Below are positions 1 to 63,823 of a DNA stretch of 63,823 nucleotides, piece after piece. The position numbers and the translations under genes are program-made. Source of the DNA: Bilabrum cf. latius (taxonomy: Eukaryota); contig OZ237777.1 of the NCBI GenBank assembly GCA_965178125.1, forward strand, positions 124,001 to 187,823, in the 5' to 3' direction. The notes under the pieces are model-generated. The model was not told where the DNA came from, searched no databases, and worked only from the letters and a program-made list of their open reading frames with translations. Position 1 is the first letter of the stretch. Each line of letters opens with the position of its first letter.

Positions 1-30
1 GGACGGCTCGCTTGCAGAGCCAGCGATCAG

Positions 31-619
31 TGTGGTTCTGTGCACAAGCTGCACTCCCTACGCTGCTAGCGTGGTTCTGTGCACAAGCTGCACTCCCTAC
101 GCTGCTAGCGTGGTTCTGTGCACAAGCTGCACTCCCTCCGCTGCTAGCGTGGTTCTGTGCACAAGCTGCACTCCCTACGCTGCTAGCGTGGTTCTGTGCA
201 CCAGCTGCACTCCCTCCGCTGCTTACGTGGTTCTGTGCACAAGCTGCACTCCCTCCGCTGCTAGCGTGGTTCTGTGCACAAGCTGCACTCCCTACGCTGC
301 TAGCGTGGTTCTGTGCACAAGCTGCACTCCCTACGCTGCTAGCGTGGTTCTGTGCACCAGATGCACTCCCTCCGCTGCTTACGTGGTTCTGTGCACAAGC
401 TGCACTCCCTACGCTGGTAGCGTGGTTCTGTGCACGAGCTGCACTCCCTACGCTGCTAGCGTGGTTCTGTGCACCAGCTGCACTCCCTCCGCTGCTTACG
501 TGGTTCTGTGCACCAGCTGCACTCCCTCCGCTGCTTACGTGGTTCTGTGCACGAGCTGCACTCCCTACGCTGGTAGCGTGGTTCTGTGCACAAGCTGCAC
601 TCCCTCCGCTGCTTACGTA
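31..619. repeat. 39-bp minisatellite, about 15 copies (GTGGTTCTGTGCACAAGCTGCACTCCCTACGCTGCTAGC)
   Basis: Directly visible tandem array with recurring variants (CAA/CCA/CGA, CTA/CTC, CTAG/CTTA/GTAG). It explains the 13-aa periodic ORFs at 12..620 and 32..646. Confidence 0.97.
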
Positions 620-2364
620 GTGACAGTTGGGACCTCCAGCGGCTGAGGCATTACATCTTCACCTCTCAACGGTACAGCGGCGTTCGATCTAAGCGATTCG
701 ATCGAATTGAAGGCTTGGTTGGGAGCAGGGCAAACGTGCTCTCTTCGAAACGTGCACCACAGCATCTCGCATTCGGCGATGGCACGAGTCTGCAGCACAA
801 TCCAACAATGCATGTTCAGACACACCTGCACTCACAGTGCGAGACGAGTGCAGCGATTGTTGCTGGTCTCGCAGCTGACACTGCTCTACCTTGGATCTGC
901 AGTGCTGAACCTCTAGTATTGACGCGAAGGCCTCTTGCACAGCAAAGGAGACGTGTTACGTTACGTGGAGGCATAGAGCGCGCTGGCCGCCCAATCAACT
1001 CCGACACCAAGCCGGCATGCGCGATGCGAGAATAGGAGAGTTTCTGCTAGGAAGTCAGGCCGTGGTGCCATTACCCGTACCAGAGGCGACCGCACCGCAG
1101 CTTATACGCACCGTAGTGCGCAGAAGCCTGGAGCCCGCTTCGTGCTATGGTCTCACTGCCTAAGCTTCAAATGCTCCTTTCAGCTGTGCCGCACTCGACA
1201 GCGGCTGCAGTCCATGCGTTTTCTGCTGATGGCAGCATAAAGTGCCGGGGGTGGTCCTGCGGCATGGCCGGCAGCGCCAGCGGTGAACAAGGAGACACTG
1301 CCAACGGGGAGCTTGGCAGCGAGGGCTTGGTTGCAGAAGTCAGCCGCGCCATCCCCCAGAGGCTGATATCGCGCATGCTCACGCCCGGAGATATCAGCTG
1401 CTGCACACTGTGGGGGGCCAGGTCGCACATGCCCATGCCACAGCTCTTCGAGCGGTCACACAACAGGCTCTGCAGGCAAGCCAGCTCTGCAGCTCTCCCG
1501 GTTGGGACACGCCACGAATGCGGACGAGCTGTCATTTTCCCTGGATGCAACGTGCTTGCCATCTATCCGATGCTGTGCCTTGCGTAACTACTCCAGGCAG
1601 CTGGAGCAGGTACTGCGGGCACAGCTTGCATTTCAACTTCATCCAAACCCTACGCAGCACCAGCTCCACCAGCCTGCTGTAGTACCACGCCTAGCAGCGC
1701 AAGCCAGCTCTCCCACTGGTCTGCCAGCTCCTGCTGCGGCCGCTCCCTGTGCGCCGGTTGCCGTGAAGGTTAAATTTGCTCGTGATAGCAGCGTTCCGCA
1801 TGGCGACCAACCTCGCGATATCCCGAGCCCAGAACCTGACCTGGGCGTCCACTGACTTGCTTCCGTTCTTCTCAAGCCGCTTTCGGCTCAATATCCGATC
1901 CTGCCGGAGGGCGTGAACATATACTCCGAAAGATCACCGCCCTTCCTGTTGATCAACCGAGGTCACCTCAATCAGGATCTCCTTCTCCCCGGGTGCCCTG
2001 CGGATCACCAAATCCATCTTGTAATCCTTTCCCTCCAAGTACTGTCCCGTGTCTTCGGATGACGCTTTATACCCTGTCGCGTGCTGGCCGATCCGATCCT
2101 GCAAAGCTCCTTCTCTACAGTCTCGTGGATGCTCGTGAGTTGCCTCTTGTGGATGCGTCGCTTCAGTCTGTCCCCACAGCAGTTCATGTGTCTATAACCC
2201 AGTGTATGTACCCGGTGCTGCACTGGCACTCGGGGTCTGGGCCTACCAAATTCACCGTAGCCCCCGGGACACCATGTGGCCCGTCTTGTGCCGGTCTTGT
2301 CAAGCGTACGGCTCGTTGGCATCGACCTAGTCGAGCAACAGGACAGTATAGGCCCTGTGCCGGT

Positions 2365-2600
2365 ATCCTGTACTGCTTGTTCGGAGTTCAGTAACAAATG
2401 TGTAGACCCACCAGTTTATGGTGCTGAGAAAGAGAGCGACGGGGCACAGCACCAGCGTCAGACTCCCGCCGCGGGGTCGCCGGGACCACTGGGTCGCCTC
2501 CTGCGATCCCTGCCGCCTTTGATGACGCTTGGGCTGCTGTGTTGTGCAGCTGTTCCACCCACTTGCGACCGGCAACAGCCTTCTTGCATGCTGCAATCTG
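2365..2600 (-). mobile_element. Fragment of a second LINE family (family B), adjoining the truncated end of the HECT pseudogene
   Basis: Its reverse complement matches about 38590-38830, which runs directly into RT motifs (LYIDLNGTFD). Positions 2400-2515 also match 45770-45883. Confidence 0.7.
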
Positions 2601-2649
2601 CTTCACCCACGCGGAGGAGTCGTGCTGGCAGACGTACTCCACGGTCATA

Positions 2650-5600
2650 CATCTGGCACACCACGTTGCTGGCCGCGTCTCGCAGGCTATGCTCCTGTAC
2701 CTCTACCATGGACTGGTCATCGTCCGCACCGGACCCTCCAGCTGCCTCCACCCCGTCACCCGAGACCCCCTCCGGCTCCTGCGAGGGAAGGTACACCTCG
2801 AGGGTCTTGATCGCCCTCTCCAGCTTGGGGTCATGCACGGCTAGGTCCTCCCTCCTAATGTGCTGCAGCACCAAGAACCGGAACACTGACGGCGCGATCG
2901 AGACAGGCACCATCACCTGGTGCCTGATGCAGGCGCCCACCAGCCGACCCAGGACGAAGTACTCCCCGTCGTACCAGCGAGTTAGTAGCTCCCCGCCGCT
3001 CGTCGTGAACACGCCGTCGCTCTAGCCAGGTGCTTGCGCCCCATCTGAGAGACGACCCAAGGCAGAGGCGTCGGCGGCAGCAGCAGCGGCAGAGCCCGAC
3101 CCTTTGCTGGCCGACATCTTGGCAGCCCGCTCTCCTTGGCCTCGAGATCGTTGTCTACTCCCGGGCCTTGCTGCCCCTTATCCGTGTCGGGGAACGAGTT
3201 GAATACAAAGTACTCTGCGTTGTGCTGGCCACGCTTTTGCTCTATGTCCTTCCGGCTAGGGACCAGCAGCCGAAGCGCGCTGCCTCTGGGCCTGCCGCCT
3301 ACTCAAGCACTGCGCGGTAGGGCCCGCTCGCTCTGGGCCACGGCCTTCTTGTGTGCGAACTTGACGAAGAAATTTCGCTGCTGCCCGCCGTCTTCCAAAT
3401 ACGAGAAGTTCCGCCTCCAGCCGGCTGACCACTGGTACGACTGCCCGATCACCTAGCCAAAGACGAACCGCTTCAGCCTTTCCTGGTACGACGTGAGCAT
3501 CACTAGCCAGTCCACGGGGTACGTGACCGTGTCGACGGTGATGTTGGGCACCTCGGTGGCCTTGGTCATGTTCTCCCGCTTGGGTTGCGTGTACAGGGCT
3601 GTGTCTCGGATCACCGTGTTCCACAGCTCCAGCTTGGTTCGCTTGTAGCAGAGCCCGCGCAGTGCCGCGACCCGCCTGCCAAGCGAGGAGGAGAAGCGGA
3701 CCCGACGAGAATCGCCGGTTGGCACAAACCCACCGGCCTGGGTTGCGCTCAAGTCGACGAGCGGCAGTAGCTTCTCCAGCCTCCGATTCAAAGCATGGAG
3801 CACGCAGAAGCGAGCTCACACCCGGCCCATCTGCTCGGGGTCTTGCAACATCTCGGAGAACTGGGAGTTTTTGAAGTCGGCGGGAGCCAGCTGCAGGTTG
3901 GCTGGGTCGCAGCCGCGCTGATCGCATTGCGCGTTCACCACCTTGACCAGCTCTTCGTCTCGTTCGACGGACCAGCAGTCGTTGTTCACCCACTGCATCA
4001 AGGCCTACTCATCCGCAGCCACATCACCCTTACCCATGGCTGCCAGCTACTCCTTGGACGTCCCCCTAGCAGCGTCCGCCTTGCTGTCACCGATCTTCGC
4101 TCGCAGCCCCTCCACCATGAGGTCGGCCTCGTGCTCGTCCTTCACGAACTGCTCCCGCTCCTGCACCTCCTCGATCTCGTCTCGTTCCAAGTACCACGCC
4201 TGCTCCCCAACGCCATCGCGCCGCACCCACAGCTTGCCCCTGTTCACGCCCACCACCGTCGCAAGCGTGCCCTTGACTTTAATGCGATTGCCGCCGCGGA
4301 GCTCTCGCAGCCTTCCTCCCGTTGACAGGCTGGTGCCTTGCGTCGCCCTCACTACCGCGGTGCAGCTGTCCTCGCTCTGGTTGAACGGCAGGCGCACCTG
4401 CCACAATGATCGGTGCATGGCTTCCGTCAGGACGGATCGCGGCAGTCTCACGGGCTGCCCAGGCGGCCTCTGCCATCTCTACATCAGGGTGACAGCCTCC
4501 AGCACCTTCCTGACATTGTCCTACGTCGACTCTCCTGCGGCCGATACCCACCGGATCGTGACGGGATCTGCGCCCCTGCGCATCCCAATGGCAGGGCACA
4601 GCACGCGGCAGGAAGGCCCTCCGATCGCGCCCGACCGGATCTTGGTGTAGCCCAGCCCGATGTCCTGGAACTTGTACGTGCCAAACTCGAACCCCTCACG
4701 CAGGAAGCTGACCTTGCCCTCGTCCATGTTGAGCAGAACGCCGATGCGGTCGCCTGGCACCATGTTGGACCCGAACAGCCTCTCTGCTCCGTGTTGGACC
4801 GCAGCATCATGTCAGACGAGAAACCGTAGTCCCGGAACTCACCGTTGGACCCGCCCCGCTCGCCACTCTGCCGCTCAATGGGGCGCGTCCGTTCAGCGAC
4901 ACCAGTGTGGATCCAGGGCTGCTCAGGAGCGAACATGAGCGTCTGCAGATGCTTAGGATCGCTTATGTCGGGCCCCGTGTCTGCGAACACCTCCCAGTAG
5001 TGCCGACCGCGGGTGAAGCCTCGGGATCCTAGAACAACCCCTTGCGAGGACTTGGAGGAGATGGTTGTAAGATCCGCGGAAGGCTTTAGGCCATTCCCGC
5101 ACTGGCTGGGCATCAGCACGAAGAATTGCTCTCTCATTACCTGCATCGTGCCCCCCACGGTAGTCCGCCTCAGTCTGTCCACGTGTATGTGTGCCGCCTT
5201 GGCTACCTGTGGAACATCGCCACCGACAGCAGCCGCTTCCTTCCCTTGCTCCTCGCTCATGACAATGCCTGCCTCCTGCGCCTAAGACAGCACCTTGGCC
5301 TCCATCTCTCCTGCATCGTGCTCGAACATGCCACGAGTGTTCAGCAGCCACTCGCGTACTTCAGACCACTTGAACATTGGGTCCTTCTTCTTCTTGACCT
5401 TGTACAGATTCGGGTCCACTGGGCCAGGCAGCCGCGACGCGGTGGTCTTCTTTGACGCGTGCTGCTCACTTGACAACTTGTGCAACGCCTTGATCTCACC
5501 CGGGCCAAACTTGATGCAGCTTGCTTCATAGTCCTCTTTCTTGGCACGGGGGGCTCAGCTAGGGTCATCACGGCAAGAAAAGTCCACCCGGCAGTACGAG

Positions 5601-6960
5601 CCTGACTGCTTGCGGTACGTGCCGGTCATCCGGCCGTTCTTCCAGTAGCCGAAATACCTCTCGCCGTCAGACACTAGCAGCTCGCCGTGCCCATGCCTGC
5701 AGCCCTGCACAAATAGGCCAGAAAATTGCTTCGGGCTGTCACGACCAACGTTCGAGTCATACTTGATAGTGTGCTTGCCGCTCTTGAGCCGAGGCGATGC
5801 GAACACTCCAACCTCCCTGCTGCCGACCTGCACAACGTAGCCCTTGCCCCCAGACGGCCTGTTGAGGTCCTTCAAGAGCGGGCACGCTGCCTTGTCGTTT
5901 ACAAAGAATTGAACTGAATTGGTCTACGTATCAAACTCCACAGTGACCGTGTCTCCTGCCTTGAAGGGCTGCAGCCCAGAGTTGCGACTGCCCTCCTTCC
6001 GGGTCGCGCCATGGGCAAAGTAGCCAGCCTATCCCTCGGAGTCCCCGGGAGCAGACGAGGAAGACGCGTCACCTGAAACTATTCCAACGCATGCATGCAC
6101 GCGGGCACCGCCACGATTGCCACTGGCGAAAGTGACATCGACTAGCACGCGGCCCTAGGTAAAGTCCACTTTCGCGGGCGCCTTTCCGTCCTGCAGCTTC
6201 GAGATGTCTGGTTCAGCGGAGCAAGTCAGTGTTTCCATGCGCCACCCATCGGCAGAGTTGCCTTTGTGTCCTTTTTTTTTTTTTTTTTTTGCAGCGATGC
6301 AGTCAGACCGTCCACTGAGATGGCTGCACAAAGGCAACTCTGGCTGTTCGGGTCTACAACCTCGGCATCGCCTTCGCCACTGACCTTGATTCGCTCTACC
6401 AGATGAGCCTCCCAGTGTCCTCGCAACACGTTACTGCGGCCCCGCCAGTCGGTGATGTTGTGTACAGCGCGACACGTCGGACTCCATCCAGTAGCTTGCA
6501 ATCGCAGCAGCTGCTGCTGGGTCGCTCCTAGGATCGCCTTGAATTCCTTCGAACTGATCGGCACAAGCTTGTGGAAGCGAGTCTGGGAGATCCTTCTTCA
6601 GATACGCCCTACCCACAAGCTCTGTCCTGGCCAGCGACTTCGGCAAGTCCAAGTACCCTACCAGAGGCACCGTCCCCGGGTGGTGCTTAGCCTGCTGTTC
6701 CCGTACAGAATGCTGTTCGGCAGCAGGCTTGCCCTACTTCCGGGCGACCAGAGCGCCCCCAAGCAAATCGAGGGCCTCGATGACCTTCTCGGGCTCGCAC
6801 GGCCTGAAATGCACACTTACAGCCTGTGACAAGGGCTTCTTCCAAGTGTCACCAACCTCGCCCGATTGCGCCTTGGCCCTCAGGTAGCCCGAGAACTCGC
6901 GCCAGTCGGCCCCAGGCTGCAAGGTGGACTTATGAGTTACGCAAGAAAGTATAGGCACAC
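2650..6960 (-). pseudogene. HERC-like E3 ubiquitin ligase pseudogene (SPRY - MORN repeats - SPRY - N-terminal part of HECT)
   Basis: With TAG=Gln the ORF pieces join: SPRY1 (FKAGDTVTVEFDTQTNSVQFFVND), MORN-like (FSGLFVQGCRHGHG..YFGYWKNG), SPRY2 (RGRHYWEV..GDRIGVLLNMDEGKVSF), pre-HECT ARFCVLHALN..LLPLVDL, and HECT motifs FVFGQ, FFVKF, SGPYR, LLVPS and YFVLGRLVGACIRH..VPVSIAPSVFRFL. Real lesions: in-frame TGA at 5555 and 3816, frameshifts near 6560, 6340, 4780, 3330 and 3270, and no HECT C-lobe. The 5' boundary is approximate. Confidence 0.85.
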
Positions 6961-7636
6961 TAGGAAGAGCATCGAAGGCAGTCTACAGCTCTCGAGTTGT
7001 CCCAGCACCCGAGGCGGCTGCAACCACAGGCGTCGTGCTGGCAGACGTTCTCCCCAAGTGTTGCCACACTCCGTTGGCTGGCGCACCATTATCGAGCTTG
7101 TACTTCGTTGGTCAAGGACTACGCCCCCATTGAACTCCATTCTGGACACGAGGGTGTAGGAACCGTGGCGGCGAATGCGTCTACGGGTCCATGTTCAACT
7201 TGCGAGGTGCTCGCGAACGTGTGCTCCATGGCGTCTCGCACGCATCAGCCGCCGAGTCTGCATACCAGGTGTCTTCAAGCAGACACATGAATGCGCCCAG
7301 GCATGCCCGTTCTAGGCAAGGCATATGATGGATACGCCCAATCAAAACCGCCAGTGGGGTTCTGCAGCAACGCCCTGCGTGCTGCACGGGCTCGCGCGTC
7401 ATACCTTGCGGACGCCGTGTTAAGTTCTGTAGATGGCCTAGGTGTCCAGCTCGACACTGCCATGCCTGGACAAGCAAGTCAACTCCCGCGCTACAGCCAT
7501 CAAATACAAGCAATGTGATCTCTTCACGCCTAGAAATCTCCGGAATCGCTGAGATTGACTATCAGCGCAGCTGCTATCATTTGCGATGCCAAACAAGGTG
7601 ACCCAAAGCACGCGTGCACGGGCGCTATCGAGACCA

Positions 7637-7701
7637 AGCAAGCTCGACACTGTCCACAAGGCCTATACGACGCGAAGCAGCCCGCCCAGGCTCGCCAGGC
7701 T
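7637..7701 (+). repeat. Isolated diverged partial monomer of the 45.9-50.2 kb satellite
   Basis: AGCAAGCTCGACACTGTCCAC...ACGACGCGAAGCAGCCCGCCCAGGCTCGCCAGGCT aligns with the end of the 114-bp unit and the start of the next unit. Confidence 0.8.
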
Positions 7702-9896
7702 TACTTAAGAGATGAAAGCTACTGGCTAAGGCTGCTTCTGTATTTATTTGCTAATCCTGTCGAGCCTAGAGGCTGATCTCTTTCCCCAGTGTAGACTCGA
7801 ACCGGAATGACACCTCGCCGGTGCATCACAGGATCACGGCAGTATCAGCTGAACGTTTGCGAACGAACAGCTGACCCTGCCCGCCTCGTCCGCCTCGTCC
7901 GCCTCGTCCTTTTCAATCTGCGTTGCAACCGAGGCACCTTGACCACATCTGAGGTACCATATGGCCATCTCATTGAACAGCTTGGCTCTCTTCGTCTCCA
8001 GGCCCCCACACCAGCGCCTCCCTATTCGTTCAGCGCCCTGCAGTTGCAACTCTAGATCAGAGGGGGGTCCCCGCGATGCTCGGATGTCCCGCACGCCGCG
8101 CCCCTTGTGACCTTGAGCGCTGCATGCATGCAACGCACGGATTCATCCCATGAGAAGCGGGCTACATTCGCTCGGTGATCTGACCTGCTAACGTACATTG
8201 GTATAAACAAGTTAGCCCAAGGGGATTGCTTGCAGTTCACGAATTGCGAGGCCTCGCGCATTACGATCTCAGCAGCATCTGACTCGGCGATTTGGATGGC
8301 CTCCTGGCATGGGGCAATTCAACGCCTGCGCGCTGGCTAATACAACAAATGGAACGAAACAATGCTCACAGTGACTGGCGTAGTTCACTCTTTGCGCAAA
8401 TCTCGGATGCGCTCGAGCATAGAATGGCTCACACGGGCGTGTACTGCGTGGCTGCGTCTTGATTGCCCATCTTGGCAGCTTGTAAGTCCTGTCTGCGCGG
8501 CATCATCAAAAAGTTGACGTGCTTACTAGTCTCAAAACAATCATCAATATGTTTGGGCCGTTTGAGGTACGACATTCTGATGACAGATCTCTCTCACGGC
8601 GATGCTCCATTTGCCTGCGCTGCAAAACCATGAACGGCATCTGGACGAGCAGATATTAGCTGGTCTGTATACAACAATTGAACTGGGGCCTCGAACTATG
8701 CAGTATTCACAGCATCAAGCGTGCGACAGAGGCCAGTTGCACTTACGACTTGCAGCAGGTCGGCAGAGCCGCTCGATTGTTGCATTCCAGCTCGATAAGA
8801 TCATTTGCGGTAAGATCACGTAATGCTAAGATAACAATCAACCACCAGTGCATGCTAGCGGCGCATCGAATTAGCAAACACTACTACTAAAGCTCCCGAT
8901 TCCGCCCAGCGGATAGCGCTTGTTATAAATATGACTTTTACTGGTAGTAAAACGACTCCTTACTAACAGTGGGAGTCCTAGAATGCGCATAATCACTGTT
9001 ATCTATGTTCGTGTAGCTGGTTGCCTATAATTATCAATCTATATACCTGGAAATAAGCGATACCCTGGACCTAAAGAAATGCTAATGGCAGTCGTGATGC
9101 ACAGAAGCTCAGTTGCCAAGCTGACCTACTACTAGAAGCGTATTGACGGGCGAATTGGAGGCATTTCTCCAGGTCCATCATGCAATACACGCTATATCTG
9201 GGCCTGTGGAGATATTACCGGTCGTCTATCGTGTGTTGGGTGGTGCTTCGTGTGAGGGCGGGTCGCGACAGTCGAAATCGCTCCGACTCAGGTACTCACT
9301 GGCAGTGGGCAGCTGCAGCACCTCCAATCGCCGCTGCACCCCTTACGCCCATGCCAGGCTCCGGCTAGCCATTATCGTCGTTACCTTCGTGCATCGCCGC
9401 TGCACCCGACCCCGTCGCCCCAACAGCCCCGAAGCCGACCACTGCGATCGTTGCGGCGCTCGCGACACAGCACTGCTGTGACAGCCGCCTTTGCAGCGCA
9501 CGATCACCACCTTCTTCACTCCGCGGCTTGGGACGCAGTCCGCATCGAGTCTGGACCGGCTCGGTTAGCACCATGTCCACCACCGCGCACCGGCTGCCTC
9601 TCGCTCTCGCACCTGCCTGCTCGCGCAAGCCGCAGCCACACCATCAAGCATCACACTTATATTACAAAGAGTCCCTTCGCCCGTACGTCGCCCCCTCCAA
9701 ACCCCCTGGCGAGCGCTGCCCCTCAGCGCCCGAACAGCACGCGGCTTGATTGCCGCTCAACTTGGAAGTCTAGAATTTGCGCCTGTTCGGTGAACCGTCA
9801 TCCCTCTCTATTGTGCCCTATCCCCCTCTTCGCCCGCCCCTAGCGGTCGCTCCTGTTATGCACCACTAGTTTGGTCTCCGCAACCGCGCTCTCGTT

Positions 9897-9990
9897 CTCC
9901 TCCGCATCGCTACGTCGCATCCGATCCTGCACCTCGAGCGGGTCCTGCCCCCACCGCGCGACTTCAATATTTGAGACCTTGCTGGCCTCA
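9897..9990 (+). repeat. Dispersed ~93-bp repeat, second copy at about 44197-44289
   Basis: CCGCATCGCTACGTCGCATCCGATCCTGC...GAGACCTTGCTGGCCTCA is shared with only a few mismatches. Confidence 0.9.
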
Positions 9991-10531
9991 TTCAACGAAT
10001 ACAGATCCGAGCCTCCGGGGCTGAGCCTCGCCTATACTTGATGCGAATCACTAGTCTCGTCGGGGCTCGCCCGGAAGCGAGACGCAGCGAGACAAACTAG
10101 GAATTTTGTCAGGAGCGTGCAATACAGTGTGACGCTCAAGACTTGTTCGTTCCGAGTCGGTGCCACGAATCTGTGGCACTTGCACTGTTTGATCGACGCC
10201 TTCTAAGTGCTCTCTTCGAGAAACTAAGACTCCAAGCAACACTGGCAGACACTTGAATTTGTCTCTCTAATTTGGCCGCTATGCAAGATTCAATTGCAGA
10301 TAGATTGAAATCACGGTAGCGGCCGCAGCAACGCGGCTCATTTACAGACAGCCAACCATGCCTGTCTGATTTTCTATCGCATAAGGTAATTGGTGAGCCT
10401 TAAAATCATGCCTAGCCTATTGGGTTGGTGAGGTTGAACAGAGACGGTTTATGCGTTTGTATTCAGTCGAGTGGAATGCGTAGCCCATTCTTGCAAAGAA
10501 GCACGATATCTCGCGTTTCGCTGTGCTTTGA

Positions 10532-11491
10532 TACTCTGACGCAGACAAAAAGCTAATATGCAATAAATTAGTGGTATTTCGAGCAAGTACTCCCTTCAGC
10601 GATGTTCGATACTCTACGCCGGAGTCTGCCAGACTGTTACAGGCCATTCCAAGCAGTCTTGCGAAGACACACGCCGGTGTGGCAGAACTTGATGTACACC
10701 TGGGTGGACTCGAGGCCTTCCAGATTCAGAGGGCAGTCGATGGGGCAGGCAGCGATGGTTTGAAGGGCCAATTTGGCGTGAGGGCTACTCGATGTCTTCG
10801 TGTATTCCAGATCGTCGCGTTCTACACAGGTATTGTGTTGCCTGCTGGGGCGACCAATCCTGCACGTGATCGATATGATATGAAGCTTCGCATTGGGCGG
10901 AAGGACTTTACGATTCGAGCCGATCTGGATGACCACGTAGGCAGGATTTAGGCTCCAGGTTAGCCGACGAAGCAGCTATCCTGCTTGGCAGCGATGATCA
11001 ATGGCGCAGTGAAAGGCTGTAGTGTTTGTAAGCAGAATTGTAGGTATATAACCTGCAGCGCAAATGTGCGTCTCTCCAGCAAGCGAACCGTGAGGCTGCC
11101 TCTGATTGCATGCCAGGTGACACGCTAGATCGAGAGGGGGGAGCAGCTCTGGGTGGACTATGGCAAGGGGTTCAAGCTGCAGCTGGACCCGGGTGTCAGC
11201 GATGTCCTCTCGCGTTCCGATCCCGCGGTGAGAGGCAAGTTCGGAGGGATGGCCAAGAGCCAAAGAGCAAGGTCCAGGTCCAAGGGCCTGCGTTGTGGAA
11301 GCGCGTGTTCGGATCGCGAGTTTAGGCCGAAGCGACACACGCAGAGGCTGGTGCTTGCCTCCCTCCCACGGGGTAGCGCCCCTGACCCTGGCCACACGCA
11401 CCTGCGGTCGCTCAGGGTAGGGGCGAAGCGCAGCAAGAGCAAGCCAGTCCGGCTAGGGAAGCGCCGACGAGTAGAGGCGCATGATCCATAA
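10532..11491 (+). CDS. SET-domain-like protein with basic C-terminal tail (5' end unresolved; possibly a pseudogene)
   Basis: ORFs 10571..10951 and 11153..11491 fuse through TAG at 10949, 10961 and 11126. Motifs: GQFGVRATR..IVAFYTG, LAAMING..QNC, TRQIERGEQLWVDYG. It ends in TAA at 11489. An upstream in-frame TGA at 10529 implies an intron or a lesion. Confidence 0.75.
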
Positions 11492-11545
11492 TGTAATTAC
11501 CAAACTCGTGAATTGTGTTTCTGCATAGATACCGCCCGTTAAAGT

Positions 11546-11978
11546 GTTATGCTCCTTTAGGTGCCAGTCAATGTGTAGCGGCTACAGTAACACTGTGCGG
11601 CAGTCTGTGCCGTGCCACTGCAGTCTGTGTATGTGCACGCAACTGAACCGATACCAGACGCCGTCTGGCAGACGGCCGTCAGGCGTGGCCCAGGTCCTCA
11701 CTCCTATCAAGCGCGAGTATACCTGACAAGTGCTAGAATTGTTCAAAACGCCCACCCACCACCCTCGGCGGGGGTGCCTTTGCCCCCCGTCATCCTTCAC
11801 TGGTGTGCAGCTCGCAGCTCGTGTTTTACTAGCACCCCACGAACGGCCAAGGAGGCCGACGTGGCAGGTGCGAGCTGCGAGGGCCGCTAGCCGGCGGCCC
11901 CTCACCAGCTCAAATCAAACTACTGAGGGTAGGTGGAGGTGGTTTGTCCACCGCCACTGAGTGCAATATGCACGGAAT
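11546..11978 (+). repeat. Left arm of a long-range inverted repeat (blocks 11546-11610 and 11852-11978)
   Basis: The two blocks are reverse complements of 20676-20740 (65 bp, about 3 mismatches) and 19529-19655 (127 bp). Confidence 0.9.
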
Positions 11979-14900
11979 ACATCGTTTGCTCGTCCGGAAC
12001 CCCACATTCGTCACATCATGTGAGTCGGCAGCCTGATGAGGTCGGATTTGCATAAATCCCAGATTGTAACCATAGCGGGACAGTGACCCAATTCGTCAAA
12101 TTGACTTTTAATCATGTCACCGAAGCCGAATTGTCTCCCAATTAGTTTGCACCTATGTCAAAGACTGTCTCTAGCTATCCTAGTGACCGCTCGGTGACTT
12201 TTGTTCGCGACGCGAATGAAGATAATTGCAGCTTCCCTGAGCATGTGATCTACTATGTAATAGTTCAATCCAGTGGAGTGCCCTAATGCTCAGCTGAAGC
12301 GATGATTGACACCTTGCGACCCAGTCGCGACATCAGCTTGGTGCTTCCACATGCATGCAACTTACTACCTTGCTGAATTGTGGAACAGACCGATAAGCCA
12401 CATAATCATAGGTGCGATGATATAGATGCAGAATACCCTCGGCCGCATTACAATACCTGAGACTCATAGTCCAGATCGAGATGAGAAGGGTGTGTCTTTG
12501 ATCAGGCATGGCTGCCAATAGCTGATTGATGAGCATTCTGGGGCCTTGCAGAGTTATCGCATATGTAACATATATAATCAGTATCGTCTCTAACGGGTAT
12601 GGTTGCCGAGAAAGATGGCGGCAGTGATGGTGTGGGCTGCCCGTGACGGGGTGGGTGCACCCGCCGGTGCCACCCGGTCGGCTGACCCCGACCGAATTGA
12701 GAGCATGATCTGCACTGAACTACGGCGCTTGCTGAATAGAAGGCATACATCGCATACATCAATCTCATACAACGGTTTGTCCCTCCTCTTTGAGCTTCAG
12801 GTCGTTGTGGTAATTTACCAGTGCCACCAGTTGTGGTAATCAACCTGGCAGTGCAATGCAGACGGCCCGCCGGAAATCCTATCGGATTAGGATCGAAACG
12901 TCAGCCCAGTTATGGCGCACATATGACCAACCTTTCGACATGAAAGTCCTTGCAGTGCATCGCTGTCAGAGTGGCCAGGTTCCGTAGGCTGCAACAGGCT
13001 CAACAGGCAGCACCTCGCCCAAACCCTCAGTGAGTCCCTCACCACCCGCACCGCCCTCTTCACGAGGACTGCCAGAGACTTCACGGCGTCCAGCTGCCAG
13101 AGTGCCACGAGGACTGCTTGCCCCCGCCCGTGGTCCCACCTTTTTAGAGGCGCCAGAGCTACCCACCATTGCCAGACGTGTGGGCGGTACGCCTCCGTCG
13201 CGGCCTCTGCCATGGCCTCCAGAGGCGCTGCCACCTCCGTCGCTGCCAGTGGTGTGTGGGGGTGGGGGGCTATGGCTCCTCGCCAGTTGCATGGAGGAGG
13301 GGCATGGACTCCGTGTTTGCAGCTGCTGCTGAGGTCCACTGGCTCAGGTATCACCCCCATGAATCGCGTGGACATGAATGGCCATGGATGCAACAAGAAC
13401 TGCGAATGCAACCATAGCCAGCTGATATTCTGTAGCCACAGGCAATGCAGGCCATGGCATGCTGCCCTGCGCTGCGGCCGCTGTCACAGGGCCTCGCCTG
13501 GCACCAGACCCGGCCCGCCACAAGCAGGTAGCCGGGCCCCTGCCCTTCCACCTCACCAATTGACTGCAAAGGCGTTGAGCATGAAACCAATTAACCATCT
13601 ATAAATGCACTGCATATTTCTTATCATAACATTGAACCCCCTCCCCCCACGAGAGCCAAACAATTTCCCAATTGTTTGTCACGGGGTGATATGCAGCTGC
13701 CGCGGCGCATCCACTGCCAGTGGTACGGTACTACCCAGTTCATTGAACGCGCGACTGTGGGGATGCATGGACCAACCAATATTTGATGTTTCTGCGTCTG
13801 GCGGCCTTGTACGACACGAACAGCACAGGCAATATTCTGCGGTCTTGCTTGGCTGCGAAGTCCTCACTCGGATGCTCGAACCGAATTTCTAGTATCACAG
13901 AGAATGGCCACGCTCACCCGTGTGTCTATCCGAATAAATAAAATCTCAGTTGCGTTTTCATGGGTCTGCTACGCAATTAAACTCCAAGGTCAGACTAGAG
14001 GATTTAAGGACCGCACAGGGCATCAAGTCGGGATGGCAAACGATCCGACACGGAGCCGCCTGTCGCGGCCAATGCTTTTGTCCATATGGTATGTACTATA
14101 AGTGTACTGAGCTATTTACGCCCGCCAAAGAGCTGACCGCAACTGGGAAATGCTGACGGGAAGGTGGTTTTAACTATCGTGATGCCACCTACCTCCGCCC
14201 CGCCAGCTCGATCACGGCCTAGCTCTATAGCGGCAGTGCGTTGCCCCAGTTGCCCAGCCTGCCCCGACCATCTTCCGTCAGCAACACGTTACCCGCGGGA
14301 CCTCGTGTGCTGCAGCACCTGTAGCAGCTTGAGCGTCGTGGGGAACCGCTCCATGAGCACTTTAGTACCGCATCACCATGGCCTAGTCGTTGCACGCAGG
14401 CACCCTGCGCACCAGCTGTATGAGGCATAGGAAGCTGAGGGGCACATCAGAGTGGACGACCTCGTGAGTTATGAAAGATGCAGTACATTTCTACCAGAAA
14501 CATGCGGCTCGATTCAGTTCGAGGCTGATTGTAGGTGAATCTTGGTTTCGTCAGTGTAAGGATGTGTTCCTAGCATCCATTGGCGTGGGCCTAATGCTTT
14601 TTTCCCTGGACACGTCTATGAACTTGGAGCATTTTGCCAGCAACTCCATAGCTTCTTGCTCAAGCGCGCAAAGACATAGACATGTTATTACTCTATGACC
14701 ATTGATGCTATGAACTACACAAGTTTGATTGGAAATACTTATTTGGTCTTGCAAATGAACATTAGAGCAAATCTACCTGTAATTTATCAGCTGAAATATT
14801 TAAAGCTGGTCGTCAAGAAAAAGAAGTCAACTGGTGCACACATATTTAATTGATTGAGGATTCTCTTTATCTAGGTACAATCAGGCAGGTATGAATCATG

Positions 14901-15120
14901 ATATCTTACTACCCATCACACAAAAATCATTGGACTGTTAACGCTTTATCACGGACTCACCTAAGGTAGTTACAGCTGAGATTGTTTTAGCAGAAGCAAA
15001 TTGGCATACTATTTTGATCGTACAATTCCAATCAATGTATGAAAGCTTTTTAACTTGCATGATAGGCATGTCACCAAAATAACACTTTGTAATATCATTC
15101 ACAATTGTATCTGGGCAACA

Positions 15121-15180
15121 GTCTGCAAGTAACAATCAGCTGCAAGTAACAATCAGCTGAAAGTAACAATCAGCTGCAAG
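15121..15180. repeat. 17-bp tandem repeat (CAGCTGCAAGTAACAAT) x about 3.5
   Basis: Directly visible. Confidence 0.9.
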
Positions 15181-15510
15181 TTTTGTGAGATTGAATCAGA
15201 TACAATTGAAGCTGTCAATTGAGTAGATACAGTCATGGAATGGTTGTGGAATTGTGGACCAAACCAGTGAACTTGATTGACAATCAAATAAATTTAATAC
15301 AAACCGAGCAAGAGTATGATTGTTTGATCTTATTGTTTATCTTTATTGATGAGACATTCACGCGCTCTAATTCTGGCATCAGCATCGAACCCCATCCGGC
15401 ATTAGGATCAGTACATTCACAACTGATTTGGATATATTGCATTGCTCAATCAAAGATTTACGTTATCGTTGGGACTTGATGTTATTCAGATGCTTGCGAA
15501 TCTTATAATT

Positions 15511-16065
15511 AGAGGTTCGAGGACTACATTCAAGCTAGGTAACCTTCTGTACACACACGAGGAAGAAGCATACCGCAGCTGATGTAATAGAATGTGTTGA
15601 TTCATGACTTGAAATGTTTCAGCTCAAATACTGCTTCTTTTTTGAATATATTCTAAAGTGAGAAGAGAAGCTATCGTTGATGTCTGCAAGAAATTAAGTA
15701 CTTGAACATGGGACTTTCAATTGTTTGTCATTTAATTATTATTAAGCATCCTGTTTCGATCCAACATTGTGCATTTATAACTGATATGGTTCGACATCGA
15801 TCACAGATTAATGACATCGTTTGGACATATTTAGACTTCCAACAAGAGGTTCGAGAACTACATTCCATCTTAGTTAACCCTAGGAACACACGCGGAAGAA
15901 GCACACCGCTGCTGATAATAGAGCATGTGTTAATTCATGACTTGAAGTGTGTCAGCTCAAATTGTGCTTCTTTTGTGAATATTGTGAATATATTGTAAAG
16001 TGAGAAGTTAGGATGTCTGCAAGAAATTAACTGCTTGAACATTCGACTTTCAATTGTTAGTCATT
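15511..16065. repeat. Diverged tandem duplication with a period of about 335 bp in an AT-rich segment
   Basis: 15511-15732 aligns with 15845-16065 (AGAGGTTCGAG.ACTACATTC ... GATGTCTGCAAGAAATTAA ... GACTTTCAATTGTT.GTCATT). Confidence 0.88.
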
Positions 16066-18285
16066 GAATGTTCGTTAGCATCCTGTTGTGCATTCGATAC
16101 ATCATTATCAGGGACACTTAATAGTTCGAAAGTATTCAAACTGCTTGCTCTGTGGTTAAAACAATGGCTAATTGAGAACCAGATGTTTTCACGAAGTGCA
16201 CTGCTATGCATTTGAGTTTTTTGTGTATGCACGAGAAAGGTTTAATTGGCACAATGTTTTTCCCCTTCTTCCCGGTCACCAATGATCATTGTCCTGTATC
16301 TCCATATGCCCCCATCGGAAGGCAGCGGAGAGGTCCACCGCCGCGTCAGGCGCCATGAGCTAGCTGCTTGGAGAGCTACATCGCCAGGGAGGCGGAGGCG
16401 GTGGCAGCCCAACCGTTCTCGGGGGCAAGTGATTAGGGCATCCATCACACATTTGTTGAGTGCAACCTGGCCCCAATATCGCGCAGGGCCTCTCCGCTTC
16501 CAGCAGTGCCTCCCCACGGGGTTGCACCGGGCTGCACGTGGTCCGATATGGTAGCACATCGGCTTGTTTCAGCAAAAAGGTAACGTCGAGCTCTTTCTTG
16601 CTGTGTGTCTGCTGTCTGAACTAGTGAGAATGTATTGTGCCAACTCTCGAATGTACTACATAGGCGCGAAATCGTCTTCACGCATCGTGCTCAGGCTGTT
16701 CGATGCACAGGCCAGCTTCAGCATTTTCGGCGCAAGCATTCGATTTCTTAGCAATTTATCATTCCAAGAATAAACTTAATTTTGGTTGAGTTGCAATAAT
16801 ACTCAGCGCGCTGACAAATTGCCTCATGCAACGGCAAGCAGACATCACCAGAAAATCCGGTGTCTGCCCATGGTTTGCCCATCGGAACGAAGAGAAGCGC
16901 ACGGTAGCCGAGCGCCGTATAGCTTCCCCGGAATCCACAAGTGCAGGGGCATCCGTATTCCCTGGGTCCTTCTCGTGCTTGCCACCCGGGAGGTTCAAGT
17001 GCAACTCAAGTATCTCCCTCTCGGAACAGAGTTCAAGCTGCATAAATCATTGTCGATGATAAATTTAAGAGTGACAAGTTTGGTGATTGTAGATTGCGGA
17101 TCGTTCTCGGTAGCATCTGTCGTCTGTCTCCAGCGCTGCTCCAGTCCACGATCGATCAATGCAATGATTCAATGCCCCCAATTGGTTCGTCCTGCAGCCG
17201 TTCTTCAAGCGAATATTACCATATCGTGTTTCAACAATCTTGGTGAGGTGGTGTATTAATGCCTCGGTTTTAGCAGCCAGATGATATTCTTAAACATTGG
17301 TTTATATATGCAATTCAGTATCAGGTGATCAAACAATTATTATGGGCGTCTATCTGGCCAGTTCGCGCTTTTTGCATACCCTATACTCATTGCTATTGAT
17401 AAAATGAGTTTGGAACGGGGCGGGCTGCTTGGGTAGTTGGCTGTCTGCACGTACGCTGTCCGTGGCAGCAGCGGCGGCGACAGTCGCATCTGGGACACCG
17501 TATGACAGGCTGTCCAACTTGTGGATGGTTTCTAGAGCTTAGCATTATGTTAAACAATAATACGTCAATCATATTTAGTTGCACTTAATTGCAGTCCCTG
17601 ATTTGTCTGGGTGGAAATGATCATTTCCATGGACCGTACTCCAAGCTTGCAACATCATGCACTCGCGGCCAGCCCTGCGTCAGCAGCCATGTCATCGATG
17701 GCAGCCCTGGGCCGACCCTTGTGCTGGTGCACCGTTGCTTCACTCCACGGTGCGTGGTGTGGCGGGCCCGGTACTCAGACTAGCAGCAGGAATATTAGAC
17801 GGGCTGGCCTGCAGCGCCGGGGACGCAGCGGCGGCCGCACCTCCAGTTGCCCGGCCTGTGCCTCCGCCTTCCAATCCGCCGTATCAGCCCATGACCCCAC
17901 CACTCGTCGTATCTTACTCGGCTCCCTCACCCGCTTTTAGGAACCGTCACCCCTCGCCCTTCCCCGTCCACCGCCCCTCCCCCTGCGCGCCACCCCCTCG
18001 TGCCTCTCCTCAGGCTGCCAGCGAGGCTTCTGCTTCATCCACCTGCTTGCGTGCCGTTCGGCAGCCATTCACTCCCGCTCGGCTGCTTGGCTTGGCAGGT
18101 GTCCCTGTGGGTGTTCCTGTTCCCTGCTTCTGCCTTGCCCTCTATCCATAGGGACACCCGCCCCTTGTACCCGATGCTGGCCAGTACTGACCACCGGCAA
18201 GGATCAAGGCAGGTATGCGGACTCAGTGCCGAGCTGTGGTTGAGCTGCAGTGCGCTGCCCCACACTTCGATCCCATCCACCCCCC

Positions 18286-19089
18286 TCATCCATCCTCCAT
18301 CGGCGCCTACTTATCACCTAGCCAGACATCTGCGATGCGGCACGCCTCGTCCATGCTGTCAGAACCAGTACCACGAGTACCACCGTGCCTCCACACCTCT
18401 GGCACGGCAGGTACTCCATTCTCGCGAGCTTGTGCGGCACCCAGCTTGTAACTCAGCACTGCGATGAGGTCCGCAGGGAGCACCTGTGCCCCCCCATCCT
18501 CTTCTTTGTCTTCATCCCCGTTGCTGTCCATGCCCTCCTGATGGGAGGTGTCATCATCAGCGGTAACGTTCTCTACAAGGGCATGGTCCAGCAGAGTCTA
18601 CCCGCTGCCAGCGGGGAGGGTTAACGCCGAGCTTACATCCGAAGCTCTTCTTGCTGTGGCCGCCATGCCCGAAATGCCTACTTCTGCCGCTTCCCTTGAC
18701 GATGCAGAGGTCTGCTTGCCTGTCGCAGCATGCGCTTGCGATGCTACATTTTTTTCTACCTTCAAACTACCCGTCCACCGGTTTTTCCTGCGTCTGGGTC
18801 CAGGCTGGAGTTCACCGTCGTCGCCAGAGGTCTGCTTGACTGTCACAGTAGGCTAATACGATGCTAATTCAGTTAGTTCTACGTCGAAACGGCGCGTCAT
18901 CTTGATTTTTCGGCCTAAGGGCTTATAGAGATCGCCTGATGTCTCGTCGCCGGATCCATCGGTCGAGATATACTGCGGTGAGTGGGTTGCTGCTATGGCA
19001 TAGGGGGCAAGCTGATGTTTCTAGCGATGGCCATTGTTCCATCCATTCTTGCCCACATGGTTCTCACATCTTCCGGGCCGGATCGAGGA
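18286..19089 (-). pseudogene. Hypothetical low-complexity reading frame, about 270 codons under TAG=Gln, probably decayed
   Basis: ORFs 18598..18846 and 18307..18531 and their flanks are in one frame separated only by TAG. No recognisable motif. Confidence 0.3.
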
Positions 19090-19528
19090 TCAGACCAATA
19101 ACCGGGGTCTGAGGAGCTGTCTTCTACATTCTGCCGGTTCTAATTGAGTCCAGGAACATGTACAGATTCATTCATGCTTCATGTGGCAGCATGGAAGAGC
19201 TTCACTAACCCAAATCCTCACCTATGTAGGATCTCCATATGCATGTTCCATATCGCCGTGGTTCCGCCGATAAATTCTGGAACGCTATTCTGTTTGTCAG
19301 AAGGAAAGCAATGTGGATGATCTCTGCCTGTCTATATGTCTGTTTGTCTGAATGTATAGTCTGTGTAAAACTGAATTAGATTCAACCACACATAACAAAT
19401 CGCAAAGATATAGCGTGCGCTTTTGAGTTGAGTCCACAAAATATCAGATCCCCCCCATATGGTATACCGTGCCAGTGGAATGTCTGCACCGTACAATCAA
19501 AACGAGCAGTCTCGCAAGCTTGCAATGG

Positions 19529-20740
19529 ATTCCGCGTATATTGCACTTCGTGGTGGTGGACAAACCACCTGCACCTACCCACAGTAGTTTGGTTTGAGCT
19601 GGTGAGGGGCCGCCGGCTAGCGGCCCTCGCGGCTCGCACCTGCCACGTCGGCCTCGATGGTATCTAAGTTCTGGCAGGCAAGTATGTCTCAGGCCGTAGT
19701 ACCATGACGGTGATGAGAGACCAACGGCATGCTGCCAGGGCACTGACGGGGCAGCAGCAACCAGACAGCCGGCCCACGGCTGGCCGCCAGTGCAGGGCAT
19801 TCCAGCTGTGCAGCACGGGCGCCATGGAATGACTGCTGACCGGGGCACTGACGGGACAGCAGCAGCAAAATACGATGCGATCTCTCTAGTGGTATTCCAA
19901 AGATAGCGCTCCGTACCGTGACTGGGCGAGCCTGCCGCTCTGAGGTGTGCAGTGTCCGGTGCGGTCAGTTGCGCGGCGGCAGGTGCCTCACCTGCACCGC
20001 TGGATGCGGACGCCTGCTATGACTGAGCTAATGCTTCGCAGGTTTCGCCCGAGAGCACTCCTACATCTTTCTGACGACGTCGCGCACTGCCTCGGTTTCC
20101 TCGGCTAAGAACTCCTCCCCGATCGCTAACTCACTTGGCAGCGTTCCCGATTTGTCCATGGCATCGTACTGCTGCTACACGGTCATCGGTCTTTGACCAT
20201 CTGTCACATCCGCAGCGGTCCCCTTTGGTAACCGGAGGCTGCTCGAAAAGTGCAGCTTGTGTCTAGGCAGTCTGCAAAGGTACCACTTGCACATTTGACG
20301 AAGCCTTGCTGATGTAGCGGCATCCGTCTACTAGATAACATCTATATTCCAAATATATGTACCCCTTAATAGTAGGTAAGCATCGATGAGAAGCCTGCGC
20401 AAACCGCACACAATTGCGTCGTCCACAATCCCGAGTACGATACACAGCAAAGTACCCACCGCCGCAAATGCCTACAGCGAAACAGGTGGGATTAGACGCT
20501 AACCTAGATAAATTTGCTTCAGCAAGGCAGTATCTGCGTCAGACAAGTCCTCCATTGGCCAGGAGTTAGGTTTTGACAATCCGTTTCAGCTCCGGATCAT
20601 TTGTATTATACAGTGCAGTTATCAGGTGCTGTACTGCTTTTTTAGGCTAAGGTTAACATTAAGTCAGGTGCTCTAGCACAGACTGCCGCACAGTGTTACT
20701 GTAGCCGCTACACATTGACTTGCATCTAAAGGAGTATAAC
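19529..20740 (-). repeat. Right arm of the long-range inverted repeat (blocks 19529-19655 and 20676-20740)
   Basis: Reverse complement of the blocks at 11852-11978 and 11546-11610. The spacer between blocks is about 1 kb here and about 240 bp in the left arm. Confidence 0.85.
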
Positions 20741-20798
20741 AATCGGAGCAGAAACGTTGCAGTTCCGGCGTACTCGCTCCCTGTTTCGTCGTCCTAGC

Positions 20799-22243
20799 AT
20801 GTCAAATCTGGCAATTTCGCAACGGGTCGCCAGCCTCCGATTGAAGGTCGTGGAGACTCAAAGCGTAGCGGGGGAAGTGGCTCTAACAATCAAAGGTTTA
20901 ACATCTCGCGTGAATGAACTGCAAACCGGACAAGAAACTGTTGCCCGAGCGATCGGCATCACACATCGAAGATCATCAGCTCGGCTTTCAAGCAGCGTGG
21001 CAAGCATGGCAAAACGGCATGTGGAGCACGGAGATATTGAAACGAAAATATCAATGCTGACTGCTCACGTCAAGAGGGCAAAAGTACGCCTCTCTGTTGC
21101 CAAGAAGAGCATCCAGGCTCTGGTTCCAAGGATCGAAAGCCTGTGTTCATCTCAAGGACTCCTGTTGCAGGGGTTTGGCCGGAAAGAGGCCGCCAGAGGC
21201 CAGGCTACCACTAAAACAGGTCGGCCACCGTAGGCCAGGAAGCAACCCGAAAGAGGCAGATACGAGGCAGCGCATGTGCCGAGGGAAAATTATGAGATCA
21301 AACTCTCCATCTAGTAGAGGTCCCTCCGTGCCACAAACATGAAGATTAGGTCGATCGAGGCCAATATCCAGGCCCTGGAGTAGCGCATCAGCGATTTTGA
21401 AGCGCAGTAGAAAATTGCTCAAGGGGTTGGCCTTACCATGTTCAGCTTAGCCTTGAGAACAGGTGCTCTCGGAGCAGGAGGCGTGAAGGGTCTCAAGCGT
21501 TCATCCTCTATGGAGGTCCGGGACCAGACCGCTGGGCCCAGCCTATCAGTTGCGGCAGCCGGGCAGCAGAGCGGTAAGACAAAGACATCTCGAGATAGTC
21601 GTGGCGTTGAGACGAAAGGGTCTGTGCGCAAGAGTGCCTCATCACTGACTGAAGGGTCAGTTAGCTAGGACACCACAGCGGCGGGTGCTGAGTCACTGGT
21701 CCGAAAGAAGAATGGATCCACTGACATCAGGCTTAGTGAGTCGCTTGTCCACCCATGTCTCGCACATTGCCAGCTTCTACCCGCGCGCTGCAACCTACCC
21801 CCCTTGTGCATCCTATCCACCTACCCCTTGTCCTCGAAGTGTATCCTGGAGCTCTGCAAGAGTTTCCAGTTACAGTGATGCTGAACGGCATCAGCCTGCC
21901 CTTCTACCGTCCCAGGGACGACATGCCTGCCCCTACCGAAGTTAAAACCAGACACGGAGGCACGTTCAACGAGTCTGCGGAGCTTGAGGTCAAGGGCCAC
22001 ACTGCACACATACCCTTCAGGGAACTGTATCTCGGGCAGAAGGGCGGAAGACGCTGCTTTGCCCTGTATGATGCAGTGCTCCACGCCAAACTACCGCCGG
22101 GCTGCCCGCGGGTCGAAGTGACCATTGATGGTGTTAGCCATTTAGCGATTTCCTGTAATCGGTGTGGGCTGACTAAGGGCAAGGCCGATGGCAAGGCCGA
22201 TGGCAAGGCCGATGGCAAGAGTGCTGGAAGCATTGCGACGTGA
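20799..22243 (+). CDS. Hypothetical coiled-coil protein, two exons (20799-21735, 21774-22243)
   Basis: ORFs 20757..21233 and 21438..21668 fuse through six TAG codons (21231, 21312, 21315, 21381, 21408, 21666). A GTGAGT...CAG intron at 21736-21773 joins them in phase to 21755..22243, which ends in TGA. GKAD repeats lie near the C-terminus. Confidence 0.65.
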
Positions 22244-23160
22244 CCCTGGGTGCTTTGTTAAATAGCTTCCAAATACATATTTTAAAGTGGCAAGATCCAG
22301 ACACTGCCAACTGCGCGTTCAAGAAGCATGCTGTTGAAGCCCAGGAACGATGACAGGTCGCACGCAGAGGCTGTTGCGGCTGGCTGCGACCAGACAAGAT
22401 GAGATCTTGCACCAGATTCGCCATCAGTCAGAAACCTTGAGCGACTGACTGCCGCACAGTGGAATGCAGCAGGCGCCTATCGTGGAATCGCGGAATACAC
22501 GCAATGCTGCAGGCTTTGGCCCCACCCCGCGTTCCTCCAAGCATCAAAGTCGGGTGGTCGGGGTACTCAAGAAGCTGGTGGCTGACGGGTGCTGGGGTCT
22601 TGGAGCCTGCTGGCCAGCGTGGGGTAGTGCGTGCCTGCGTTAGCTGCCGAATCGATTCACCCTAGCTGCCTCGTGTGCCGCCACCGCAACGATCTCCCAA
22701 CAGCATAATCCTAGCGCAATGGTGAGCTCGCAGTACCGGCAGGTACCTGACATCACTAAAAATCTTGGAGCTCCAGCACCAGGCCAGCGGCCTACATGTG
22801 GGATGGGTCGTATGCCCACACTTCCGACAAGCAATGTGGACAGAGCTGTAACAATGAATAATCAGTTGTAGGTTTACTGCAGAAAGTGCACGATGAACGC
22901 TTCGACTGGCATGTGGTGGCTCGAACTACAAGGCTGAATTGTCGGTTCCTAGTTAGCTTAGTAAATAGCCACGTTTGACGGCCCATTTTGCACACGGAAG
23001 CTGTGCAATACAAATTAATTTTTATGTTTGCGATCAGTGTCTTATAGGGGATCAGGATGGCCAAGGAATAGCCATACTTGCAGCTGCAATCCGGTAATCA
23101 CTTCTAGCGCACTAAAGTGCACGTAACTATACCGGGGAGCTCCGCGGGCGTGGCACTGCC

Positions 23161-26100
23161 ATGACCTAGACTACATAGACGGGCCAGACTGATCACCAGC
23201 GTGCCCCAATGCAACAGCAACTACCGGCTGCGGCTGCCATTGACACACCCCCGGGAGCAACAGTGACTGCTCCGGAACAACCAGGTCGAGGCATGGTTCC
23301 TCAGACATTGTTCGGACGGTTCACTAACATGATCGGAGGTGGACCTGCGATGCAGCCTGCAGAAACTCGGTAGTAGACGACGGAACCACCGCAACAGACT
23401 GCAGCACTACCGCCAGGGGCACCAGCAGCGACGCAAGGACTCGCCCTAACGCCAGCAGCGACGCAAGGACTCGCCCTAACGCGGGCAACACAGGTCGACT
23501 TCCACATCCTCTCGCCTAACAACATGGACAAGAGGGCAGGTGATATAGAGGGCACCTGGGGAGTCGACAGTGCGAGGCTCAACCGATTCAAGCAGGGGCA
23601 ACCAGTTGGAAAAGGGAACGCAGCCTCTATCCACATGACGGAGATCCCGCAGCGCACAAGACAAGCCAACGGATACTGCCTGATAGATTCACTCCAGGCA
23701 CTGGGGATCCACGTGGATTCGGAGTTCTTTAAGGCCATGGCACGCATGCAAGGACTGTACGCCCGCCTGTGCCTCCCACAGGAGATCACCCGGACCTCTT
23801 TCTAGGAGACCGAGATCTCCAAAGAATGCCTTGCGGAGGCCATCTGGATCATGGAGGACCACCTGGTTTTCCCAGACACGGTGAACGAGTGGATTACTGC
23901 CCTGCTACGAGTCCGTATGAATATGAATACAACGGATGACCTCGTTGCTGAGCGAGTGCCGGCGGGAACTCGCATCTGGAGGCAGGTCGGTGAGAATGCA
24001 GAGACGCACGGGAACAGGCTCATGGCTATCTCTGGAGGCAATAAGCGAGCCCTGATTAGGTTTTGTCTTGCCCTTCCTGTAGTGGCAGCTCTGTCAGTGT
24101 CGGTGTATGCGAGGAGGTCGGACATGGCCACGAGAGACTTCGATGCAGGGGCACACGCAAGAGAAGAAGCAGCGGCGCTGGTGGCCGCAGCCCAGCGCCG
24201 CACTAGCGACCCCTTCAAGGCCCAAGTAGCCTGGTATATCCAACAGGCGGTGGCTACCTACACTGCAGACGGAGTCTCGGTGGGAGAGCTACCTTGCTCG
24301 CTCTCCGTCACGCTCGCAGCAGAGATCACGAGGACGGCCATCATGAGCATCGCAATCCAAGGAGAGAACTTCTCGCTACATCGCCACCTGCCCAGTTCGA
24401 CTGAGACGATGGGATCAATCGGGGCGAGAGGATGCGTCAGGGTGGCAGGAGGGCACTACTCCGCAGTACGACTAGCCGATCTACCGCTGAGTATGAGAAT
24501 GGACTCGGGGCTACACGGTTTTTCATTTTCGTCCGGAAGCAAGTCCCTCCAGGAAACCCTGACGTCGATCCCACACAGTGTGGCCGAGTGCCTCTGGAGT
24601 CCCGGCGGCGGAGGAACTGCGCTTCTGACTACTCCGTACGATGCATTTGAACCACTCGTGGTAGGCACGGGTAACCTCTTCGGGCCGCCAGAGCACTTAG
24701 GCTGGCAGGGATGCGCGTAGCTCCCCCTCGCCGTTCTAGCTGGCCTAGACCCCAGCTCCACCATCATGCACACACTCCGCACCTATTTTGGCGAGGAAGG
24801 GGAAGGAATCCACGGGCTTAGCCTGCGAGGACTCACACTGTCAGTGATGGCCCTGGCACAGCAGCGAGGGGGTTCAGTGCGACTCCACCCAGCCGACAAA
24901 GAGGGGACCAGCCTTGCCAACTGGTGTGAGCGACTCAACTCGGACGCCACCGATGACCAAGCGATCCAGGGCACGATGAATATTGCCATCTCCCGCACCC
25001 ACTGTGAGGTCTTCATCCCTACAGGAATCAATCCGCCGGGTGGACACGGGTCCCGGAGGCACGCCTGCCTGGTGCTGCGACCTGAGCAACGGGAGGAGGA
25101 AGGAGATGCGGATGCCAGAGTTGTGCGTACGCTGTCAACGAGAGGGGAACTGAACGAGGAACCGGTCATGGTCCTATCAGTCCGCCCAGGAGACCAATGG
25201 GAGGACGGAGTGACCGGGGCGGAACTGCTTGGAGCTCTCCGGGTGATGCTTACGGATGAGCAGAGGACCGATAGGACCTGGATACCGGAGTGCTTCCCCT
25301 GGATCAATAACCGCAATGTGGTAGTGGGGGACCGAGAATCTGTGTGGTTAGTCGCCCCCGGGACAAGCACGGCACATCAGCCACGAGGCGTCCAAGGTAC
25401 TCGCGGGGGCTGGGATCAGATCAGGATCATGGACACGACCCCGCCCAAGCAGGTCAGGATTGCAACCAAAAATCTGGGACGCAAAGGGAACCTCGAAGCG
25501 ATGGAGGTTGCCCTTACGGAGACCAAGATGCCCGATGTGTTTGTTGGCACGGAGACACAGGATGCTAGAGGACGCTACGTCACTGACGTCCCGGACCTGT
25601 ACGCGATGGAGACGAGGGCAGGAAACGGAGCCCCACACGGGGTATGCGTCGCCGTCAAACGAGATTCAGGCCTCGTACTGAGACGGTGGGCAGACATGGG
25701 AGATGATGACCTGGACGCGCCGGACTGCCTCGTATGTGACGTCCTGCACCACGACCGACACATGCTGACGGTGATAGCCTGCTACAACCCACCGCAAGGG
25801 GCTGCCCTCGGGGCAGAGACAAGGGGCTCAGTATTGGGCAAGGCTTTCGTGGTCGATCCCCAGCTGACCCTTGGACAGCGACGGAGTCAAGGACCGGCAG
25901 GCAATTTCACCAGGGACCGACTTGTGGTTACCGGTGACTTCAACCCGACGTAGGCCCGGGACCAAGAGGGAGCTGGTCAGATGGACTGGTATCTGGAGAA
26001 CGACATGGGTATGATCGACATGTACCGAGCACCTGCAGGGGGCGGGCCTACGCACAGAGGAGGCAACACACTGGATGCCATCTGCATCTCCACTTCTGCG

Positions 26101-29100
26101 CAGCTGCAGCTAGTGTCCAGTGAAGTGGCTCAAGAGCCAGGCACATATTCAGACCACACGGGGGTGATTGCAGACCTGCTGGTCACAGTCCCAGAAGTGG
26201 AGGACCCGGCAACGCGAGCAACTGCAGTCCCAGCAACAACGGAGCAGGACGATGACGCCCCCTTCAGGGCAGCGTACTCACGGGTGTCCGACATGCATGT
26301 GCAGCAAGAACGCCTGGTTTGGGACTATTACGTCAAGGAATTCGGGTAGGCTACAAGTGCAGTCCGCGACATCACTCATTGTGTGCTCGACGCAATTCGC
26401 GACCTCAAAAGCTCGACGGGAACCTCGGCTGACCGAGAGGCTGCAGGGCAAGCGGTTACGCAGGCCGTGTCCTCCGTCAAACTGCTTCTGCAAGGATGTT
26501 TCACGGCAGCAGCCGAGACTGTGACAGGCCGACAAATGGCAAACACCGGCCAGGCCGGGCACGTGGAAGCGTCACGCAAGCGCCACCGCAGGACCTGGGC
26601 GGCACGGACGAGATGGGCTGAAACGTGGGGAAAAGCCCATGCCAGCCTCAAGGCCCTTATCGCGGGACCAACCACGGAACAAGCTCTTTCAGAGGCCAGA
26701 ACATGCTTGGCTGCACATCGCCGAGCCAGCCTGCGCCTCGAAGGGCGACAGCGGGGGCTAGATGGACGGATGCAGGCAACACTCTGGGGGAGCACAGAGG
26801 TGAACCAGTAGGCCCATGAGGGACAGGAGTACTGGACGATGCTCCTTGCCAACCTGGACCATGATCGACGGGCTGTCTTCGAGACCACCGAGCGAGGGGC
26901 ACGCAGGACGGGCCACGCACTGCGGAACATGCTGGGAACAGCAAGTCCGAGGGAAGCCCACCGATAGATCGCTGATGCAATCTCTAGAAGGCAACGAGCT
27001 GCACCAGGACTGGAACCAATCACGAACCTAGGCGGAGAGGTGCTTACGGCCGTCGAGGATATCCTAGAGGCACACGCACAGCAGCTCTCTCACGCAGGTG
27101 GGAATGGAAGTGCGGATGTGGGCGGATTTATGGCCAGGATTGCGCCGCACATGCCCAGGGCAGCGACACCGCTCAACCTATTCTGCAGGTCGAACGCAGA
27201 GGTGGATCAAGCACTGGACAAGCTCAAGCACAACAAAGCTGTGGGACCTGATGGGATCAGGGCGGAATTGCTGACCAAATGCTAGCCATGCTCTGAGGAG
27301 GACGGGTGTCTGCGGCGAAGTGACGCTCTGTTGGACCTCCTCAGGGCCATTTATAATCTCACACTCTTCTCGGGGATTCAGCCTGAGGCCTTTCAGGAGG
27401 GGTTCATGCGGCCGGTCTCCAAGCGCAAGCAGGGCACAGGAGTCACCGGAGTCGACGAATTCAGGCCAATATGCTGGACCTCGGCCCTCTCGAAGGTCGT
27501 GAGCACCATCGCAAACCAGAAGGTCATGTGGTACTGCGAAAACCACGGACTCTTCGGCCAGGATTAGGCCGGATTTCGCATCGGCAAGAACTGCCAGCAG
27601 GCCTACTCAGCGGTGATGGAATGGATTACCCAACGAAGGGGTGCTGGAGGTTTTCTGGTATTCTTTGACATCAAAGGGGCATTTGACAGTTGCAAGTGGA
27701 ACATCATCGAGGCCATCATGACGGAGCAAGGATGGGGACGCCAGACGGTCCGCTTTCTCATGGCCCGCATGCAGGTGGCCATCCGCGTTCGAGACCCACT
27801 CACCAGGAGGACTATTGAAAACATCGTGCATTGCGGAGCCCACGAATTGATTTGCAGCCTCACTTTAATGCAGGTCGCTTCAATTTGCGCGGCTTCGCTT
27901 GTACGGCCACGCCTGCTTGAGCCCTGTCTCCGCCACTGGCAGGAGCACCGGCACCGGCAGTTTCACTCTATATCCTAAGGCTGAGCCCAAAATCAATAAT
28001 CTTAATATGACCGCGCTGATTGACCATCATATTCTGAGGCTTGAGGTCTCGGTGGAGTACCCCTGCCTCGTGACATGCCCCGATCGCACACACCAGCTGC
28101 GCCGCAACGATCTGGAGTGGCTCTGGGTCTCTACCAGAGTGCAGAAGACGGCGGGCACCCCCTAGGGCGAGATTCTGTCTCCCACCATCTTCCTGGTACT
28201 GATGGGGGTTCTCCTGGAAACGCTGCGGAAAGAGAGGCTCCAGCACGGGCACCATCAAAGGATCGTGACCGACACCGGACGATACGTTGAATGTGGACAA
28301 GTCGGGTACGCAGACGACTACGTGGCACTGACGTCGAACTGGAACGAAGCAGTGGCGGTCATGAAGCTAGTCAAGAGCCTGTTTGCACTTGCGGGCATGT
28401 AGCTGGGAATCAAGCCCCTGACAGCATCGGGCCAGGGAACCAAGACAGCGATCATGGCCTTTGGCTACGCTCGGGACTCAATTCCTGGGGACATGCCAGA
28501 GGGCGTCGCATGCAGAGCAGCGGACGCGGGAGAGACGGATGGGGAGTGGACCATCCCACTTGCCTCATCCTACCTGTACCTCGGTCTACTCATTTCGACC
28601 CAACCGGTACGGATCAGCCCAGATGAAGTAGCTGGGCTGACGCAGGCGAGAGACATCTGGGTAATTGATATGGCACCCCACGTACGCAGGAGGATTGCGA
28701 TGGCGTACCGGGCGGCCAGGGACATCACACGAGCGGCGGTGAACGGCAACTGGGCGGTCTCCCTGCACGCCCAGCTGCTCCATGCAGGAGCAATCACGAG
28801 TGCATTCTACGGAGCAGAGGCAGCGGCATGTGCAACAGGATGGGACACCTTGTCAGGATTAGGATATGGTTCCCAAGTTTTCTATGGGATGGAACTGAAC
28901 CTGGAAGTCCTCAAGATGCTGGACAAATTCCTGCTGGATACGCGCTGGATGATTGTCAGCGGATCGACACAGGTAAGGCCCTTCACCATGGGCGGTCGAT
29001 ACGTGCCAAACCTCGCGATGGACACTGAGCTACTGACGGCATCGGCAGCAGGGCGTGTTGCTATGGGCCTGCTGGACCTGATCGAGTGTCCCTCGAAGAA

Positions 29101-30196
29101 GGGCCTTGATGTTGCGGCCAGGTTCATCCACCAGGGCCGATTCCTGCAGGGACCACCAGTACAGACAGGCCCACTCGGGGCCGCGCTGGCACTGGGATTC
29201 AGGATCAAGATGGCAGGGTGGACCCAACGGATCGATGACGCGAAGGACTGGCTGGGATGCCAGGAGACTGCAAAAAAAGTCACAAAGTGGAGGAAATCCA
29301 AATCCGGAGCTGCTGACCGATCGTTCACAAGCCTGAGCCTGGGATGCTCGCACGATCCGGCACTGTCGGATTGGGACCGGGAGAGAGCTGCGCTTGGAGT
29401 GGTCATGCTTAACCGGTACGCAACGAAGGGACGGTATGCCTTCGGACCAGGAGCCATGCCAACAGCAGCGGTGGTGCAGGAATACGGCCACCAAGGAAGA
29501 CGAATTCTGCGCATCCGAGCTGGACAATACCCGCAACAGGGCACGCCCAACCTTCAAGTGATGGGCACCGCGGTAGAGCAGATGGAGCGGGCCGAGCATG
29601 ACCATCATGCCGGAACGAGACCGTGGCAACCCGATGATGCAGATCAGAATAGAGGGAGGTCCCCTGCCTCTCTCCGGAAAGCATGGGCGAAGACAGCTCT
29701 CGCTCAGGACCCTTGGGACGAGAAGCTGGAGCGCACCAGCAGGGCCAAGCCAATCGTCGAAGACGCACTCACTCGGATAGAGCGTACGATTGCACGGTCA
29801 TCGGAACGTACAGCTGTCAAGGAGCTGGCCAACCGAGTGGTGCAGGTGATCAGGAACCAGCTGCGCTAGCAGGAGTAGCTGACGTGCAGGCAGTGGATGC
29901 GAGGCGATGCGGCGGCTGCTCTTGCCGCCACGGCCACGCAAGAGCTGATAGCGGCAACCAATGCGAACGCTCGGCTACAGCGACGGATGTTTAAGCCCCA
30001 CGGCTTGCTAAGGGACATAGAGAGGCAATGGGCCAAAGGCATGAGCGCGTGCATGCTAGCCTCTCTGAAGGACCGTGAGACGCAGAGACGGTCATGGAGG
30101 AGGAAATGGTGGGTCTCGGCAGGGGACCCTGATGTGGGACTGGACCGCGCTTTGTGCCGGGCACATGCTCCGCACCTGTATGCTTTCTCCCTGTGA
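23161..30196 (+). CDS. LINE polyprotein: putative OTU-like region, APE endonuclease and reverse transcriptase; interrupted by a ~290-bp insert
   Basis: About 16 in-frame TAG and no TAA/TGA outside the insert. [61 protein letters not shown], [TAG][17 protein letters not shown][TAG]GEILSP, GYADD, YLYLG. Terminal stop is TGA at 30194. Confidence 0.93.
27826..28117 (-). pseudogene. Ser/Thr protein kinase fragment (subdomains VI-VII) lying antisense inside the LINE RT
   Basis: The minus strand reads [44 protein letters not shown]. The RT frame shifts across it. Boundaries are approximate. Confidence 0.88.
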
Positions 30197-31929
30197 AGGC
30201 ATCAGGCTGAGGGCTTGTGGGGGACCACATTGATGGCGAATAAAGGGGACTCGGCGGTGTAGGCTGAGATTGGGGGGCCTTTGGCCTGAAAGGGTCGGGG
30301 GTCTTGTAGTCCTTGTTTGAGGACTCCTCTGGATTCAGGTGATCACTCGAACTCCTTCGGGGGCAACGGTGCATCTGGGTGCTTGTGGAATCTTTACCCA
30401 ACAATGTATTTCTGTATTTCTGTATTTCCGAGCTCGACTCTCCGGCACTCACAAATAATAGCAAATATGCATACAATAGTACCAAGTGAGAGCTTCCTAG
30501 CAAGACAATTGGACCAGATCAGCCGATCTTATCCAATTATCTTCTTGCCTCTCTCAACGGCTCCTTATTGTGTTCTTTATCTCCCTGCGGGAGGGGTTGT
30601 GTGTGTACTTGCTGTGTAGTGTCCGTTCAGCCACCTGGCTGGCTTCCCGGTTAGGGTGAGGCCGCCCCAGTGTGGACAGCCCGGCCTACCTCGTTGGTTT
30701 ACCTTGTAGCAGATCAGTCGATCTAATCCGCCCACCATCCCAGCCTGCGCCGGATCATGCCGGCGCGGCAACCCCTGTCCCCCCCCACAAGCCCAAGGCC
30801 ACGCTGACAGACCCCGAAGGACAGTCAAAAAGGGGGGCCATCAAACAAGACTACCCCCTGGGATGATGGGTGGAGGTGGGAAACCACCACCACCTTGTGT
30901 AGGAAACAAGTGCAACCTTGAATGTGAGATCACCTAGACCGGAACCTGTCAGTGACGAGTGCGTCACGACGTACTGCACGAGTTTCGAAGCGATCCAGCC
31001 GACGCAGCACGGGGACTCACCGGCAGCGGACTTAAGCGCAAATTGGACCACATCTCACATTTGATCAATATGTATGGTGTATGCCCGTTTTCATGTGATT
31101 TAACCCTGCACGGGTTCCTGCCCACGGCATATCTCTCTCGCCTCCTATCTCGTGCAGCGTACCTCTGCACGAGTGCTGAGGCAGCACGAGGCCAGTCCGT
31201 GGCCGAGCCTCAGTCAATCCAGCAGCTATCAGCTGTATCGCCGAGCCTCAGTCAATTACGTGCCTGTCGAGCCGAAGCAGCAGCGGAGGATAATATTGTG
31301 AAGGTGAGAGCAGGAGACAGAGCAGGCCAATCAACCGCACCACCACCGGTAGCGTTGAGCCAGCCACTACTACCGTGGAGGCTTAGCAGGGGTAGTTAGC
31401 TACCGTCGTGTGGTTGGAAGATCGGATCGGATCGCGAGTACTGAGTGGTCGCAACCCAGGAACTGAATCGCTCTCCCCGCACTGTTGGGCCAAGGCATGG
31501 CCACTACGAAGCACAATCATTGCGCGCAAAACATGACTAGCATTAATGGTATAGTGTACGCACAACCAAGTTTAATAAACAATCAGACATGGCAAGACCT
31601 GACAAAGCTGTGCCTGTGCGCGACCCTTGACCGGACTGACCGGGGCTGGGAAGAGCACGTGCACTACTCCAGCAAATCTTAACGCCATGTCTCGTACGCT
31701 GCTGCTGTATGGCACACTCCATGCTCAGCTGCAGCGCACTGGCCAGCACCCACACTGGCCCGTTCAAATCGAGGCTCGTGCCACCGGGCGTCAGGGAATG
31801 CAACCTTTCCTGACGCCCCGCAAGTACACCTCACATGCAGATTGCCGAACATACGGCGTTAAGATCAAGAATGAATAAACGTTGTGGCGACCCGCGCGCT
31901 CGTATCAATACCAAGTAGTCGCCATCGCA

Positions 31930-34900
31930 TCACAGGTGGGACACGAGGACCTTCCCCTTGGCGACCAGGCCCTGGGCAAGCTCCTTAACCGAACTGTGCC
32001 CCGCACTGGATGCGTACGGCCGTACACCGTACTTCCGGCAGAGAGCCAGTAGGCGATCTTTGTTCGTCGTCCCAAGCAGTTCTAGCTGCCCCTAGGTGGC
32101 AAGCGGCGAAGATGCACCACTGCTAACAACGCCGGGGCCCTGCTGCGGCCGGGGTACAGGCTGCGCCTGCCGGTCTGATCTGCTGTAGATGACAAGTTGT
32201 GCACCCTCACGCTCCCATTCATGCAGGCCGGGAGGCTTGCTTCGCTTCATCAGATGTATATCGTCGAAGCAGAACCACGTGTCGCGGGCTGCAACCTTTT
32301 CCACGGCTGGAAGCACGACTCGCCGACTGTGCTCAAGCTGTACTTGCAAGGCTTTCGAGGCCATCGGCCTCGTGCCCAGCTTCGAACAAAGGATGCCGAA
32401 GGAGCGATTTAAAGCCTACAACCCGCGCCCCGCTCCACCCGTGGCACCCTTGTGGTAGCTTACGAAGTGGCCGCAGGACGCGTTTGTTCCTCTATGCACA
32501 GCCACGCCCACCAGATTGTACGTGCGGGCCACGTCGACGGGCGAGCTGGCGTGCTTCTGGCGGTCTGGTGAGTCTACACGAGGCCGCTTCGCTGCTGGCT
32601 CAGACGTGTCCGCGGACGGCTTGTGGAGCTCTTCTTGAAGCCAGCGGAGGAGCTGCGTATGGTTGGCTTCAGTGAGCTAGGGCCCGATCGTGCCCGTCTT
32701 GGTGTCCACCAGGCCCACCACCCATGGCTTGGCAGGCTCGGTCTTGGTACCCACTTTTGCGCTGACCAGCTGCCCCTGACGGCTTCGCGACGGCTGCAAC
32801 CATACTCGCGCACATCCTCCCATTTCATTTAGGACGTCATCTTGCATCAGGGCTCCGCGAAGGAACTCAACGGTGGATCGTTCCCCTGGGGGCAGCACAG
32901 CAGCTATGAGCCTTAGGCCTTGCTCCTTAGCTTGGTGGCAGGCATCCGTGAAACTGCATTGCAGCAACATCGGTGTCAGACCTCCCAAGTCAATATCAGT
33001 ACCCTAGCGTCCTCCGCCCGCTTGCTTCTTGGATCTTCTGTGTCTCACGGCCTTCCTGCGTGATCTACCCTTGCCCTTCGCATGCTTTTTCCTTGTTGCG
33101 TCCCAGTCCGAGTCCGAGTCCGAGTCCGAGTCCTTGTTACTCTTGGACGACACTTCTAGAAGCAAGGTCCTCGGGTCGATGTATCCAACCTGCTACCAGG
33201 CCTGTGCTTCTCCCTGAATTACACGATCCTCAGCGCCTGTGCCTACCCCCGCGCCTGCGCCCTCGCTTGCGGCTGCCTACGCACTGAGTCTGGCCTGCTC
33301 GCGCTCGGCAATGATTGGCGGCAGAGCCGGGCCAAAGGCGATGTCCAATGCTGACTTGCTATCGGAGGGCACGGGTCGCCTGGGGTCCAGAGGCTGGCAG
33401 AAGAGAGCGCCACAGTTCCATACCGACAGGCGTTTGATGTATTCGTGCAAATCACGCATTGCTTCCTCCGTCGATAATTGCTTGCCAGGGCCTGCACTAG
33501 CTGCTGTTGGTGGCTACGTGATGCTGCTGGGCTGAATGCGGGGAATTTCTCCGAGAAGTTTCTCGACCTCGGCAACTTCATCCCGTAGCCCAGCAAGTTT
33601 CTCCGTTTTCGAGCGACGGTCCAGTACAGCTTTCTAATTGCGGCTTTCGGCGGGAGCCCCAGGCTTACGCGTACTGCTAGCAGCGCTCGTGCGGCTGGCA
33701 GAAGGATTGTCGCGACCATTCAAAGTGACGCCATTGCTGTCATCGCTTGCGATCAAATTGGAGTCGGAGGCGCCATCGCTCTTATTGCTCGCCTTCAAAC
33801 CGGAGACGGGGGCGTGATCCGGTTCCTTGAGCAGGCGCGTGATAAGCCAACCCAGGTGGGCATCATTACCCTTCGACGCAGCATCCGGATACGACACGGC
33901 CTCTGCGACTAGCCGTGAGGCCTGCAGGGGTGCTGGCACATAAGCCTGGCAGACGGACCCTTGGAGGCTATGACGCTACAAATCTATTCTCTTGCTCAGA
34001 CTGACGGGAGTGGTAGTCTTGAGCTTCACGAACCCACTGGGAGTGTGCACCTGCCGTGTACGAATCAGATGATACAGCATCAGAGGTGGCAGCTGCCACG
34101 TCATTAGGCTGTGCAAGGCGGACGATCGGCGCCCGCATTGGCTGCAGCACGAATCTCCTACCGCGGCGGGCTCGAAGGGCATCTCTACGCATGACTGCAT
34201 CGTTGGATTCATGCCATTCTGGACCCGGTAGTGCGATGTCCGGCAGTTGCCATGAAGAGATAACAACGAGTTTGAAACGCCCCAGTTGACCTCTGCGCTC
34301 TTGATCTGCCGGACTTCAGCCTTCTTCAGTCTATGCTTGGCGCTTCGGACGGCATGAACGATGGCATCGGTCGATGGCATGCGTTTGCTCAGCTTTTGGA
34401 TGGGACTTGTGGCCTAACGATAAGCCTGCACTGCCTGTTTGCCGTCATACAAAGCCGAGTTTCTTTCGTGCTCGGCAAAGTCCTCTGCTTCGGCTTGCAA
34501 TGGGCACCTAACTTCTTGTAGCGACTCCCCTTCGCTCACTCGATAGCCACAATCTGGATATGGGCAGCATTTTTCTTTCACTTGGCCCACTTGAAACAAG
34601 CTTCGGAGGCTACCAGTACATCGGCTGGCGTACATCAGCGCCTTTGTACGGAGCAATCCGTGAGTTCGCTCTGGCAGCTCAGTCGAGGCCGCCCAGCTGT
34701 CTACGTGTTCGGGGCATATGCCAGCGCAGAGCAAAGTATCACGCACATCAGCTGGAGTGACTGGATCAGGTTCCCCCAGCGTGCGATTGAAGAACTTTGA
34801 TAGCTGCGGTGCACCTGCTGGAATACTTAGGCCGGCCACCCACCTCAATGATTCGAATGACGAGACCTCTACTTTTTGCCGCGCGGCGAGTTCGCTCAGC

Positions 34901-35159
34901 TAGCTCGCAAATGTTGGCCCAAGCCGACCGAGGAGCTAGCGCAAAATCGGGGTGAAGCCTCGGTCAAGATTCTTGGCCTCATCGTCAAGGCAATCGATCA
35001 GTTGATTTGTAAACTCACTTGCGTCCTAATGCGATCTATCCTCATTCCCAAAATGCGGATACGATTTACCGATACAGGCCCGAAGTCCTCTTATTGCTTC
35101 ATCTGCCACGTGACGGAGGGCATGACACGCAGCAGAGAGGTGCCTCGTCACGTCACCTG

Positions 35160-35209
<50 letters not shown>

Positions 35210-35282
35210 GTGCTGCTGCTGGTGCTGCTGCTGCTGGTGCTGCTGCTGGTGCTGCTGCTGCTGGTGCTGCTGCTGGTGCTGG

Positions 35283-35321
<39 letters not shown>

Positions 35322-35976
35322 CGGCGAAAGGAGCCAAGTCTGCCGTACTGCTGGTGATTGGCTCTGTGGTCGATTTTACCTGCAGCGCCTGCAGTCGCAT
35401 ATGGACACACGCCAATACGAACATGTGCCTGCAAGCGCCCTATGTCGGGACACCACCTTCGGGTTTCATGGCCTCTTTTTCGAGGCTAATTGCGTGGCTC
35501 GCTAAAGAACTGACGAGACTATGGCTAACCACGGCTAGTGAATCGAGAAACATTTGCATCACCACGGGTCGCAGCCTTGTTCCGCGATTTTGCTAGCTTT
35601 TGAGCCGTTCCAGCTCATTCTGGAATGCTCTCCTCGCATCGTCCTCTGTTGGGCAGTCTGCCAGTAGCACGACACCATCTCTGACCGCAGCCTCTAGCTC
35701 TGAACGTTTCCAAGTTCTAGCATACGGCATAAGTAAGAGTACATGATCAATGAATTGTTGCTACCCGAGTAGGACCTACATGCTTGAATTTGAATAGCAA
35801 AAATTATTATATCGTCGAAATCCAATGCTCTATTGCTCGGATTTTACCGGATTAAACCATGGCCTGGGTTCAGAGCCTGACGCCAAAGCCATGACGGTAA
35901 TTCTGTCCGTGATTTTGTCAGCGCGATTTGTATCTGTGTATGCCAAATAATGATTTAAGCAAGCCACTGGTGACAT
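31930..35976 (-). CDS. Ubiquitin-specific protease (USP, peptidase C19), about 1350 aa, with large insertions including a UAS-like segment
   Basis: One frame with about 18 TAG and no TAA/TGA until TGA at 31930. Cys box GFRRYNNFCYSNSSM[TAG]VL, H[TAG]DASEF, CSQC..LPPLMLYHLIR..RIDL, His box YNLVGVAVHRGTNASCGHFVSY, WFCFDD, AQLVIYSR. The true start may lie further upstream. Confidence 0.9.
35159..35320. repeat. (GCT)n/(GCTGGT) microsatellite encoding a poly-Ser/Thr tract in the USP
   Basis: Directly visible; it keeps the minus-strand USP frame. Confidence 0.95.
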
Positions 35977-36024
35977 TCATATATACACGTTACAGAAACA
36001 TCTGTATTTAGAACGTGGCTCTAG

Positions 36025-37608
36025 GCGGCATGCGCAACAGGATGGGACTGCTTGTCAGGAGTAGGACAAGGTACTGGCATCTTCTACGGGATGAAGCTAA
36101 ACCTAGAAGTCCTCAGGATGCTGGACAAATTCCTGCTGGACATGCGCTGGATGATTGCCAGCGGATCGACGCAGGTAAGGCCATTCTCCATGGGAGGCCG
36201 ATATGTGCCAAGCCTTGCGATGAACACCGAGCTGCTCACTGCAACAGCAGCGGGACGAGTTGCAGTGAGCCTGCTAGATCTGATCGAGTGCCCCCTGAAA
36301 AAGGGCCTTGACGTAGCAGCCAGGTACATGTACCAGGGCCGACACCTGCAGGGACCACCGCTACAGACGGGCCCCCTCGGGGCCGCCCTGGCACTGGGAT
36401 ACAGGATCAAAAAGCCTGGGCGGATTCTACATTCTGACGACGCGAAGGACTGGCTGGGATATCAAGAGACTGCGAAAAGAGTCACGAAATGGAGGCGATC
36501 CACGTCCGGAGCTGCGGAACGGGCATTCACAAGCCTTAGCCTGGGATGCTCGCACGATCCAGGACTGTCAGACCAAGACCGGGAGCGCGCCGCGTGCGGA
36601 GTGGTGATGTTTAACCGATTTGCAACGAAAGGACGGAATGCTTTCGGACCAGGAGCCATGGTGACTACAGCTGCAATGCAGGAGTACGGTCATCAAGGAA
36701 GACGAATCCTGCGCATCCGAGCTGGACAATACCCACAGCAGGGAACGCCCAACCTCCAGGTATCGAGCACCGCGGTAGAGCAGATGGAGCGGGCTGAGCA
36801 TGAGCGTCACGCCGAAACGAAGCCGTGGCAACCTGATGCCGGGGATCAGAATAGAGGGAGGTCGCCCGCCTCTCTTCGGAAGGCATGGGCGAAGACAGCT
36901 CTCGCCCTGGATCCCTGGGACGAGAAGCTGGAACACACCAACAGGGCCAAGCCAATCGTCGAAGGCGCGCTCATTCGGATAGAGCGCACGATTGCACGGT
37001 CCTCGGAACGTACAGCTGTCAAGGTGCTGGCCAACCAAGTGGTGCAGGTGCTCAGAAACCAGCTGCGCCAGCTGGAGCAACTGACATGCAGGCAGTGGAT
37101 GCGTGGTGATGCGGCGGCTGCCTTAGCCGCCACGGCCACGCAGGAGCTGATAGCGGCAACCAATGCCAACGCCCGACTACAGCGACGGATTTTCAAGCCC
37201 CACGGCTTGCTAAAGGATATAGAGCGGCAATGGGCCAAAGGCATGAGCGCGTGCATGCTCGCCTCTCTGAAGGATCGTGAGACGCAGAGACGGTCATGGA
37301 GGAGGAAATGGTGGGTCTCGACCGGGGACCCCGATGTGGGACTGGACCGCGCCTTGTGCCGGGCACACGCTCCGCACCTGTATGCTTTCTCCCTGTGAAG
37401 GCAACAGGCTGGGGGCCTGTGGGGGACCACACTGATGGCAAAGAATGGGGACTCGGCGGCATAGGTTGAGAACGGGGGGCCTTTGGCCTGAAAGGGTCGG
37501 GGGTCTTGTAGTCCTTTGTTTTAGGGCTCCTCTGGATCTAGGTGATCACCCAAACCCCCTCGGGGGCGACGGTGCATCTGGGTGTTTATGGAATCTTTAC
37601 CCAACAAT
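36025..37608 (+). mobile_element. 5'-truncated second copy of LINE family A (448-aa C-terminal ORF 36052..37398)
   Basis: Collinear with about 28823-30405. Differences are largely synonymous and the TGA stop is the same. Confidence 0.95.
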
Positions 37609-37899
37609 GCGCAGAGCAGCAGTGCTTGACTACGAGGCGGGACAGCCGCATCGCATCATCAACGTGAAACCCGTCCGCAAATTGGATTCCAAACTGGATT
37701 CCAGCGAGGTCCTGACGATATCAGCAGAAGGAGTGCGCCTAGATGGATCCAGCCGCCAGAACGCCTTGAAGAAATGCCAACCGTGGCAAGCCCACCAAGT
37801 AGTGCGCTAAAATCGAGAACGCACAGGGTAGGCGCCAGGCCGCACCGCAGCTCCACGCCGTCACAACGACAGAAGGGGACCCGGCAACCACCCCAGATG

Positions 37900-39227
37900 A
37901 GATCGTGAAATCATTCACGGAGAGATTCTCAGAAAAGCGTGACTGCGTTGAGATTGACCTCCAGGCAGTGCAAGCGCACCTGCTGACTCATGTGCACCAA
38001 GCAGACGGCATCGACCTGGCCCAGATTGACATTGCCGACGTCTAGCACGCACTCATGAAGGCAAAGCCGAACCGAGCAACTGGTCCGGGCAACATCCCGA
38101 TCGACCTGCTGAGGGGGGCCTGCCGAAAAGAAAGGGGTCACAAGGTAGCTTCACCAGCTTTGCTTGCAGCCATCAAGGCCCTGCATGTAGCAGCCATGGA
38201 GACGGGCGGATATCCTGCTTCCATGCGACACGCATTCATGGCAGCAGCACACACCGGATGTGCATGGACGACTACAGACCAAGTATATACATGGCAGCAC
38301 TCATGAAGGTGCTTGGAAACATCTTGTTACGTTTTCCACAAGTTGGGTATTGACCCAGGTGTGGATACGTCATCAGGACCGGATACCATCTCGGTCAGCA
38401 AGGAGGCCGGCGGATATTCTTCACAGGTGACCCGCCGGAGTGGGGCAACCCCTCGGTGCGTCAGGAGGTATGATCGTAGAGGACGTCTGCCTGCAGGCTA
38501 CTTTAGTCCAAGGCGAGACCTGCTTGTCCTACATGGCAATTAAGTTTCACCACCCGGGTGAAGGAGACAGCAACAGCATTCAGGTACGCTGTTGCCGGTA
38601 GCAAGTGACACAGATCAAGAGCGACGGCGGGGCACACTTGGAACAGCTGCACAATACAGCAGCCCAAGCGTCATCAAAGGCGGCAGGGATCGCAGGAGGC
38701 GACCCAGTGGTCCCGGCGACTCCGCGGCGGGAGTCTGACGCTGGTCCTGTGCCCCGTCGCTCTCTTTCTCAGCACCATAAACTGGTGGGTCTACACATTT
38801 TTTACTGAACTCCGAGCAAGCATTACAGGATCTGGAAAAACTCATGAATCTGTACATCGACCTGAACGGTACATTTGATCGAGCCTTCTGGAGCATCATT
38901 CGGTTAATGCTGAAGAAGCTCGGTGTCCTTAGCAGAATGAGGGCAGAGGTCCGTGTTTTTCACCGATGTAGCGGCGCCTCATCAGGACCGTTCGACCGCA
39001 CGAGTGGCGTACTACAGGATGTACCACTTAGTCTACTGCTGTTCACTGTCGCCAACCACCAAGCAAGCCTGATGATCTCCATTGACAAGGCGGACGTTGA
39101 CATCCCGCCACTGGTATCAGTAGCACCAGCACCGAGCAACGCGAAAGATACATTAATGTCTTTCGCAGATGATGAAAGAACCATTGTGCAAAACGAGCGA
39201 GGCGCTGCCATTGCTACGGTCGCTTGA
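37900..39227 (+). mobile_element. Decayed LINE family B reverse transcriptase fragments
   Basis: KPNRATGPGNIPIDLL (38055), LYIDLNGTFD, SGVLQDVPLSLLLF and SFADD (38844..39227), broken by deletions and stops. Confidence 0.8.
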
Positions 39228-40117
39228 CAAATCAATCATGTTCTGTCCGGGGGCAAGCTCGGATACTGAAAGCCCAAGAACGGCAAGGGTTTGACTGCCT
39301 CGACCAGCTCCCTGAACCGGCCTCAACCGCGGTCATGGGTGTGACTACCAAATCTCGATCACAGCTAGTGAATGACGCTCGCTCAAAGACACGCTCAAAC
39401 CCCATTCGATAGCATCAGCGTACCTCACCGGCCCGCACGCTCGTGCACCTGTACGGATTTCGATCCACGTGACAGGCCCGGACACGCCCGCGCAGGCACG
39501 CACCAGGGTACCTCACCGGCGTCCACGCCCGTGCAGGCCACGCTCGTGCAGGCCACGCTCGTGCAGGCCACGCTCGTGCAGCAAAGCCGTGCACGTGCAC
39601 CCACAAGGTCCCGCCAAGGTGGGCACAGGCACGGACGCTCTAGGGGCCGTGTGCCTTGCTCCATGCGTTGCCACCACTCTCTAGGTACCCATGTCACACA
39701 GCTGTTGTGGAGTCACTTCCCGCAGCCGATCCCGGAAGGCCTGATGGAAGCCCCGGCCCAGGGTGCACGCAAAGGCAGGACTCGAGCGCGAACCCATGGA
39801 GGCGGTCACGTCTATCATCGCGACCTGGCCAAACGAACCCCAGACCGCCCCCGCTTCAGTGAGGTCGGTAGGGAGCAACCGAAAGAACTTGCTTCAGTCC
39901 TGCACGAACAACGTGAACTCAGCCGGCTCACCCCACCGCAGGCATGCCGCCTCCATGGCCCGGAGCTTGGAACCGAGCACGTCGATGCGGCCCATGACAG
40001 CCTCCGCGTACGGCTCCGGGTTGATCTGCCGATTGGGGCCCTGCCGCAGACCCGAGGAGTCAAATGCCGACATGTCCGTGATGCTCCGTGAACCAGCACC
40101 GTGGGCTTTGGGGATCA

Positions 40118-40726
40118 TGTTATATGTACTCGGACATCAGGATGGAAGCAACGGGGAGCAGAGGTGAGACGGAAGACGAGGCGGGAGGACAGGAGGTGGA
40201 GAAGAAGAGGGGGACACCGGCACAGGCGACGACAGTGCGGTGTCAACAGGGAGAACACAACGGGAGGAATGGGGGCTCCAGGTGCAAGGCACGAGGGAGA
40301 CGCGGGTGGCAGCGGACTGCATGGCCAGCAGCACACAGAAGGCCAACAGGTGGGTGGACAGATGGGGCGCACGGCAGGTCGGCCAGGACCGGCGCGTGCA
40401 AGCTGAAAGGATAGGGCCAAGGTGGCGATGCTGGGAGCAAAGCACACGGTCCCTAGGGCGGGGAACAGGAACAGGAAGCCATGTGGCGACGAGGCCAGTC
40501 GGGTGCATGGGGAAAGTGGTGTGTACATTCGTAGTGTCAGATGAATACCGCATTCAGGTGGACCGGTGAAGAACCAGTCGTTCGGGGTGAAGCCCAGTGG
40601 GTCCGCGGGACCGGGGGCAGGAATTTTTCTTTTTGGTAACTGCCAACCAGTGGGGTTTGCAGCAGCCGTGAAGATGAGCCAATGGGTGTGGTTGAAGGAA
40701 CAAATCTGATCTGTAGTCTAGGTTCA
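40118..40726 (+). mobile_element. 609-bp non-coding derivative of the tyrosine-recombinase retroelement
   Basis: Termini TGTTATATGTAC...CTGTAGTCTAGGTTCA are shared with 56577-57259 and 58860-61389. Positions 40400-40726 are nearly identical to the reverse complement of 58860-59185. Confidence 0.9.
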
Positions 40727-41395
40727 TGATGGTAGGACTCGCGCGGCAGCGAGGAGCCACCGCCCCGGGCACCGCGATCCGCCACCCGCGGCCAAGGGCC
40801 AGACCCCCTTCAAGGAGCTGTTCCCCTGACGAGCTGCCGGAACCACCATGGGCCGGGACCGGAGCAGGCAATGGCGAACCATCCAAACACAGAGGGGCAC
40901 CCCAGAGCCGAATGGCCACGGCTGTCTCCCCATCCGACAGCGACTTCCACCCACCAGCCATCATCGGCGGCCCATCCAGCAGCGGAAATAACGGATCCAT
41001 CTCCAGGCCATCTCCATCGTACACCGACGACCAAGAGGATCGGCAGCCGCCACAGCAACGTCAGCGTCGAGCGGATGCGTGAAGCGGCCGTGCACACCCA
41101 GCCGTGGAGGACACTCTTGGCTCTCCGGGCCACCGGCGGTCCACCGTGACAACCGAGGATGATGACGAGGCTCCGGAGCTTCGTGCCACGGCACTGGTAC
41201 AACGTCGCGGCGATCGAGGCCGGCGCCGAGCCAGCTGCGGATCTGACCTTGGCTGAATGGGGACCACGGCGAGGGCGCCTGACGACGCCGAGGCAAGCGA
41301 GTCCGCAGCACGCGCGCAGCGCACGGAGCGAGAACCGCCGCGCGACGCCGCCCCTAACACGCCTGCCAGGTAAGACCACCCGAGGCCCGCCGATC

Positions 41396-42613
41396 ACCAG
41401 CACCAGCACCAGCCCCAGCACCAGCACCAGCACCAGCACCAGCACCAGCACCAGCACCAGCACCAGCACCAGCACCAGCACCAGCACCAGCACCAGCACC
41501 AGCACCAGCACCAGCACCAGCACCAGCACCAGCACCAGCACCAGCACCAGCACCAGCACCAGCACCAGCACCAGCACCAGCACCAGCACCAGCACCAGCA
41601 CCAGCACCAGCACCAGCACCAGCACCAGCACCAGCACCAGCACCAGCACCAGCACCAGCACCAGCCCCAGCGCCAGCACCAGCCCCAGCACCAGCACCAG
41701 CACCAGCACCAGCACCAGCACCAGCACCAGCACCAGCACCAGCCCCAGCACTAGCACCAGCACTAGCACCAGCAACAGCACCAACACCAGCACCAGCCCC
41801 AGCCCCAGCACCAGCCCCAGCACCAGCACCAGCACCAGCACCAGCACCAGCACCAGCACCAGCACCAGCACCAGCACCAGCACCAGCACCAGCACCAGCA
41901 CCAGCACCAGCACCAGCCCCAGCACCAGCACCAGCACCAGCACCAGCACCAGCACCAGCACCAGCACCAGCACCAGCACCAGCACCAGCACCAGCACCAG
42001 CACCAGCACCAGCACCAGCACCAGCACCAGCACCAGCACCAGCCCCAGCACCAGCACCAGCACCAGCACCAGCACCAGCACCAGCACCAGCACCAGCACC
42101 AGCACCAGCCCCAGCGCCAGCACCAGCACCAGCACCAGCACCAGCACCAGCACCAGCACCAGCACCAGCACCAGCACCAGCACCAGCACCAGCACCAGCA
42201 CCAGCACCAGCACCAGCACCAGCACTAGCACCAGCACCAGCACCAGCACCAGCACCAGCCCCAGCACCAGCACCAGCCCCAGCCCCAGCACCAGCACCAG
42301 CACCAGCACCAGCACCAGCACCAGCACCAGCACCATCACCAGCACCAGCACCAGCACCAGCACCAGCACCAGCACCATCACCAGCACCAGCACCAGCACC
42401 AGCACCAGCACCAGCACCAGCCCCAGCACCAGCACCAGCACCAGCACCAGCACCAGCACCAGCACCAGCACCAGCACCAGCACCAGCACCAGCCCCAGCC
42501 CCAGCACCAGCACCAGCACCAGCACCAGCACCAGCCCCAGCACCAGCACCAGCCCCAGCACCAGCACCAGCACCAGCACCAGCACCAGCACCAGCACCAG
42601 CACCAGCACCAGC
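41396..42613. repeat. (ACCAGC)n hexamer tract, about 203 units, with CCCAGC/ACTAGC/ACCATC variants
   Basis: Directly visible; it generates the TS, AG, LV and WC dipeptide ORFs. Confidence 0.98.
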
Positions 42614-45600
42614 CCGCCCAATAGCACCACACCGCCACGAAGCAGCCCCGAGGAGCGGGTCCGGACCCATCCTGCCCTCGAGGCCACCTCGCCCACCCCC
42701 GCCGCGCCCCTCCGCATAGAGTCCCGACGTACGACCACCCGCTGGGCCACCACCCGGCCCCCCGCACCTGAAAAACACCGCTCCCTCCCACCGGAATGAG
42801 AACGCCAGGACGACGCCTGCCGCCCACTCCGAGTCGTCTCTGCACCTGATGCCGCACCACTTGCGAGTGTGGCCGACCGTCCTGCCTATCCGCCCGACGT
42901 AACCTTCTGCAGCCGTGCCCCTGCACGCACTGGCCTACCAACCTACTACCAAGAATGTATCTGCACCCCCGCCTGCCCTGCCCGGCCTGTCGACTCAGAC
43001 CGATACAGAGCCCTTCCCTGTGAATGCGCAGGCCCCCGAACCGAGCCCTCGCCCTTCCCCACCGACCGTGCGCACCGCCTCCCACCCGGAGAGACAGAGC
43101 CACACGCGGGGGCCCAGGAACACGAGACCTGCGTCATCCCGTCAGCCCCTGGACCCCCAACCGATTAGGTATGGGAAGGGGACCCAGGGAACAGCGCGTC
43201 CCACCGGCATTTCGACTCCGAGTCGCGCCGCGATGCCTCCGTGCGCTTCCGAACTGCCACGTCGCCGAGAACACCGGCATCACCAGCTGCCTGCACGGCG
43301 TCCGCCCCATGCAGACCCCACGAAGGGAACACCAGCCGGCGGGTCGAAGTCATCTCCGAGCCAGAGGAAGGAGAAGGAGAGCCGGACTCCCATTCCTCGA
43401 ACACGCGGACCCAGCCACCACCAAGACGGCGGACATTTTGCCATTGAGGTTGGGCAGGCGGACAGCGCCTCGGTACGAATGGCATCCCAAGCAAGCGAGA
43501 CCATGGCCGAGGCAGCCGCCTGCGAGGCCCCCTTGCCCCCCCGGGAGCCATACAAAGCCACCAACCCTGCCCACGCCTGGGCACGATGACCCGCTCGCGA
43601 ATCACGGTACAGCCGGCCCCGCAAGGCGTCGGTCAGCCGGCGCAGACCAATACCGCTGGCCTTGAACACCGCGCCAGCCCGCAGCACCCCCGCCCACTGA
43701 CTCGTCCGATGCAACACCGACACCGCCAACCAAGGCGCCAGCTGGTCGCCCCCCAGCAGATGCAACTAGGCATGGGGATGGGCCTCCTTGACCAGAGCAC
43801 GACACGCCCGCACGAGATTGCCCGACGTCATGCCATGCACCGCCCCAGCGGCGCCACCCGTGGCCCCCACACACTCCCCCAGGAGAGTGGCACTGAGCGC
43901 CATGCTCACATCCAAGGCCTGCTCCCCGAGCACCGCCTGCCCATCGGCCTCCAACCCCGCCTGCATGAACCCCCAAAACACCTCCTTGACCCCGGCCACC
44001 GTCAATTTCGGAACCTCAGACTCATCCGCCGTGACGCCCTGCAGGGACCAAGCCGAGGAAGAAGCAACCCAATGACCCCACCGATCATCTTCTCCTCCAC
44101 CATTTCCTCCCCCGTTCCGTTGAACCGTCGTCCCCCCCTCCCTTTTCTCTACCCTCCCCCCCCTAGCAGCCCTCTCTCTCTCTCTCTCTCTCGCACTCCT
44201 CCGCATCGCTACGTCGCATCCGATCCTGCTCCTCGAGCGGGTCCTGCGCCCACCGCGCGACCTCAATCTCAGAGACCTTGCTGGCCTCACCAACATAGGC
44301 AGGAAGATAAACTAGAATAGGCGCGTGTTTCCGTGAGTTCAGTCCAGAAGCTCGTCCCTGCGATGGAGACCTGCTCAGATCTGACATCGCACCGCACTAG
44401 ATCTAGCTTGCTCTACAATCCCCCTGCTGCCTGTATCACGTACACGGTTTGCCCCGTCCTCAGATCGCTCACGGGGAGCGAAGGTATAACCTAACGGTGC
44501 AGACCGTGCAAAGGTGATGGATCTGTGGCATACGCTTAGCACTTGGGGCACTCGGACCGGTGCATACGAGCCACCTGGGCCATACAGCAACACTCACTCA
44601 CGATAATCCGGTACGTATGACTAGGTTGATCTGCCTCATCCGAGCCCTGAAGTTGAGCATTAGCGAGACTCAGGCTGCCGCATGAAAGATGGCATGGCTT
44701 GCATGGCGCACCTCTGTTGCGGTCATCTCATCCATCTCGTCCGCGTTGTAACGTTCCTATATTCTACGCCTTAAACTATACGTTCATCCTTACCACGTCC
44801 TGCGACTTTTCGACTCGCCCGAGCGCTGTGGCCAGCGTGTGCCCAGCGCGCCCCCTTAGCGGTGCAAGACGCAAATCTGGTTGGATTTTTTTCTCTCAGA
44901 GTACAGAATCAAGTAAACCAAATGGTAAAATACAATCATATAAACTATAGTCTTAGCAAATCGGATTTACAACTGGCGATATAGCCAACCATTCCACAAA
45001 AAAGAGGTAAAAAAGCGACTCCTGTCAGGCCTTGCCATCATCACTCGATTTGTGCCAATACAGGATATAAGACAAACACTACGATTATTTGAGTAATTTT
45101 TAAGCCAATACCGCCCATGAACTTGAGTAATTCCGCACAAAACCGTGGTTTGCGATAAAAGTGGCCCTACACGACTTCTCTTGACGCAGCGCTAAGTCCC
45201 AGGCCAACAACGAAGGCCTACATGAACCGTAGTACAAGTGAGCACATATTCAAATAAAGCCTGAAAAGCAATCAATGTGGATTCAGGGTGAGGGTTCTTT
45301 GCTGACTTGGTACTTGCATATAATTATTAGCTCGAGAGAGAGAGTAAATATTGTTACGGAGCCACTCCGCCGGTCCCAACTTAGAGGTGCAAGCCCCTCG
45401 TTGGTACAGAGGCCCTAAATGCTGCAACATCCAAGTCAAAACCCCTCACTGGAATCCACCATAGTCTGCTTGCCGCGGCTACAAATCCCCCGCCTGCTTT
45501 CCAGCTCATCCACCCCCATGATCAATATCCATCACGTGTGAGCGTGCACGCTAGCCATCCGTCCCACCCACAGGCTGCCCGCAGCAGCTATGTAGCAGCA

Positions 45601-45769
45601 GCTATGTGGTAATGGAATCGTCATCATCTACCCCAGATTCGTAGACCGCAAACATAGTGGTCGAGTCACTCATTCAGGCTGTCACATTCACACGCGGTGC
45701 CTATTCGATTCCTAAATCTGGCCGCCATCGGACCTGCTGCTACTGGTCCTTGTCAAACTTGCTCAGCGC

Positions 45770-45883
45770 ATGTAGACAGCCAGCTTGTGGTGTTGGGAAG
45801 TAGAGCGACGGGGAACAGGACCTGGGGTAGACTCCCGCCGCAGAGTCACCTGGTCCGCTGGGTCGCCTCCCGCGACCCTTGCC
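45770..45883 (-). mobile_element. Diverged LINE family B fragment abutting the satellite
   Basis: Aligns with 2400-2515 and with the reverse complement of about 38680-38795. Confidence 0.75.
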
Positions 45884-45889
45884 ACCAGC

Positions 45890-48800
45890 TCACCCAGGCC
45901 CGCCAGGCTGGCTTCCACAACAAGGCGGCCACTGGCAGGCGCACACAAGCGCCATATACACCCAGCAAGCTCGAGTCTATCCACTAGACGATGCGAAGCA
46001 AACCCGCCCAGGCCCGCCAGGCTGGCTTCCACAGCAAGGCAGCCACTGGCAGGCGCATACCAGCGACAAGATGATGCGAAGCAAACCCGCCCAGGCGCGC
46101 CAGGCTGACTTCCACAGCAAGGCGGCCATTGGCAGGCGCATACCAGCGACAAGATGATGCGAAGCAAACCCGCCCAGGCGCGCCAGGCTGACTTCCACAG
46201 CAAGGCGGCCATTGGCAGGCGCATACCAGCGACAAGACGACGCGAAGCAAACCCGCCCAGGCGCGCCAGGCTGGCTTCCACAACAAGACAGCCACTGGCA
46301 GGCGCACACAAGCGCCATCCACACCCAGCAAGCTCGAGTCTGTCCACTAGACGACGCGAAGCAAACCCGCCCAGGCGCGCCAGGCTGGCTTCCACAACAA
46401 GACAGCCACTGGCAGGCGCACACAAGCGCCATCCACACCCAGCAAGCTCGAGTCTATCCACTAGACGATGCGAAGCAAACCCGCCCAGGCGCGCCAGGCT
46501 GACTTCCACAGCAAGGCGGCCATTGGCAGGCGCATACCAGCGACAAGATGATGCGAAGCAAACCCGCCCAGGCGCGCCAGGCTGACTTCCACAGCAAGGC
46601 GGCCATTGGCAGGCGCATACCAGCGACAAGATGATGCGAAGCAAAACCGCCCAGGCGCGCCAGGCTGGCTTCCACAGCAAGGCAGCCATTGGCAGGCGCA
46701 TACCAGCGACAAGATGATGCGAAGCAAACCCGCCCAGGCGCGCCAGGCTGACTTCCACAGCAAGGCGGCCATTGGCAGGCGCATACCAGCGACAAGATGA
46801 TGCGAAGCAAACCCGCCCAGGCGCGCCAGGCTGACTTCCACAGCAAGGCGGCCATTGGCAGGCGCATACCAGCGACAAGATGATGCGAAGCAAAACCGCC
46901 CAGGCGCGCCAGGCTGACTTCCACAGCAAGGCAGCCATTGGCAGGCGCATACCAGCGACAAGATGATGCGAAGCAAACCCGCCCAGGCGCGCCAGGCGGA
47001 CTTCCACAGCAAGGCGGCCATTGGCAGGCGCATACCAGCGACAAGATGATGCGAAGCAAACCCGCCCAGGCGCGCCAGGCTGACTTCCACAGCAAGGCGG
47101 CCATTGGCAGGCGCATACCAGCGACAAGACGACGCGAAGCAAACCCGCCCAGGCTCGCCAGGCTGGCTTCCACAACAAGACAGCCACTGGCAGGCGCACA
47201 CAAGCGCCATCCACACCCAGCAAGCTCGAGTCTGTCCACTAGACGACGCGAAGCAAACCCGCCCAGGCGCGCCAGGCTGGCTTCCACAACAAGGCAGCCA
47301 CTGGCAGGCGCATACCAGCGACAAGACGACGCGAAGCAAACCCGCCCAGGCGCGCCAGGCTGACTTCCACAGCAAGGCGGCCATTGGCAGGCGCATACCA
47401 GCGACAAGACGACGCGAAGCAAACCCGCCCAGGCGCGCCAGGCTGGCTTCCACAGCAAGGCAGCCACTGGCAGGCGCACACAAGCGCCATCCACACCCAG
47501 CAAGCTCGAGTCTGTCCACTAGACGACGCGAAGCAAACCCGCCCAGGCGCGCCAGGCTGGCTTCCACAACAAGGCAGCCACTGGCAGGCGCACACAAGCG
47601 CCATCCACACCCAGCAAGCTCGAGTCTGTCCACTAGACGATGCGAAGCAAACCCGCACAGGCGCGCCAGGCTGACTTCCACAGCAAGGCGGCCATTGGCA
47701 GGCGCATACCAGCGACAAGATGATGCGAAGCAAACCCGCCCAGGCGCGCCAGGCTGACTTCCACAGCAAGGCAGCCATTGGCAGGCGCATACCAGCGACA
47801 AGATGATGCGAAGCAAACCCGCCCAGGCGCGCCAGGCTGACTTCCACAGCAAGGCGGCCACTGGCAGGCGCATACCAGCGACAAGATGATGCGAAGCAAA
47901 CCCGCCCAGGCGCGCCAGGCTGGCTTCCACAACAAGACAGCCACTGGCAGGCGCATACCAGCGACAAGATGATGCGAAGCAAACCCGCCCAGGCGCGCCA
48001 GGCTGACTTCCACAGCAAGGCAGCCATTGGCAGGCGCATACCAGCGACAAGATGATGCGAAGCAAAACCGCCCAGGCGCGCCAGGCTGACTTCCACAGCA
48101 AGGCGGCCATTGGCAGGCGCATACCAGCGACAAGATGATGCGAAGCAAACCCGCCCAGGCGCGCCAGGCTGGCTTCCACAGCAAGGCAGCCATTGGCAGG
48201 CGCATACCAGCGACAAGATGATGCGAAGCAAACCCGCCCAGGCGCGCCAGGCGGACTTCCACAGCAAGGCGGCCATTGGCAGGCGCATACCAGCGACAAG
48301 ACGACGCGAAGCAAACCCGCCCAGGCGCGCCAGGCTGGCTTCCACAGCAAGGCAGCCATTGGCAGGCGCATACCAGCGACAAGATGATGCGAAGCAAACC
48401 CGCCCAGGCGCGCCAGGCTGACTTCCACAGCAAGGCGGCCATTGGCAGGCGCATACCAGCGACAAGACGACGCGAAGCAAACCCGCCCAGGCGCGCCAGG
48501 CTGACTTCCACAGCAAGGCGGCCATTGGCAGGCGCATACCAGCGACAAGATGATGCGAAGCAAACCCGCCCAGGCGCGCCAGGCTGACTTCCACAACAAG
48601 GCAGCCACTGGCAGGCGCATACCAGCGACAAGATGATGCGAAGCAAACCCGCCCAGGCGCGCCAGGCTGACTTCCACAGCAAGGCGGCCATTGGCAGGCG
48701 CATACCAGCGACAAGATGATGCGAAGCAAACCCGCCCAGGCGCGCCAGGCTGACTTCCACAGCAAGGCGGCCATTGGCAGGCGCATACCAGCGACAAGAC

Positions 48801-50150
48801 GACGCGAAGCAAACCCGCCCAGGCGCGCCAGGCTGGCTTCCACAACAAGACAGCCACTGGCAGGCGCACACAAGCGCCATCCACACCCAGCAAGCTCGAG
48901 TCTGTCCACTAGACGACGCGAAGCAAACCCGCCCAGGCGCGCCAGGCTGACTTCCACAACAGGACAGCCACTGGCAGGCGCACACAAGCGCCATCCACAC
49001 CCAGCAAGCTCGAGTCTGTCCACTAGACGATGCGAAGCAAACCCGCACAGGCGCGCCAGGCTGACTTCCACAGCAAGGCGGCCATTGGCAGGCGCATACC
49101 AGCGACAAGATGATGCGAAGCAAACCCGCCCAGGCGCGCCAGGCTGACTTCCACAACAAGGCAGCCACTGGCAGGCGCATACCAGCGACAAGATGATGCG
49201 AAGCAAACCTGCCCAGGCCCGCCAGGCTGGCTTCCACAACAAGGCAGCCACTGGCAGGCGCACACAAGCGCCATCCACACCCAGCAAGCTCGAGTCTGTC
49301 CACTAGACGACGCGAAGCAAACCCGCCCAGGCGCGCCAGGCTGACTTCCACAGCAAGGCGGCCATTGGCAGGCGCATACCAGCGACAAGACGACGCGAAG
49401 CAAACCCGCCCAGGCGCGCCAGGCTGGCTTCCACAACAAGACAGCCACTGGCAGGCGCACACAAGCGCCATCCACACCCAGCAAGCTCGAGTCTGTCCAC
49501 TAGACGACGCGAAGCAAACCCGCCCAGGCGCGCCAGGCTGACTTCCACAGCAAGGCGGCCATTGGCAGGCGCACACAAGCGACAAGATGATGCGAAGCAA
49601 ACCCGCCCAGGCGCGCCAGGCTGGCTTCCACAACAAGGCAGCCACTGGCAGGCGCACACAAGCGCCATCCACACCCAGCAAGCTCGAGTCTGTCCACTAG
49701 ACGATGCGAAGCAAACCCGCACAGGCGCGCCAGGCTGACTTCCACAGCAAGGCGGCCATTGGCAGGCGCATACCAGCGACAAGATGATGCGAAGCAAACC
49801 CGCCCAGGCGCGCCAGGCTGACTTCCACAGCAAGGCAGCCATTGGCAGGCGCATACCAGCGACAAGATGATGCGAAGCAAAACCGCCCAGGCGCGCCAGG
49901 CTGACTTCCACAGCAAGGCGGCCATTGGCAGGCGCATACCAGCGACAAGACGACGCGAAGCAAACCCGCCCAGGCGCGCCAGGCTGACTTCCACAGCAAG
50001 GCGGCCATTGGCAGGCGCATACCAGCGACAAGATGATGCGAAGCAAACCCGCCCAGGCGCGCCAGGCTGACTTCCACAGCAAGGCGGCCATTGGCAGGCG
50101 CATACCAGCGACAAGATGATGCGAAGCAAACCGGCCCAGGCTCGCCAGGC
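45890..50150. repeat. Satellite array of interspersed 83-bp and 114-bp units (roughly 45-50 units)
   Basis: Common core GCGAAGCAAACCCGCCCAGGCGCGCCAGGCTG...TGGCAGGCGCA followed by either TACCAGCGACAAGATGAT (83 bp) or CACAAGCGCCATCCACACCCAGCAAGCTCGAGTCTGTCCACTAGACGAC (114 bp). Confidence 0.97.
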
Positions 50151-50364
50151 TAAGTACTACAGCAAGGTGGCCTGATTGGTATACGTCGAGATCTAATGTC
50201 TTATCCGTGGCGTCGTCTTGTTTGTCTCCCCAGTCTGCCATTAGATTTCTCACTCTCATGTTGCAATGCATGCGTGCCGCGCTTTTGTCCAACCACATCT
50301 GCAACCACATCCTATCGTTCGTAGAATAGCTGCGAATGGGGACGGAGTAGAATTTGTGATGGAA

Positions 50365-53300
50365 TCAAAAGTTTATGAAGGAATATTTAACGTGGCGTGC
50401 CTGCATGCAGGCCGGATTTCTTTGTCTTACAACGTATGCCTTCTGGCTCATCGCTTCTGCTTCCTCGCATGATTCTATACAAGCGTCGCTGCAACGATAC
50501 CATTGTCTTCGCTTTAGCAGGTATGCGACGTAGTGGCCGGAGCCGACCTCTGCGCCTTCATGGACAACGAAGGAGCGAAGTTTGTACTTCACCTTATCGC
50601 CGCTTGTGGACTCAGGCGCAGATGATGAGCCACCTGCGTCACCTGATGACGCCATCGGCAAAACAAGCAACTCACTAAAATCAACGGGTGCTTCATTTTT
50701 GTGGTAGACGGGGGCAGTCTGAGAAGAAGCAGAAGATGCAGCACCACTACGTCGACCCGAGCTGATCACGGGGAATGCTGCAGAATCAGCTTGAAAGCGA
50801 AGCAAATGTAGGACAAGGACATCCGGATGTCCGCGTATTTGTGATTGTGTACACGCCGATCCTGCTGACTTCCTGCTAGCGAACCTGCACGATTCACACT
50901 TATACTCAACCTACTCCGGCTCGAAATATTGGTCGAGTAGTCGCTGCACGGTCAATCTGCTTTCACTACTAGACGGCAGCTACAGCGGCAACATAGGGAT
51001 TCTATTCGATTTTTCCGAGCAGCAGTTGCACGCAAAGTGCTGGCACCGTGTTTCAATGCACAGTTCGAACGTAACCACTGGAGCTACCGCGTGCAGAAAA
51101 TGATTAAGTACCTCCGTGCAGTCCTGCTAGTGTGTGTTGCCTTTAAACTACAGCCGGTCCCGGATTGATGGCAGAGCAGGGATACTTGACGAAACAAGGA
51201 ATGGAACGCACTTGGACAATGCCACTACGCGTAGAAGAGCAGCAGCGCGATCTATGAGAGGTTGGTCCAACGCCTGATCCTATGCAGCAGCGGCACTTGA
51301 GCTCGAAGATGCTGATTGTTGACTCGATGCATGGGTTGACATCGTAGGGATGGACAACATCGTAGTAGCACTAGCACCGGCAACCGGTCCAGCACTACGA
51401 ATAGAAGGACGCCAATCTGTAGCAGCAGGATCAGAAGGAGGACCGGCACCAGCTCCGGAAGCCGGCATAGCTTGATCACGATCTTCATGCTACAATGCAT
51501 CACGGATGCAGGTCACGAGCACCTTACTGCACTGTAAAAGTGCCTATAGAGGCGCGTTAAGGTAGCAAGTGTTGCCGTCGTTTTGGATGCCACGAGTCAC
51601 AGCGCCATCAACAGCATGCTCGTACCCTTCGTCGATGCGTTCAACTAACGATCGCACGGAATTGATGAAACGTGGACGTCTACCAGGGCCAGTCCGCAGT
51701 GACTTTACTAAACTTCCTGTCACATCCATTGGCTTGTCGTATTCATCAACACGCTCTTCTATGAATAGCGCACTCGAAGTTGCCGACGAAGGCGCCATAT
51801 TGGTGCAAACCAGCGGCCAATCCTCCAGTCGGATTGGCCCTTGAGGCTCCGCCGCCGTTGTTTGCTGCGTATCCAATCGTTGCGCTGTGCCGATCCGCGA
51901 GTCATCAAGCAGATTGAGACGTTTGGCAGACTAATACGCAGCCATCAGGAGAGGGCGACTTTTCCAAAAAGCAGGCAAGCTACCGAGTTTAAACGAGCCA
52001 TCAGTCAATTCGTCTGTCACAAACGACTGCATCAGCTAGCTGGCGCCGGCAGTAACAAATGCGGCCTTGGTTGCCTCGCTCCAGTGGCCCGTAGTTGTGA
52101 AAGGTGACACATCAAATAGCTTCCGTTTGATGGCATAAGCCAGCATTGCCGCCCTCACCAAACCAACCTTTGGCTTGTTGTACTTACGAAATAGATCCGC
52201 TTGGTCGCGAAACTTCAGGGCGAGCTTGTCAACGAGTTCGTGTGCGCGATAATCAACTTGACCGAGATTGTGTTCTATGAAACCATCCCGATCTGCTGTG
52301 ACCGTGGAGTCTAGACCAATATCCGTTGCATGCAAGGGTGGGTGGCTACTTGATGACTCCTACAGCGCTGCCAGTCCCTCGGCTACCTGCATTACATGAT
52401 CTGCAAACTATGTTCCCGCATCACGAGCAGCATCGCGCGATTCGCGAACAGCATGCCAGCTTCGGACCTCAATCAAGAGCCGTTTCCGCTTCGCATCGCT
52501 AGGATATAGTCGTTTTGTAGCCCACTGTGTAGGAATAGAACTCGTATCAGTCTTTTCGGGTTGCAGTGGAGCCGGACACAATTGAACCGATGCATCAGAA
52601 GCCCAGCTATCGATCACCGCTTCGTTGCTTTTGAAGTTCAATTTCATCAGAGCGGCCAGCCTCGACAAATTTGGAGCTGCTATCAGAGGCGTGGTCGACC
52701 GACGACCAGATATGATGGGGCCTGCATCCTCCTGCTAGTGTGCTGCAGAAGCGCTCGATATCCGCCCACAGTCGTACTGGATCAACGATCCAAACACGAT
52801 GTTTGCAACATCAGTACTATCGCCGATTTTGAGACAGAAAAAGTCGTCAGATGAAGGCGTTATTGGAATGACCTATGCACCGATGGATCTCTCTTTGTGA
52901 ATCAATGCTAGGGCAGCGATCCCTACACCACGTCGAGATTCGTGCGACATAGACAGCTCTCTCCCGATGTCAAGCTAATTGGCGGATCCAACAAGACAAG
53001 AGGCCGTGTTTGGAATCACTACAGCACCGCACTTCTGGAGAACGCGCTCTATCCCAATGGCTATCTAGTCCCTGCTATAGCTAGCAAGCAACAGACGATA
53101 AATTGCGCAGGATAGACTAGGCACTGCTGTGTCTACCTGTCGGCGAGCCCCGAGGCCAGCCGGAGTTTTCAGACGCTTGCTGATCTCGCACAATGTCCAT
53201 AATCCAGACTCAATGCTCAGTGCAGCCTGCATTGATGAAAGACGAATAAGCTACACTCCGGTCAGGGCATAACAGGGAAACTTCCTAACGATGGTCATCA

Positions 53301-56085
53301 GTGAACCGAGGTTAAAGAAACGCAACACCAGTCCACCAAGACTTGATATTCGCATCTATACAGAACTCTCAGTACCGGTCTAACCGACCAACGCCGACTC
53401 TAAAACCCACTACTTGCCTCTGATGCGACCCTGATACGAGGCATTCATGGCGCTTCCGAGAGATTGTACCTACCACAAGACTATGGCAATTTCCAACAGT
53501 TGCGTAAATACAACATCTCGCTTATTCCACTTACACCTGGCATCCTAAAAGATCTTGCGCAGGCTCGCGGCTTTGTCGTCGGCATGCTAGATGGGGACAC
53601 TCTTTGGCATCAACGACAGCTACGCACCCCCTCGCTGCAGCAGTAAACGGCTGGTCAGGGGTGGCATTAGGGGCAAGGCACAATTCATGATGGAAGCGGA
53701 CAGTATCTTGCCGTTACGGTCTGATGAACATGAAATCATGCCCTCGAATGCTATTCGACTCAGATAAAAAGCCCAACTGAGCAATTTCGTGCGGATCTCA
53801 TCGGCCGGTGGGAGATCCATAGATCTGGCTACAATCTTCTGAATCAACGCTCCGGCGGCTTTGCTACTGGCCGACATCAGTGAAGCTAAACGATGGGCTT
53901 GCGAGCTGGTAACGAAGGTCACCATGTCTAGGCTGTCGTCGCGCTCCTGATCATCTTGGGTTCCTTTTGGCCCACCACGCCCACCGCTAGCGGAGGGCAA
54001 AGCCGGCTCCACAGATCGTGGATGGCGCGACTCTGCGGCAGCAGGACTGGTGCCTGTACTCCGAGATACCGAGCCCCCGTCCGGATCGATGGTTTGTTGC
54101 AATTGCGTTATCAGATGACTGGCTAACGAACAGCTAGCAGCAGTTGTGTTCACCTCGAATCGAACCTTTGCGGACCCTTTTTCAGGGAGCATTGCTGATA
54201 TCCTAGCGTTGGATTGATTGATGCAGTTCTGCAAATGCAACTCAAAGCCCCGAAGAGTATCGCCGTTCTTATCCTTGTGAAGAGACTTCAGCGCATGCTC
54301 TAGTGGAGTAGCGGGGGAAACATGATCCGACTAGGACTGGGCTGCTCGCCTGAAGCTATCAGGCATGTATACGCTGAAATCCTTTGACGTCAGAATCAGG
54401 AGCATCAATATAACTCTATGACGCATTGCTTTGCCCAATGTAGCTAGTCGTGACGATATCGCCTCGTCCGCGACTTTACCAGTACTGAACGCCAAGCAAT
54501 TTAAATTTTCACGGTGTACCTATGCAGCCGCAGGATGCCCCAAATACGGAGCAAATTGGTCCTTAAAATTGAGGGTTGTATGCAAGCTAGCCAGGGATGT
54601 CCCCTGCGTGATCCCGGCCAAGGCCTGCACAGATTCCTAGTTGAACAGTCGACCCAGTGTTGGGGTGGCGATGAGGCTTCCAGAGCTCTTAGCAGTTACT
54701 GTCCATCCGAGTCCAAACGAGATATAATGGTCCATGGGCGACATGACTTTAAGATGACCATCTGACATTTCCGAGCCTGCGACCGGTATATCGAAGTGCG
54801 ACACTCCAGCGGTATCCAACGGGCGAGAACTACTGCTAGACGAGTGCGCGCTACCCAGGGACGCAATCGTCGCCCCAACGCCGTCTGGGCTGCCCATGTG
54901 GCCGGACCCTGGCTCATCTATTGCACCCGAGTCCAGTGCAGCTGTTCCCTGGCCTCGACCCAATTCAAACGAAGCCAGGTCCCCACGCTGATGCCGAGTA
55001 GTGCTAGCACCACCGGCAGCCGCTTGCGACGACACCGACTTTGGTGCACCTGAACCCTTTCCAGCAATCTGGGCAAATCCAAGCTCAGACTTCTGCCCGA
55101 CGAGCGATACATGCAAGATGACCATTTTGGATGCAGTATAGCACAACTTCGCAAGCTGGTCAAACTTTTTGTCTGTCAAGCAGCCCCCTGACCGCTCCTT
55201 TAGCAAAGTTTGAATATCTGTCAATTTCCATCTTCCAATGGCGTTAGCTATACCTTCAACGATCGTCCCTGATGCCACCTTGCAATGAATTTTTGGCTAC
55301 GATTGCACTGCTTCGTGCTTTCGTGCCGGGTCAGCAACGATCGTGGTGCGGAACCTCGTTGAAACGTAAAGCGAAAGAAGGTGCGAATCAATCTGGAGCT
55401 TTTTGAATTGCTGCTACATTGAAACTAGGACTAGCCAAAGCAAGATCGATCTGGCAATGTCTTTGCTATTGCCGCTCAAAGACGGGATACGCATGTTAGT
55501 CCCCAAGCCGCTTTGGCCAATCGTGCTATCACGTCGGCCCATCGTGCGCTCCAGAACTTGAAGGTACTCATTGGGGAGCAGGAACGACACGTGTAAGTCA
55601 CCAAGCATAAATACTGAAGCTGAACACTAGCATTCACAAACCGCAGTTGGTGGGCGGCGCATCCAGTTTGCAGCTTGAATGAACCGCTTCACATCTACCA
55701 TACCCCCAATACATGACTTGTAGCCAATTGATTGGTCCTGACCACAAATTGTTTCGTAATAAATGCAGGTCTATGAGTCCGACGGAGGGTTCTGGTTGCT
55801 CGAAGATTTAACAATAAAATCACCATTTGACCCCGGCAAACTTATTAACAGCCCTTTTGGCACTTGACTAGCCAGACAACATAAAGTTACTGCATCTAGA
55901 TCTGGCTTACACGTGACCAACTATGCGGGAGTATGATTAAACAGTTTGGGCAAGGCAGTCTAGTCTACAGCCCCAACATCTTGATCCATGCATGCCAGAG
56001 CAAGGCTTGGAAACTCGGTTTCAGAACTCATCAAAATTCTAGCGATTTCAATATTGTCGGCGTATTCAAGTTGAGGCTTCGCCAT
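50365..56085 (-). CDS. Large protein (at least about 1900 aa) with a C-terminal USP (peptidase C19) domain; 5' end unresolved
   Basis: The frame is open from 56247 to TGA at 50365 with about 33 TAG and no TAA, TGA or frameshift. GIQNDGNTCYLNAPL[TAG]AL, H[TAG]QDCTEVL, YKCESC, PDVLVLHLLRF, YKLRSFVVHEG..GSGHYVAY, WYRCSD, KAYV. First ATG is at 56085; a GTGAGT donor-like site at 56251 suggests upstream exons. Confidence 0.93.
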
Positions 56086-56576
56086 AAGGGTCTAGAGTTG
56101 TTTGAATTGAACGTCACCCAAGGAGTTCAATGAATCTGTTTCTATAGCCTTCAACAAGTCTCTCGCTTTACCCTGCGTTGTAAAGACTGAAAATATCGTG
56201 AGACAATGTTGCCGGGATCTGTGTAGTACGGGTATACGGAGAATGACTCACGGCCCCAATGAATTTTGAACGGAATAAACCCAAGCACAACCTTCTCATC
56301 CGTTTGCTGATGGTCCACTCTGGTAAAAATCCCGATTCAGTCTGCATTGTACCAGAGGATAAGAATGTTTGCCGAAAAATTGAGCTAATTTCAATACAGT
56401 TCGGAGTGCTGAGCACTCAAAAAAAGTGCTCTCTCTATGAGTACATCTGAATTGCCACTGCAAGTGCACGCAACATTGATCCGAGCCGAGCACGCCAGAC
56501 CACTCGTGCCACTCTTACATAAGGGTAGAGGAACAACGTGAGCATTATAATGACAGAACACCAATCAAGTTATTCT

Positions 56577-57259
56577 TGTTATATGTACCCGGACATCAGG
56601 ATTGAAGCAACGGGGAGCAGAGGTGAGACGGAAGACGAGGTGGGCGCAGGAGGACAGGAGGTCAACTGCACGAGCGATGGGGCGGTCACGTCCATCGAGC
56701 TGATGTTGGGGCCGAACAAGAGCGGTTCTGCGGGCTCCGTATCCTGCTGGAATGGCTGCAGATGCGTCACGGCATTTCCAACGTCCGCGCTTTGCGGGAC
56801 TACGTGGAGAAGCGGCCCCCCACAGGATCGCACTACCTGTTCGCCGATGAGGGACCAGCCTTCACGTCAGCTACAGTCGCGCGTGAGCTCCGGCGATGCT
56901 GCACCAGCGAGGGGCGCACCCTCACCGGGCACTGCCTTCGGGTGACAGCTATCTCCACGCTATCCCGGCAAGGCTGCAGTGACGGCACTATCCAGCGCGC
57001 CGGTGGATGGGCCTCCACCAAGGCCGTGCGGGGGTACTGCAACGAGGCGCTGTTCGCGCTCAGCGCCCTTCCCCTGCCGGTCGGCACGGATCTGTCCCAG
57101 CCAACTCAGGTGTGGATGGCCGCGCTGGCACATGCAGCGCGAACTGTGTGCAAGTAATGGAAGTAATGGGAACTGCCAACCAGTGGGGATTGCAGCAGCC
57201 GTGAAGATGAGCCAGTGGGTGTGATTGAAGGAACGAATCTGATCTGTAGTCTAGGTTCA
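56577..57259 (+). mobile_element. 683-bp derivative of the tyrosine-recombinase retroelement carrying the recombinase C-terminal half
   Basis: Same termini as 40118-40726. ORF 56762..57157 has ALRDY..LF, GHCLR, GGWAS and RGY, matching the HxLR / GxW / catalytic Tyr pattern of DIRS-type recombinases. Confidence 0.88.
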
Positions 57260-58449
57260 ATTACAAAATCACCCACTGTGTTGATCCTAATGCCTTGTGG
57301 GGATCGGTAAGGATGCCAGAGTAGGAGCGCGTGAATGTCCTGTTGGGTTCCGATGGCAGTTGCGACCGGGAAGGTGCGACCAAGCCAACGGATTGCTTGC
57401 GATGACGCGCATACCCTCTCTGTGTTCAGGAGAGGGGCGGAGATTGGGTCATTTTTGCCCACCCTCCCAACCCCCTCCTCCTCGGCGGAGTAGTGCACGT
57501 GCTCTTCCCAGCAAAAGCACAGCCTGCTAGGGCCCTACCGTGCACGGGAAACTGATCTTTCCAGAGGGGGTAGTACTCACGATGGATGCGCGCAGGCCAC
57601 CGTGCGGTGCCAAGCAGGGGCAATCTACGGTCGGGTCGACCTTCGAGGACGAGTCCAGCACATGCTAGCCCTCTGGTTAGATTGTTGTCGGAACATGATT
57701 GGCGTCATAAATACCCCTGCATTATGGCTGGTACTACTTCCAGTTGCCACTCAGTACACTATTAAAACGTTTTTGCCCTCAGTGAGTACTAAAAAACATA
57801 ACTGGCCAAGCAATACACTACATGCAGTATTGCTTACCGCCATACCTGACGAGTGCAGTGCGCTCGCCTTCTGTTCGACTGCAGCAGTTGATCGCGTAGC
57901 TCGCTTACTGATTGCCACACCCTCAGGAGGATGGAGCAGGGGTTGTGCAGTCTCGCAGGCAAAACACAGCTGCAGCGCAATGTACACTAGCTAGTTCAGC
58001 CCATCCCACTGCTTTCCTCCATCCCACTACAATCCCGCTTTCCCCTTTAAGTCTCGTCCCAATCTTCCCTACACATGCGATCTGTTACGGAGGTTTATGC
58101 TTTTTACAGCGATAGTGGGTTCGGGCGGGGACCACGGGCTGGCGCAGTTTCGCTGCGAGCGCCGTCTATTTCCGCATATGTGATGATGCTCCGCTCGCGG
58201 GGTGACCCTGCGGAGCCGCTCGGAACAAAGGTGCACGTAACCCCACTGGGACCCTTCGGGATGCTTGCGCCCCTGGATTTGCCATTGATCCCAGCCATAG
58301 CACCGCCAGAGGCCTATGCTGCGTGGTGTTGCTTGTGGTCCTGTTTCTTGCATGCCTCTGACGCCTCGCCACTGCTTGTGCTGTGGGTCTATCAACTTCA
58401 GGGTTCCATCCGTGACGTTGCCAGTTATGGAAGCCTCGTGCTGACTTCG

Positions 58450-58800
58450 ACCTGCGTCGGTGGTACCCTCCTACGTACTGTTAGTCTATACAGTGTGGTG
58501 CGTACGTAGAAGGGTCCGCAGGTGGCAACTCTTCTGTTACGTACCCCGAAGCCTTAGCTCACAGCCCTGGCACGTTGGCTTGTCCACCGGCGGCACACAG
58601 GGCAGCATGCTGCACGCGTCGCATGCGCGGTCTTATTCTACACAGCAGCGCGCATGCAATCGACATGCAGCGCGGCCTCGCCAGGGGTTTCATGGTAGGT
58701 CGGCACGGACCTGTCTCAGCCAACTCAGGTGTGGAGAGCCGCGCCAACACATGCAGTGCGGACTGTGATGGCTGCTCGCATGCATCACCCGCAAGGCATC
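58450..58800 (+). repeat. Duplicate of 58830-58859 plus 61390-62190 with an internal deletion; contains the empty insertion site
   Basis: 58480-58697 matches 61390-61607 and 58698-58800 matches about 62084-62187. Confidence 0.9.
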
Positions 58801-58859
58801 GAGGAGCATCGCTACAATGATCTACAATGACCTGCGTCGGTGGTACCCTCCTACGTACT

Positions 58860-61389
58860 TGAACCTAGACTACAGATCAGATTTGTTCCTTCAACCACAC
58901 CCATTGGCTCATCTTCACGGCTGCTGCAAACTCCACTGGTTGGCAGTTACCAAAAAGAAAAATTCCTGCCCCCGGTCCCGCGGACCCACTGGGCTTCACC
59001 CCGAACGACTGGTTCTTCACCGGTCCACCTGAATGCGGTATTCATCTGACACTACGAATGTACACACCACTTTCCCCATGCACCCGACTGGCCTCGTCGC
59101 CACATGGCTTCCTGTTCCTGTTCCCCGCCCTAGGGACCGTGTGCTTTGCTCCCAGCATCGCCACCTTGGCCCTATCCTTTCAGCTTCGTGCGGCCTCTGG
59201 GCCATTCCTTGGCTGCCTTGCTGTGGCTGATGCCGAAACCGAGCCGCTCCGCCTCGCCCATGACGAGTGCCACGATCCACTCGGCGTGCCGCTGGCCGGC
59301 GAGCAACAGCTAGTCATCCGAGAACACGGTGGCACTCATCGCTGGTGATCTCGGGACCAAGTTGATGCGCTCCTGGATTCGCCTGTTGAACGCCGTCGAC
59401 ACCGTGCAGGCCCACGCCGCGCTAGAGCTGGACCCCATGGAAAGGCAGCAGTACATGGCCGCTCGTGCACCGGTGCGAGTCCATACGTGGAGCCCGTCGC
59501 GTGCCGCCAGTCGCATGGAGTAGAACCAACGGCTGAAGTCCGTGGGGCAGCCGACCATGCGCTCACCTGGAGGGAGGTCGCGCCGGAAGCGCACGGCCGC
59601 ACGCATCACGTCGCGAATCTCATCCAACGGGCAGTCGCAGTACCGCTTGTACCCGATGAAGGCGTTCGGGCCGAGCCCCCGTGTCGAAGAGACCTTGGCG
59701 GAGCCATCGACGATGGTGCGGAAGCTGCCCGCCTCCTTCTTGGCCACGAAACGCGTGGGGGACATGCGGGTCGGAGGGACGGCGCCCAGGTCGACCGGGA
59801 CTACCTGATGCTGACGGGGGGCCTCGCCGTGGGCAAGGTGTGCACTAGCCCTGGCGCCGGGCCAGGATTTGGCTCGCGCCGCGGCTGCCTCCTCCTCGGT
59901 GGCGTCTTCCGGGATGTCTGGCTGAGCATACCGAGGTTCCTCGATACTCCGATCTCGGGGGGCACCCGCCCCGGTGTCCACGCATGCAGGAAAGCCCCAT
60001 CGGAATCCCGCGAGCACGACTTCGTACAGGTGCAGGGACCGCCACTCCGTCGCGCTTCGTGGCTCCACGGGCGGGCACTTCTTGCCAAAGAACACCTCCA
60101 TGCGTGCGAGCCGGGCCTGGGTGGTGCGTGAGCCTGCATGGTCGCCGGTCGTGATGGCGGTGTCGGCGAAGATGTCCTGAGCCAGACGCGCCCTGGTACC
60201 GAGCGTGGCTGGTGCGGTGGAGGCCCACACCGGTGGAGCGGTGGTGAAGGCGCGCAAGTCCGTGGCAGGTAGGTCGTCCGTGGTCCGTGAGCCATCCAAC
60301 ATGGGCTCGGCTGCCGGTCCCGTACCACTCCGTGCCATCACTGAGGGCAGGGTGTGCGCGTTCCACGCCGCTCGTGCCGCACGTGCGGGTCCTTGTACCG
60401 CCTCGTGCAGTAGGCAAGCCGGGGGCTTGATCCGCCGCGTGGAATCCTGGATGGCTGCGGCAAGGCGGCCTGCCGTGAAGTCTGGCTACGAGGCAAGCGG
60501 CCCCGCTGTCGTCACGATGGCCTCCGGGAGGTCGTAGGCCCGCTCCGTACGGGTCATCTGCGCCGAGGGCACCCGGGAGCTGGCCGGTAGAACGTGCCCG
60601 CCCGCGCTCGTCCTTGTGCCCGCCTCCTGCGCCGTCTGCGCCGTCTGTGGCGTGGCCGAGGTGATGCCCTGCCCCTTGCTGCCGCCGCCGAGGCCATGGC
60701 CACTGTCGCTGGCGTTCGTGTGGCCAGTGCTGGCGGCTACGCGGGCGGAGCACCTGACTCAGCGGGCCCGGCCTGCCTGCCGTCGGCCCCGGCCCGCCAG
60801 CGCCGCTGGTCCGAAACCGTGCTGGCCAGGTGGCGAGGGTTGATGGGAGAACTTGTCCATCTGGTTACCGGCGGCTGCCTCCGGAGGTGCCGCGCCTGGT
60901 AGAGTGGTGCCTTCGTGCGCTGCACCTGAGCGGCTGCCCTTCCAGCTGCCGTCCGTCCGGGCAACCCTTGCGGGTGCCGGCCAATTTCCTCCTGCCATCC
61001 AGAGAACTCCTCCTTGTTCCCCAGAAGGGGCTGCCGCCGAAGAGTCGGCGTAGCCCTCATGAAAGCCGGCACCATGGGAGGCCAGTCCCATGGTGACGAC
61101 AGGAGCCCAGGTGCAACCCGAGCCCCAAATCCCCCTTGCGCCCAAGGCCAAGGTGCTCCCTAACAAGCGCCCCAGCTGGGCCCCTGCCCCAACGGCATGG
61201 CCCACTACGTCTGCCAGGGTTCTGCCCCAGCAGTAGTCGTCATTGGTGGTACCACGGCCCTCCTGACCGCTGGCACGCCCATCCTCCTGATTGCCCCCCA
61301 CGGGCCCGCCACTTGAGACAGCTGCCCACGTCTTCCGTCTCACCTCTGCTCCCCGTTGCTTCAATCCTGATGTCCGAGTACATATAACA
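58860..61389 (-). mobile_element. 2.5-kb derivative of the DIRS-order retroelement carrying ORF1 remnants and a truncated RT
   Basis: Same termini on the minus strand. RT at about 60341-59185: FVAKKEAGSFRTIVD, TDFSRWFY, YCCLSMGSSSSA, VFSDD, LGFGISHSKA. Confidence 0.88.
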
Positions 61390-61608
61390 GTTAGTCTATA
61401 CAGTGTGGTGCGTACGTAGAAGGGTCCGCAGGTGGCAACTCTTCTGTTACGTACCCCGAAGCCTTAGCTCACAGCCCTGGCACGTTGGCTTGTCCACCGG
61501 CGGCACACAGGGCAGCATGCTGCACGCGTCGCATGCGCGGTCTTATTCTACACAGCAGCGCACATGCAATCGACACGCAGCGCGGCCTCGCCAGGGGTTT
61601 CATGGTAG

Positions 61609-62620
61609 GTAACTGCGCGAGCGAGGGTGCGGTCACGTCCATCGAGCTGATGCTGGTGCCGATCAAGTGCTGGGGCAAACGGGCACTGCTTTTCAGCGAA
61701 GCACAGCCGGTCCGGTAGGCGGCTGGCACGGTACCAGCGCGGTATAGTGGACTCCATACCCTGCTTGAATGGCGTCAGAGGCGATACGGCATCTCCAACC
61801 TTCGCGTTGCGGGACTACGTCAAGACGTGGCCTCGCATTGGGCCAGATCACCTGTTCGCCGATGAGGGACAAGCCTCTCGTCATCTACTGTCGTGCTCAG
61901 GCGATGGTGCCCCAGCGGGGGGCGCACCCTCACCGGGTACTGCTTTCGGGATGTCAGCTGTCTCCACGCTGATTTGACAAGGCTGTAAAGACGGCTCAAT
62001 CATGCGCCTGGTTAGTCCTCCACCAGGGCCGTGCGGAGGTACTGCAACGAGGCGCTTTTTGCGCTCAGCGCCCTTCCCCTGCCGGTCGGCACGGACCTGT
62101 CTCAGCCAACCCAGGTGTGGATAGCCGCGCCAACACATGCAGTGCGGACTGTGATGGCTGCTCGCATGCATCACCCGCAAGGCATCGTGGAGCATCGTGT
62201 CAAGCTGGATCGTGACGGTCTTGTACCCCACGGGGCGCAGTTGACACTGCAACGGCCAAAGCAACGGATTGATTGTGTTCAGGGCGTTGCTGCTAAGCCT
62301 AGCGCTCCCACGTGTCGCTCCAGTTCCATCTTGTAGTCCACGGAGCCCGTCTTGATCACGTCGTCCAAGCGCGTGAGCATGCGCTGCTGCTGGCCAGCGG
62401 GCAGGACCATTGTCATGCTGTCGTATACCAACTCATCCAGCGGGCATGCTGGGACACCGGCGTGGTGCCCCCCGATGTTGGAGTATCGAGGAGCCTACGC
62501 AGAGATCCCGGATGACGCCACAAAGGAGGAGGCATCCGCGGCGCTAGTCAACTCCTGGCCCGGCTCCAGAGCTAGTGCACACGTTGCCCACGGGTATATA
62601 TAGAGATCCTTCGTCAGCAT
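61609..62620 (+). pseudogene. Older decayed pieces of the same retroelement family (recombinase at 61609-62160; pre-RT segment at about 62350-62600)
   Basis: 61609-62150 aligns with about 56661-57150. AEIPDDATKEEASAALVNSWPGSRASAHVAHG resembles PDIPEDATEEEAAAARAKSWPGARASAHLAHG in 59310..60341. Confidence 0.8.
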
Positions 62621-63823
62621 CAGGTAGTCTCAGTCGACCTGAACGCCATCCTCCCTCTCCCCCCACCCCACCACCTGCATGAACTTCACACGGGCAGCTT
62701 CCGCACCATCGTTGATGTTGCTGCCTCACACGGGCCCGCCACTTGAGACAGCTACCCACTCCACCGTGCGACTAACAGCACCGGCTGTGGTTAACACGCG
62801 GTGCTTCCGACTATGTTTGGTGGCCGTGCTGCCCCATTCAGAGCTGCTCCGTCATAACCGCCGCTGCTGCGCCGGTGGGGCTCATCACATCTCCGTGAGT
62901 GACCAGCTGAGCCCGTGCACCGGCCCCGCCAACGCGCTTTGCTCATCCAATCAGCTCTGGGTTGCCCATTGCCTCGTCCAAGCGGACGTACCCATGGAAC
63001 CGCAGATGTATTTCCTCCACTCCTACCCTCGCCTACCTGCCCAAGGTCATGTCCGAACGGCCTTGGCGTGCCTATGATCCCGGTGCCAAGCATGCCATTC
63101 CTGCCGTAGTGCAGCATCCACATGCCAAGACAAGTTGGGATTTTGCGATTAATCCGACAGTATTGATTGTCCCGTATGGCCGTGTCCCGCGCTGCGAAGC
63201 GGCATTTGTTGTACCTAGCCGTCGTGGGGCCCGAGTGCTGATGGGCCAGTGATGGCACCCCTCTGATCTTGCGCTTTACCAACGCTTCACAAGTAGTTCG
63301 TTTTGCTTTTGCAAAACTAGTACTGGTCCCGGTGGGGCTGTTTCATCCAAGCTATGCTGAATGGGCGGCAGAGATACAAGCATTCACAGACTAGACCCCT
63401 GATACAGTCTGTCGCAGACGTCTCGCTTCGCATCGCCCATGTGATTTCTACATCCACGTTTTACCCTTTTGCGGCTTCCATTGCTGATTGCAGACCGACG
63501 CAAGTCGGATATGATAGCAGTTGCAGTTGGCCGGACAACGATTTTCTCATGTCGGTAATGTGTCTTAACGAAACCCCATCCATGGCGCTTATTAGCAGAA
63601 TTGTTTTATCAATATTTACATGCCATGATAGACGTGCGCAAGAAGGCATACATGGCGGTTAGCATGATTTGCCGGAAATAGATTACTGCGCACGGCGCAC
63701 CCTATAACTATGCATGTAATAGCCGGCGTGCGCATGGTCTTCTCCTGCGCGGTTGGTGTTCCAGGGAAGCACCACATGAGTGAATATATGATATAGTGCT
63801 AGATTCAATTATTCCTAGGCGTT

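What the first reader, a model, noticed from the sequence alone, without database searches (positions are those of the whole stretch)
10532..11491. UAA and UAG are decoupled: TAA remains a stop codon
Seen: across both USP genes and the LINE ORF (more than 5000 codons, roughly 65-70 TAG) I found no internal TAA, although CAA is common. The SET ORF reads through three TAG and then ends at TAA 11489; the USPs, LINE and coiled-coil gene end in TGA. Known: most nuclear reassignments change UAA and UAG together (many ciliates, hexamitid diplomonads, ulvophytes). UAG-only cases are rare, for example Iotanema spirale and some phyllopharyngean ciliates. Inference: eRF1 should recognise UAA and UGA but not UAG, with a CUA but no UUA tRNA-Gln. 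Support for TAA as a terminator rests on few gene ends in this window.
Basis: partly seen in the sequence, partly recalled or inferred. Interest (0 to 1): 0.85.

Follow-up and report, generated by a model that had tools for sequence, protein, structure and literature searches.

The report
TAG codes glutamine; TAA still stops
In this DNA from an unidentified microbial eukaryote the stop codon TAG is used as an ordinary glutamine codon, while its twin TAA never occurs inside genes and closes one gene, a split of the two codons' meanings known from only a few protists.

Summary
In 8 ORF segments (7003 codons: two USP genes, a broken LINE and a second LINE fragment, a coiled-coil ORF, and two RNA-supported spliced genes) there are 82 in-frame TAG, 0 TAA and 0 TGA. 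Off-frame counts are TAA 41/51 and TGA 157/163. A position-specific composition model on 6 of these segments (6392 codons) expects 82 TAG (74 seen), 56 TAA (0 seen) and 47 TGA (0 seen).

TAG sits at conserved glutamines: the USP Cys box in both USPs, the QQD box, and the RT 'PQG' motif. So TAG = Gln and TAA is not a sense codon; the two are decoupled.

TAA as a terminator still rests on one gene, the SET-like ORF, but that case is now stronger. An RNA-like contig shows the gene is spliced (152-nt GTGAG..GCAG intron) and stops 3 nt after the TAA. A 37%-identical homologue (E 4.7e-35) ends within one residue of the same point. Six other ORF ends are TGA.

No tRNA gene or eRF1 lies in the window and no genome is held, so the mechanism is inferred. 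The kind is known (Iotanema, Hartmannula, Trochilia); the organism is unidentified.

The parts
10281..10392 (+). SET-like gene, coding part of exon 1 (ATG 10281; TAG codon at 10317)
   Evidence: RNA-like contig X5 record 11 covers 10194-10391 and 10544-11494. The frame runs through the junction from ATG 10281, with an upstream in-frame TGA at 10254.
10393..10544 (+). Intron of the SET-like gene, 152 nt, GTGAG...GCAG
   Evidence: Joint 10391>10544 skips 152 nt, ends GT..AG with cut +1, depth 34.5 in X5. All X5 depth in the 10006-10672 bin is accounted for by this contig, so the intron has no cover (my arithmetic, table 2).
10545..11488 (+). SET-like gene, exon 2 coding part (TAG codons at 10949, 10961, 11126)
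   Evidence: Pfam SET E 0.013, 16.3 bits, below the 22.4 cut-off, but covering profile 2-105 of 105. One homologue, P0005, E 4.7e-35, 37% identity over residues 8-270. A profile of the two against EHMT1 SET gives E 0.013.
11489..11491 (+). TAA closing the SET-like ORF (352 codons)
   Evidence: The RNA-like contig ends at 11494 while the DNA contig of X1 goes on to 11595. The homologue P0005 ends one residue later in a global alignment anchored on a shared KRRR motif. The next in-frame stop, if TAA were read through, is TAA 11540.
50365..56247 (-). USP2: 1960-codon ORF, 33 TAG, 0 TAA, ends TGA 50365-50367
   Evidence: Pfam UCH E 2.1e-25 at aa 1552-1939. Seven TAG lie between the Cys box and the His box. 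TAG sits at the Cys-box Gln (NAPLq against USP36 NATIQ; Q in 3 of 4 homologues) and in the QQD box.
31930..35976 (-). USP1: 1348-codon ORF from ATG, 18 TAG, 0 TAA, ends TGA 31930-31932
   Evidence: Pfam UCH E 8.4e-15. TAG at the Cys-box Gln (SSMq against USP25 AVIQ) and in SHqDASEF against QQQDVSEF. Counts.
23161..30196 (+). LINE copy: endonuclease/RT ORF in two frames, 16 TAG, ends TGA 30194-30196. The RT is interrupted at about 27800-28125, and TAA 27976 lies in the break.
   Evidence: Pfam RVT_1 positions 6-97 in frame a and 111-184 in frame b. TAG at GTPqG of the RT. No plausible intron joins the frames.
35974..37398 (+). Second LINE 3' fragment, 84.5% aa identity to the first, same TGA end (37396-37398)
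   Evidence: Codon alignment of 466 codons: TAG<->CAG, TAG<->CAA, TAG<->GCA. The 3' flanks are still alike.
18286..19326 (-). 'Gene 4': spliced, highly covered orphan gene, 259 codons, 4 TAG, 0 TAA, ends TGA 18286-18288
   Evidence: X5 record 13 (depth 282) with joints 18972>19068 (95 nt) and 19130>19222 (91 nt), CT..AC on +. Both introns read GTGAG..GCAG on the minus strand. Counts.
20757..21878 (+). Coiled-coil-like ORF, 6 TAG, 0 TAA, ends TGA 21876-21878 (end not verified)
   Evidence: No significant Pfam family. The last ~45 residues look non-coding, so an unseen intron is possible (my reading).

Best explanation
The window comes from the nuclear genome of a GC-rich (57%) eukaryote with introns and many transposons. 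Its cytoplasmic translation reads UAG as glutamine and keeps UAA and UGA as stops, which is the assignment written in NCBI table 15.

Shown here: TAG is a frequent, unselected-against sense codon placed at conserved glutamines. TAA and TGA are absent from reading frames. UGA closes most ORFs and UAA closes one transcribed, spliced, conserved gene.

Inferred, following Panek et al. 2017: a tRNA-Gln with anticodon CUA, one base away from CUG, decodes UAG. It cannot pair with UAA, so UAA stays free for eRF1. The eRF1 has probably lost or weakened recognition of G at the third position, as in the T32G change of the GTS motif in Iotanema. No UUA-anticodon tRNA-Gln should exist.
For: (1) Reading TAG as sense opens ORFs of 1961, 1621, 1534... 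codons against 816 under the standard code. Reading TAA as sense adds nothing.
(2) In 7003 codons of 8 ORF segments, in-frame TAG is 82 (off-frame 97/69), TAA is 0 (41/51) and TGA is 0 (157/163).
(3) A position-specific composition model on 6 of the 8 segments (6392 codons) gives TAG observed 74 / expected 82, TAA 0 / 55.8, TGA 0 / 47.1. If TAA:CAA followed TAG:CAG, about 58 TAA would be expected.
(4) TAG lies at conserved Gln: the Cys box of USP2 (Q in 3 of 4 homologues), the Cys box and QQD box of USP1, the QQD box of USP2 and the RT PQG motif. Of 3 TAG sites in the LINE paralogue comparison, 2 pair with CAG/CAA.
(5) The catalytic Cys and His of the USPs are separated by 7 and 15 TAG, so TAG must be read through for a functional enzyme.
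(6) RNA-like contigs show splicing of TAG-containing genes.
(7) For TAA as a stop: it closes the 352-codon SET-like ORF; the RNA-like contig ends 3 nt later while DNA goes on; the only homologue ends within one residue, after a shared KRRR motif.
(8) The mechanism is that proposed for Iotanema (PMC5304391 section 9).
Against: Only 1 of 7 ORF ends is TAA. The two LINE ends are one family, and the coiled-coil end is unverified.

The C-terminal match to P0005 lies in a basic, low-complexity tail, and a global alignment tends to bring ends together.

Contigs cannot prove an RNA 3' end. No poly(A) was seen, and X5 has cover again somewhere in 11495-12006, which may be a repeat.

The ORFs were picked as TAA/TGA-free, so the zeros are partly circular.

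The genes sampled are fast-evolving USPs, transposons and orphans, not housekeeping genes.

The three TAG of SET exon 2 align with P, R and F in the homologue (variable loops). One LINE TAG pairs with GCA. One USP homologue has Ala at the Cys-box Gln.

No tRNA gene and no eRF1 could be examined.
Confidence: 0.75

Rival explanations
1. TAG is glutamine, but TAA is an avoided or effectively unassigned codon and UGA is the only working terminator. On this view the TAA at the end of the SET-like ORF is incidental, for example because the true end lies in an unseen downstream exon or the copy is decaying.
For: Six of 7 ORF ends are TGA. In every published UAG-only case UAA is the main stop: 104 of 119 in Iotanema (PMC5304391 section 7) and 87-98% in the phyllopharyngeans (PMC11687900 section 10). 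That is unlike here. Contig ends are not proof of RNA ends.
Against: The SET-like gene is transcribed, spliced and conserved. Its homologue ends within one residue of the TAA. The RNA-like contig reads through the TAA unspliced and stops 3 nt later. The sequence after the TAA (GTAATT) does not fit the GTGAG donors seen in 4 of 4 introns. A codon with no tRNA that eRF1 ancestrally recognises is by default a stop.
Confidence: 0.12
2. TAG has a dual, context-dependent meaning: sense inside genes and stop at some gene ends, as UAA has in Blastocrithidia. TAA and TGA are stops as well.
For: This cannot be excluded from ORFs defined by reading TAG through. Only 7 gene ends are available.
Against: In-frame TAG is as frequent as off-frame TAG (82 against 97/69), which argues against any selection against it. 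In USP2 no TAG lies between the end of the UCH domain and the TGA. USP1 reads through a TAG 54 codons before its TGA into a tail that looks like a folded helical motif (my reading).
Confidence: 0.08
3. Both TAA and TAG encode glutamine (the common TAR->Gln code of many ciliates, hexamitins, oxymonads and ulvophytes), and TAA is missing here only through composition or sampling.
For: This is by far the most common nuclar variant (PMC5304391 abstract; PMC2984419 passages). TGA closes 6 of 7 ORFs, as in TAR->Gln organisms.
Against: There are 0 TAA in 7003 codons against 46-58 expected. CAA is common (128 against 180 CAG), so A-ending codons are not avoided. TAA closes the SET-like ORF at the homologue's C-terminus.
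Confidence: 0.03
4. There is no code change. The TAG-rich frames are decayed pseudogenes or chance open frames in GC-rich DNA.
For: GC-rich DNA gives many spurious ORFs. The window holds broken elements, namely the LINE and the HECT/SPRY copy.
Against: Decay would scatter TAA and TGA as well as TAG. Here there are 82 TAG against 0 and 0. TAG falls on conserved Gln. TAG-containing genes are spliced in RNA-like contigs.
Confidence: 0.01

Closest known systems
Iotanema spirale (Fornicata) nuclear code: UAG = Gln, UAA and UGA stops (Panek et al. 2017, PMC5304391; abstract and sections 7 and 9 read)
   Same: The codon assignments are the same: in-frame UAG at conserved Gln and no in-frame UAA or UGA. 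The inferred mechanism is also the same: tRNA-Gln(CUA) plus an eRF1 that no longer binds UAG.
   Different: In Iotanema UAA ends 104 of 119 examined genes and UGA ends 15. Here TGA ends 6 of 7 ORFs. Iotanema has 204 UAG in 126 genes, whereas here TAG is 1.2% of codons (82 of 7003). These samples differ in kind (conserved, expressed genes there; USPs, transposons and orphans here), so identity of the organism is unlikely but not excluded. Per section 9 of that paper, no Iotanema genome was available at that time.
Phyllopharyngean ciliates Hartmannula sinica and Trochilia petrani: UAG = Gln (McGowan et al. 2024, PMC11687900; abstract and section 10 read)
   Same: Only UAG is reassigned, to Gln, and it is widely used: 18.5% and 31.8% of Gln codons there, 21% here.
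   Different: In those ciliates UAA is the stop in about 87-92% of genes. Ciliate macronuclear genomes are AT-rich with tiny introns (recalled). This window is 57% GC, has 91-152-nt GTGAG..CAG introns and carries LINE and tyrosine-recombinase elements.
TAR -> Gln code (NCBI table 6: many ciliates, hexamitin diplomonads, oxymonads, Dasycladales/Cladophorales/Trentepohliales)
   Same: TAG encodes Gln and TGA is the usual terminator.
   Different: There TAA is a Gln codon too. Here TAA is absent from 7003 codons and closes one gene.
UAG-only changes to other residues: Rhizaria sp. exLh and TARA phyllopharyngeans (Leu), Scotinosphaera (Ser; PMC8271138 passages read)
   Same: UAG is decoupled from UAA, which stays a stop.
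   Different: Here the residue is Gln. TAG sits at invariant Gln of the USP Cys box and QQD box and of the RT PQG motif, not at Leu or Ser positions.

Membership tests
UAG->Gln-only nuclear code (table 15 type; Iotanema, Hartmannula, Trochilia) | In-frame UAG inside homology-supported coding sequence | tested here: met
   82 TAG in 7003 codons. Seven and 15 TAG lie between the catalytic Cys and His of the two USPs.
UAG->Gln-only nuclear code (table 15 type; Iotanema, Hartmannula, Trochilia) | UAG aligned to conserved glutamine | tested here: met
   Five motif positions: two Cys-box Gln, two QQD-box Gln and the RT PQG. Two of 3 paralogue sites pair with CAG/CAA. The numbers are small and no phylogeny-aware test was run. 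That these motif Gln are invariant is partly recalled (PROSITE USP pattern, RT motif).
UAG->Gln-only nuclear code (table 15 type; Iotanema, Hartmannula, Trochilia) | No in-frame UAA (or UGA) | tested here: met
   0 of 7003 codons for each, against expectations of 46-58 (TAA) and 47-160 (TGA).
UAG->Gln-only nuclear code (table 15 type; Iotanema, Hartmannula, Trochilia) | UAA used as a bona fide terminator at ends defined by homology or poly(A) | tested here: inconclusive
   One case only, the SET-like gene. The homologue's C-terminus is within 1 residue and the RNA-like contig ends 3 nt after it. No poly(A) was seen.
UAG->Gln-only nuclear code (table 15 type; Iotanema, Hartmannula, Trochilia) | UAG never marks a gene end | tested here: inconclusive
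   None of 7 ORF ends needs TAG, but the ORFs were built by reading TAG through.
UAG->Gln-only nuclear code (table 15 type; Iotanema, Hartmannula, Trochilia) | tRNA-Gln(CUA) present and tRNA(UUA) absent | not testable with these tools
   No tRNA gene in the window (ARAGORN; Rfam). No genome is held.
UAG->Gln-only nuclear code (table 15 type; Iotanema, Hartmannula, Trochilia) | eRF1 N-domain altered at the UAG-contacting motifs (GTS, NIKS, YxCxxxF) | not testable with these tools
   No eRF1 gene among the Pfam-scanned ORFs of the window. No genome is held.
TAR->Gln code (table 6) | TAA in frame at Gln positions | tested here: not met
   0 TAA in 7003 codons while CAA = 128.
Codes without dedicated stops (Condylostoma, Blastocrithidia, Amoebophrya) | All three stop codons occur in frame | tested here: not met
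   TGA and TAA are absent in frame.
SET-domain methyltransferase (for the ORF of the finding) | Pfam SET above the gathering score | tested here: not met
   16.3 bits (window) and 18.3 bits (homologue P0005) against a cut-off of 22.4, though both cover profile 2-105 of 105. The profile against EHMT1 SET gives E 0.013. It is SET-like, not a proven member.

The most novel reading that the evidence does not exclude
This is an undescribed lineage, neither a ciliate nor Iotanema, that independently reassigned only UAG to glutamine in a GC-rich genome with introns and many transposons, where UGA rather than UAA is the main terminator. Because DNA of the organism exists as an assembly, it would allow the first direct look at the tRNA-Gln(CUA) genes and the eRF1 of a non-ciliate with this code.
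Probability: 0.55. Interest if true: 0.65.

Novelty: new member of a known kind. Interest (0 to 1): 0.55.

Why it matters
UAA and UAG almost always change meaning together. Panek et al. counted at least 13 coordinated cases before the first decoupled ones were found in 2017 (PMC5304391 abstract). Each new decoupled case tests whether eRF1 and tRNA wobble really allow the two codons to be separated.

In all published UAG-only cases that I read, UAA is the dominant stop. Here UGA dominates, in a GC-rich genome. That composition would bear on the 'codon capture versus ambiguous intermediate' debate.

In practice, any gene calling on this organism with the standard code, or with table 6, will be wrong. 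TAG must be read as Gln while TAA is kept as a stop.

Tried and rejected
**Resources that were not available or held nothing**
- Whole genome: none held.
- tRNA genes in the window: 0 by ARAGORN. Rfam gathering scan: 0 matches.
- Earlier findings of the scan: nothing for this genome, its relatives or by words.

**Attempts to get more DNA of the organism**
- A 24-base word present three times in the window found nothing in metagenome contigs, genome contigs or viral contigs.
- The USP2 domain found no relative in metagenome contigs: 217 pattern matches, none confirmed.

**Sequencing runs**
- No RNA holder listed. Six holders in 2 studies; X5 and X6 are labelled 'RNA?' by guess.
- In one search the intron 10393-10544 and the stretch upstream of 10194 have no X5 cover. 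The SET contig stops at 11494. Cover somewhere in 11495-12006 may come from a repeat at about 11596-11884.
- I could lay only window 1-20000, so neither USP was checked for splicing or ends.

**Protein searches**
- Protein atlas: a recoded protein was not accepted. A TAG-free LINE piece gave no usable hit.
- The word-based homologue search found nothing for SET exon 2 or for gene 4, and only 4 distant hits for the USP2 domain.
- The AlphaFold single-sequence model of SET exon 2 had mean pLDDT 31.8, so it was not used for fold search.
- LINE RT against PDB: no hit.

**Ideas considered and dropped**
- A chlorophyte TGTAA poly(A) signal, suggested by TAATGTAA at the SET end. No TGTAA lies within 400 nt downstream of 5 of 6 other stops.
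- An intron joining the two LINE frames. No GTGAG-type candidate was found.
- The HECT C-terminus as a homology-fixed stop. The window copy is cut off near 2557-2659 by a repeat.
- The spliced contig 14486-16768. It has no long ORF.
- Taxon assignment. It was not achieved.

Full report
**What the window is.** It is 63,823 bases at 57% G+C and clearly eukaryotic nuclear DNA. Pfam finds two ubiquitin-specific proteases (UCH, E 2.1e-25 and 8.4e-15), a LINE reverse transcriptase split over two frames, HECT and SPRY pieces, and a tyrosine-recombinase ORF. Contigs of two RNA-like public runs (X5, X6: very uneven depth; X1 is DNA with flat depth near 25) skip four short stretches. Three of them begin GTGAG and end GCAG and the fourth ends CACAG, each on the strand of its transcript: 10393-10544 (+), 15658-15806 (+), 18973-19067 (-) and 19131-19221 (-). 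The organism therefore has spliceosomal introns of 91-152 nt. No whole genome is held. The window has no tRNA gene. A repeat word of the window occurs in none of the three contig collections.

**The observation.** Under the standard code the longest stop-to-stop frame is 816 codons. Reading TAG as sense gives 1961, 1621, 1534, 1465, 1437, 1349... codons. Reading TAA as sense instead gives no gain (816), and adding TAA to TAG barely helps. The counts per ORF are:
- USP2 (50365-56247, minus): 33 TAG, 0 TAA, 41 CAA, 35 CAG, ends TGA.
- USP1 (31930-35976, minus): 18 TAG, 0 TAA, 23 CAA, 31 CAG, ends TGA.
- The LINE: 16 TAG, ends TGA at 30194. A second 3' fragment ends at the same TGA.

I added two genes whose structure is given by the RNA-like contigs, the SET-like gene and an orphan 'gene 4' (17993-19326, minus; 259 codons, 4 TAG, ends TGA). 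Over all 8 ORF segments (7003 codons) the in-frame counts are TAG 82, TAA 0 and TGA 0. The two other frames of the same DNA hold TAG 97/69, TAA 41/51 and TGA 157/163. A model using only the base composition at each codon position, run on 6 of the 8 segments (6392 codons; SET and gene 4 left out), expects 82 TAG (74 seen), 55.8 TAA (0 seen) and 47.1 TGA (0 seen). TAG therefore behaves as an unremarkable sense codon, and TAA behaves exactly like TGA. The zeros are partly by construction, because the frames were delimited by TAA/TGA. Frames of 1300-1960 codons that cover whole catalytic domains cannot arise that way by chance (Poisson P about 1e-20 from the off-frame rate).

**Which residue.** TAG falls on glutamines that are fixed in the families:
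- The Gln that ends the USP Cys box in USP2 (NAPLq against USP36 NATIQ; Q in 3 of 4 database homologues and A in one).
- The same Gln in USP1 (SSMq against USP25 AVIQ).
- The QQD box of USP1 (SHqDASEF against QQQDVSEF) and of USP2 (THqQDCTEV).
- The PQG motif of the reverse transcriptase (GTPqG).

That these positions are near-invariant Gln is in part recalled (PROSITE USP signature, RT motif). In the 466-codon alignment of the two LINE copies, the TAG sites pair with CAG, CAA and GCA. Leu and Ser, the other known UAG reassignments, do not fit. The sample is small, and the three TAG of SET exon 2 lie in variable loops, aligned with P, R and F in the homologue. TAG makes up 82 of 390 (21%) of TAG+CAG+CAA codons.

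**TAA as a terminator.** Seven ORF ends can be read:
- TGA six times: USP1, USP2, the two LINE copies (one family), gene 4, and the coiled-coil ORF, whose end is unverified.
- TAA once: the SET-like gene.

The TAA that closes the first LINE frame (27976) is not a terminator. It lies where the RT domain is interrupted (about 27800-28125) and resumes in another frame.

X5 record 11 (1149 nt, no mismatches) covers 10194-10391 and 10544-11494 and skips a 152-nt GT..AG intron. The frame continues through the junction to ATG 10281, giving 352 codons with a fourth TAG at 10317. The protein is real. A full HMMER scan of 1.84 billion representatives finds one relative, P0005 (E 4.7e-35; 37% identity over 263 residues). 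Both proteins match Pfam SET over the whole profile but below the cut-off (16.3 and 18.3 bits against 22.4). In the global alignment both proteins end after a shared KRRR motif, six and seven residues further on, so the ends differ by one residue. The RNA-like contig stops at 11494, 3 nt after the TAA, whereas the DNA contig of X1 runs on to 11595. Read through, the frame would add 16 unrelated residues up to another TAA at 11540.

Each of these points is weak alone. The tail is low-complexity, global alignment pulls ends together, and a contig end is not an RNA end. Together they make TAA the likely functional stop of this gene.

**Mechanism (inferred).** The only anticodon that reads UAG but not UAA is CUA, one change away from the CUG of a normal tRNA-Gln. 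A UUA anticodon would read both codons. eRF1 must then ignore UAG while still binding UAA and UGA. In Iotanema the Thr of the GTS motif, which bonds to the G of UAG, is replaced by Gly (PMC5304391 section 9; PMC9161772 passage). None of this can be checked in the window.

**Comparison with what is known.** I read the following:
- PMC5304391: abstract, sections 7 and 9.
- PMC11687900: abstract, section 10.
- Passages of PMC9161772, PMC2984419 and PMC8271138.
- Four search listings.

UAG = Gln with UAA retained is described for Iotanema spirale, Hartmannula sinica and Trochilia petrani. UAG = Leu is described for a rhizarian and three uncultured ciliates, and UAG = Ser for Scotinosphaera. In all of those UAA is reported as a stop, and where stop use was tabulated it is the main one: 104 of 119 in Iotanema, and 87-98% in the reassigned phyllopharyngeans. 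Here TGA predominates. The window's composition, introns and transposons do not look ciliate. Identity with Iotanema is unlikely on stop usage and TAG density, but the gene samples are not comparable, so I cannot exclude it. My four searches listed no GC-rich UAG-only lineage. Supplements were not opened.

**Verdict.** It is a known kind of code in what is probably a new host lineage.

Noticed in passing
window 2461-6430 (minus): A HECT/SPRY gene is spread over several frames, with an in-frame TGA at 5555-5557. The RNA-like runs hold instead a roughly 95%-identical copy with frameshifting indels relative to the window (X5 record 10, X6 record 14). X1 DNA holds both forms. The window copy loses the rest of the HECT domain near 2557-2659, where a repeat begins. 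It is probably a pseudogene paralogue.
   Followed up: partly
window 27800-28125: The LINE's reverse-transcriptase domain is interrupted by about 325 nt between Pfam positions 97 and 111 and resumes in another frame. No GTGAG-type intron fits, so this is probably an insertion or decay in this copy.
   Followed up: partly
window 14486-16768 (+): A spliced RNA-like contig (intron 15658-15806, GTGAG..CACAG) lies in a 42% G+C island and has no long ORF in any frame. It ends at 16768, just before an AATAAA (16769-16774). It may be a non-coding transcript.
   Followed up: partly
window 56627-57154 (+), with repeats at 40118-40737, 56870-57256, 58849-59345, 58477-58700 and 61387-61610: A tyrosine-recombinase ORF (Pfam Phage_integrase, E 1.7e-8) and 97-99% identical repeat pieces suggest recently active DIRS- or Crypton-like elements. 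A 603-codon ORF (58947-60758, minus; 5 TAG) in this region ends in TAA, but its end lies in a repeat and it has no Pfam hit.
   Followed up: no
window 29-738; 41233-42900; 45817-50200: There are three tandem arrays: 39-nt units, 9/12-nt CAG-rich units, and 83-nt units (about 51 copies). The 83-nt array is open in three frames and gives a spurious DUF3649 hit.
   Followed up: no
window 11489-11496: The TAA stop of the SET-like gene is followed at once by TGTAA, and the RNA-like contig ends inside it (11494). The 3' UTR may be only a few bases long, whereas gene 4 has at least 293 nt after its TGA.
   Followed up: partly
window 9700-9900 and 17835-17890: Contigs of all three runs join 9758-9760 to 17835-17850 (skips of about 8.08 kb) and back. 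This points to a shared repeat or a structural variant between these two places.
   Followed up: no

Follow-up and report, generated by a model that had tools for sequence, protein, structure and literature searches.

UAG very probably encodes glutamine, with UAA and UGA as stops, in a window of nuclear DNA from a GC-rich eukaryote

The window, by which we mean the whole stretch of 63,823 nucleotides analysed, is nuclear DNA of a eukaryote; it has a GC content of 57% and carries spliceosomal introns, LINE elements and satellites. Gene density is low over the 64 kb, and satellites are of kilobase size; in a 39-nt satellite at 32-613, which is open in all frames and non-coding, TAG alternates with TTA. 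Neither tRNA genes nor Rfam matches at gathering score were found in the window, and the lineage-specific protein parts and the LINE had no match when queried against a 5.8-billion-protein collection and JGI metagenomes. The coding units and the TAG codons discussed below are as follows.

50368-56247, minus strand: open frame of USP gene 1, 1960 codons
56252-56347, minus strand: exon 1 of USP gene 1; predicted start codon at the first in-frame ATG (56347), end at the splice donor
56173-56251, minus strand: intron 1 of USP gene 1, 79 nt, GT..AG, with the ends GTGAGT..CGCAG
50431-56172, minus strand: exon 2 of USP gene 1, 1914 codons with 33 in-frame TAG and no TAA or TGA
50330-50430, minus strand: intron 2 of USP gene 1, 101 nt, GT..AG, with the ends GTAAGA..TTCGCAG
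50201-50329, minus strand: exon 3 of USP gene 1, with the stop TAA at 50201-50203
51544-51546, minus strand: TAG for the Cys-box glutamine of USP gene 1
51127-51129, minus strand: TAG for the first Q of the QQD box of USP gene 1
31933-35976, minus strand: USP gene 2, 1348 codons in an open frame, of which 18 are TAG and none TAA or TGA; UCH domain, E 5.1e-12
35776-35778, minus strand: TAG in the Cys box of USP gene 2
35026-35028, minus strand: further TAG of USP gene 2
23116-30193, plus strand: LINE-type retrotransposon in the frames 23116-27975 and 27869-30193, together 16 TAG, 0 TAA and 0 TGA
27565-27567 and 28163-28165, plus strand: TAG codons in the LINE reverse transcriptase
35974-37395, plus strand: second, 5'-truncated LINE copy, protein 84% identical to that of 28796-30193 (392 of 466 residues)
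2461-7111, minus strand: multi-exon gene for a SPRY/HECT-type ubiquitin ligase (Pfam) with in-frame TAG

The initial annotation described about 1960 consecutive codons with roughly 33 TAG and neither TAA nor TGA, ending in a complete USP catalytic domain, and our recount on the minus strand returned exactly 1960, 33, 0 and 0, while the plus-strand translation of the same stretch is full of stops. The UCH catalytic domain (Pfam PF00443) does lie at the end of the frame, covering residues 1552-1939 and profile positions 1-251 of 254 (E 5.5e-22), and the His-box end ..LFYER that closes it is completed in exon 3. The other five frames of the stretch hold 12-24 TAA, 16-34 TAG and 31-56 TGA each; at their rates about 60 TAA and TGA would be expected in the 1960 codons and none is observed (P ~1e-26), whereas TAG is no less frequent in frame than out of frame. 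Among the 109 glutamine-type codons of the frame, 33 are TAG, 41 CAA and 35 CAG. The ends of the frame are not the ends of the gene, because the TGA codons that flank it are both intronic, 56248-56250 lying inside intron 1 and 50365-50367 inside intron 2. Exon 1 is based on a frame that continues over the spliced joint, an in-frame TGA upstream and contig record 14 of run X5, which spans 56251-56395; exon 3 holds one further TAG (50312-50314) directly after ..LFYER. The spliced gene has 1988 codons, 34 of them TAG, and terminates in TAA.

Runs X5 and X6 come from a second study; their RNA nature was guessed (X5 was flagged 'probably DNA') and rests on two spliced joints. The 79-nt skip of intron 1 is seen in contigs of both runs, the joint of intron 2 in contig record 9 of X5 (side 130 nt), and both are absent from the DNA run X1; the spliced X5 contig also extends 97 nt beyond position 50200. 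No differing letter was found in any run over 50200-56487, where the runs of the two studies agree. The listed X5 pieces cover 28 of the 33 TAG, with 0 other letters at these sites, X5 and X6 together cover 30 of the 33, and one demonstrably spliced contig carries five of the 33 and the exon-3 TAG as well. UAG therefore stays unedited in the spliced RNA of USP gene 1 at the level of contigs, which, unlike raw reads, drop rare variants, so that partial editing would escape them; transcripts with CAG at the TAG sites, which the initial annotation had named as counter-evidence, do not appear.

The same pattern recurs in the other coding units. Over five long frames, i.e., the two USP genes and the LINE pieces, 6177 codons contain 68 TAG, 0 TAA and 0 TGA. 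TAG serves as a sense codon without constraint in three or more unrelated coding units. The two TAG reported earlier for the second USP and the two for the LINE reverse transcriptase are all present; the Cys-box codon of USP gene 2 aligns with the Q node of a USP profile, and the reverse transcriptase domain (RVT_1), which is divided between the two LINE frames, matches best when TAG is read as Q. Inside the 84%-identical stretch both TAG of the first LINE copy stand opposite CAG and CAA of the second, while one TAG of the truncated copy faces Ala in the ragged first part of the alignment. A common TGA ends both copies, and their similarity continues beyond it. In the ubiquitin ligase gene the HECT match lies in 2461-3177 (Pfam, E 4.3e-07), with weak SPRY matches in 3819-4811 and 5558-6430. 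Here the initial annotation held up in part: the TAG that it placed after FG in HECT is present at 3453-3455, but a conserved HECT glutamine at this one of the seven cited sites finds no support in Pfam or PDB. The ORF containing it (3306-3815, minus strand) matches no Pfam family with TAG read as Q, E, K, L or X and none of the solved HECT chains, its sole PDB match being an unrelated dioxygenase subunit (E 0.28).

The residue encoded by TAG is indicated by conserved positions and by substitution tests. As the initial annotation proposed, TAG occupies conserved glutamine positions of USP gene 1: of 74 homologues, 71 have Q at the Cys-box site, whose codon also aligns to Q of the USP36 and Ubp6 chains, and of 16 homologues aligned at the QQD box, 10 have Q. 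Over seven aligned TAG sites, a profile constructed from the homologues gives Q +10.0 bits, followed by T with -0.1 and all 19 other residues at or below this value. Strongly conserved positions hold only four to five TAG sites. Of the seven TAG in the USP gene 1 domain, four fall in variable columns in which another residue is more frequent than Q, and one is in an insert. The Pfam UCH score of USP gene 1 is 95.2 bits with Q, against 89.6 with K, 87.4 with R, 87.0 with E, 86.7 with S, 84.6 with A and with X, 83.3 with Y, 83.1 with W and 82.8 with L. The first RVT_1 segment scores 30.3 bits with Q, 28.2 with L, 27.0 with X, 26.4 with K and 26.2 with E, and the second 33.2 with Q, 29.4 with K, 29.1 with E, 28.5 with X and 28.1 with L; only Q lifts RVT_1 above the Pfam cut-off. 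Similarly, UCH in the N-terminal part of USP gene 2 is found with Q only (28.2 bits) and goes undetected with E, K, L, S, Y, R or X. Q is therefore the top score in four of five Pfam substitution tests, the fifth being a SET-like ORF at 10772-11200, below the Pfam cut-off, with D 21.3, K 19.3, E 19.1, Q 18.8, X 18.1 and L 16.4 bits. The expectation that TAG columns favour glutamine is borne out by both the profile and these tests.

Taken together, the frame statistics, the spliced contigs and the conserved USP and RT positions bear out the proposal that UAG is read as glutamine in this GC-rich eukaryote and that its genes are shredded under the standard code. Within the scope of the window, the nuclear code is thus very probably one in which UAG specifies glutamine and UAA and UGA are stops (NCBI table 15 type). 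That UAA specifies glutamine as well, as in NCBI table 6, with TAA merely rare owing to the high GC, would be in keeping with the 57% GC of the window, and table 6 is used by many ciliates, some green algae and diplomonads. By the passages of PMC5304391 consulted, it is also by far the commoner variant. However, CAA (115) is almost as frequent as CAG (156) in the 6177 codons, so that TAA used as glutamine in the same proportion would predict about 50 TAA where 0 are seen (P ~2e-22), and the terminator of spliced USP gene 1 is itself TAA; we regard this code as very improbable. Another amino acid for UAG, e.g., Leu as in Rhizaria sp. exLh, Glu, Tyr, Lys or Ser, seems just as implausible to us. 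It could draw on the variable columns of the USP domain, on the slight lead of D, K and E over Q in the SET-like ORF and on the 39-nt satellite, whose TAG/TTA alternation would read as Leu, but the satellite is non-coding, Q leads by 5.6 bits in UCH and by 2.1 and 3.8 bits in RVT_1, and both the exclusive detection of UCH in USP gene 2 and the profile sum speak for Q.

More room, if still little, is left for a double meaning of UAG by context, glutamine within genes and stop at gene ends, such as is known for reassigned stop codons in some ciliates and Blastocrithidia. RNA-supported gene ends in the window amount to a single case, the TAA of USP gene 1, next to the TGA common to the two LINE ORFs, and the TAG at 50312-50314 directly follows ..LFYER, the end point of many USP domains. 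Nevertheless, the frame runs 37 codons past this TAG to the TAA, beyond which the spliced contig extends, 34 TAG have to be read through in USP gene 1, and genes ending in TAG were not seen within the window; we therefore consider a double meaning unlikely. Least credible of all is an unchanged code, with the TAG arising from nonsense mutations in pseudogenes, from sites restored to CAG by U-to-C RNA editing, or from sequencing or assembly artefacts. LINE copies can be dead, and the RT here is split over two frames, but decay would also have produced TAA and TGA, which are absent from all 6177 codons, TAG is kept in the spliced RNA contigs, and the runs of two studies are identical over 50200-56487.

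Under the preferred reading of UAG as glutamine, decoding would be performed by a tRNA-Gln with the anticodon CUA, pairing with UAG and not with UAA, which could have arisen from tRNA-Gln(CUG) by one anticodon change, and eRF1 would have lost its recognition of UAG; these steps are modelled on parts of PMC5304391. Neither the tRNA-Gln(CUA) gene nor the eRF1 gene lies within the window. About a quarter to a third of all glutamine codons in the two USP genes are TAG, suggesting that the reassignment is old and fully established.

Changes of the nuclear code are rare, and UAG and UAA nearly always shift together. A further case of UAG read as glutamine would inform how tRNA-Gln(CUA) and the specificity of eRF1 allow UAG to part from UAA. 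Coming from a GC-rich genome that contains transposons and introns of the ordinary kind, it would also give independent evidence on whether AT-rich, streamlined genomes are a precondition for changing the code. Annotation of the assembly by the standard code would break most long genes, USP gene 1 into more than 30 pieces, and homology searches against the assembly would consequently fail.

Ciliate macronuclear DNA fits poorly with 57% GC, GT..AG introns of 79 and 101 nt, LINEs, kilobase satellites and a gene density as low as that of this 64 kb, and the window is probably not of this kind. LINEs, satellites and sparse genes, all three present here, are not known to be typical of fornicate genomes either. 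According to the consulted parts of PMC11687900 and PMC5304391, UAG as glutamine with UAA and UGA as stops has already been described in four eukaryotic lineages, and the papers searched name no others. Among them, the ciliates Hartmannula sinica, Trochilia petrani and Protocruzia tuzeti, in which UAG alone was reassigned to glutamine (McGowan et al. 2024, PMC11687900, in part), share translation table 15 with the window and use UAA as the main terminator. The fornicate Iotanema spirale, known from its transcriptome only (Panek et al. 2017, PMC5304391, in part), reads UAG as glutamine with UAA and UGA as stops; it is likewise not a ciliate, UAG is its sole reassigned stop, and UAA serves as a terminator in it as in the window. 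In-frame UAG is described there as 'occasional', with 204 in 126 genes (PMC5304391, same parts), in contrast to 34 in one gene here, where about 30% of the glutamine codons of USP gene 1 are TAG. We hypothesize, with slightly less than even confidence, that the window represents an independent, undescribed origin of UAG as glutamine in a lineage that is neither ciliate nor fornicate and has no sequenced relatives. Rhizaria sp. exLh, with UAA and UGA as stops (PMC5304391), shares with the window a nuclear UAG uncoupled from UAA outside the ciliates, but its UAG encodes leucine, which here gives the lowest of the ten UCH scores, and the table 6 lineages differ in that UAA is a sense codon (Gln), which TAA in the window is not. 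An organism with UAG as glutamine would also be a candidate host type for giant viruses in which TAG has this meaning; the alternative-code giant-virus bins, as presented in part of PMC13524828, share the reading of TAG and the stops TAA and TGA with the window, but are viral genomes.

The minus-strand frame 50368-56247 of USP gene 1, a three-exon ubiquitin-specific protease gene, is a single open stretch of 1960 codons in which TAG occurs 33 times and TAA and TGA never, as the initial annotation had described, and a TGA stands at each boundary; the plus strand at these coordinates has stops throughout. The remaining five frames contain 12-24 TAA, 16-34 TAG and 31-56 TGA, and at their rates about 60 in-frame TAA and TGA would be expected (P of zero ~1e-26). 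TAG occurs as often in this frame as in the others, which indicates no selection against TAG at all, and the Gln-type codons of the frame number 41 CAA, 35 CAG and 33 TAG. Four other frames were pooled with it:

31933-35976, minus strand: USP gene 2, 1348 codons, 18 TAG, no TAA or TGA; match to UCH, the Pfam USP catalytic domain (PF00443), E 5.1e-12
23116-27975, plus strand: first frame of a LINE-type element (copy 1), 1620 codons, 12 TAG, no TAA or TGA
27869-30193, plus strand: second frame of the same element, 775 codons, 4 TAG, no TAA or TGA
35974-37395, plus strand: second, truncated LINE copy (copy 2), 474 codons, 1 TAG, no TAA or TGA

Together, the five frames hold 6177 codons with 68 TAG, 0 TAA and 0 TGA. 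The reverse transcriptase (RT) domain of LINE copy 1 (27741-28133) is split over two frames, one holding positions 5-98 of the Pfam family RVT_1, the other 111-184. The two parts are separated by a frameshift or insertion, so this copy may be defective. The 5'-truncated copy 2 starts no more than 3 bases from position 35976, at which the minus-strand frame of USP gene 2 opens, so the actual start of this gene may be elsewhere or may be affected. A (TGC)n run (35160-35321) encodes a poly-Ser tract of USP gene 2.

The extent of USP gene 1 was resolved with sequencing runs. Four runs from one sample contained all sampled words and are the likely source, and two runs of another study, X5 and X6, contained 81% and 47% of them; contigs of X5, X6 and the DNA run X1 were compared with 50200-58000. 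X5 and X6 could only be guessed to be RNA, X5 being flagged 'probably DNA', and none of the runs found is recorded as RNA. Contigs of X5 and X6 skip 79 nt (56173-56251) and those of X5 skip 101 nt (50330-50430); both segments are GT..AG on the minus strand and neither joint is present in X1, which identifies the X5 and X6 contigs as spliced transcripts. Both TGA bounding the frame fall within these introns, and the ends of the frame are therefore intronic and not gene ends. The spliced gene runs from the ATG at 56347 through three exons to the TAA at 50201-50203 and comprises 1988 codons with 34 TAG and no internal TAA or TGA. Its UCH domain occupies residues 1552-1939 of the frame (profile positions 1-251 of 254), and exon 3 encodes ..LFYER, with which the USP domain closes. 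No differing letter was found across 50200-56487 in any run. Counted from 22 of 216 pieces, and hence as lower bounds, X5 covers at least 28 of the 33 TAG, X6 at least 14 and either run at least 30, with no other letter at any of them; one spliced X5 contig holds five of the 33 together with the TAG of exon 3. Since these pieces keep TAG unchanged, there is no TAG-to-CAG editing in the dominant transcript, and the contigs are compatible with a minor edited fraction.

If TAA encoded glutamine in the proportion of CAA to CAG (115:156 in the 6177 codons), about 50 TAA would be expected, and none was seen (P ~2e-22). The splice-supported USP gene 1 terminates in TAA, and both LINE copies terminate at the same TGA, beyond which their similarity continues. 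On these grounds, UAG encodes glutamine, and UAA and UGA are stops. The window offers few gene ends, and TAG may also terminate some genes.

The identity of the amino acid was addressed by homology searches in which TAG was entered as X, avoiding bias from the query. The 400-residue USP domain of gene 1 was searched with full HMMER against 1.84 billion representative proteins, giving 1535 matches at E <=0.001; the best 150 of these were aligned to the query and counted with one residue per protein. Among these best 150 of 1535, Q occupies the column of the Cys-box TAG in 71/74 aligned homologues and that of the QQD-box TAG in 10/16, in agreement with the initial annotation, which had placed TAG at the conserved Gln of both boxes. 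Four further TAG sites of the domain, with 11 to 115 homologues aligned, lie in variable columns where Q is not commonest, and the seventh lies within an insert with one homologue aligned. The PDB chains of USP36 and Ubp6 carry Q opposite the Cys-box TAG. In a profile built from the homologues, the Cys-box TAG of USP gene 2 falls on the same Q node (emission 0.72); this gene was aligned by local hmmsearch, as global hmmalign left all its TAG in insert states and phmmer aligned next to nothing. Summed over seven aligned TAG sites, the profile log-odds give Q +10.0 bits, and the next of the 19 other residues is T at -0.1. Substituting residues for TAG before Pfam scoring gave the following values:

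Pfam scores in bits with TAG read as the residue indicated (X, unspecified)
UCH, USP gene 1 domain: Q 95.2; K 89.6, R 87.4, E 87.0, S 86.7; lower readings A and X 84.6, Y 83.3, W 83.1, L 82.8
UCH, USP gene 2, 34717-35859: Q 28.2; no match reported with E, K, L, S, Y, R or X
RVT_1, 27313-27975: Q 30.3; L 28.2, X 27.0, K 26.4, E 26.2
RVT_1, 28046-28858: Q 33.2; K 29.4, E 29.1, X 28.5, L 28.1
SET-like ORF, 10772-11200, plus strand: D 21.3, K 19.3, E 19.1, Q 18.8, X 18.1, L 16.4

The SET-like ORF has three TAG, and every reading of it is under the Pfam cut-off of 22.4 bits; the TAG adjoining its ..IERGEQL..DYG motif scores highest as Asp, not Gln, and we take Asp to be common at this position in SET domains. 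The LINE copies are 84% identical across 466 residues, with 97 synonymous and 72 nonsynonymous changes among 169 differing codons. Both TAG of copy 1 within this stretch lie opposite Gln codons of copy 2, CAG in one case and CAA in the other. One TAG of copy 2 lies opposite Ala within the ragged first positions of the alignment, a pairing that we regard as uninformative. Frame counts, spliced contigs, Q-favouring columns and four of the five Pfam tests agree, so that the observation is confirmed and its main inference, UAG as glutamine, supported.

The TAG at 3453, previously read as part of a HECT 'FG-TAG' motif, found no support, as its ORF has no Pfam family under five readings and its only PDB match is an unrelated dioxygenase subunit (E 0.28). 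The HECT exon had no match in PDB, and the LINE RT segments gave a marginal R2 match (E 0.046), with the alignment unreliable near TAG, the rest being chance matches. Searching 40 ORFs with TAG as X against Pfam revealed nothing besides UCH, RVT_1, HECT and SPRY. A 603-codon ORF (58950-60758, minus strand) has 5 TAG, ends in TAA and contains 'FSDD-TAG-LL', presumably resembling a box of RTs that would be expected to have a hydrophobic residue; its searches gave no Pfam match and a single unrelated PDB chain (E 0.15), so it counts neither for nor against Gln. A codon-usage coding score trained on the two USP genes was too weak for detecting more genes. Two long ORFs were rejected as coding. One (1-1584, plus strand, 13 TAG) runs through a 39-nt satellite (32-613, ~15 copies) whose unit contains TAG and variant units TTA. 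The other (45766-50364, minus strand, 1533 codons) abuts the frame of USP gene 1 and is mimicked by an 83-nt satellite in which all three minus-strand frames are open; this array, with 114-nt variants, spans 45986-50172 and begins ~30 nt downstream of the USP gene 1 TAA. A (CACCAG)n microsatellite of ~203 copies lies at 41395-42613.

The DNA is nuclear and eukaryotic, given its RNA-removed GT..AG introns, an RT-bearing LINE, satellites, high-copy repeats, 57% GC and few genes. The 64-kb window holds a handful of genes and kilobase satellites; GC drops to 42% in 14001-16000 and is 51-68% in the remainder. Dispersed repeats reach 20-100 times single-copy depth. Two of them lie just upstream of USP gene 1 (56464-56724 and 57247-57507), where contig depth in X1 is ~600 and 2800, against a single-copy value of 28, and where numerous contigs terminate. 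Among the best 150 of 1535 USP-domain matches, the top ones are tandem USP arrays of animals, and the named clusters are scattered over avocado, pigeons, fishes, a diatom and Tetrahymena and carry no taxonomic signal. No relatives at near or shorter lengths were found for the whole USP gene 1 protein, lineage-specific 1500 residues included, and none for the protein of LINE frame 27869-30193. Metagenome contigs gave 146 pattern matches to related loci, 0 of them confirmed, and no match to an exact 36-nt piece of a high-copy repeat.

The reassignment itself is shown; for the decoding route, we infer that a tRNA reading UAG and ignoring UAA would have to bear the anticodon CUA. According to PMC5304391, eRF1 would have to stop recognising UAG, and Tetrahymena and Spironucleus have documented tRNA-Gln(CUA) genes, which are one base apart from tRNA-Gln(CUG). 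For the fornicate Iotanema spirale, a T32G change is reported in eRF1, whose N-domain motifs include GTS, NIKS and YxCxxxF. No tRNA genes were found within the 64-kb window, nor any rRNA or other Rfam family at gathering score. The sole Rfam match at the E-value threshold, isrG, lies over a (TGC)n run and was dismissed as a chance match.

The genome features of the window are, we assume, unlike ciliate macronuclear DNA, and its TAG use (34 in USP gene 1) is far heavier than the 'occasional' UAG (204 in 126 genes) of I. spirale, although these contrasts are no test of identity. The code type is already known: PMC11687900 and PMC5304391 describe UAG alone as Gln in I. spirale and in the ciliates Protocruzia tuzeti, Hartmannula sinica and Trochilia petrani, and the literature searched named no further eukaryotes with UAG only as Gln. 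Beside these cases, the window could represent an independent origin of UAG as glutamine in an unsampled lineage.
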